Part shown: positions 1 through 38,157 of the stretch, piece after piece
Layout: every line of letters starts with the position of its first letter
Position numbering within the stretch: the first letter of the stretch is position 1
NCBI GenBank assembly: GCA_036268755.1
Contig: DATATO010000059.1
Coordinates: 1 to 38,157 of the forward strand
Source: Mycobacteriales bacterium
Lineage (GTDB): Bacteria > Actinomycetota > Actinomycetes > Mycobacteriales > QHCE01
Reading direction: 5' to 3'
DNA length: 38,157 nucleotides
Program-made: the position numbers and the translations under genes
The notes under the pieces: model-generated
Told to the model about the DNA's origin: nothing
Seen by the model: only the letters and a program-made list of their open reading frames with translations
Database searches by the model: none

Positions 1-732
1 TCGGGGGTTTGCCGCTCGTTGTCGAGCGCTAGCTCAGGCGCTGGGGGATCTAGATCCGGATGTCGTGCAATGTCAGGAAGTTCTGACCTGGCGACATCTG
101 AGCCTTCTGCGGGGTGGACTACTACGCTGGCTTCCCTATGCCGGGTTTCGTCGCTCATTGTTCGGACCGAAGGGCGGCTTGGTGACGTTTTCTCGGGAGC
201 CACTGGGTTCGTGCCGCTATATGCGGTTTCGGCGTCCTGGGAAGGATGCAGTCAATGGCTACCGCGGCGGACGCGCCTAATGCTGGGCCTTCACGGGATA
301 CTGTCCATGACTCATCAGAGGACGGGAGTGACGCTCCTCAACACGCATACTTCGGCAAACGGCGCCGGCGACTGGTCGCCGAACAGTCGGTTTGCCGGCA
401 TGCACCGGGCTCAGCTCTCTCACCTGGCTGAAATTATCAATGCGGTCCGCAGGCCTTTACTGGTATCGGGCGATTTCAATACCGCCGCAGATAGCGTGTT
501 TTTTAGAGAATTTCGGGCTCAGACAGACCTCGTCGACGCGTTTAAAGGCCAAGAGCGACCGACTTTTCGCTCCGAGTTTCTGCCGGCTGACAGGAGCGCC
601 CACCGCATCGATTACGTCCTCACGGCGGGGCGTTCGCTGAGGGTGATCGATGCGGTACTCGTTCTGGCCGGCCGGCCGGCGCTATCAGACCATTACGGCC
701 TGCGGGTGACGACGGAGTGGGGCGAGCCTTAG
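1..732 (+). pseudogene. Endonuclease/exonuclease/phosphatase (EEP) family gene, 5'-partial at the window edge and split over two frames
   Basis: Frame 2 (nt 2-280, open at the edge) reads ...DLDPDVVQCQEV...GGLVTFSREPL..., which are N-terminal EEP motifs, then hits TAA at 278-280. Frame 1 carries the C-terminal EEP motifs GVTLLNTHTSAN, LLVSGDFNT, HRIDYVL and LSDHYGLRV up to the stop at 730-732. The frame switch lies somewhere in ~200-280. Confidence 0.6.
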
Positions 733-999
733 CGGGTCGATCGGAAAGAGCGTCCGGCCGGGCGCCGCAGTTCGAATAAGGCACCAAAGGTGCGCCCATG
801 TCTAAGCCACATGTCGCCAACCACACCGGGCTCTAACTGAACAACCGATGATTCCAGGTGCGCTCTTGGCGAGTGATTTAGCCCGATCGGAGGGTAGCCG
901 GACATCATGCCTGACGGCAACATGTCCGGCAGGCGTCCGCAGCCCGGCATGGATGCTGGCTTCGTCGTCACAGTTCGGCGACCATAACAGGAGATTCTT

Positions 1000-2493
1000 G
1001 TGGAGAGACCTAGTAAACCTGGCACCATCGCCATTATCGGGTCCGGCTTCGGTGGCCTATGTATGGCGATCGAACTGAAACGCGCGGGCATTGACTCATT
1101 CACTATCTTTGAAAAAGCCGACGAGGTGGGCGGCATTTGGCGGGACAACACCTATCCCGGTTGTGGTTGCGATGTGCCATCCCACCTGTATTCCTTCTCT
1201 TTCGAGAAATATCGAAGCCCTACCATGCGCTATCCCGGGCAGGAGGAGATTCTCGACTACCTCCTCGGAGTCACCGAGAAATATGACCTCCGTCCCCACT
1301 TAAAGACCGGCGCCGAAATCGTATCCGCCGACTACGATCACACCACGGCGCGGTGGGTCATTGTCACCAGCCAAGGCGAGGAACATTTGGCCGATGTTCT
1401 AATATCCGCAGTCGGTCAGCTACACCGGCCAAAGCTGCCCGATATTGCCGGTCGGGAAGATTTCGAGGGCCGAGCTTTCCACACGGCACGGTGGGATCAT
1501 GGTCATGATCTGACCGGCTGCGACGTAGCGGTGATCGGTACCGGCTGCAGCGCCGTCCAACTTCTGCCCCACGTGGCCCGACAGGCTCGTCAAGTCCAAG
1601 TTTACCAACGGACTCCCAACTGGATTGTCCCCAAGCCTTCAGCCAAATTCGGCTCTGTGACCAGCTGGGCCTTCGGTCGTTTTTCCGTTCTGCAGTCGGT
1701 CTACCGTTCCCTGATGTACTTTCTGGCGGACTTCGCATTGACGCCTGTGATCACCCGGGGGTGGTCCTTCCTGCCGGCCACATGGGTCGCGCGGTGGCAC
1801 CTGCGTACTCAGGTGCCCGAACGCGGCTTACGTTCGCGGCTGACGCCAAGCTATCCGATCGGCTGCAAACGAATTGTCATCGACAACGACTACTATCCGA
1901 CGTTGTCCCGGGACAACGTCCAGCTTGTGACAGAAGGTATTACTCGGATCACACCCACAGGTATCGAGACCGACGACGGCGTGCACAGAAAAGTGGACGT
2001 CATCATTTACGCGACGGGGTTCCGGACGACCGAGTTTCTCGTTCCGATAAGAGTGTTGGGCAAGCAGGGGATGGACCTGCACAAGGAATGGCGGAAAGGC
2101 GCAGAGGCATATCTGGGAATGGCGGTCCCTTCATTTCCTAACTTCTTCCTCGTTCATGGACCTAACACCATTCTCGGCCACAATTCGAATATCTTCATGA
2201 TCGAATGTCAGATTCGGTACATCATGAATTGTCTGCGGATGCTTCCTGGTGAGATTGAAGTTCGCCCTGAAACCATGCGTGACTACCGCACGTGGCTGGA
2301 CAAAGCGATATCTAAAACCACATGGCCGACAGGTTGCCAGAGCTGGTATAAGACCGAAGACGGCCGTGTGACGAACCCGTGGCCCGCATCGACCATGCGG
2401 TACCGACGGTTCACGCGCCGCGATCCCTCGGATGCATTCACCGTGACCATTGGCGAGGCCAAAACTGAGGAGTCCGGAACTCCAGCTAGCTGA
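1000..2493 (+). CDS. FAD-dependent Baeyer-Villiger-type flavin monooxygenase
   Basis: Contains N-terminal dinucleotide fold IAIIGSGFGG, the BVMO fingerprint FEGRAFHTARWD (FxGxxxHxxxW[P/D]) and a second Rossmann motif VIGTGCSAVQ. GTG start at 1000 is preceded by AGGAGA at 989-994. Confidence 0.85.
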   Translation: MERPSKPGTIAIIGSGFGGLCMAIELKRAGIDSFTIFEKADEVGGIWRDNTYPGCGCDVPSHLYSFSFEKYRSPTMRYPGQEEILDYLLGVTEKYDLRPHLKTGAEIVSADYDHTTARWVIVTSQGEEHLADVLISAVGQLHRPKLPDIAGREDFEGRAFHTARWDHGHDLTGCDVAVIGTGCSAVQLLPHVARQARQVQVYQRTPNWIVPKPSAKFGSVTSWAFGRFSVLQSVYRSLMYFLADFALTPVITRGWSFLPATWVARWHLRTQVPERGLRSRLTPSYPIGCKRIVIDNDYYPTLSRDNVQLVTEGITRITPTGIETDDGVHRKVDVIIYATGFRTTEFLVPIRVLGKQGMDLHKEWRKGAEAYLGMAVPSFPNFFLVHGPNTILGHNSNIFMIECQIRYIMNCLRMLPGEIEVRPETMRDYRTWLDKAISKTTWPTGCQSWYKTEDGRVTNPWPASTMRYRRFTRRDPSDAFTVTIGEAKTEESGTPAS

Positions 2494-2787
2494 ACCTAGC
2501 TAAACTTCGTGTACAGATCCGTGCGCAGAGCATAAAGACGCCCTCTCATAATGATCCGCCCTAGTACGTCCAAGCCACCGCCACCACTGCGGACAGGATT
2601 ATTACCCATTTGGCTGACCGATGGTCCTACTCTTCTGTCTCTTCTGTAGAAGTAATAACCGAAGCAGAGACTCTCGATCTCCTCTGCGTCTGCGCAAGAA
2701 ACTCACGGCTTAGATGTCGGCCCTCACATATTGCCTGGCATCTAGAACATCACCGCGGGAAGGGATCCGGCGGAATTGGAGGAGCTC

Positions 2788-3648
2788 ATGGAGATCGATT
2801 TCGTGCCCGATCGGGCGTTGTACCCGTTCGAGTCTCGCTGGCTGGACACCTCGGCTGGCCGGATGCATTACGTTGACGAGGGAGCTGGGCCGCCAATCCT
2901 GCTGTGTCACGGCAATCCCACATGGAGCTTTCTGTATCGGCATCTCATCAGGGCTTTGGCAGGCCGGTTCCGGTGCGTGGCCGTCGATTATCTGGGCTTC
3001 GGGCTGTCTGAGCGACCCGCCGGTTATGGCTATACCGCCGCCGACCATGTGCGTACGGTGGGTGAGCTGGTCGACCATCTGGGCTTGGAGCGTCTGGTGG
3101 TCATGGGTCAGGATTGGGGTGGCCCGATCGGGATGGGCGTCGCGGTCGAGCGCGCCGAGCGCATCGCGGGTGTGGTGCTGGGCAACACCTGGTGCTGGCC
3201 CTCGGATGCGGTGCGCCTGAAGATATTCAGCCGGATCATGGGCAGCGCTCTGTTTCAGCACCTGATTCTGCGGCGGAACTTCTTTGTCGAGCGGCTGGTG
3301 CCCGCCGGCATCACCCGCCGGCTCAGCCCGGCCGAGATGGACCATTACCGCATGGTGCAGCCCACCCCCGAGGCGCGCATCGGCGTGGCCGTACTACCGA
3401 AGCAGATCTTGGCCGCCCGCCCGCTGTTGGAGCGGCTGGGTCGCGAGGTGCCGGCTCGGCTCGGGACCACGCCGGCATTGCTGGTGTGGGGTATGCGGGA
3501 CCCAGGGTTCCGGGCCGGTGCCCTGCTGCCACGGCTGCGGTCGATCTTTCGCGACCACGTGCTGCTGGAGCTGCCGGACGCCAAGCACTACATCCAGGAA
3601 GACGCGCCGGCCCCGATCGCCGAGGCCATCATCGCCCGATTCGGCTGA
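2788..3648 (+). CDS. alpha/beta-fold hydrolase, haloalkane-dehalogenase/epoxide-hydrolase-like
   Basis: Contains HGNPTWSFLYRH, and a nucleophile-elbow-like GQDWGG with Asp at the nucleophile position. ATG at 2788 is preceded by GGAGGAG (2778-2784), which I prefer over the TTG at 2776 used by the ORF track. Confidence 0.85.
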   Translation: MEIDFVPDRALYPFESRWLDTSAGRMHYVDEGAGPPILLCHGNPTWSFLYRHLIRALAGRFRCVAVDYLGFGLSERPAGYGYTAADHVRTVGELVDHLGLERLVVMGQDWGGPIGMGVAVERAERIAGVVLGNTWCWPSDAVRLKIFSRIMGSALFQHLILRRNFFVERLVPAGITRRLSPAEMDHYRMVQPTPEARIGVAVLPKQILAARPLLERLGREVPARLGTTPALLVWGMRDPGFRAGALLPRLRSIFRDHVLLELPDAKHYIQEDAPAPIAEAIIARFG

Positions 3649-3681
3649 CCCGACCGGCATAGCGGCATGTGATCGGTGACT

Positions 3682-3879
3682 GCCTCCATCAAGATAGGCA
3701 CAGAGGTCAGAAATGAGCGACCTGACCCGGTCGAACGAGGGAGGCACGAACTCCGCGCCGATGGGGCTCCAACTGTTCCCACCGATCCAGCTTTGGACTT
3801 CGCGAAGCCCATGATGGCTCTCGTCGGGCAGCAGGGCACGGTGAAGCGCGTCCATACCGTATCTACTCAGCCAGCCCAC
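3682..3879 (-). pseudogene. Internal fragment of a Fic/DOC-family protein (gene remnant)
   Basis: Translation ...LHRALLPDESHHGLREVQSWIGGNSWSPIGAEFVPPSFDRVRSLISDLCAYLDG matches the region that precedes the HPFxxGNGR core in Fic proteins. No Fic core follows. The upstream part is missing because the tRNA starts 23 nt away. Downstream, the ORF only persists as a read-through across the end of the hydrolase gene. Confidence 0.5.
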
Positions 3880-3901
3880 AGCTCGAATAAGCCTGGTTCG
3901 G

Positions 3902-3974
3902 TGCCCTCGGCTGGATTCGAACCAGCGACCATCGGATTAGAAGTCCGGTGCTCTATCCACTGAGCTACGAGGGC
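3902..3974 (-). tRNA. tRNA-Arg (anticodon UCU)
   Basis: The reverse complement folds by hand into a 73-nt cloverleaf. Parts: acceptor GCCCTCG/CGAGGGC, D-arm GCTC-AGTGGATA-GAGC, anticodon arm CCGGA-CTTCTAA-TCCGA (U33, anticodon TCT, A37), variable loop TGGTC, T-arm GCTGG-TTCGAAT-CCAGC, discriminator A. CCA is not encoded. Confidence 0.9.
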
Positions 3975-4258
3975 CGTCCTGCGCCTAGCCGCGCATGGCC
4001 ACTATAGAGCAGCGAAACGGGTCCAAAGCGGACCACCTGGCGAGTAACTTCTCCACGAGCAGCTGTCAAGTGTGCAGCCGGGAAGCCCCCTCGACCCAAC
4101 CCTTACATCCTCTAGCTCTCCACAATGAGGTTTCACCGTAGGCCAAAATTCTGGGCACCCAGCCAATTGGCATGCATCGGTCGATTAGTGCCGAGATCTG
4201 CCCGATTGGGCGGGGCGGGGTAGAAGCAACACGGCTGTCGCCGTTACTGTCGTGGACC

Positions 4259-5599
4259 ATGTCTGTTCCATCACCCCGGTTCATCCGGACCTCATGCGTT
4301 TTAACGATTGCCGCCTTCACTCTTGGTCTGCCGGCCGTCGCGTCCGCCGAAGGCCCCAGTGACAATCTCGCCCCGATCACTGGCCTGGCCAAGGTGGTAA
4401 CCGGCACTGTCGACACCCAGAGCCTGACCGATGGCAATACCCCCACCCTGATGCGCGGCGCCTCCGACACGGACTCCACGGTGTCCATGCTGGACAGCGG
4501 CGTCCTGAAAAACTTCAATGCCCAGCAGCTGTTGCTCAACAACGGCGAATCTAGGCAGCTCCAGGCCTACCGCCTTAGCCCGCAGGAAAAGGCGGGTGAG
4601 CCGCAGGTTGGCAAGGGCTCCGGCGTCAAGCTGGGCGAGACGCCATTGTCCAGCGTTGGCCTTGACGACCAGAAGATGTCCAAGGTGACCTGGCTGCTCG
4701 CGCAGACCAAGGCCGCCGGCGACGACAAGTCGAGTCTCGACAAGCTGGCCGACTCGGTCTCCAGCGTCACCGGCCTCGACCTAGGCACCGTCACCCCGAA
4801 GCAGCGCTCCGCGGCTACCCAGGCCGCCGTGTGGCACTTCACCAAGGGCATGGAGCTCGACCCGCAGCACAACGACAGCGTGGTCACCTCCCTGTACAAC
4901 TACCTGGTCGGCCCCGCCAACGTTGGCGCTCCGCTTCCGACCCGCCGCGCCGCCCCGCTGAGCACCGTTCCGCTGGCCGGTAGCTTGCCAACCGCCGATG
5001 AGCTGCCGCCGGCTCTCGCGCCGGACGCCGGCAGTGTCTCCGGTCCGTTCAAGGTCAGCCCGGACTCCCCGGGAGTCGGACTCGAGGCCAGCGGTAACAA
5101 GGATCCCCAGGTCGTGAACTCCAAGGGTGCCGTCATCGACAAGGCCGCGCCCGGTGAAGAGTTCTTCCTGAAGATGCCCAAGGACGCGTCGGCTCAACCC
5201 GTGGTCGTCAGCGCCATCTCGCAGCAGAAGGACGTGACCGGCCGTGTCGTCACCGACCTCGGCCACGACACCCACAAGCAGCCGACTCAGTTGGTGCTGC
5301 AGGACGGTCCCGCGCTTCCGGTGCAGCAGCCGGTGACGCTCAACTGGGTGCCCGACGAGAAGGCCGCGCAGGCCGGATCGTCCAACTCCGCCGCTGGCAG
5401 CTATAACGAGGCTAAGCCCTCTGAGGTAGCACATAAGACCAAGCACGCCGCAACCGATCACGCCGGCGGCCTTCCGGTCACCGGCGCCGCGGTCGGCGGC
5501 ATTGTTGCGCTCGGTGTAGTACTGCTCGGCGGCGGTGGTCTCTTGTTCCTGTCCTCTCGTCGCAAGAAAGCGGCGGCGGTGGCAACCCCAGCCGAGTAA
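4259..5599 (+). CDS. LPXTG-anchored surface protein with a TQXA (thioester-domain-type) motif
   Basis: The ATG at 4259 gives a signal peptide MSVPSPRFIRTSCVLTIAAFTLGLPAVASA/EG. TQAAVWHF is present (Gln codon at 4820-4822). The C-terminus has LPVTG, then a hydrophobic stretch, then RRKK, which is a sortase sorting signal. The ORF-track start at 4172 adds 29 residues before the signal peptide and is less likely. Confidence 0.75.
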   Translation: MSVPSPRFIRTSCVLTIAAFTLGLPAVASAEGPSDNLAPITGLAKVVTGTVDTQSLTDGNTPTLMRGASDTDSTVSMLDSGVLKNFNAQQLLLNNGESRQLQAYRLSPQEKAGEPQVGKGSGVKLGETPLSSVGLDDQKMSKVTWLLAQTKAAGDDKSSLDKLADSVSSVTGLDLGTVTPKQRSAATQAAVWHFTKGMELDPQHNDSVVTSLYNYLVGPANVGAPLPTRRAAPLSTVPLAGSLPTADELPPALAPDAGSVSGPFKVSPDSPGVGLEASGNKDPQVVNSKGAVIDKAAPGEEFFLKMPKDASAQPVVVSAISQQKDVTGRVVTDLGHDTHKQPTQLVLQDGPALPVQQPVTLNWVPDEKAAQAGSSNSAAGSYNEAKPSEVAHKTKHAATDHAGGLPVTGAAVGGIVALGVVLLGGGGLLFLSSRRKKAAAVATPAE

Positions 5600-5620
5600 T
5601 GCCCGCTAGCGGCTGGCATT
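5598..5620 (+). terminator. Weak stem-loop overlapping the adhesin stop codon
   Basis: aatgcc-cgctagcggct-ggcatt has 6-bp outer arms with an inner ccgctagcgg palindrome. No T-tract follows. Confidence 0.3.
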
Positions 5621-5639
5621 ACCAAAACTAGGAAAGCTC

Positions 5640-6773
5640 ATGTCGCTGTTTCGTGTTTCCCCGCAAGGTTTGATTCCGTTCCGGCCGATCGACGGTGGTT
5701 CCGTCGATCCGGCCGAGGTCACCAACGCGCTCATTCAGGCGTTGTGGTCGGACCTTGACGCCATCGGTGGCGGTCGTCTTATGGCCATTCACCGGGGAGG
5801 CGCTGACGGCTCCAATGAAGTTCCCATGATCCTGGCGCTAGACGGCGACGGTTCGGCCGTCGTCGTCTACGCCAGTGCTCAGTTGGATTCCGCCGGACTC
5901 GCTCATTGCCTCGAGCAGGTGGGCCTAGCGCGCAGGTCCACGGTTAGCGAACTGGCCAGCGGGTATTGGCGCGGTAGCGACGAATTTTGGCGAGACTGGC
6001 AGGACTTCAGCGGTACCTCCTCGCCTGTCTCCTCGGGGTCGCATAACCGCCCCCTCCGCCTGGTGATTGTTACCACTGCCATACCCGATTCCACCGAGGC
6101 CGCGCTCAGTTTCCTGACCGAGGCGGGTACACCCGTCTCGGTCCGCAAGGCCAGCATGTACGTCGATGCCGAGGGATGCCAGCTGCTCGAACTAGCTCAC
6201 GAGCCGGCCAGTCCCCACGAGGTTCGGCAGGGTGCGAGCGAGCAGCGGAAAGTGGCTACCCCTCACACGGTCGAAAACGCCCAGCCGGCGCCCGCTCCAC
6301 GCAATACGCCGAATCCCGGTCAGCGGACGACCCGCCTCACATCCCACATGCCCGACCGCGAGGCCGAGGTCGGTCAGCGCGGCGCGGCCGGCCGGAACAT
6401 GGACGTTGGTGCCATGAACCACGCAGTGGCCGACGAGTTGTTCTCGGGCTCCAGCGGATCCCGGCAGAGCCGGTTTACCCGCCCCACCTCTCGCGTGGCG
6501 GCGAATCCGCCGGCGGCCTCCGTGTCACAGCTGCGCCGCAAGCAGCCGACACCGGTCGAGATCGAGCCCCCGGGCGCCGAGGACGACTACGACCAGGGGG
6601 ACGAGGATCAGACCCCGCGCTTCGGTCGTAACGACGACGCACTGTCGGAGGAGTACGGCTCGCCACAGCTGGCGCCGCTGCGATTTCCCAGCGAGCTGGT
6701 CGAGCCTCCGTTCCCGGAGGAACTGATGAACCCCGGTGTAGTCAGCGCCAACGGTCGAGGTCACAGCGCCTAG
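5640..6773 (+). CDS. Hypothetical protein: ~190-aa folded N-terminal region plus a long low-complexity Pro/Arg/Glu-rich tail
   Basis: Long ORF with an ATG at 5640 and a weak GGAAAG upstream. I recognise no motif. Its stop TAG (6771-6773) overlaps the stop of the convergent GT20 gene. Confidence 0.55.
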   Translation: MSLFRVSPQGLIPFRPIDGGSVDPAEVTNALIQALWSDLDAIGGGRLMAIHRGGADGSNEVPMILALDGDGSAVVVYASAQLDSAGLAHCLEQVGLARRSTVSELASGYWRGSDEFWRDWQDFSGTSSPVSSGSHNRPLRLVIVTTAIPDSTEAALSFLTEAGTPVSVRKASMYVDAEGCQLLELAHEPASPHEVRQGASEQRKVATPHTVENAQPAPAPRNTPNPGQRTTRLTSHMPDREAEVGQRGAAGRNMDVGAMNHAVADELFSGSSGSRQSRFTRPTSRVAANPPAASVSQLRRKQPTPVEIEPPGAEDDYDQGDEDQTPRFGRNDDALSEEYGSPQLAPLRFPSELVEPPFPEELMNPGVVSANGRGHSA

Positions 6774-8800
6774 GGCCTGTGTTGCCTACGGACGCTCTGC
6801 CGCCTCCGGGCACTTAGTCCCGGGGCGGGGCCGCGGCCGGCCATGTTGGTCGCAGGTGCGCCGGGGATCGGTCGGCTCGGTGTCCTCCGACGTTGCCGAA
6901 TACCGCCGACCCGCGCAGGAGCTTTCTCCGTCCTGGCTTGGTTGAGGTCCTGTATGATCCGGCTGTTCCAGGTACCGACTTGATGCGTCCGCACCTGTCG
7001 TCGCAGCCCGCGCATGCGCTCGCGCTGCTCCGGCTCGGACATGTGCAGCGCCCGTTCCATGCCGTCGGCTAGCTCACGAGTGTTTCGTGGATCGACGATG
7101 ACAGCTCCGCTAGGGCCGAGCTCAACCGCGGCTCCGGCACCCCCTCCCAACAGGAGTGTCCCGCGCTCGTCGCTGCGGGAGGCGATAAATTCCTTCGCCA
7201 TCAGATTCATGCCGTCCTTGAGCGGAGTGATCGTCATGACGTCGGCGGCGCGATATACGGCGGGAACCTCTTCCGGAGACACGCTGTCCCAATGGTCGTG
7301 GATGGGCTCCCAGCTTCTGCCGGTCTTCGGATCGATGATCCGGTATTTGGCGTTCAGCTCGGCGATGCGATTCGATAACAGCTCGGCGTACTGTTGCGCC
7401 GCCTCCACCCCTTCGCGGGCCTTCGCGAACGACAGATACATGACCTCCTGTCGTGGGTCGAAACGACCCTCGGCGAGCAGCAACTCGAGCGCGTCGATCC
7501 GCTCGGAGATGCCCTTGGTGTAGTCCAGCCGCTCGATGCCGGCGATAATCTTTCGGTGCCCGACGGTCTCCTTGATCTCCTCGGTCTTCCGGGCGATCTC
7601 GTCGCTGCGTCCCAGCGAGTCGTATTTGTCATAGTCGATGGAGATTGGATAGTTGCGGACCGCCACCTGGCGGTTTTCAACCTGTATCTGGTCACCTACC
7701 ACTCGAACTAGCTCGCCGTTCACCGTAAACGGGGAGCCTGCCTCTGCCGAGCGTTGTACGACTTTCCGCACGGTGTCGACGAAGTTCTTCACGTCCCTCG
7801 GCGTCTGGAATCCCAGCACATCGTTGGCCAGGAGGCCGGCGAGAAGTTCTTCGTGATGCGGGATTGTCGAGTAATCGGTGTAGTTGGGGAACGGCGTATG
7901 GGCGAAGTACCCCAGGGTGAGGTCGGGGCGTTGGTCGCGCAACATCCCCGACACGAGCTGCAACTGGTAGTCATGCACCCAGGCTATGGAGTCCGGTTCA
8001 GCCTGTCGGGCGAGCTCGTCGGCGAAGCGCTGGTTGACCCGTTGGTACTGCTCAAACCATTCCCCGGCCGCGTTCTCCCAGAATCGCACGTCATCGGCGC
8101 CCGGCACGAACTCCCGAAGCCCGTGGTAGGTAGGCCATAGGATCCCGTTACTGAAGCCCGCATAGTGTCCCTCGGTCTCCCGCTCGCTCACCGTGAGCGG
8201 GTGATAGTCGGTGCCGTCTCCGTGCAATGGGTCCGAGTGGCCGCTGAGTTCTCCCACCCAGTGATGCGGTGGCGGTGTCATGTTGGCGAGCCCAGTGGCG
8301 ACCCCGCCCATGCTCGGAGTGAGTTCTCCGGTGTTGTTGTCGATCTTCAACGGTAGGCGATAAGAAGCGATGGATACGGCGGGAGTCTGCTCGGCGCTGG
8401 GCTCGGTGAGCCAGTCGAGCAGCCCGACCACCTCGTCGACGCTGTTCACGAAGACAAGGTTGCCGCGGTCCAATAGGTGCTCGGCGTCGAGCGCCGCGAG
8501 GGTCTCCGGGCCGTCTCCGACGACGACGCCGACGTCTGTCTCCCGCAATCCTTTGAACCCGGCCATGCCGTAGCTGCCGTCGCTGACGTAGAGAGTCGGC
8601 CGGTCGGGTGGAATCTCGGATGCCTCGGTGGTCCTGCCATTGACTACCTCATAGCTGCCCAGTACCGGCGCGCCGTCGGCGCGATATTCGGCGACTACGC
8701 TGACGCCGTCATCGGCCACATGTCGCCGGAGGTGCTTGATCAGTTCTTGCTCACGCGCCACGGCGTTGACTCCTGTAACCGAATGATGGTCCGGCTCCAT
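6770..8800 (-). CDS. Divergent GT20-family sugar-phosphate synthase (OtsA-like) with an N-terminal ~145-aa extension and a basic C-terminal tail
   Basis: The GT20 core is recognisable from SIASYRLPL...GGVATGL...FSNGILWPTYHG...WVHDYQLQL...GYFAHTPFP...ERLDYTKGI...ITPLKDGMNLMAKEF. About 145 residues precede the core, and ~60 Arg/Pro-rich residues follow the point where the neighbouring OtsA ends. Confidence 0.8.
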   Translation of the reverse strand: MEPDHHSVTGVNAVAREQELIKHLRRHVADDGVSVVAEYRADGAPVLGSYEVVNGRTTEASEIPPDRPTLYVSDGSYGMAGFKGLRETDVGVVVGDGPETLAALDAEHLLDRGNLVFVNSVDEVVGLLDWLTEPSAEQTPAVSIASYRLPLKIDNNTGELTPSMGGVATGLANMTPPPHHWVGELSGHSDPLHGDGTDYHPLTVSERETEGHYAGFSNGILWPTYHGLREFVPGADDVRFWENAAGEWFEQYQRVNQRFADELARQAEPDSIAWVHDYQLQLVSGMLRDQRPDLTLGYFAHTPFPNYTDYSTIPHHEELLAGLLANDVLGFQTPRDVKNFVDTVRKVVQRSAEAGSPFTVNGELVRVVGDQIQVENRQVAVRNYPISIDYDKYDSLGRSDEIARKTEEIKETVGHRKIIAGIERLDYTKGISERIDALELLLAEGRFDPRQEVMYLSFAKAREGVEAAQQYAELLSNRIAELNAKYRIIDPKTGRSWEPIHDHWDSVSPEEVPAVYRAADVMTITPLKDGMNLMAKEFIASRSDERGTLLLGGGAGAAVELGPSGAVIVDPRNTRELADGMERALHMSEPEQRERMRGLRRQVRTHQVGTWNSRIIQDLNQARTEKAPARVGGIRQRRRTPSRPIPGAPATNMAGRGPAPGLSARRRQSVRRQHRP

Positions 8801-8870
8801 GGTTACGCGGCCGCGTCGATGCTGTTGTCGAATCGAGGTAACTACTGCATCTAGATCGATACAGTTGGGA

Positions 8871-10256
8871 CTAATGCACTAATTCATCCAGATAGGTCGC
8901 GGCCCAATGTGTGACGTCATGCGCGGAAACCTGCTCGCGCATGGCTGCCATGCGTTCCCTTAGCTCCGTCGGATCCGTATTAACCCCGGCCATGATCTGC
9001 CGCTTGAGCCCGTCCACGTCATGCGGATTCACCATGAAGGCCCGGTCCAACTCGGCGGCGGCACCGGCGAACTCGCTGAGCACCAGTGAACCGCCGGAAT
9101 CGGCCCGGGAGGCGACATACTCCTTCGCGACCAAGTTCATTCCATCCCGCAGCGGCGTGACCAGCATGACCTCGGCCACGTTGTATAGCGCGCACAGCTC
9201 GTTTCGGCTGTATGACTGCCGCAGGTAGTGCACCGCCGGGGTGCCGACGCGGCCGAATTCGCCATTGATCTGGCCCACCTGCCGTTCCACGTCGTGCCGC
9301 AGCGCACGATAGTGCTCCACCCGCTCCCTGCTGGGGGTCGCGACCTGCACCAGCACCGTTTCCGGAACGGTGAGCGCACCGTCGAAGAGCAGCTCCCGGT
9401 AGGCCTTGAGGCGTTTGTCGATACCTTTCGTGTAGTCGAGCCGGTCCACGCCGAGCAGGACGGTCCGCGGGTCGCCCAGGCGGCGGCGCAGCGCCCGCGC
9501 CCGCTCCCTGACCTTCTTCGAGCCGCCCAACTTGTTAAGGCCGTCGAAGTCAATCGAGATGGGGAAGGCCCCCGCGCGAACCACCCGGCCGTCGACGGCG
9601 ATGCTGGAGTCGGTGCGTTCCAGGCCGCAAATCCACTCGGCGAGGTGCAAAAAGTTCTCGGCGCCGTCCGGGGTCTGGAAGCCGACGAGGTCCGCCCCGA
9701 GTAGCCCCTCGATGAGCTGGCGACGCCACGGCAGCTGCATGAACAGCTCCAGCGGTGGGAACGGGATGTGCAGGAAGAACCCAATGCGCAGGTCGGGTCG
9801 GGCCTCGCGCAGCAGCGCCGGCAATAGCTGCAGCTGATAGTCCTGAATCCAGATCGTGGCGTTGGGGGCGGCGGCCTTGGCGGTGACGTCCGCGAAGCGC
9901 CGATTCACCTCGACGTACCGGTCCCACCAATGCCGGTGATAGCTGGGGGAGACCACGGCGTCGTGATACAGCGGCCACAGCGTGCCGTTAGAGAATCCCT
10001 CGTAATAGTCGCGGACGTCGTCCGCCGACAACTCCACGGGATGCAGCGACACCCCGTCGAGGTCGAAGGGCTCCGGAGCGGTCCCGACGATGCCCGACCA
10101 GCCGACCCAGACACCACCCCGGTTGCTCATAACGGGGTCGAGGGCGGTGACCAAACCACCCGGACTGCGGCGCCAGGCGTCGACCCCTGTTCCGTCACCG
10201 ACACGGTCGACCGGGAGTCGGTTGGCCACTACGACAAAGTCGCCGCTCTCGCTCAT
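8871..10256 (-). CDS. otsA: alpha,alpha-trehalose-phosphate synthase (GT20)
   Basis: 461 aa with canonical motifs throughout: [60 protein letters not shown] and [18 protein letters not shown] at 10256 is preceded by GGAGA. Confidence 0.9.
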
Positions 10257-10430
10257 TACTGTCTCCGCCCGCCGCGCGGCCGTCCACAGACGCTAGGTGC
10301 CGCTCGCGCTTTTCTCTAGCCTAGTCAGCCTCGGCCTCAACTGAGGTTTCCCGCGCGTTACGACTTGACTGCGGTCAGGGCCGGGGTTCGCAGAGACACT
10401 CGTCGCAGCGGCCAGGGCCGATAGCCTCAA

Positions 10431-11459
10431 TTAGCTGCCGCAGCGCTCGGCCGCTTCGGTAAGCAGCTCGGCCAGCTCGAATGGGTCGCGCAGTTCCAGC
10501 AGCTCGACATCGTCGTCGAGGCGACGTTCCCGGATGGCGCTTCGGAGCCGATCGCCCACTGTGACCATGATATCGCCCCCGCGCAGTTCGGCCATGGCGG
10601 CTAGGTCGGTGATGTCGTCACCCACGCAGGCTATGGATAGATGGGGGAAAGCCTCGTGCAGATAGGTGACGGGTCGGCCCTTGTCGGCCGGCCGCACCTG
10701 AATGTCGAGCACGTTGCTGCCGAGGATCGCGTGGAGCTCGTGTCCCCAGCCCCGCGAGCGCTCGAGGCGGAACTGCTCCGTCGTGGCCAGGACCTGCGCC
10801 GCCGTATCGGGATGAGTCGCCGCCAACATCCGAGTGTGCACGGCCACACCCTCGGGTTTGATCTCCAGGTAGATCTGACCCTGCCGGGTCGGGTCGATCT
10901 CGTGAAGGACCGGGATGGCCGGAAACATCAGCTGTAGAAATCCGGGTAGCTCCTCGACGAGCCGGTCCCTGCTTTCCCTGTCGTCAGGTGACATCGGCGT
11001 GAACAGCCCGGCGACGCGGGCTGCGTCTTCCTGACCGGCGATCAGGCCAGGGTCCAGATCTGCCCCGTGGTTGCCGATCGCGTAGATGATGCCGCGGCGC
11101 CCGTCGTCGAGGCGGTAGCCCAACCCCTCGGTATCGAAAGTTGCGATCGGCGACTCCACGTGCGCAACGTTCGACCCACTCTCCGGGTCGTAGTCGTGCA
11201 CGTTCTCCGTTTTCAGGAACTCCTCGATGCCACGCTTGCCCTCCGGCGTGAGCCGCCGAGGCCGCCCGCTGATAACCACCACCAGATGTGCCGGGCTGGC
11301 GCCCAACAGCTGGAGCGCCGGCAGCACGCCGGGCGCGCGCCACGCCTCCTCCGCCTCGTCGTGCAGCGGGCTGAGGCAGCCGTCGTAGTCGGTGGCGACG
11401 ATCGCGCCAGCCGCGATTCGCTCCACCGCAAGGTTCCAGTTATGTGGTCGATAGGCCAT
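10431..11459 (-). CDS. OtsB-family HAD phosphatase (trehalose-phosphatase-like), copy 1
   Basis: HAD motif I is ATDYDGCLSP (DxDG, with C where OtsB has T). Also present are ISGRP, GNHG, LEIKPEGVAVHTR, VRPADKG and motif IV GDDITD. ATG at 11459 is preceded by GGAG. Confidence 0.8.
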   Translation of the reverse strand: MAYRPHNWNLAVERIAAGAIVATDYDGCLSPLHDEAEEAWRAPGVLPALQLLGASPAHLVVVISGRPRRLTPEGKRGIEEFLKTENVHDYDPESGSNVAHVESPIATFDTEGLGYRLDDGRRGIIYAIGNHGADLDPGLIAGQEDAARVAGLFTPMSPDDRESRDRLVEELPGFLQLMFPAIPVLHEIDPTRQGQIYLEIKPEGVAVHTRMLAATHPDTAAQVLATTEQFRLERSRGWGHELHAILGSNVLDIQVRPADKGRPVTYLHEAFPHLSIACVGDDITDLAAMAELRGGDIMVTVGDRLRSAIRERRLDDDVELLELRDPFELAELLTEAAERCGS

Positions 11460-12589
11460 GCCAGCTCCGTGAGTCTTGAGGACAGGCTCAGAAGATAGCG
11501 GACATGTCCGACATTGAGCCGAAGCCGATCTATGGCGGATCGCCGTGGACCCCGTTTGGTGGCTCGTGCGGCGCTCTTGGTTGCCACCGAATTCAGGAGG
11601 GTGGCGACCTCCGCGGGGCTTGCCAGTCTCAACAGATCCACCCCGTCCGGCAACCCGCGCTCGCGCAGGGCCTCGGTAAGCCGGTCACCGACGACTACGG
11701 CAATGTCACCCGGGCGCAGCTCGGCCATGGCGTCGAGGTCGGTGATGTCATCGCCGATGTACACGATGGGCTCACCGGGAAACTTCTCGTGTAGGTAGGC
11801 GATGGGGCACCCCTTGCTGGCCGGGCGCACCATGATGTCCAGCACGTTGCTGCCGGCCGTGGCGTGTAGCGGGTGATCCCGCTGCTCCGATGTGCGGGCG
11901 AGGTAGAACTCCCTTGCCACTCGCAAGGCGTCCTCGGCATCCGCCGGGCTGGCCGCGCCGAGGGCGCGGGTGTGCACCGCAACCCCCTCGGGTTTGACCT
12001 CAAGGTAGATCTGCTTGCCGGGTTGCCCGGATTCAAAGGTGATCGGGATGTCCGGTAACGCTTGCCGCAGCGCCGTCGGCAGATCGGCGATGAGACCTTT
12101 GCGGATTGCGGCATCCTCTTCACTCATCGGCGCGAAGAGTTCGGCGGCCCGGGCTTGATCTTCCTCGATCGTAACGAGCGCCGGATCCATGTCGGTCCCG
12201 TGGTTGGCGATGACGTGGATCCTGCCGGGGCTGCCGTTGAGCTCGTAGCCGAGGTCTTTGCCGGGGAAGCGTGCGACCGGGAGTTCCGTGTCTCGAACGT
12301 TCGCCCCGGTTCGAGGGTCACGTTCGTACACGTTCTCAGTTCTGAGGAAGTCCTCGATGCCGCGTTTGCCGTCCGGCGTGAGCCGACGGGGACGTCCGCT
12401 GATCGCCACCACCAGGTGGTCACGGCTCGCCCCCAGTCGCTGCAGCGGCTCCAGGATGCGCCTGGCCCGCCACGCCTCTTCGGCGTTGTCGTGCAACGGG
12501 CTGAGGCAGCCGTCGTAGTCGGTGGCGACGATCGCGCCGGCGGTGACGCGCTCCGCGAGATCGTCCATGGTGTACAGGCCGTTGGCCAT
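11213..12589 (-). CDS. OtsB-family HAD phosphatase, copy 2, with a ~116-codon read-through extension overlapping copy 1
   Basis: This copy has the same motif set as copy 1: ATDYDGCLSP, ISGRP, ANHG, LEVKPEGVAVHTR, VRPASKG and GDDITD. Similarity to copy 1 ends at ...LLNSVATKSAA (codon at 11567-11569). The frame then stays open across the start of copy 1 until TGA at 11213-11215. Confidence 0.75.
   Translation of the reverse strand: MANGLYTMDDLAERVTAGAIVATDYDGCLSPLHDNAEEAWRARRILEPLQRLGASRDHLVVAISGRPRRLTPDGKRGIEDFLRTENVYERDPRTGANVRDTELPVARFPGKDLGYELNGSPGRIHVIANHGTDMDPALVTIEEDQARAAELFAPMSEEDAAIRKGLIADLPTALRQALPDIPITFESGQPGKQIYLEVKPEGVAVHTRALGAASPADAEDALRVAREFYLARTSEQRDHPLHATAGSNVLDIMVRPASKGCPIAYLHEKFPGEPIVYIGDDITDLDAMAELRPGDIAVVVGDRLTEALRERGLPDGVDLLRLASPAEVATLLNSVATKSAARATKRGPRRSAIDRLRLNVGHVRYLLSLSSRLTELAWPIDHITGTLRWSESRLARSSPPTTTAASARCTTRRRRRGARPACCRRSSCWAPARHIWWWLSAGGLGGSRRRASVASRSS
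11367..11408. repeat. 42-nt tract identical to 12497-12538 (direct repeat within the two phosphatase paralogs)
   Basis: cgggctgaggcagccgtcgtagtcggtggcgacgatcgcgcc is read at both loci. It encodes the motif-I region (A)IVATDYDGCLSP. Flanking DNA is clearly diverged. Confidence 0.9.
12497..12538. repeat. Second copy of the 42-nt identical tract
   Basis: The string is identical to 11367-11408, 1130 nt away in the same orientation. Confidence 0.9.
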
Positions 12590-12739
12590 GTCAGCTCCAT
12601 TGGGTCAAGTTCGCCTTGACGTGTTCGGCCGGCGACCTTCATGAGTTCGGGTACGCCTATGGCCAGATCTCGCTGACAGGAGAGGAGGGGTGTTGGAGGT
12701 ACGCCCTCATGCATTTCGTCAAGGTGTCGGTGGAAGAAT

Positions 12740-14410
<1,671 letters not shown>

Positions 14411-14420
14411 GTTCGGCCGC

Positions 14421-15173
14421 ATGGCGAATCTTTTTATTACCGGAGTTTCACGAGGCATCGGGCGTGCGGCCGCCCAATATTTCGCCGAACGAGGCCATAC
14501 GGTGTATGGCTGCTATCGATGGTCGCCGGAGTACGCCTCCGAGGCCGAATGCGTACGCGACCTTGCCGGGCAGTTGCCGGGCGTGACGCTGCTGTCGTGC
14601 GACGTCGCCGATCGGGATCGCTGCGACGAGATGATCAATCAACTCGCCGGGATTCCATTGGCGGGTGTTGTCAACAATGCAGCAATATTCACGCCCAACC
14701 CATGGCAGGATTTCGATATCGCCCTCTGGGATAAGGCGATGGAGATCAATCTGACGGCGCCGCTGCGCCTGGTGCACGGGCTGCGGGGCCAGATAATCAC
14801 CGGCGGCAGCGTCGTCAACATGTCCAGCACCGATGCCTACTCCGCCGGATACTCAGACATTGCCTATGCCGCGAGCAAAGCCGGCTTGATGAGCCTCACC
14901 AAAAGTCTCGCCGCGCTACTTGCTCCGCGCAAGATACGAGTGAACGCCGTCGCCAACGGATGGACTGACACCGGGATGAAGCTGAACCCCGAGGTGCTCG
15001 AGGCGGTGCACTACAAAACCCCATTGGGCCGCATGTCCACCACCCAGGAGATAGTAGATGTGATCGATTTTCTGCTGTTCGGCGGCTCGTCGTTCATTAC
15101 CGGCTCCGTGATTCGAGTCGACGGCGGCTACGGCAGCGTCGACGAGGTCCTCAAGCGCGAGGCAGGCTACTAG
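14421..15173 (+). CDS. Short-chain dehydrogenase/reductase (SDR)
   Basis: Contains ITGVSRGIG (TGxxxGIG), NNAA and YAASKAG (YxxxK). The ATG at 14421, just after the ettA stop, is preferred over the ORF-track start at 14355, which lies inside ettA. Confidence 0.85.
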   Translation: MANLFITGVSRGIGRAAAQYFAERGHTVYGCYRWSPEYASEAECVRDLAGQLPGVTLLSCDVADRDRCDEMINQLAGIPLAGVVNNAAIFTPNPWQDFDIALWDKAMEINLTAPLRLVHGLRGQIITGGSVVNMSSTDAYSAGYSDIAYAASKAGLMSLTKSLAALLAPRKIRVNAVANGWTDTGMKLNPEVLEAVHYKTPLGRMSTTQEIVDVIDFLLFGGSSFITGSVIRVDGGYGSVDEVLKREAGY

Positions 15174-15188
15174 CGGTAGCGCTATTCT

Positions 15189-15208
15189 CGACATTTCATA
15201 AAATGTCG
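15189..15208. terminator. Small AT-rich hairpin between the convergent SDR and glbO genes
   Basis: cgacattt-cata-aaatgtcg forms an 8-bp stem with a 4-nt loop. The glbO stop codon sits in the loop. There is no clear U-tract. Confidence 0.3.
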
Positions 15209-15684
15209 GAGGGCTCATCGCCGGCCGGCTCCGGCATGTGGTTGACCATGAAGTGCGCCGCCCGCTCTAGGTATTCCCACAGTGTGGCGTCGAGCTCGGG
15301 CGCCAAACCCACATCATCGAGCGAGGAGCGCATGTGCCGCAGCCAGACGTCACGTTCGGCGGGGCCGATGACGAACGGCGCGTGCCGCATCCGCAGCCTC
15401 GGATGGCCGCGTAGCTCGGAATACGTCTTCGGGCCGCCCCAGTACTGCTCCAGGAACAGCAGCAGCCGGTCGGCCGCCTCATCCAGGTCGTCGGGATACA
15501 TCGGCCGCAGCACGGGATCGGTTGCCACCCGGCGGTAAAAGCCCGTCACCAGGGCGTAAAAGGCGTCGTGCCCGCCCATGGCGTCGTACAGCGTCGTCTC
15601 TTCGGCGGTCGTTGGAGCGGCCGAGGCCGGTCGCGACGACAGGCCAAGCATGCGGCCGGGCGAGGGGGTTTGTTCCGATGTCAT
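15196..15684 (-). CDS. glbO: Group II truncated hemoglobin (trHbO)
   Basis: Reads [33 protein letters not shown]...[31 protein letters not shown]...RDVWLRHM. The ATG at 15684 overlaps the upstream mscS-family stop as ATGA. The longer ORF-track start at 15897 lies inside that gene. Confidence 0.85.
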
Positions 15685-16658
15685 GCCTTGTCGCCTTGTC
15701 CATTCGTAGGGATGGCGGGTAGTCCCGATTCGATTCCCGCCTCGGCGAATGCCGCCGTCACCCTGGCCCGCAGCTCTCGAGCGACCCGCCATTGTGCCTG
15801 GCTGGTCGTCTTCACGGTGATGCGCAGCGTCATGCCGTTGGCTGTCAGCTGCTCGACCCCCAGCACCTCGGGCTGCCCGAGCAAATCGGCCTTCCACGTG
15901 TCATCCTCGGCGAGTTTCCCGCCTACCTGCCGCATGGTGTCCGTCGCCGAGGCCACGTCGGTGCCGAACGGCACCGGAATGTCCACGTTCACCATGGCCC
16001 AGCCCTGGCTCTTGTTGCCGACCCGGAGCACCTCACCGTTGCGGACATACCAGACGACACCGCTACCGTCCCGGAGTGTGGTGACCCGAAGCCCCATTGC
16101 CTCCACAGTTCCTGACGCATCACCCATATCGATGACGTCGCCCACTCCGTACTGGTCTTCCAGCATCATGAACATGCCCGCTAGGACGTCCTTTACCAGC
16201 GCCTGGGCGCCGAAGCCCAGGGCGACGCCGGCAATACCGGCACTGGCGAGCAACGGCCCCAGCGGCTGTCCCAGCTGAGCGAGAATCATCATGGCCGCCA
16301 CCACGACGATCGCTATCGAGCTGACGTTTCGCAGCACCGAGCTGATCGTCTGGGCGCGCTGCCTGCGGCGTTCCGATGCTAGTGCTATGGCGGCAATCGT
16401 CGCCGGTGTTCGCTCGCGCAGCGGGCGCAGCACCGTGGGGACCTTGCCCTCGGTAGTGGACTTGGTGATGCGTCGGATCGCGCGATGCAGCAACCAACGC
16501 ACCACCAAAGCACAGAACACAATTCCCAGGATTGTCACCGGCTTGGTGATCATCCAGCTGGAGTTCTCGGCTAGCCAGCTACTGCTGGTCAGATGCCAGA
16601 CGTTGTGGCACAGCGTGCCCGCTTCAGAGGCGCACTTGGGCTTTGCGGCTAATAACAC
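15681..16658 (-). CDS. Small-conductance mechanosensitive channel (MscS family)
   Basis: Transmembrane helices are followed by the MscS pore/beta-domain signature [36 protein letters not shown]...[15 protein letters not shown]. The exact start is uncertain. Confidence 0.85.
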
Positions 16659-16766
16659 GCCCCAAGCCTACTTATCCGCCCGAGTCGGTGGTCCACCACA
16701 CCGATCCGTGGCATTGCATGCGGATCGAACTTATATAGGGAAGTATTGAGATCTCGGAGGTATGTC

Positions 16767-17333
16767 GTGACGCTATCGTTCCCCCAGGCTCGTGGCGGAG
16801 TTTCCGCGCCTTCCACCGGTGCGACCACCGCCCTCGTGCTCAACGCCAGCTACGAACCACTGTGTGTGGTCCCGACCCGCCGGGCGGCGGTGTTGGTGCT
16901 CACGCACAAGGCGGAGGCGGTCACCGACGGCGACGGTGTACTGCACAGCGAGCGCCGCGCGCTGCCGGTGCCGGCGGTGGTGAGGCTCACCCGATTCGTC
17001 AAGGTGCCGTTCCGGGGACAGGTGACCCTCACGCGCCGCGCGGTGTTCAGTCGCGACCACGGGGCCTGTGGCTACTGCGGAGACCCGGCGAACACCATCG
17101 ACCACGTCGTCCCGCGCAGCCGCGGCGGCAGGCACACCTGGGATAATGTTGTGGCCGCCTGCCACCGCTGCAACCACCTCAAGGCCGACCGCACGCTCGT
17201 TGAGCTCGGCTGGGAGTTGCGTACGCCGCCCCTCACACCCAGCGGGCTTACCTGGCGAATTCTGGGGCATCGCCGGCCGGACCCCCGCTGGTACGACTGG
17301 CTCGGCGGCACCGTCACGGCTGCCGCGGCTTAG
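16767..17333 (+). CDS. HNH endonuclease (conserved actinobacterial type)
   Basis: Contains CGYCG...IDHVVPRSRGGRHTWDNVVAACHRCNHLK. The in-frame GTG at 16767 is preceded by GGAGG (16756-16760). Confidence 0.85.
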   Translation: MTLSFPQARGGVSAPSTGATTALVLNASYEPLCVVPTRRAAVLVLTHKAEAVTDGDGVLHSERRALPVPAVVRLTRFVKVPFRGQVTLTRRAVFSRDHGACGYCGDPANTIDHVVPRSRGGRHTWDNVVAACHRCNHLKADRTLVELGWELRTPPLTPSGLTWRILGHRRPDPRWYDWLGGTVTAAAA

Positions 17334-17390
17334 ATTTGTCGATCGGTCCACGATTATGGTCCGAGCCCGATCCGTGGTAAGCAGGAATGG

Positions 17391-17996
17391 ATGATCCCCA
17401 GTAACGGCGCAGACGACGGCACCCTCGACGACTCGTTAGACAGCTCTGCGGCCCTTCCGAGTCAGCCCTCTTGGCGGGCCACGGCACGGCCGGTGCCGCC
17501 CGCGGAACAGCATCGTCCCGGGCGTTTCGGCCAATCCGACGATGTCTCCCCGCCGCGCCGCCGCGGACGGCTCGGACGATTGGGGTCCCGCCTCGCATCG
17601 CCCTCGAACGCCAGGGCGTCGCCATCACCGGCGAGAGCCGACGGTCGTCCGATATACGTCCGGTCCCGCGGACGCGGTTGGGTTGCGCTGTCGATAGTCG
17701 CGGCGTTGGCCTGCTGGACGACGTGGCTCGGATACGACCTGGTCGAGCTCGGCTCGCCGGGAGAACCGCTGCGTGGGCTTTCGCTCGCTGCCGTGGCGTC
17801 GATCGCCGTGTATTGGCTCACCCGGTTGGCGGGGTATCTAATGCGCACAACCTGGGAGCGGGGACCGCGTACGAGCACACTCGTGCCGAACGCAATCACG
17901 GCAATTTTCGTCGTGTTATGCGGTGTTGCGTTTTTATCGCGTACACCATTCGCTATTAGCGCCCTGTGGCACACACTGGCCGAACAGTTTCACTAG
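17391..17996 (+). CDS. Hypothetical membrane protein: Arg/Pro-rich N-terminal region and ~3 TM helices
   Basis: ATG at 17391 has AGGA upstream. Hydrophobic segments are WVALSIVAALACW, LSLAAVASIAVYWL and AITAIFVVLCGVAFL. I recognise no motif. Confidence 0.5.
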   Translation: MIPSNGADDGTLDDSLDSSAALPSQPSWRATARPVPPAEQHRPGRFGQSDDVSPPRRRGRLGRLGSRLASPSNARASPSPARADGRPIYVRSRGRGWVALSIVAALACWTTWLGYDLVELGSPGEPLRGLSLAAVASIAVYWLTRLAGYLMRTTWERGPRTSTLVPNAITAIFVVLCGVAFLSRTPFAISALWHTLAEQFH

Positions 17997-18066
17997 AGTC
18001 GCTCGACCACTAGGCTCCAGGCCGTTGCTGAAACGATTCGGGAACCCCACTATTATTGCTAGCGCT

Positions 18067-18339
18067 ATGACCATTACAGAGACATTGTCGGTGTTCGCGG
18101 GCATTCCGCTCGGAGTGATTCTTTTAGTTGCCCTTTTGGTATATGCGCCGTCACGCTCCAGGCGTGCCCCGCGCTACCGGCCTGGGCTGCCATTTTCGTT
18201 TTCCTCCGTTTGGTATCTCGCCCCGCATGACTCGATCAATCCCCGTCATCATTCCGATCGCCGCGCGCTGACTTCCGGTTCGGCTGCGTCGACGCAGAAG
18301 CCCAAGCAGAACGTTGGAGGGGCCCGTGCCAGCTGGTAG
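18067..18339 (+). CDS. Small single-pass membrane protein
   Basis: The ATG at 18067 gives MTITETLSVFAGIPLGVILLVALLVYAP followed by RYRPGLPFSFSSVWYL. From memory only, this resembles small cytochrome aa3 oxidase accessory subunits annotated in mycobacteria. That is unverified. Confidence 0.45.
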   Translation: MTITETLSVFAGIPLGVILLVALLVYAPSRSRRAPRYRPGLPFSFSSVWYLAPHDSINPRHHSDRRALTSGSAASTQKPKQNVGGARASW

Positions 18340-18706
18340 CACCCTGAACCTGCAGGGACCCTTTTCGGAAAACCAACTCAGCCGGATCAGTGGGGCGCTC
18401 GATGCCGCCGATCGGGAAACCGGCATGACGTTCAGCGTGTACGTGGGCCAGCTGGAGGGTTCCACGCGTGAGCACGCCGAGCGCCTTCATGCGCAGCTTG
18501 AACGGCCGGACGGCTCGGTGCTGATCGCCATCTCGCCGAATCAGCGCATGCTGGAGATTGTCACCGGGTCCAGCGTTCGAGATCGCCTGTCGGATCAAAG
18601 CTGTGGCCTGGTCGCCATGTCGATGACCTCGTCGCTGTCCGGCGGAGACCTGGCCGGCGCCATCGTAGTGGGCCTGCACATGCTGTCCGAGCGTGCTCGC
18701 TGGTAG
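18326..18706 (+). CDS. Conserved hypothetical protein (DUF5130/TPM-like by recollection)
   Basis: The GTG at 18326 follows GGAGGGG (18316-18322) and overlaps the upstream gene by 14 nt. The sequence FSENQLSRISGALDAADRETGMTFSVYVG...VLIAISPNQRMLEIVTG resembles the family found next to the HNH gene in mycobacteria. Confidence 0.6.
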   Translation: MPAGSTLNLQGPFSENQLSRISGALDAADRETGMTFSVYVGQLEGSTREHAERLHAQLERPDGSVLIAISPNQRMLEIVTGSSVRDRLSDQSCGLVAMSMTSSLSGGDLAGAIVVGLHMLSERARW

Positions 18707-18863
18707 CGGAGCGGTTCCTTGTAATACGGGCAACGAGGCCCTGAAGCAGCTTAACTCCACATAGGACATTTACGGGTAACTTCAGTCACAGTTGGCATCA
18801 ACGCCGAGTATTTGGGCGATGTAACCATTGAGACCGTTGTACATCCCTGTCGCATTGTGAGCT

Positions 18864-19700
18864 ATGACGAATCAGAATTCCCGGCCCAAGATCATCCCCC
18901 GGTTCAGCTTTACGCAGATCGTCGCCAGTGCTTTGGCGGCGGGCTCTGCCGCGCTCGCCGCGCGATACCTCGGCCTGGTCGGCACCGTAGTGGGAGCCGC
19001 GATCATCGGGGCCATCGCGACCACCGCGACCACCGTCTATGAACATTCGCTTCGACGCACCAACGCAGCCCTGCACAGGGCTGCGAGCCGCTCCGCGCGA
19101 CGGGTGGAGGGTCTGGCCGCGACCATTCCGGTGTTGTCCCCGACGTCGAAGGCCCTCGTGCGGCTGACCGACCGTGGCGCTCCGGAAAAGCCGGAGACCA
19201 CGCTGCATTCCGGTGTTGAATGGGCCGCCGGGGAGCACATCAAACGTCCCGGCCGTTCCGCATCGAGCGTCGTCTCCGCCGAGACGAGCATGTTCAGCCG
19301 TGTCGTTACCCCGGCGCCGAGAAAGCCGATGCCGACGGTGACGCGATGGAAGCTCGCGGCCGGTCTCACGACGGCCGTCCTGGTCACGTCCATGACCACG
19401 GTCGCGGGTCTTCAGTTGGCCGGCGGGAGCTCGCTATCCGACCTTATGCACGGCTCGAGTAACGATTCCGGGTCGTCCAAGGGCCGCGTGACCGTGGAGC
19501 AGCCCATCATCGTGCAGAACACGTCGAATCGGCCGACGGTGCGGGTGACCGTCGGGCCGAGCCCTAGCCCCACCCAGCCAAGTTCCACCCAACCCACCAC
19601 ACCGACACCCTCCCAGCCCACGCCGTCCACCCCGGCGCCGTCAGCACCGCCCAGCGGTCCCAACGAGAGCTCGGCGCCGATCATTCCGCAGCTGAGGTAG
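18864..19700 (+). CDS. Hypothetical membrane protein with a Pro/Thr/Ser-rich C-terminal tail
   Basis: ATG at 18864. There are two hydrophobic segments. The tail reads PSPSPTQPSSTQPTTPTPSQPTPSTPAPSAPPSGP. The 3' end overlaps the convergent cobT-like gene by 20 nt. Confidence 0.55.
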   Translation: MTNQNSRPKIIPRFSFTQIVASALAAGSAALAARYLGLVGTVVGAAIIGAIATTATTVYEHSLRRTNAALHRAASRSARRVEGLAATIPVLSPTSKALVRLTDRGAPEKPETTLHSGVEWAAGEHIKRPGRSASSVVSAETSMFSRVVTPAPRKPMPTVTRWKLAAGLTTAVLVTSMTTVAGLQLAGGSSLSDLMHGSSNDSGSSKGRVTVEQPIIVQNTSNRPTVRVTVGPSPSPTQPSSTQPTTPTPSQPTPSTPAPSAPPSGPNESSAPIIPQLR

Positions 19701-20562
19701 CGTCGGGGCTGCCTGCCGCGGCCAGCGCGGTCTGCAACAGCGGAAGCAGGATGAGTGCCCCCATGCCGTGCCCGCACCGCAGTCCAAGGTCGGCCACCGG
19801 CTCAAGGCCGAGGGCGTCGAGCGCGAACCGCTCGGCGGCATCCCCGTGGCGCTGTGGCGCGAAGTAGCTCTGCGGCGCGAACAGGTTGAAACGCGACGCC
19901 ACCAAAGCGGCGGCTGCGGTGATCGCCCCGTCCAGCAGCACCGGTGTGGTGCGCTCCGCCAACTGGCGCAGCAGGCCCACCAGGATCGTGAACTGTGGGT
20001 CTCCCAGTTCGGCGAGCAGCTGCTCCGCGCCGAGGGTGCGTGCCCGCCAGCTGAGATCGCGAACCTGCCGGCAGCGCTGCATCCACCGTCCGTCGTCGAG
20101 GTAGGCGGTGTCGTGTTCTCCAGCCGCCGCAAGTCTGCGCTCGAATCCGAGTGCCCACCCGGGCTCCGTCGGGACCAGTACACATACCGCCGCCGCGGCG
20201 GCGGTATGTGTACTGGCGGCGGAATGCGCGAGGACCGGTATCACCAGGTCCGCGCCGCCGTCCACCGCCGCATCCGCGAGGCTTGCGCCGGCCTTCAGCA
20301 GCTCGATCACATCGGTTGGCGGGTCGTCGGTGGGAGCCGATAGGGTTTGGATGCCCGCCGGTCGCAGCCTGTCCCACGCGGTCAGGGCGGTCGGATCCCC
20401 AAAGGTGACGGCCGTGACCGCGGTGAAAGGGGTCACCGATGCGGCTGCCGCGCCGTCGCCGGGATTGCGTGCCAGCCGTGCCCATGTCACCCACGACATG
20501 AGCGAGCCGAGGCTTTCGGTCGACAGCGAGACCGGGCGTTGGGGGATATCGTGATGAGTCAC
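19681..20562 (-). CDS. CobT-like protein (nicotinate-nucleotide:DMB phosphoribosyltransferase family) with degenerate active-site motifs
   Basis: The overall pattern fits the CobT family (...DLVIPVLAHSAASTHTAAAAAV... and C-terminal LGLRCGHGMGALILLPLLQTA). However, GIGNTT is replaced by SAASTH, and the LGEG(T/S)GA catalytic Glu position reads CGHGMGA. Confidence 0.65.
   Translation of the reverse strand: MTHHDIPQRPVSLSTESLGSLMSWVTWARLARNPGDGAAAASVTPFTAVTAVTFGDPTALTAWDRLRPAGIQTLSAPTDDPPTDVIELLKAGASLADAAVDGGADLVIPVLAHSAASTHTAAAAAVCVLVPTEPGWALGFERRLAAAGEHDTAYLDDGRWMQRCRQVRDLSWRARTLGAEQLLAELGDPQFTILVGLLRQLAERTTPVLLDGAITAAAALVASRFNLFAPQSYFAPQRHGDAAERFALDALGLEPVADLGLRCGHGMGALILLPLLQTALAAAGSPDATSAAE
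20175..20216. repeat. Perfect 42-bp palindrome (21-bp arms, no spacer) inside the cobT-like CDS
   Basis: ccagtacacataccgccgccgcggcggcggtatgtgtactgg equals its own reverse complement, checked base by base. Flanking bases a(20174) and c(20217) break the symmetry. Confidence 0.95.
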
Positions 20563-20641
20563 AACCGAAAATGCTAGCGCTAGCCCGAAACCGGCACCGG
20601 CTCGTGCCGCGGCGTGCGCTACCGACGGGGAGTTGGCTGCA

Positions 20642-20860
20642 ATGAGCTGGGCTTGGCGTTATTTTGATGACACCCGTACGGCCGTCCTGCCGCGGCCCGA
20701 TCCGGACCTACCGGAACAGGCCTTCCCCAGCCAGTCCGACGCGGAGTCGTGGCTGGGCGAACATTGGCGGGAGCTGCGCGCCGCAGGGGTTTCCGACGTC
20801 GAGCTGCTCGAGTCGGATACAGTGCGGTACGAGATGTCCTTGGCCGCCGCGGACGATTAG
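20642..20860 (+). CDS. Small acidic hypothetical protein (~72 aa)
   Basis: The ATG at 20642 has GGGGAG upstream. It reads MSWAWRYFDD...SQSDAESWLGEHWRELRAAGVSDVELLE. I recognise no motif. Confidence 0.45.
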   Translation: MSWAWRYFDDTRTAVLPRPDPDLPEQAFPSQSDAESWLGEHWRELRAAGVSDVELLESDTVRYEMSLAAADD

Positions 20861-20870
20861 TCCGCCCGTC

Positions 20871-21812
20871 TCACAGTGACCGAGACCAGTCCTGTCCGAC
20901 CAGGTCGTGCCCCCAACTGTGGTGTGGACTCTCCCGATCGAGGTGGAAACCCGCTGCCTCGTAGATTCTGCGGGCGGACGCCAGGACGCTGTTCGTCCAC
21001 AAGGTGATGCGCCGGTAACCCGCGCGCTCGGCGAACCGCAGGCACTCATCGACCAGCTTGGTGCCGAGGCCCAATCCGCGCGCGGACGGCTCCACGAGGA
21101 GTAGCCGCAGCCGTGCCGTTGTATCATCTTCGGCCACACAGAATACGCAGCCCACCGGTTCGCCGTCGACCTCGGCGATCCAACCCGCCTCGCGTTGTGG
21201 GTCATGGTTGTCGACGTAGTCCGCCATGATCCGGGCCACCAGGGCTTCGAAGCTGATGCCCCAGCGGTATGCCGCAGCGTACAACGCGCCATGCCGCGCG
21301 ACAACCCAGCCGATATCTCCCGATGCCGGTGGCCGCAGTATGAATGCGCGCGGTGCCTGCGTTGGCTCCAGCGCGGCATTAATTGCCCCCATGGCCTTGA
21401 CCAGTTGGTTCCGCCGATCGAGGTCCAGCGGCACGATAAGCCGTTCTATTGCCGCCGCCTGAGCGGTGTCGACTTCGGCGAAGGCCGCGGCGCCGGCTTC
21501 GGTCAGGCGGACGATGTGCCGTCTCGCGTCCCCGGGTGACGTAGTTCGGGCTATCAGCCCGTTATCGATGAATCGTCGCAGGATGCGGCTGGAGTAACCG
21601 GCGTCGAGGTTCAGGAGCCGGCGCAGCTCCGTCACTTCGATCTCTGTGCGGCGGGCAATTTCGAAAAGTAGCCGGGCCTCAGTCAGCGTGTACGGAGTGC
21701 CCACGAAACTGGCACCCAATGCGCCGATCATTCGGGTGTAGAAGCGGTTGAATTCGCGTATCCGGGCAATGACCTCAAGGGACTGCGCGTCACCGGGGGT
21801 ATTAGTTGGCAT
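20871..21812 (-). CDS. MarR-type HTH regulator fused to a GNAT N-acetyltransferase
   Basis: The N-terminal half is MarR-like (FNRFYTRMIGAL...TLTEARLLFEIA...VTELRRLLNLDAGYSSRILRRFIDNGLI). The C-terminal half is GNAT-like (LLLVEPSARGLGLGTKLVDECLRFAERAGYRRITLWT). The internal ATG at 21812 is preferred over the ORF-track start at 21992. Confidence 0.85.
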   Translation of the reverse strand: MPTNTPGDAQSLEVIARIREFNRFYTRMIGALGASFVGTPYTLTEARLLFEIARRTEIEVTELRRLLNLDAGYSSRILRRFIDNGLIARTTSPGDARRHIVRLTEAGAAAFAEVDTAQAAAIERLIVPLDLDRRNQLVKAMGAINAALEPTQAPRAFILRPPASGDIGWVVARHGALYAAAYRWGISFEALVARIMADYVDNHDPQREAGWIAEVDGEPVGCVFCVAEDDTTARLRLLLVEPSARGLGLGTKLVDECLRFAERAGYRRITLWTNSVLASARRIYEAAGFHLDRESPHHSWGHDLVGQDWSRSL

Positions 21813-21982
21813 AGGCAAGATTATCGCTGACCGAGTCAACCGTTGGTTATAGGGTTCGGCTGGCCCCACCGAGGCGTTCGGTGAGGAATTAAACCTTATG
21901 GACAGCCTTTTCGTAAAATTCTGTGACGTATCATTCCAGGTCGCTACGTTCGGTTGCGTTACCCCCGCAGCTGGAGAAATAC

Positions 21983-22726
21983 ATGTATTCAATTCGATCG
22001 TTGCGCATCGGCGCGCGCAAACTTTTACTGGTGAGCACTCTCGTGCTGGCAGTTTTGCCGTTTCAGCTGGTTGCCACTAACCCAGCTCAGGCCTCGGCCG
22101 ACGCGATTTCCGGCGGAACGCTGCGAGTCATGCCGCTCGGAGACTCCATCACCGAGGGCAACGGCGAACAGGTGCCGGGCGCCTATCGTCCCGCGCTCTG
22201 GGATATCGCTGCGGAGTCGGGCAATTCGATTAACTTCGTGGGAAGTCAGCGCAGCGGGCCGGCGGACTTGCCGGACAAAGACCACGAGGGCTTTCCGGGG
22301 TTACAGATCCAAGAGATTGATGCCCGCGTTATGCCCGACATAAAGAAGTACCGGCCGGATGTCATCCTGCTCCACGCCGGGACAAATAACATTTGGCGCG
22401 ATGGTGAGCTTCCCACCCTGGCGCCGCAGCGGCTGTCCGCGCTGGTCGATCACATCGTTACGGCCGCTCCCCACGCTCGGGTCTACGTGGCGAGCATCGT
22501 GCCGTCGGTCGAACACGACGCGAACGTCCGCGCGTTCAACAAAACAATCCCGGGGATGGTCGCCGATAAGGCCTCCCACGGCGCCAAGGTTTTCTACGTC
22601 GATCAATATTCTCCATTGACCTTCGCCGACCTCATCGACGGCATCCACCCCAACAAACACGGCTACCGGATCATGGCCAAGCAATGGTGGGCCGCCATGC
22701 AGCAGCACGAAGAGCAGCTGCAGTAA
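21983..22726 (+). CDS. Secreted SGNH/GDSL-family hydrolase
   Basis: The ATG at 21983 follows GGAGA. The signal peptide is ...LVATNPAQASA. Block I is MPLGDSITEG, block III is LHAGTNN and block V is DGIHPN. Confidence 0.85.
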   Translation: MYSIRSLRIGARKLLLVSTLVLAVLPFQLVATNPAQASADAISGGTLRVMPLGDSITEGNGEQVPGAYRPALWDIAAESGNSINFVGSQRSGPADLPDKDHEGFPGLQIQEIDARVMPDIKKYRPDVILLHAGTNNIWRDGELPTLAPQRLSALVDHIVTAAPHARVYVASIVPSVEHDANVRAFNKTIPGMVADKASHGAKVFYVDQYSPLTFADLIDGIHPNKHGYRIMAKQWWAAMQQHEEQLQ

Positions 22727-22757
22727 GGATGTAGTAGCTACCAATTCAGTTGCAATA

Positions 22758-22798
22758 TAAAGGTGGGGCCGACGAGATTCTCGCCGGCCCCACCTTTA
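22758..22798. terminator. Strong bidirectional intrinsic terminator between the convergent SGNH and GT2 genes
   Basis: Positions 58-71 pair with 85-98 (14 bp, taaaggtggggccg/cggccccaccttta). One mismatch follows, then 4 more bp (cgag/ctcg), with a 3-nt loop. The flanks are A/T-rich on both sides (aatata ... aataat). Confidence 0.7.
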
Positions 22799-22808
22799 AT
22801 AATCTGTA

Positions 22809-24131
22809 CTACACCAGAGTGCTGTCGGTTTTTTCGGCTTCCAGCTTGCCGGCGGCCGACGGCACCGGCGCGTGCACTGCCCGCAGCGTCAGCAGGCTGG
22901 AGAACAGTCCGGCGCACCAGAAGACCACACCGAGCGCGATCGCGGTAGCGGAGGGCACCACCAGGCGGATCATGTCTCGGGGATCCAGGTTTCCGAAGCT
23001 CGCGTCGCCCCATTTGCTCACGGCGATACCGGTGCCTACGACACCGGCGGCGAACAGCACCAGGCCGATGACCACGCAGCGCTCCAACTTGAGCCACTTG
23101 GCCCACCAGGCCAACTGCTTGTTGCTGATCAGCCCCTCTGCCTTTCCATACAGTTTGGCGCAACCGCCCATGAGGAACAGTTGGGCCCCGACTAGGACCG
23201 CGAGGCAGGTATACACCAGCGCGCTGACGTCAAAGGTGATGTTGCCCAGCGACACTGGATGAATAGTGAGCGTGGCGGTGCCGATCATGCCGAGTATCGC
23301 CAGGATCGCTCCCGGCCAGACCAGCGTCTTGCGCGGCGCGAAGACGAGTAGGAACCGCAGGTGGCGCCAGCCGTCCCGCCACGTGCGCAGATGCGGCGGG
23401 CGACTACGGCCGTCGGGCCGCAGCGTGGTGGGAACCTCCACCATCGAGTACTTGGCGAGCGAGGCGCGCACCACGAGCTCGGAGGCGAACTCCATGCCGG
23501 GCATGCACAGATGCAGGTCGAGGATCCGGTCACGCCGGAAACCGCGGATCCCGCAGTGGAAGTCCTTGATGCCCTTCATGTCGAACAGCGTGCGCCCGAG
23601 CCAGCTCAGCACCGGATTACCCAGGTACTTGTGCAGCGGCGGCATGGCACCCTTGGCGATTCCGCCCTTGAACCGGTTACCCATTACGACGTCGTGGCCT
23701 TCGCGAAGCTTCTCGATGAATGGACCAAGGTTGGACAGGTCGTAGCTGTCGTCGGCGTCGGCCATGATCACGTAGGTGCCGTGCGCGCCGTCGATGCCCG
23801 CCATGAGCGCACCGCCGTAGCCGCGAATCGGGGCGTTGACGACGCGGGCGCCGTTGGCGATCGCGATCTCCTGCGAGCCGTCGGTGCTTCCGTTGTCCGA
23901 TACCACCACCTCACCGTTGACCCCGAGCTCGCGCAGCGAATTCACGGCCTTCTGGACACAGATGGCAAGCGTCTCCGCCTCGTTGAGACACGGCATGAGC
24001 ACCGTTACCTCAACGTTGCCGGCCGCAAGCCCGTCAGCGGACGTGGCGGCGGCCTGGATAGCCGAGATCGCGGTGGTTGCCGCCGCCGGTGGCGTCACGG
24101 GCGGGTTGGTCTTGTCTTTACTGTCAAGCAC
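22809..24131 (-). CDS. GT2-family glycosyltransferase with a C-terminal multi-TM domain (polyprenyl-phosphate sugar synthase type)
   Basis: The GT-A core is VTVLMPCLNEAETL...VVVSDNGSTDGS...ADADDSYD. About 4 hydrophobic helices follow. The GTG at 24131 is preceded by GGAGA, while the ORF-track TTG at 24149 has no SD. Confidence 0.85.
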   Translation of the reverse strand: MLDSKDKTNPPVTPPAAATTAISAIQAAATSADGLAAGNVEVTVLMPCLNEAETLAICVQKAVNSLRELGVNGEVVVSDNGSTDGSQEIAIANGARVVNAPIRGYGGALMAGIDGAHGTYVIMADADDSYDLSNLGPFIEKLREGHDVVMGNRFKGGIAKGAMPPLHKYLGNPVLSWLGRTLFDMKGIKDFHCGIRGFRRDRILDLHLCMPGMEFASELVVRASLAKYSMVEVPTTLRPDGRSRPPHLRTWRDGWRHLRFLLVFAPRKTLVWPGAILAILGMIGTATLTIHPVSLGNITFDVSALVYTCLAVLVGAQLFLMGGCAKLYGKAEGLISNKQLAWWAKWLKLERCVVIGLVLFAAGVVGTGIAVSKWGDASFGNLDPRDMIRLVVPSATAIALGVVFWCAGLFSSLLTLRAVHAPVPSAAGKLEAEKTDSTLV

Positions 24132-24165
24132 GTACGGTCTCCGATTCAACTTTGCACGTTAACTG

Positions 24166-25758
24166 CTATTTGCTCAGTACGCTATGGCCGCTGTGGTTGC
24201 GTGACGCCTGGTCACGCAGGGATGCCCAAAGCCGAGTTGTGGGCAGGGTATGCTGCAGGCTGATCCACGCCAGGGCGCCTGCTGGTGGAATGAGTACCAA
24301 AATGGGTACTCCATAGCGAATATCGAATTGTGACGTCGCGATTGCTATCACCAGCAGCGCCAGTGCAGATGCTCCGAGCAGCAACGCGTCCCAGCGTAAC
24401 GCCCATTGCCCATCCGCGCGAACCCGTCGCCGCTCGGTGCGTCGCGTCAGCAACAGTGGTGCGATGGCCGCCGCGATCACCAGTAGTAGGCAGAACGCGA
24501 GCGCGGGCCCAGGTGTGATGCCGCCGAAGTGTTGATAATCGCGCAGGAATGTGGCGCTCCAGCCGTCCCAGGTGTCCGGCTGTGCGCCGCGATGGTCGCC
24601 GAAACGGGAGTTGGCGACCGGGTTGGGTTCACAGTTCGGATTATGGGTGACCTTCTGGAACTGCCACAGCCCCGGGCAGGTGGTTCCGGGCGGCTCGTGG
24701 CGGTGCAAATAGAACTCGGGGGAGAAGAACGCCCAGGTTTCCCGAGCAACCAGCGCCGAGTAGTCCAGCGGCTGCTGCAGAATCACCTTGGCCGAGAAGG
24801 TGTAGGCGTATCGGCGCGGGACTTTGCCGACCGGGCTGTCGTGGCTCCACACGTAGTAGTCGACCTTATAGGCGTTGTCGTTCTCCGGCCGCGTACACAG
24901 CTTTTCTTCCTGCGGGTTTAGGTGCAGCGTCGGGCAGTCGGCGACCGACATCACCCGGCCATACATCCACCGGTCCGTCCAGGAGGAGATCGTGTACTGA
25001 CCGTAGTGGCTGTGGTACCAGGCCACGTATCCCATCATGGGAAGCACCATCGCCAGCAGCAGCGCGATGAAGGGCCGCCGGCCGGCGCGGTTGATCAGGA
25101 TGTACAACCCGGCCAGTGCCAACAGCGGCAGGGCGACGTTGCGGGTCAGGGTCGCGAGCGCCAAGAAGAGACCCGCCGCGAGCGCCAGCCGGGTGGTGAC
25201 CTTCTTCTCCCACAGCAGGCACAGGACGGCGCCCAGCAGCAGCACGCTGAACAGGCCGTCCGCCAGGATGTAATGCTCGACGACGAGCTCGTAGCCGTCC
25301 AGCGCCACCGGGGCGGCAGCCGCCGTTGCCAGCCAGCGGGCGCCGCCCTTGCGCCGGACCAGGACGTAGACGCCGACGGCGCAGCCGAGGCCGAGCAGAT
25401 GCTGGACGGTGATCACGGGCCAGATGGAATCCGTCCAACGGAACAGGTTCAGGAACCCGGAATAGCCATATGGCCGAATTGCCTGGGGGTAGCCTCGGTC
25501 GGCGTACTCGAAATAGCCGCGGGTGTCGGAGAAATAGAAAGCGGGGCCGTAGCCGGCCGAGATCAGCCCGCGCAGCAGTGCCCCTACGAGGACCACGACG
25601 CTGACGGCGGGGTTGGTGCGGACCGCACCCGCGCCGCGGCGGATCAACCGGGCCAACGGGTTCGCACGCCTCGTGTCACCCGACTGTGGGCGTGCCGAAC
25701 TCAACGCTGTGGGATTGTCCGCCACGGTGTCCTTGGTGGGCGACATGGTGTCAGACAC
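24166..25758 (-). CDS. Polytopic GT-C-type membrane glycosyltransferase (ArnT/PMT/GT39-like)
   Basis: 530 aa with more than 8 predicted TM segments. An early loop carries FSDTRGYFEYADRG, and there is a large extracytoplasmic loop. The GTG at 25758 is preceded by GAGAGG. The family call rests on architecture and is tentative. Confidence 0.65.
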   Translation of the reverse strand: MSDTMSPTKDTVADNPTALSSARPQSGDTRRANPLARLIRRGAGAVRTNPAVSVVVLVGALLRGLISAGYGPAFYFSDTRGYFEYADRGYPQAIRPYGYSGFLNLFRWTDSIWPVITVQHLLGLGCAVGVYVLVRRKGGARWLATAAAAPVALDGYELVVEHYILADGLFSVLLLGAVLCLLWEKKVTTRLALAAGLFLALATLTRNVALPLLALAGLYILINRAGRRPFIALLLAMVLPMMGYVAWYHSHYGQYTISSWTDRWMYGRVMSVADCPTLHLNPQEEKLCTRPENDNAYKVDYYVWSHDSPVGKVPRRYAYTFSAKVILQQPLDYSALVARETWAFFSPEFYLHRHEPPGTTCPGLWQFQKVTHNPNCEPNPVANSRFGDHRGAQPDTWDGWSATFLRDYQHFGGITPGPALAFCLLLVIAAAIAPLLLTRRTERRRVRADGQWALRWDALLLGASALALLVIAIATSQFDIRYGVPILVLIPPAGALAWISLQHTLPTTRLWASLRDQASRNHSGHSVLSK

Positions 25759-26002
25759 GACACCTCTCTTTGACTCGGATGCGCGGCCTCGTCGCCGGAC
25801 GGCGAACTGCGAGCACGGCTATAGAAAGAAAGTCAGATACCTAGATCAGCCTTTCATATTACCGAGTATGGGCTGCCGAGAGTGCTCGAGGCCGGCTGGG
25901 TGGTGACCGGGCGGCACAGACCTGTGTCCACATAGGGATTTGGCGCCGGCACTTTCGGTCGGAGACGTCGGCGACCAGGGTTAACTCGCGTACGGTAGAT
26001 GC

Positions 26003-29000
26003 ATGTCCGAACCCGTGCCGTTGGCGGCCACCGCGCGCGAGGTGGCATGGCACGGTGACACCGCCGACGCGCTGACCGGGCTGCATCGCAACAAGCGACT
26101 GTGGCACTTGGGGGGGTGGCAATTGTTGGCCCTCACGGCGGCAGGCTCTGCCGCCGGTGATCCAGCCGATGTAGTCGGCGTGACGGCCTGGGGGGCGCTG
26201 TCATACGTCCCGCTCGCCGCTCCCGCCGCCGTGATCGCGTCACTGACCTACGGCGTCTCCAAGGGGTTGGAGAACCGCAAAGTCGCGACCGCCGCCCGCC
26301 GGCAACAAGTGGTGCGTGATCTGCTCGAGGAGCCGGTGGATCTCATGGTGCTGCGTGATTCGCGGCACCGCAGCCCGGTCGGCGCCCGGCTGGCGCTGCG
26401 CTGGTATGGGTTGGACGGGCAGGCCGAACGGGCGCACGCGCCGGAGCTCGCCCACCGGCTGGCCCGGCTGCTGGAGCGCACCGCCGACACCGGAATAGAC
26501 ACGTTCGTTTTCGGTGAGCGGGGCCTGTCGCGGCTGACCGGCGGCGAAGACGGAGACTTCGGTCGGTCGGCGCCGGGAAGCGGCAAGCCGACCTCGCTAA
26601 CCCACGACGTCACAGATCCCCGTGACGACGCCAGGGTGCGGGTGGCCACCAGGGCGCAGTGCGAGAACGCGCTTCTCGCGCTACGGCGCCCGCCCGATCC
26701 CGAGCCGAGGCCGGCCCCCGAGGATGACATCGAGCGGATCCTCGCCATGCTGGCGGGTTACGAGCGGGGTGCGCCGATCGTCGGCCTGGCCCGCCGGCTG
26801 GACCTGCACAGCGCGACCGGGCTGGACCGGCTGGCGGCAATACTGCGACGCCAGTTGGTCGCCGATCTCGACGAAGGGTCACAGACGGTAGAGCAAATTG
26901 ACGAGGACGGCACCCGGGTGCGCCTCCGCAGCGACTCGACCGTTGTCATCAACCGCGGCTATATCAACAGGTCCCAGTCGTTCCGCAACCTGTCGGGCGC
27001 GCAGCAGCTGCGTACCGGCCGGAATCGGCACCTGCTCACCACTACCGGCCACCCGTCGCTGGAGAGTCTGGTCGCCGCGGTCCTCGCGCCCGCTGCGCGC
27101 GGTGGGCGGCATCGGACGCAGGCGGAGACCGCGCTGCTGCTGCTTGTCCAGCGGCGACGCGACGGGCTGCGGGGGGACCATCGACCGCCGGTGACGCGCA
27201 CGACGACGGCCGGAACGGTGGCGGCTCGTGTCGGGGATCCCGTACAACGGGCCCCGGGCGACACGCTGTACGCCAACCTCGCGAGCGCCCGGCCCCTCCG
27301 TACCCTGCGGGGTCGCGTGCGGCCCGGCATTTCGCGCGAGGAGCGCCCCGCCTCGCGCCTGGAGTACTACACCCGGCATGTGGGTGATCTCAAACGCCCA
27401 TGGGGACGGGCCCCGTTTTCGGCGAACTCGAGGCCCATCAAGGCGGTAGCCGCGGTGGGGATCGCCTCGGTAATGTTCTTGATTCCGTGGGGGGGCAGCA
27501 AGATGGCCGAGATGGCCCACGACAACGCCGTGGTCTCCGCCGTACGTGAGGTGAGCACGGCGGTCGACGAAGAGACGATCGAGGCCGTCGAGCGTTGGCT
27601 GGCACAGCACATGGGTGGATCGGCCGCGAAGCCGCCGACCGTATACGAGATCGGCGGCGGCATGTTCGGCATCGGGGACGTCCCGTCGCCGAGCAACGAC
27701 GTGTTGTTCGACGTCGCCGGCCTGGACGGTTCCGGCGCAAGCGGGTACTGGTACACCGCGATCGGAAACGTCATCGACCCCCGGCCGATCGTGAGCCGGG
27801 ACGGACCCATCATCGACGGTCGCCACGAGGTGGTCGCCGACCCCGTCGCGGTACCCGAGCGACCGGCCGAGGGGGTCGACCTCCGCTTCTCGGTCACCGC
27901 GCCGCTGCCCGCGATCGGCGGCGATGAAGGTTCCGAGGTTCATCTTCCCGTAAAATCCGGCACGCGGCTGGCGGCCCTGGAAATCACCGGCGCGAATCCG
28001 ACACACGCTGATTTCTCCTTTCAGCCCCAGATCTATCAGGACGAGACCGGCATGTATCAGATCGATCTGACGGCACCCCAGCTGCGCGGCATCTCCTCGC
28101 CGACGCTGCGCTACTGGCTCGCGCCCGATCCCGCGGCCGTGCCTCGTGCCATCGGCCCGATGTACGTCAAGAGCGACGCGCCCGCGGCGGATTCCGATGA
28201 GATTCCACTCGCATACACCCCGCTCAAGGAGTTCATGACCGACCGGCAGCGCGCCCGAGTGCTGCACGCCCTCGGGCTGCCGCCCGCCGCGGGCGATGCC
28301 GAGGCCTTCGCCGCCGTCCAGGAACATGCCTACAGCTTCACGCCGTTCGCCGACGCCGACACCACGCTCGACCGGCTCGCCCCCGGATACCGCGGCGCGA
28401 CCGGCGCGGAACGGCTGACGCTGGCCGGGGAGGCTATGGCCGGGCTCCCGGCGGACAACTGCAACCTGGCCATGGCGGCGGCCACGCTGGCGACCGGCGG
28501 TAGGTTCGACGGCCAGGACACGAACGTGGCCTCGGGCTTCGTGGTTCTCGACGATGGGATGATCCGAGCCTCGCGGTACCACACCTGGCCGGTGGACCAG
28601 CGCGGCGAGATTCACGATCCCACCCCGGCCGGCGCCGGACCGCTGCGTCAGCTCCACGCCGAGCAGCGGGGTGGGCCCGACCTCGCCGACAACGCCCTGG
28701 AGCTCGGCAGTCTACTCGCGGCCGGGGCCGCGTGGCGCAGGCGAGACCGGATCCAGGCTCGGCGGGCGCGCAAGGCCGCGGCGGGTTATGGCCGCATGCT
28801 CGACGGCGCCGACCCCCGGCGAGCGGCGGCATTCTCGGCCGCGGTCTCCGTGCTGAATTACCTGCGCTGGGCCCCCGAGGGCTCGCCGCCGCCCACGGGG
28901 GAGGCCCTAAGCTCGGAGCGCCCTCTCGAGGACCGGCTGAGATCTCAACCGCAGACCCCAGGAACCAGCTACGACGACGTCGTGCGAGAGGCCGGGCGGC

Positions 29001-29113
29001 GGGGCGTCAAGCTCGACCGTCGCGAGCGCAAGGCGCTCCGCGAACTCACGAGGTCCGATTCGCCCCCGGTGCGGGCCGCCCGCTCCCGGGCGGGGCGGTC
29101 TGGCTCGGCGTAA
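26003..29113 (+). CDS. 1036-aa Arg-rich membrane protein with a C-terminal transglutaminase-like cysteine-protease core
   Basis: ATG at 26003. Hydrophobic segments lie near residues 40-85, ~490-510 and ~900. The TGase-like triad context is DNC(820)NLAMAAATLA...YH(860)TWPVDQRGEIHD(872)PTP, with codons at 28460-62, 28580-82 and 28616-18. Confidence 0.7.
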   Translation: MSEPVPLAATAREVAWHGDTADALTGLHRNKRLWHLGGWQLLALTAAGSAAGDPADVVGVTAWGALSYVPLAAPAAVIASLTYGVSKGLENRKVATAARRQQVVRDLLEEPVDLMVLRDSRHRSPVGARLALRWYGLDGQAERAHAPELAHRLARLLERTADTGIDTFVFGERGLSRLTGGEDGDFGRSAPGSGKPTSLTHDVTDPRDDARVRVATRAQCENALLALRRPPDPEPRPAPEDDIERILAMLAGYERGAPIVGLARRLDLHSATGLDRLAAILRRQLVADLDEGSQTVEQIDEDGTRVRLRSDSTVVINRGYINRSQSFRNLSGAQQLRTGRNRHLLTTTGHPSLESLVAAVLAPAARGGRHRTQAETALLLLVQRRRDGLRGDHRPPVTRTTTAGTVAARVGDPVQRAPGDTLYANLASARPLRTLRGRVRPGISREERPASRLEYYTRHVGDLKRPWGRAPFSANSRPIKAVAAVGIASVMFLIPWGGSKMAEMAHDNAVVSAVREVSTAVDEETIEAVERWLAQHMGGSAAKPPTVYEIGGGMFGIGDVPSPSNDVLFDVAGLDGSGASGYWYTAIGNVIDPRPIVSRDGPIIDGRHEVVADPVAVPERPAEGVDLRFSVTAPLPAIGGDEGSEVHLPVKSGTRLAALEITGANPTHADFSFQPQIYQDETGMYQIDLTAPQLRGISSPTLRYWLAPDPAAVPRAIGPMYVKSDAPAADSDEIPLAYTPLKEFMTDRQRARVLHALGLPPAAGDAEAFAAVQEHAYSFTPFADADTTLDRLAPGYRGATGAERLTLAGEAMAGLPADNCNLAMAAATLATGGRFDGQDTNVASGFVVLDDGMIRASRYHTWPVDQRGEIHDPTPAGAGPLRQLHAEQRGGPDLADNALELGSLLAAGAAWRRRDRIQARRARKAAAGYGRMLDGADPRRAAAFSAAVSVLNYLRWAPEGSPPPTGEALSSERPLEDRLRSQPQTPGTSYDDVVREAGRRGVKLDRRERKALRELTRSDSPPVRAARSRAGRSGSA

Positions 29114-29116
29114 GCC

Positions 29117-29722
29117 CTAAAGCGGGTCACCGAGCTCCACCTGAGGGTCTGGGTTGCGCCACCGGCGAAACACCACCGAGCGCATGATCGCGTAACCATA
29201 CAACCCGACGCCGTGCGGTTCCTCCGGCAACCGCGCGGTAAGCGCCTTACGGAGCTGGCGGACCAGTAGGAAGATGTCGCCGACCATGACCACGATTAGG
29301 AACAGCCACAGGTCGGACACGATGGTCCGTATCTGTGGCGGCAACGGTATAAACTGCTGGGTCCCGAGCATGACCACAAGCGTTCCTATGAAGAACAAGG
29401 GCCCAAGGTTCCGACGGGAGTCCACGACGTCGCGCGCCAGCTGACGCACCGGCCCCTGGTCCCGCTTGGGCAGATAGTTGTCGTCGCCACGGCGCATGCC
29501 GTCGAACCGTTCCGCGCGCTCCGACTTGAGCTGCTGCCGCATCCGCTTGCGGGCCTCTTTGTTGTCCTTAGGGGGAGCCGTCAACGCGGGGCGCCGCTCG
29601 CGCTTGGGGGTCGGGCGTCCCTTGGGGGCCGTGTAGTTTTTCGTCCCGACGGTGTCCTCGATCTCAGAGGATTCGGGGTTCGCCGATTCGTGCTTTGCCG
29701 CTTTACCTGCCACGGTTCTCAA
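29117..29722 (-). CDS. DUF3043-like membrane protein
   Basis: A basic N-terminal region (YTAPKGRPTPKRERR...KEARKRMRQQLK) is followed by two TM helices (LGPLFFIGTLVVML, LWLFLIVVMVGDIFLL). The start is either TTG at 29722 or GTG at 29713. The family assignment is from memory. Confidence 0.65.
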   Translation of the reverse strand: MRTVAGKAAKHESANPESSEIEDTVGTKNYTAPKGRPTPKRERRPALTAPPKDNKEARKRMRQQLKSERAERFDGMRRGDDNYLPKRDQGPVRQLARDVVDSRRNLGPLFFIGTLVVMLGTQQFIPLPPQIRTIVSDLWLFLIVVMVGDIFLLVRQLRKALTARLPEEPHGVGLYGYAIMRSVVFRRWRNPDPQVELGDPL

Positions 29723-29758
29723 GCTTACGGTACGGCCGCTGTAACGTCCGAGCGCGGA

Positions 29759-30964
29759 TTACGGCAGCGCCAGCATCGTCTCCAGCGCCCGCCGCGCGCC
29801 GGCCGCGACCGCCGAGTCGACCCGAATCTGGTTCGCCACTTTGCCGGCCGCCAGCGACTCCAGCGAGGCGACCAGGTGCGGCAGGTCGATTCGGTTCATC
29901 GTTGAGCAGTAGCAGACGGTGCGGTCCAGGAAAACGATTTTCTTGTCCGGATGGGCCAGTGCGAGCCGACGGACCAGGTTCAGCTCCGTGCCGACGGCCC
30001 AGGTAGACCCGGCCGGTGCCGCCTCGATCGCCTGGATGATGAACTCGGTGGAACCGACCATGTCCGCTCCTGTGACCACCTCGTGCTTGCACTCGGGGTG
30101 CACCAGCACCGTGACGTCGGCGAGCCGCTCCCGGACGTCGTTCACCGAGTCCAGCGTGAACCGGCCGTGTACCGAGCAGTGCCCACGCCACAGGATCATC
30201 CGGGCCTCGCGCAGCTGCCGCGAGGTGAGGCCGCCGTTCGGCTTATGCGGGTTGTAGACCACGCAGTCGGAAAGGCTCATGCCCAGCTCGAGCACCGCCG
30301 TGTTACGGCCCAGGTGCTGGTCGGGCAGGAATAACACCCGCTCGCCCTGCCCGAATGCCCACTCGAGCGCGCGCTTGGCGTTGGACGAGGTGCAGACGAC
30401 GCCGCCGTGGTCGCCGGTGAACCCCTTGATCGCAGCCGAGGAGTTCATATAGGTTACTGGGACGCAGCCCTCGGCCACGCCGGCGTCCTCCAGTGCGTCC
30501 CAGCAGCGGCGGACCTGTTCGATCGCCGCCATATCTGCCATCGAGCAGCCCGCCGCCAGGTCGGGCAGGATCACCGCCTGCTGCGGCCCGGTGAGGATGT
30601 CCGCCGACTCGGCCATGAAGTGCACGCCGCAAAACACGATGAACTCGGCGTCAGGCCGCGCCGCGGCCTGCTGCGCGAGTTTGAACGAGTCGCCGGTGAC
30701 GTCGGCGAACTCGATCACCTCGTCTCGCTGATAGTGGTGACCCAGGATGAAGGCTCGGTCGCCGAGTTTGGCGCGAGCCGCTCGGGCGCGCTCGACCAGG
30801 TTGGGGTCCGACGGCGACGGCAGCTCGCCTGGGCAGTCGACGCCGCGCTCCGATTCGGCATCGCTGCCGCGGCCGAGCAGCAGCAGCGCGGTTGCGGTGG
30901 CGCTCGGCTCGACCCAGCCGGCGTCGACGGGGCGGGGGAATGTGGTGGTTGCGGTACCGGTCAC
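29759..30964 (-). CDS. nadA: Quinolinate synthase NadA
   Basis: Reads ILGHHYQRDEVIEFADVTGDSFKLA...FCGVHFMAESADIL...PDLAAGCSMADMA...YMNSSAAIKG...VCTSSNA...LPDQHLGRN...WRGHCSVH...VHPEC. About 50 extra N-terminal residues are present. Confidence 0.9.
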   Translation of the reverse strand: MTGTATTTFPRPVDAGWVEPSATATALLLLGRGSDAESERGVDCPGELPSPSDPNLVERARAARAKLGDRAFILGHHYQRDEVIEFADVTGDSFKLAQQAAARPDAEFIVFCGVHFMAESADILTGPQQAVILPDLAAGCSMADMAAIEQVRRCWDALEDAGVAEGCVPVTYMNSSAAIKGFTGDHGGVVCTSSNAKRALEWAFGQGERVLFLPDQHLGRNTAVLELGMSLSDCVVYNPHKPNGGLTSRQLREARMILWRGHCSVHGRFTLDSVNDVRERLADVTVLVHPECKHEVVTGADMVGSTEFIIQAIEAAPAGSTWAVGTELNLVRRLALAHPDKKIVFLDRTVCYCSTMNRIDLPHLVASLESLAAGKVANQIRVDSAVAAGARRALETMLALP

Positions 30965-30988
30965 CGTTCCATCGTGCCCCCGCGAAGC

Positions 30989-31015
30989 CGATCGCCGCAG
31001 CCATTGCGGCGATCG
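30989..31015 (-). terminator. GC-rich stem-loop between the serine-hydrolase stop and the nadA start (terminator or operator)
   Basis: cgatcgccgca-gccat-tgcggcgatcg forms a perfect 11-bp stem with a 5-nt loop. No U-tract follows on the transcribed (minus) strand. Confidence 0.4.
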
Positions 31016-31021
31016 TCACAG

Positions 31022-32469
31022 TCAGGGACTGTCGTCGATTGTCACGTTCAGCGTCTGGACTTTCGGTGGGTCCTGCGGGTTGAGTCGGATCTCGCAGCGC
31101 AGGACGCCGCGGTCACCTCGGACGTTCCACACCGCATGCGCCGGCGAGTCCGAACGAATCAACTCGTCCGGGGGCGTCGGATCGGTCAGCGGCCCCACGG
31201 CGTTGACCGCGCTCTGTATCTGCGCCTGCCGATGATCCAGGTCGAGGTCCATCTCGACATTGTCCGCGAACCACTGCTCGATCACATTGGTGTCCCACTC
31301 GCGCAGCAGCTCCTCAACGGCGGCTCGCACCTGAACCGTCTCGGGCCAGGGCTCCTGACCCGAGGGATCGGTCACGTCCGCCAAGAGGGCCCGCAGGGCA
31401 GCCGTCGCCTGTGCCGAGCCCGTGACATACCGCCCGTTGGTCAACGTGACGATCCCAAGGCCGGTGTCGGGATGCCAGCGCATGTGTGATCCGAAGCCCG
31501 GGTATCCGCCGCTGTGGGAGATCACGGGTCCATAGACCGGGTCGTTCTCGACCACCAGGCCGTAGCCGTATCCCGAGGTGACTGCGTCTTTGTCCTTGGT
31601 GCAGCGAGCCAGAGGAATGACCCGGTGAATCTGTTGCATTTCTCGGCGTGAGGCCCGGTGCAGTGGTCCGAGATCCGCACCGTCGCGAGCCGGGAAAGCG
31701 TCGGCGAGCCAGCGCATCCATCGGGCGAGGTCCTCGACCGTGCTGAACAGCCCGCCCATGGCAGAGAACACTCCAGGGTTCGAGAACGGCACCGCTTGCC
31801 ATCGCCCGTTCAGCTTGACGTGGCCTGTGGCGACTCTGTCCGACTCCGTCACCGATGTGTCGAAACCGGTCGAGGTCATGCCCAACGGGTGTATGAGATG
31901 TTGAGCCACGAAATCGTGATACGGCAGCCCCGAGGCGGCCTCGATGGCGCAGCCCAGAACGGCGAATCCCAGGTTGGAGTATTCATAGCCGGTGCCGGGG
32001 GTGTGACGAATCGGACGCCATCGGTCAGGAGACGTCCGAAGGCGTCCCGACTCATCGATTCCTGCCGGTCCGCCCACGCGTCGTCCGTCGGCAGACCGCC
32101 CGACATGGACAGCAACATGCCTATGGCGACCTGTGGGGAATCCGATGTTGGGAGTCGGAGTGCGCCGAATTCGGGAACGAATCGGCTCACCGGATCCGTG
32201 AGGCTCAACGCTCCCTGTTCGACCAAAATCATGATCGCCGCGGCCGTGAAGCTTTTGGTCATGGATACGATACGGAAGGCGGTCGTTGCGTCCGGACGTG
32301 GGCCAGGCTCGCGCGCGACGCCGTGACCGGCGGTACGGACGATTCCCGCACGGTTCACGACGCCGTAGGAGATTCCGGGTACTACGTCGTCGTCCACCAG
32401 TGAGCGGAACCTGGCGTCCACGTCATCGAGCGTCCGACTGCTCGGTGCCCGGCGTGCCGATAGCGTCAT
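31022..32469 (-). pseudogene. Serine hydrolase (beta-lactamase/PBP4-like, SxxK family) interrupted by a frameshift
   Basis: The upstream ORF (32469->) carries SMTKSF (SxxK) and keeps family-like sequence up to ...FGRLLTDGVRF (~32008). The continuation HTPGTGYEYSNLGF...HSGGYPGFGS is in the other frame (ORF 31022-32077). The switch lies at about 31997-32010, next to a C5/G5 run (31997-32001). Confidence 0.7.
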
Positions 32470-33143
32470 ATGGCCTCTTCCGCCGGACCTCGCAGCTCAT
32501 CGATGATGTCGTCCGTGCTGCCACCCTGCTTGAGGATGCCGTAGACGCTCTCAATTGGGCTAGAGCGCTCGCCGCCCGGCTTCCACAGCACGTCGCCGTC
32601 GGGGTTGGCGGTCCTGGCCAGGATGAACAACAGATCCGAGAGGCGGTTGAGATATACCGCCGGTGTGGCGGCCGTTGCGGGCTCGGCCGCCACGAGTGCC
32701 CAGACCGAGCGCTCCGCGCGGCGGGTCACCGCCCGCGCCTGATGCAGCAGCGCCGCGCCGGGGGAGCCGCCGGGCAGTACGAAGCTGTTCAGCGGGGCCA
32801 GCTCGGCGTTGAACTCGTCGCACCAGTTCTCCAGTCGGGTGACTTGTTCCGGCGTGACCCGCAGCGGCGGCGTCTTCCGCTCCGACGCACCGGCGGTGGA
32901 CTCGGGTACGCACAGGTCCGCCCCCACGTCGAACAGGTCGTTCTGAACGACGGTCAGCAACCGCCGCAATTCCTCGGGCAGGGCGCCGAGTGCCTGCGCG
33001 ACCCCGATCGCACAGTTGGTCTCGTCGGCGTCTGCGTAGGCGACGATCCGTGGGTGCGTCTTGGATACCCGGCTGAAGTCGCCCAGCGCGGTGCTGCCCG
33101 CGTCGCCGGTCTTCGTATAGATGCGCGTGAGGTGAACGGCCAT
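32466..33143 (-). CDS. PduO-type ATP:cob(I)alamin adenosyltransferase
   Basis: Reads IYTKTGDAGSTALGDFSRVSKTHPRIVAYADADETNCAIGVA...VQNDLFDVGADL...FVLPGGSPGAALLHQARAVTRRAER. Its stop overlaps the hydrolase start as ATGA (32466-32469). Confidence 0.9.
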   Translation of the reverse strand: MAVHLTRIYTKTGDAGSTALGDFSRVSKTHPRIVAYADADETNCAIGVAQALGALPEELRRLLTVVQNDLFDVGADLCVPESTAGASERKTPPLRVTPEQVTRLENWCDEFNAELAPLNSFVLPGGSPGAALLHQARAVTRRAERSVWALVAAEPATAATPAVYLNRLSDLLFILARTANPDGDVLWKPGGERSSPIESVYGILKQGGSTDDIIDELRGPAEEAI

Positions 33144-33306
33144 GCCGCCAGCCTAGGCGCTGTGGCTTTCCCGTTCCTCCGTTCGCCCTCCCTCTATGTC
33201 CCGCCCCCCTTTGACGCCGAACGCAACCGCAGGGTTGGTTTCAGGCGCAATATCGACCGTGAGGTTGCGCTCGGCGTCCATAGGGCCGGGGCTCTAGGAT
33301 GGCGCG

Positions 33307-34620
33307 GTGGAGATCTTCCGAGTGCACGGCGGCGGCCGCCTCGACGGCGAGGTCGTCGTCGGCGGCGCCAAAAATAGCGTGCTGAAACTGATGGCCCTGT
33401 CCCTGCTCGCGCCCGGGCAGACGGTGCTGCACAACGCGCCGCGCATCGCCGACGCGTCGATCATGAGTGAGGTGCTCCGGCGGTTGGGCTGCCACGTCGA
33501 GATAGAGCCCGACGCCACCAGCCGCGCCGGCACCAACACGGTCATCATCGACGTGCCCGATGACGTCGGTACTGAGGCCGACTACGACCTCGTCCGCCGG
33601 CTGCGCGCCTCGATCAACGTGCTCGGCCCGCTGCTGGCCCGCCGCGGTCACGTCAAGGTCGCTCACCCAGGCGGGGACGCCATCGGCTCGCGCGGCCTGG
33701 ACTATCACATCGCCGGCCTGCGCAGCATGGGCGCCGAGATCACCAGTGAGCACGGCTTCGTCATCGCCACCGCCGACCGGTTGCGCGGCGCGAATATCGT
33801 GCTGGAGTTTCCCAGCGTGGGCGCCACCGAGAACCTGCTGGCCGCGGCGGTGCTGGCCAAGGGCGGCACCGTGATCGACAACGCGGCGCGCGAGCCGGAG
33901 ATCGACAACATTGTGGCCATGCTGAACGCGATGGGCGCCCAGGTCTCCGGTGCCGGTACCTCCACGCTGGAGGTCGACGGCGTCGATGTGCTGCACCCCG
34001 TCACTCATCGCACCCTGCCGGACCGCATCGTGGCCGGGACCTGGGCCTATGCGGCGGCCGTCACCCAGGGCGATGTGCTGGTCAGCAGCGCGGATGCCTC
34101 GCATCTGCGGGTTGCGCTGGACAAGCTCAGCCATGCCGGCGCGCACGTCACGGATCTGGGTGACGATCCCGTCACGGGTGGGTTCCGGGTGCAGATGACG
34201 CAGCGCCCCCGCGCCGTCGACATCGTGACGTTGCCGTTCCCCGGTTTCGCCACGGACATGCTGCCGATGGCCATCGCGCTTGCCGCGGTCAGCGACGGCG
34301 CCTCGCTGCTCACCGAGAACGTCTTCGACGCCCGTTTCATGTTCGCCAACGAGATGTCCCGACTCGGTGCAGAAATTCGCACCGACGGACACCACGCCGT
34401 GGTCCGGGGCAAGGGCTGGCTGTCCGGCGCGCCCGTGCGAGCAACGGACATTCGCGCCGGCGCCGGCCTGGTGATGGCCGCGCTACGGGCGGAGGGTGTC
34501 ACCGACGTGTCGGACGTCTTTCACATCGACCGTGGCTACCCCGATTTTGTGCCGCAGCTTCGGGCGTTGGGGGCAGAGGTTGAGCGGCTCAAGGTCCCCG
34601 ACCCCGAGCTGAATCTTTAA
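33307..34620 (+). CDS. murA: UDP-N-acetylglucosamine 1-carboxyvinyltransferase MurA
   Basis: GTG start. Reads [22 protein letters not shown]...[15 protein letters not shown]...[11 protein letters not shown]...EPEIDNIV...DRGYPDF. Asp (GAC at 33676-33678) sits where E. coli MurA has Cys115. Confidence 0.95.
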
Positions 34621-34669
34621 GAAGGCTCCCAAACACCCCCTAACACCGAAACGATGCGGGAGACGGGCC

Positions 34670-35533
34670 ATGCACCAGCCAGGTGAGTTGTTTGTTGTCG
34701 GCGCCGGACTGATGGGCTCCGGCATCGCCCAGACCGCCGCGCAGGCGGGCTGGCAGGTCGCGCTGCACGACGCCTCCCCGCACGCGGTGACTACCGCGCG
34801 GGAGAATATCGACACCTCGCTGCGCCGATTCGTCGCCAAGGGCACGATGACGGAGGAGCAGGCCGCGGCGACCCGAGGCCGGATAACCCTGGCGGCCCCG
34901 CTGCGCGACGCGGCCGGCGCAGCCATTGTGGTCGAGGCCGTCTTCGAGGATCTCGAGCTCAAGCGCCGGGTGTTCGCCGAGCTCGACGAGGTCTGCGGGG
35001 CCGACACACTGCTGGCCTCCAACACCAGCGCGATCCCGATTACCGAGATCGCCGCCAACCTTGCGGCCCCGGAACGGGTCGTCGGTACCCATTTCTTCTC
35101 CCCGGTGCAGCTGATGCCGCTGTGCGAAGTGGTGCGGGGGGAACGCACCGCCGAATCGGCCTTGGCGCGCGCGGTGGCGTTCGCCGAGCAGCTGGGAAAG
35201 ACCACGGTTGTCGTCCGCAAGGACGTGGCCGGTTTCGTCACGACCCGACTCGTCGTGGCGCTGGTGATGGAGGCGGTACGCCTCGTCGAGGCGGGGGTCG
35301 CCACACCGGAGGACATCGACACGGCCTGCCGCCTGGGGTTCGGACACCGGATGGGCCCCCTCGCCACCTGCGACCTCACCGGCGCGGACGTGCTGCGGGC
35401 CGCCACCAATGTGATCCACGCCGAGTCCGGGCAGGATACGTTTGTGGTGCCCGGGCTGCTGAACCGCATGGTCGCGGCGGGCGAACTCGGCCGCAAGACC
35501 GGCCGCGGTTTCTACGACTACGACGCCCGCTAG
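34670..35533 (+). CDS. 3-hydroxyacyl/3-hydroxybutyryl-CoA dehydrogenase (NAD-binding)
   Basis: Reads VVGAGLMGSGIAQTAAQAG...ASNTSAIPITEIA...GTHFFSPVQLMPLCEVV...GFVTTRL...DIDTACRLGFGHRMGPL...GRKTGRGFYDY. Confidence 0.9.
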   Translation: MHQPGELFVVGAGLMGSGIAQTAAQAGWQVALHDASPHAVTTARENIDTSLRRFVAKGTMTEEQAAATRGRITLAAPLRDAAGAAIVVEAVFEDLELKRRVFAELDEVCGADTLLASNTSAIPITEIAANLAAPERVVGTHFFSPVQLMPLCEVVRGERTAESALARAVAFAEQLGKTTVVVRKDVAGFVTTRLVVALVMEAVRLVEAGVATPEDIDTACRLGFGHRMGPLATCDLTGADVLRAATNVIHAESGQDTFVVPGLLNRMVAAGELGRKTGRGFYDYDAR

Positions 35534-36834
35534 CCGCCTGGCGGGGCGACATATCCGCCGATGTAGGTGTCGGCGGTGCCGTTGGTCACCGTGGCCGGAT
35601 CGATGTTCTGAATGAAACTAACCGCTCCGGGGGAGGGTCCGGTGTCACCCTCGACGGTGTCTATCTTTCCGTCGGGGTGTACCTCCACCACGATCCCGAT
35701 ATGGCCTTGACCGCCCTGGGGTGGTTCCTGACCATTCTCGGTCGGGGGGCCGTATACCAGGGCATCACCTGGCTGGGGGTTGCCGTCACGGGTTCCTTGA
35801 GTATGTGGCTTGAAGCTGCCCTTCGTACCGTTGCTTCGCATTACCTCCGTAGGCACCCCATCGGCCCACGCGGTGTCGAACAGCGCCGGACCAGTAATTC
35901 CGGCCTGTTGCCACACCCATCGCACGAAATACGCGCACCACAAATCGCAGGGACCGTACTTAGTGCAGTGCGCTCCGGTGGCGACGGTGCCGATTTCGTT
36001 TCGGGCGATGCGAACAATCTCGGCCCGTCGGCCACCGACGACGGCGTTGTTGCAGCTGTCACCGTTGGTGCCGGCAGCGACCGGCACCCCATCGATGGGG
36101 TGATTGAGGTGGGCGAGCATCGCCTGCGCGGCCGTGACGTGCGGTGCGTAATTTGCCTCGCTGGGGAAGCCGGAGTGCTGGACTTGCTCCGCGGCCTGGG
36201 CGACGGTCATGTTCTCCCACCCCGACACGTCCACCAGCCCGCGGGGGGAGGGCGGCTGTGGGCCGCCGAAGAAGGTGTTGGTGGCGTACCAGGGGTCGGT
36301 TACCTCCTGCGCGCTTCCCCAGCCCGCGGACGGGCGCTGCTGGAACAACCCGGCCGAGTCTCGGTCGCCGCCCGGGTTGTTGAACCAGCCGGATTCCTTG
36401 TGCGCGGTGGCCATGGCGATCAGCAGGCCCTTGTCGGACATGCCCCGCTGCTTGGCCACGTCCACGATGATCCAGGCGTTGCGAATCTTGTCCTCGCTGT
36501 AGAAGGCTCCGCCGATGTTGGCGCCCGGCAGCGCGGGAGGCGGGTTCTTGACGATGTTCGGGACATTGACGTTGCCGCCGCCGGCGGATGTGCCGGTGGA
36601 GCCGTCGGTGCCGACCTGTTCGGTGCATTTGTTCTGGGACAGCAGCGAGACGATGCTGGTGGTGCCGCTGAAGGCGCCGATGAACGCTATCGCGCCGCAG
36701 GGGGTGCAACACAGCAGAAACAACACGATGAGGGTGACGACGATTTTCTTGAACAGGCTCCACCCGAGATGGGCGGTCCCTCGAATTATCCCGCGCCGTC
36801 GCTGCGGCGGATTGCCACCCTGCGGGGCGGTCAT
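35530..36834 (-). CDS. Membrane-anchored bifunctional cell-wall hydrolase: lysozyme/transglycosylase-like domain plus C-terminal CHAP/NlpC-type amidase
   Basis: There is an N-terminal TM (IVVTLIVLFLLCC). The middle domain reads LLIAMATAHKESGWFNNPGGDRDSAGLFQQRPSAGWG...VAQAAEQVQHSGFP. The C-terminal domain has a Cys context (CDLWCAYFVRWVW) and a His context (GHIGIVVEV...VEGDTG). Its start ATG overlaps the upstream stop as TAATG. Confidence 0.75.
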   Translation of the reverse strand: MTAPQGGNPPQRRRGIIRGTAHLGWSLFKKIVVTLIVLFLLCCTPCGAIAFIGAFSGTTSIVSLLSQNKCTEQVGTDGSTGTSAGGGNVNVPNIVKNPPPALPGANIGGAFYSEDKIRNAWIIVDVAKQRGMSDKGLLIAMATAHKESGWFNNPGGDRDSAGLFQQRPSAGWGSAQEVTDPWYATNTFFGGPQPPSPRGLVDVSGWENMTVAQAAEQVQHSGFPSEANYAPHVTAAQAMLAHLNHPIDGVPVAAGTNGDSCNNAVVGGRRAEIVRIARNEIGTVATGAHCTKYGPCDLWCAYFVRWVWQQAGITGPALFDTAWADGVPTEVMRSNGTKGSFKPHTQGTRDGNPQPGDALVYGPPTENGQEPPQGGQGHIGIVVEVHPDGKIDTVEGDTGPSPGAVSFIQNIDPATVTNGTADTYIGGYVAPPGG

Positions 36835-37379
36835 TATGACTTCAATTCGAAGTCATAGGACTGGATCAGGAAGACGCCGTTGTCGTAATCGAAGCGAAGA
36901 GTAAGGATTCCGTTGTCCAGCGGCACATTTACGTTTGCGTAGCCGTTCCCGGTCGAGGTCACGACCGGGTCCCCGGTTCGACGTACCGAGTCGATGTCGT
37001 TCGGCTGCACCTCGGCAAGCGTCTGGATAAAGTTTCTGGAACAGTACTGCCGCATGCCGTTAAGCCAGGCGTCCTGACTGCGCTCGAGGTGTAACCAGGC
37101 GTCGGTGAAGTTCCGTGCCCGGTTGACAATGTCGGCCCGGTCGGGAGAGGGCCTTAAGGAAGCAGGCTCAGTGTTGTCGAGATGCACGCCCGGCGACGGC
37201 TGGCTGAGCGTGGGGTTCCGGCTGGATTCGGGGTGCGCTTTGTTGTCCGATTTTTTGGCGGAGCCACCGCCATTGGCGAGCACGAGGAAATACACCAGGA
37301 CGGCGATAACGGCGATGCCGACCACCGTGACGAGGGCCAACATGGTGTTGCGTGAAAGATGGATGTCACGGATTCCCAC
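36834..37379 (-). CDS. Single-pass membrane protein with a small C-terminal alpha+beta (NTF2-like?) domain
   Basis: A TM (MLALVTVVGIAVIAVLVYFLVLA) is followed by a linker and then ADIVNRARNFTDAWLHL...GILTLRFDYDNGVFLIQSYDF. It is translationally coupled to the hydrolase. The start is GTG at 37379 or an internal ATG and is uncertain. Confidence 0.5.
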   Translation of the reverse strand: MGIRDIHLSRNTMLALVTVVGIAVIAVLVYFLVLANGGGSAKKSDNKAHPESSRNPTLSQPSPGVHLDNTEPASLRPSPDRADIVNRARNFTDAWLHLERSQDAWLNGMRQYCSRNFIQTLAEVQPNDIDSVRRTGDPVVTSTGNGYANVNVPLDNGILTLRFDYDNGVFLIQSYDFELKS

Positions 37380-37663
37380 GACGATTCACCCGCTTTGCTC
37401 GCTCGCGCCAAGCTCGGTCGCGCCTGGCTACTGACGTAGGCAGCTTACGGTGAAGCAGCCAGAGCGTAAGGAAAAGGTTCGGCCGCTGGGGCCTGTCCGA
37501 AGTATAGGCAGGCTCGGTCTTTCGGTCAGCGGGTATGAGCAGGAATCGCCCTAATATGGTCAGTTCGCCAGTCAACCTTGACCGAAAGGTCGATGAGACT
37601 AGTGTTACCGTCGTCCGTCCAATGTGGTTGATTGACCCAAGCCCGAGTCAGCGGAGCCGCAGA

Positions 37664-37993
37664 ATGCCTAAACCTATCGCCCTAGTCATCCTCGTGGTCG
37701 CGACGGCGGTACTGGCGGCCTGCGGCGGCTCGAAGAGCACCACCTCGGAGCGTGCCGTCCTGTTCGAGGTGACAGGCCGCGGGCCCGTGTCGGTCTACTA
37801 CGGGGACGGCAACGAGCCGAATGTCACCCCGCCGTGGAAAAAGACCGTCACCGAGCGCAAAGGTATCGAGGTGTCCGTCGTCGCCACCGCGCTGCAGCCC
37901 AATCAGGAAGTCACCTGCCGCATCAGCGTCGACGGTAAGCGGGTCGTGGAGCAAACGGCCGACGTCACCAAATGCGAGTACACGCTCAAGTAG
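37664..37993 (+). CDS. MmpS-like lipoprotein
   Basis: The ATG at 37664 follows GGAG. The signal peptide has a lipobox: [20 protein letters not shown]. The body reads VLFEVTG..VSVYYGD...TPPWKKTV...[15 protein letters not shown]...KCEY, as in MmpS proteins. No mmpL gene is adjacent. Confidence 0.6.
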
Positions 37994-38034
37994 GGCCCCT
38001 TAGGCGGCCGCCGCCCACTGGGTACCCTGACCGG

Positions 38035-38157
38035 ATGCGTCTCGTCATTGCCCGTTGCGAAGTAGACTATGCCGGTCGGCTGCAGGCCCACCTACCCCTG
38101 GCCACCCGTCTGCTGTTGGTGAAGGCCGACGGCTCGGTCTCCATTCACGCCGACGAT
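38035..38157 (+). CDS. nucS: Endonuclease NucS (EndoMS), N-terminal 41 codons, truncated by the window end
   Basis: [41 protein letters not shown] is the characteristic NucS N-terminus. Confidence 0.85.

Follow-up and report, generated by a model that had tools for sequence, protein, structure and literature searches.

An apparently composite otsA/otsB locus with doubled synthases and phosphatases, most likely still devoted to trehalose

Does a locus with two synthases and two phosphatases of the trehalose type encode a second sugar-phosphate pathway, as the first-pass annotation of this DNA had proposed, or a remodelled route to trehalose? Within the window, i.e., the whole stretch of 38,157 nt that was analysed, four minus-strand genes are indeed present in the order reported earlier: phosphatase PPb-2 (PP2; ORF 11213..12589, 458 aa), phosphatase PPb-1 (PP1; ORF 10431..11459, 342 aa), canonical trehalose-6-phosphate (T6P) synthase OtsA (ORF 8871..10256, 461 aa), and a divergent OtsA paralog designated GT20' (ORF 6770..8800, 676 aa). 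The junctions also agree with the first description, namely an overlap followed by gaps of 174 and 70 nt. The overlap between the PP2 and PP1 ORFs equals 247 nt because the former runs ~115 codons beyond the end of homology without a stop, the gap between otsA and GT20' becomes 109 nt if the latter starts at GTG 8761, and the last 4 nt of the GT20' ORF are shared with the convergent gene. Each of the four starts is preceded by GGAG, and base composition is even along the block. No minus-strand terminator-like site was found, a search of the 174-nt gap revealed no fold of unusual stability, and there was no Rfam match, so the gaps yielded neither riboswitch nor leader nor terminator elements; the first two results are consistent with the earlier remark that strong hairpins are absent. 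The four genes are probably co-transcribed. Simple redundancy does not explain why the array keeps each type of enzyme in duplicate.

The canonical OtsA scores 474.3 bits on PF00982 (cutoff 32.5) and 534.7 bits on TIGR02400, just short of the cutoff of 564.85, and all catalytic residues are present. Its closest matches are P0133 and P0134 (75% and 69% identity, respectively), followed by many further matches at ~62–67%, including named actinobacterial OtsAs. P0132 (662 aa) was considered as a possible fusion and rejected, as this protein, encoded on a 2.7-kb contig, is a canonical OtsA with an internal duplication. The window enzyme would be expected to make T6P.

As for GT20', the length of 676 aa given by the first-pass annotation holds for the ORF, whereas the probable protein has 663 aa. 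GTG 8761 has AGGAG 8 nt upstream, is the start chosen by the gene caller, and yields an N-terminus (MARE..) matching that of P0002, a related protein in which a PPa-type phosphatase domain is fused to GT20'; translation probably begins there and not at 8800. Residues 1 to ~135 (8396..8800, minus strand) are a degenerate phosphatase remnant of the PPa type, in which GDDxTD has become SDGSYG and neither DxD nor SGR is found. This assignment comes from alignment and BLASTP (E 2e-11 to the PPa of contig L094, E 6e-07 to the PPa domain of P0002), and the remnant has pLDDT values of 50–80 in the AF2 model. The GT20 catalytic domain covers aa 143–630 (6911..8374, minus strand), and the C-terminal ~45 aa are disordered.

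GgpS and VldE, which the first-pass annotation had named as other members of family GT20, were compared with the divergent synthase, and scores and folds favour OtsA every time. GT20' reaches 329.7 bits on PF00982 (cutoff 32.5) and 359.9 bits on the OtsA model TIGR02400 but only 250.1 bits on the GgpS model TIGR02398 (cutoff 569), and among PDB sequences it matches OtsA with E 1.4e-80 vs 1.3e-14 for VldE. Its AF2 model (pLDDT 82 overall, >90 in the GT20 domain) has M. thermoresistibile OtsA as its best Foldseek match (TM 0.90), with OtsA structures at TM 0.85–0.90 and, in particular, 5jio/5k44 at 0.89–0.90 and rmsd of about 3 A. The best 50 fold matches are all T6P synthases, with no VldE among them. 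Both identities are thus rejected. GgpS and VldE/ValL do share the CAZy family, the fold, and a phosphate-bearing acceptor with GT20', but in contrast to their systems no cyclitol or GG-pathway genes neighbour it.

As for a different product, GT20' and one PPb could form a separate two-step pathway to another glucosyl compound, with an acceptor other than glucose-6-phosphate or another NDP-sugar donor. We consider such a pathway unlikely. GT20' is only 33% identical to the window OtsA and 33–41% to any canonical OtsA. In favour of the pathway, it scores far under the OtsA equivalog cutoff (564.85 bits), and in a comparison with eight actinobacterial OtsAs its small clade falls outside them on a long branch. 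Moreover, an alignment of 49 canonical OtsAs has 156 columns conserved to 93% or more, and at 96 of these one or more GT20' proteins deviate. Some substitutions lie beside the acceptor site (N8->Y/H, P20->M/V, G40->H/A), and a clade-specific 10-aa insertion follows H89, so acceptor specificity may have changed.

The substrate contacts, however, tell against it. In intact GT20' proteins, the OtsA contacts corresponding to E. coli R9, G21/G22, Y76, W85, D130, Q/H132, and H154, as well as R262, K267, R300, D361, N364, L365, and E369, are invariant, the columns having been checked in, among others, a 55-sequence alignment. Two of these residues, W85 and G21, we take to be contacts in E. coli OtsA. 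All the others correspond to M. thermoresistibile OtsA residues with roles reported in PMC6879718, where the acceptor glucose-6-phosphate is bound by R18/Y90/D144/Q146/R324 and the donor by R286/K291/D385/E393/H168/G39, with backbone contacts from N388/L389. The window GT20' retains all five glucose-6-phosphate contacts, as do P0002, P0003, P0004, and L012, and the only change (Y->L) occurs in the frameshifted L009 copy. With the donor-glucose contacts retained as well, this comparison speaks against the different acceptor envisaged earlier. Genes for unusual acceptors or NDP-sugars are also absent from the cassette.

Changes in GT20' appear instead to cluster around the nucleotide-base pocket. 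Clade-wide substitutions (E. coli numbering) are Q294->L/V, I295->S, A296->F/L, and Y334->D/G, where I295 equals M. thermoresistibile L319, and the position of M. thermoresistibile V363 is Val or Thr in GT20' and Tyr in the canonical OtsA. F387G is a further substitution in GT20'. The pocket positions govern the ADP/GDP/UDP preference of characterised OtsAs (PMC6879718, PMC5247666). Given the remodelled pocket, GT20' probably prefers a different NDP-glucose, possibly of the purine type, or is regulated differently.

Regarding the phosphatases, PP1 and PP2 are 58% identical and both belong to PPb, a rare clade of HAD-IIB trehalose-phosphatase-like proteins. They exceed the PF02358 cutoff of 27 (38.1 and 43.5 bits, respectively) and miss that of TIGR00685 (51.9 and 56.4 bits vs 68.05), with matches split by a beta-rich insertion, found in PP1 at residues ~70–135. 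PPb proteins keep HAD motifs I–IV (DxDG, S/T-G-R, K, GDDxTD) and the cap motif E-x-K...H-x-R, and D24, D26, G65-R66, E199, K201, H208, R210, K260, D281, D282, and D285 show no or almost no variation. The motifs are intact in PP1 and likewise in PP2 (DYDGC, SGRP, K, GDDITD). In a Foldseek search against PDB, the best 11 matches of the PP1 model (AF2, pLDDT 86) are all trehalose-6-phosphate phosphatases, including 5gvx, 5dxi, 6qj6, 6upb, 4ofz, and 5dx9; the insertion and the angle of the cap keep the TM values against them at only 0.42–0.66. The insertion of PPb is unique, which can be read in favour of a separate pathway. The homologous part of PP2 covers 11555–12589 (about 345 aa; homology ends at residue ~341), and its last ~115 codons form a nonhomologous tail with no stop at the homologous end. 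An out-of-frame TGA at 11490–11488 would end PP2 29 nt before PP1 if one base was miscalled, and tails vary among PPb relatives too.

PP1 and PP2 form tandem units of ~1.13 kb in register with a DNA identity of only 70–76%, which rules out recent tandem duplication or misassembly of the two and marks them as old tandem duplicates. The second synthase, too, is a true and old paralog and not a recent copy, which upholds part of the first-pass interpretation. It is very improbable that the assembly created the four-gene layout by joining two strains that occur together and carry different cassettes. The layout is known from one metagenomic contig only, with no further copies in word-index, GTDB, JGI, and exhaustive profile searches; strains with different cassettes do share a metagenome (L099 and L100, both from Ga0136627), and the run-on of the PP2 ORF might mark such a junction. 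A chimera, however, would hardly account for the in-register tandem units, the individual GGAG and start of each gene, the even composition, and the order otsA–PPa remnant, which repeats the ancestral otsA-to-PPa order.

The family of both window phosphatases is OtsB-like, specific to this lineage, and very rare, and it is split into PPa and PPb. An exhaustive profile search of 1.84 billion representatives yielded 7 clusters (7 representatives at E<1e-30), the word-index search no more than ~8 clusters of PPb along with 3 close relatives of GT20', the GTDB genome scan 2 of 185,579 species, and the JGI metagenome scan 2 loci. PPa lies directly 3' of canonical otsA in L094, L096, and L102, and the PPa domain fused to GT20' in P0002 is 49% identical to the L094 PPa; therefore, one phosphatase type serves both synthases, which weakens the case for a dedicated new pathway. 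The phosphatases had been called atypical; the family appears to be this lineage's own OtsB, with PPa coupled to canonical otsA. PPa/PPb constitute a so far undescribed, extremely rare OtsB-like subfamily missed by current equivalog models.

In the window PPb shares one array with otsA. As PPa is dead there and the window OtsA has no phosphatase other than PPb, the latter would have to handle T6P, which is a further point against a PPb dedicated to another product. The reading we prefer, with a probability of approximately 0.55, is that GT20' and PPb form a diverged T6P synthase/phosphatase isoenzyme module, possibly with another NDP-glucose preference. The block would then be one composite form of an otsA/otsB locus that evolves fast and recombines in a lineage of uncultured actinobacteria. 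PPa, the original partner of canonical OtsA, would now exist only as an inactive stub at the N-terminal end of GT20', and its sister clade, represented by the two PPb proteins, would now dephosphorylate T6P. GT20' itself would be an old OtsA paralog still moving glucose from NDP-glucose to glucose-6-phosphate, i.e., a second T6P synthase isoenzyme. We infer in this way both the substrate identities of GT20' and PPb and the difference in donor. If correct, a core stress-protectant pathway has been rebuilt by duplication, fusion of domains in reversed order, death of a domain, displacement by paralogs, and exchange of cassettes between close strains, and the choice of NDP-glucose donor could be studied on the two T6P synthases that occur here side by side.

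In related metagenomic contigs, the slot between divergent ettA (12740..14410, plus strand; NF008775 940 bits) and the convergent gene of a conserved ~400-aa protein (unk400; 5640..6773, plus strand) holds alternative cassettes: canonical otsA followed by PPa, PPb followed by GT20', the PPa::GT20' fusion, and broken versions. The ~400-aa protein has no Pfam or NCBIfam match, and its homologues occupy the same position in L001, L004, L009–L012, L094, and L096. The window ettA is 88–93% identical to full-length ettA beside the cassette in related loci and 84–93% to the partial ettA of L004, L009, and L012. PPb with GT20', or PPa::GT20', fills exactly the slot that holds otsA and PPa in sister contigs (ettA 86–95% identical), which looks like paralog displacement. 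Flanks can be 95–99% identical while the cassettes between them are unalignable, and GT20' is only 36–64% identical between strains with ~90% identical ettA. Constraint on the cassette is relaxed: the dN/dS values are 0.41 for GT20' and 0.32 for PPb vs 0.045 for ettA at the same divergence; between the window and its relatives dS is saturated and dN/dS is not interpretable. Raised dN/dS and unalignable cassettes are unusual for housekeeping trehalose genes and, like the lack of an explanation by redundancy and the single contig, count against the preferred reading.

This hypervariability, together with the recurrence of GT20' and a phosphatase as a two-gene unit (one protein in P0002) and its coexistence with an intact canonical OtsA in the window, is a further argument for a new product. 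In the boldest form of that idea, the cassette would encode a synthase/phosphatase pair for an undescribed glucosyl solute or glycoconjugate precursor and would be kept, hypervariable and horizontally exchanged, at a single chromosomal site in a lineage of uncultured actinobacteria from desert or Antarctic soil, with the window showing its coexistence with the classical OtsA route. It would mean a new activity for family GT20 and a new solute for desiccation-adapted actinobacteria, and is, if anything, a little more doubtful than the two-step pathway as such. The second sugar-phosphate pathway proposed earlier is supported in part, by the recurrent unit and the old paralogs, but is countered by the retained OtsA contacts, the PPa shared with canonical otsA, the displacement within the slot, and the broken GT20' of some strains.

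The broken copies may also be taken to mean that GT20' is a decaying or noncatalytic paralog, either a relic on the path to pseudogene status or a subunit with a regulatory or scaffolding function, with only OtsA and PPb making trehalose. It would then resemble the catalytically inactive TPS-like proteins of yeast and plants. The same frameshift is found in two independent assemblies (L009 and L099), L010 and L011 keep a frameshifted N-terminal fragment of ~210 aa, L101 lacks GT20' and has an adjoining IS fragment, and the phosphatase domains on GT20' are dead in the window and L012; the low identity between strains and the dN/dS of 0.41 point the same way. Every full-length member, however, including the most divergent L012 (36% identity), keeps all catalytic residues, and their survival amid heavy turnover elsewhere would be a signature of retained catalysis. 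Considering also the dN/dS well under 1, the confident model of the GT20 domain, and several relatives in which GT20' is the sole synthase at the locus, decay or a regulatory role is improbable. The locus looks like an evolutionary curiosity that most likely still makes trehalose and not like clear evidence for a new sugar pathway.

Among known systems, the closest are actinobacterial OtsA/OtsB (M. thermoresistibile and M. tuberculosis OtsA, OtsB2, and the GDP-glucose OtsA of Streptomyces venezuelae). They share with the window the GT20 GT-B fold, the residues for catalysis and for contact with donor glucose and glucose-6-phosphate, a phosphatase of the HAD-IIB type that has the T6PP cap motifs, synthase–phosphatase adjacency, and a donor-base pocket that varies between lineages. 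Unlike them, GT20' has clade-specific insertions along with its remodelled pocket, PPa/PPb are a tiny separate family with a beta-rich insertion, and the gene order is often phosphatase then synthase. Bifunctional TPS-TPP proteins (NF011071 / PRK14501 type) carry both domains on one polypeptide, as does P0002. In P0002, L012, and the window, however, the domain order is reversed, with the phosphatase N-terminal and GT20 C-terminal, and the window copy keeps only a ~135-aa degenerate stub (NF011071 404.5 bits vs the cutoff of 634). Eukaryotic Tps2, Tsl1, and class II TPS are TPS-TPP proteins with inactive domains, so one dead domain has precedent. Two T6P synthases, OtsA1 and OtsA2, are known from Rhodococcus opacus 1CP (Tischler 2013, as cited in PMC6888414). 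Their presence in one actinobacterium shows that a second synthase need not come with a new product. The R. opacus genes, however, are not known to lie in one array with doubled phosphatases or to be fused to phosphatase remnants.

No characterised cluster matches the four-gene layout. The first-pass description of the left-hand neighbours as accessory-looking has to be dropped: synteny with related contigs includes both the 377-aa gene and the TED surface protein, which rules out an accessory island at the flanks.

The ORF list exactly matches the layout claimed in the first-pass annotation, i.e., four minus-strand genes in the order phosphatase-2 (PP2; 11213-12589, 458 aa), phosphatase-1 (PP1; 10431-11459, 342 aa), canonical OtsA (8871-10256, 461 aa), and a divergent GT20 synthase, here GT20' (6770-8800, 676 aa), with junctions of a 247-nt overlap for the ORFs as listed and gaps of 174 and 70 nt, respectively. 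Pfam and NCBIfam also agree with the proposed two synthases and two OtsB-type phosphatases, assigning OtsA and GT20' to GT20 and PP1 and PP2 to Trehalose_PPase/HAD-IIB; identity is 58% between the phosphatases and 33% between the synthases. The block is preceded by the divergent gene ettA (940 bits) and followed by a 377-aa protein without a family match and then a TED/LPXTG surface protein. The reported lack of a strong hairpin holds as well: searches gave no minus-strand terminator-like site and no Rfam match, and folding of the 174-nt spacer is not unusually stable. Together with the shared direction and the GGAG read from the sequence a few bases 5' of all four starts, this makes a single operon plausible. 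None of the characterised clusters shares the four-gene layout.

As for gene boundaries, PP2 homology stops near residue 341 and the ORF, having no stop there, continues for ~115 codons (11213-11555, minus strand), entering PP1 by 247 nt in another frame. A TGA one frame away, at 11490-11488, would serve as the PP2 stop if a single base were wrong, leaving 29 nt to PP1; the stop may be truly lost or hidden by a single-base assembly error, and Arg/Pro-rich tails of variable length are normal in this phosphatase family. GT20' probably starts at GTG 8761, according to AGGAG 8 nt upstream, the gene-caller length of 663 aa, and an N-terminus (MARE..) as in the related protein P0002. Its residues 1 to ~135 are a dead phosphatase-domain remnant.

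The phosphatases belong to a rare family. A word-index search over 5.8 billion clusters gives only ~8 relatives of PP1, and searching 1.84 billion representatives exhaustively with a profile gives seven proteins with E<1e-30, after which the score falls from 132 to 86 bits. Among 185,579 species, each scanned through one genome, two MAGs carry the family, one titled 'Mycobacteriales bacterium LS6_sbin.2' and the other 'Acidimicrobiales bacterium ... antarctic'; the remaining matches are ordinary OtsB with 22-27% identity. A JGI metagenome scan adds two loci. The family splits into two sister clades, PPa (L094, L096, L102, and the N-terminal domain of P0002) and PPb (PP1, PP2, and proteins of L001, L005/6, L009, L010, L012, and L101). 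HAD motifs I-IV (DYDGC/T, SGR, K, GDDxTD) and the cap motif E-x-K...H-x-R are kept in all stand-alone members. For the AF2 model of PP1 (pLDDT 86), the 11 best PDB matches are all trehalose-6-phosphate (T6P) phosphatases; an additional beta-rich stretch, at about residues 70-135, accounts for an equivalog HMM score below the cutoff. Neither this family nor the GT20' clade has a description, apart from generic automatic names.

In all related contigs the cassette of ots-type genes occupies one slot, between ettA and the 377-aa-gene homologue, after which a TED protein often comes. Across these loci, ettA is 86-95% identical where its full length is present; L004, L009, and L012 have a short N-terminal piece of it, with at least 83% identity. 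The slot holds canonical otsA directly followed by PPa (L094, L096, L102), PPb followed by GT20' (L001-3, L005-8), or a single fusion protein in which an intact PPa domain precedes GT20' (P0002, L004). Other variants have PPb followed by GT20' with a PPa-like domain that is of full length but catalytically dead (L012), by GT20' carrying a single frameshift, identical in two assemblies (L009 1839-3471, L099 1231-2542), or, where PPb is cap-deleted, by a frameshifted N-terminal ~210-aa GT20' fragment without the entire C-terminal domain (L010 3259-3901, L011 2903-3545). Both pseudogene types occur in strains with a common 99.4% identical right flank, and both alleles are present in metagenome Ga0136627. 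In L101, the place of GT20' downstream of PPb is taken by a small HicB-like (DUF7387) gene and an IS3-type transposase fragment (1256-2050). Such a reversed phosphatase-to-synthase fusion and decay series is unusual.

Among related loci, only the window combines otsA with two PPb genes and with a GT20' that carries a fused PPa stub. By similarity this stub is PPa (E 2e-11 to the L094 protein) and not PPb, and thus the window keeps the ancestral otsA-to-PPa order. This preserved order, as well as the in-register tandem unit formed by PP1 and PP2 (70-76% DNA identity), makes it highly improbable that the four-gene layout is an assembly chimera.

Flanks of L004 and L001 are 95-96.6% identical in DNA on both sides, yet the cassette is replaced (PPa::GT20' vs PPb and GT20'), being alignable in patches only, at 67-71%. 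The comparison of L004 with L001/L002 thus points to a hot spot of recombination whose limits are ettA and the ~400-aa gene. Over 2.8 kb on the right, L009 and L010 are 99.4% identical, with cassettes below 76% or unalignable. Since L010 and L011 are 99.9% identical across different assemblies and L001-3 mutually agree, the cassette structures are not one-off artefacts. For L001 vs L006, a pair of unsaturated divergence (dS about 0.35), dN/dS equals 0.41 for GT20', 0.32 for PPb, and 0.045 for ettA. According to these contrasts and the broken or missing copies, the cassette is swapped between close strains and at times lost, and the constraint on it is relaxed or diversifying.

Regarding the synthases, the 461-aa protein is an ordinary actinobacterial OtsA, as had been claimed: its two nearest relatives are 75% and 69% identical, and many further matches, named OtsAs included, about 62-67%. 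GT20' is divergent, as claimed: its clade is a long branch outside eight sampled actinobacterial OtsAs in a neighbour-joining tree; three close relatives have 55-62% identity, after which scores fall from 583 to 310 bits. The first-pass annotation had also pointed to GgpS and VldE, but GT20' is nearer to OtsA by model score (360 bits vs 250 for GgpS) and by best solved relative (M. thermoresistibile OtsA, E 1e-80; VldE only 1e-14). Its AF2 model has pLDDT >90 in the GT20 domain and superposes on OtsA structures with TM 0.85-0.90.

In an alignment with 49 canonical OtsAs (E. coli OtsA and 48 others), every intact GT20' clade member keeps all listed donor, catalytic, and acceptor contacts, in E. 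coli numbering R9, G21/22, Y76, W85, D130, Q/H132, H154, R262, K267, R300, D361, N364, L365, and E369, the entries W85 and G21 coming from E. coli OtsA structures. For twelve of the other residues, the roles are described in PMC6879718. Even the most divergent member, in L012 (36% identity), has the complete set. These perfectly kept catalytic residues make it rather doubtful that GT20' is decaying or regulatory, as its pseudogenised alleles and dead domains might suggest.

Canonical OtsAs have 156 columns conserved to 93% or more, and 96 of these are changed in at least one GT20' member. Clade-wide changes affect the base-pocket strand and loop (Q294->L/V, I295->S, A296->F/L, Y334->D/G) as well as V366->M and F387->G/E. 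E. coli I295 corresponds to M. thermoresistibile L319; the V363 position of the latter enzyme is Val or Thr in GT20' and Tyr in the window's canonical OtsA. In characterised OtsAs, preference among ADP-, GDP-, and UDP-glucose is tuned at I295/L319 and V363 (PMC6879718), and donor-base preference differs between OtsA lineages (PMC5247666). The remodelled pocket suggests a different NDP-glucose preference for GT20'.

The strongest argument on chemistry is transitive. PPa, the phosphatase that accompanies canonical OtsA at three loci, would be the OtsB of this lineage; P0002 has a PPa domain of this type, 49% identical to the L094 PPa, joined to GT20'; and PPb is the only partner of GT20' in relatives. 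Since PPa is dead in the window, PPb would have to clear the T6P made by the intact OtsA, and T6P accumulation is toxic in mycobacteria (PMC6879718). Combined with the kept glucose-6-phosphate and donor-glucose contacts, this favours T6P as GT20' product and PPb substrate, with a remodelled base pocket and another NDP-glucose preference, a prediction given a probability of roughly 0.55. Paralogous T6P synthases within one actinobacterium have a precedent in OtsA1/OtsA2 of Rhodococcus opacus (reference in PMC6888414). A distinct GT20' product would fit the long branch, the coexistence with OtsA in the window, the odd population genetics of the cassette, and changes adjoining the acceptor site (N8->Y/H, P20->M/V, G40->H/A, and a 10-aa insertion after H89); with the acceptor contacts intact, it is unlikely. 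The chemistry of the block is most likely the known one.

The 377-aa protein (5640-6773, plus strand) has no Pfam/NCBIfam match; its N-terminal ~190 aa are conserved (MSLFRVS..GLIPFR..) and its C-terminal half is of low complexity. Homologues are convergent at the same slot edge in every related locus regardless of cassette, with 36-52% identity to the window copy and 94-99% among close strains. The next gene (4172-5599, plus strand) encodes a secreted thioester-domain (TED) protein whose sortase anchor is LPVTG; L012, L095, and L096 likewise have TED proteins beside the slot. Beyond ettA are an MscS-type mechanosensitive channel (15681-16658) and a CobT-like DBI_PRT gene (19681-20562), both on the minus strand. 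L006 and L094 have both genes beside ettA and L096 has MscS there, which makes the window a collinear stretch of this lineage's core chromosome; an osmotic-release channel near the ots slot may be a coincidence. Further minus-strand genes encode a MarR-GNAT fusion (20871-21992) and an adjacent GT2 glycosyltransferase and PMT_2-like membrane glycosyltransferase (22809-25758). On the 2.7-kb JGI contig L097, a canonical OtsA (P0132, 662 aa) has ~200 internal residues duplicated in tandem, with FYEGFSNATLWP...EIRE present twice; this may be real or an assembly artefact.
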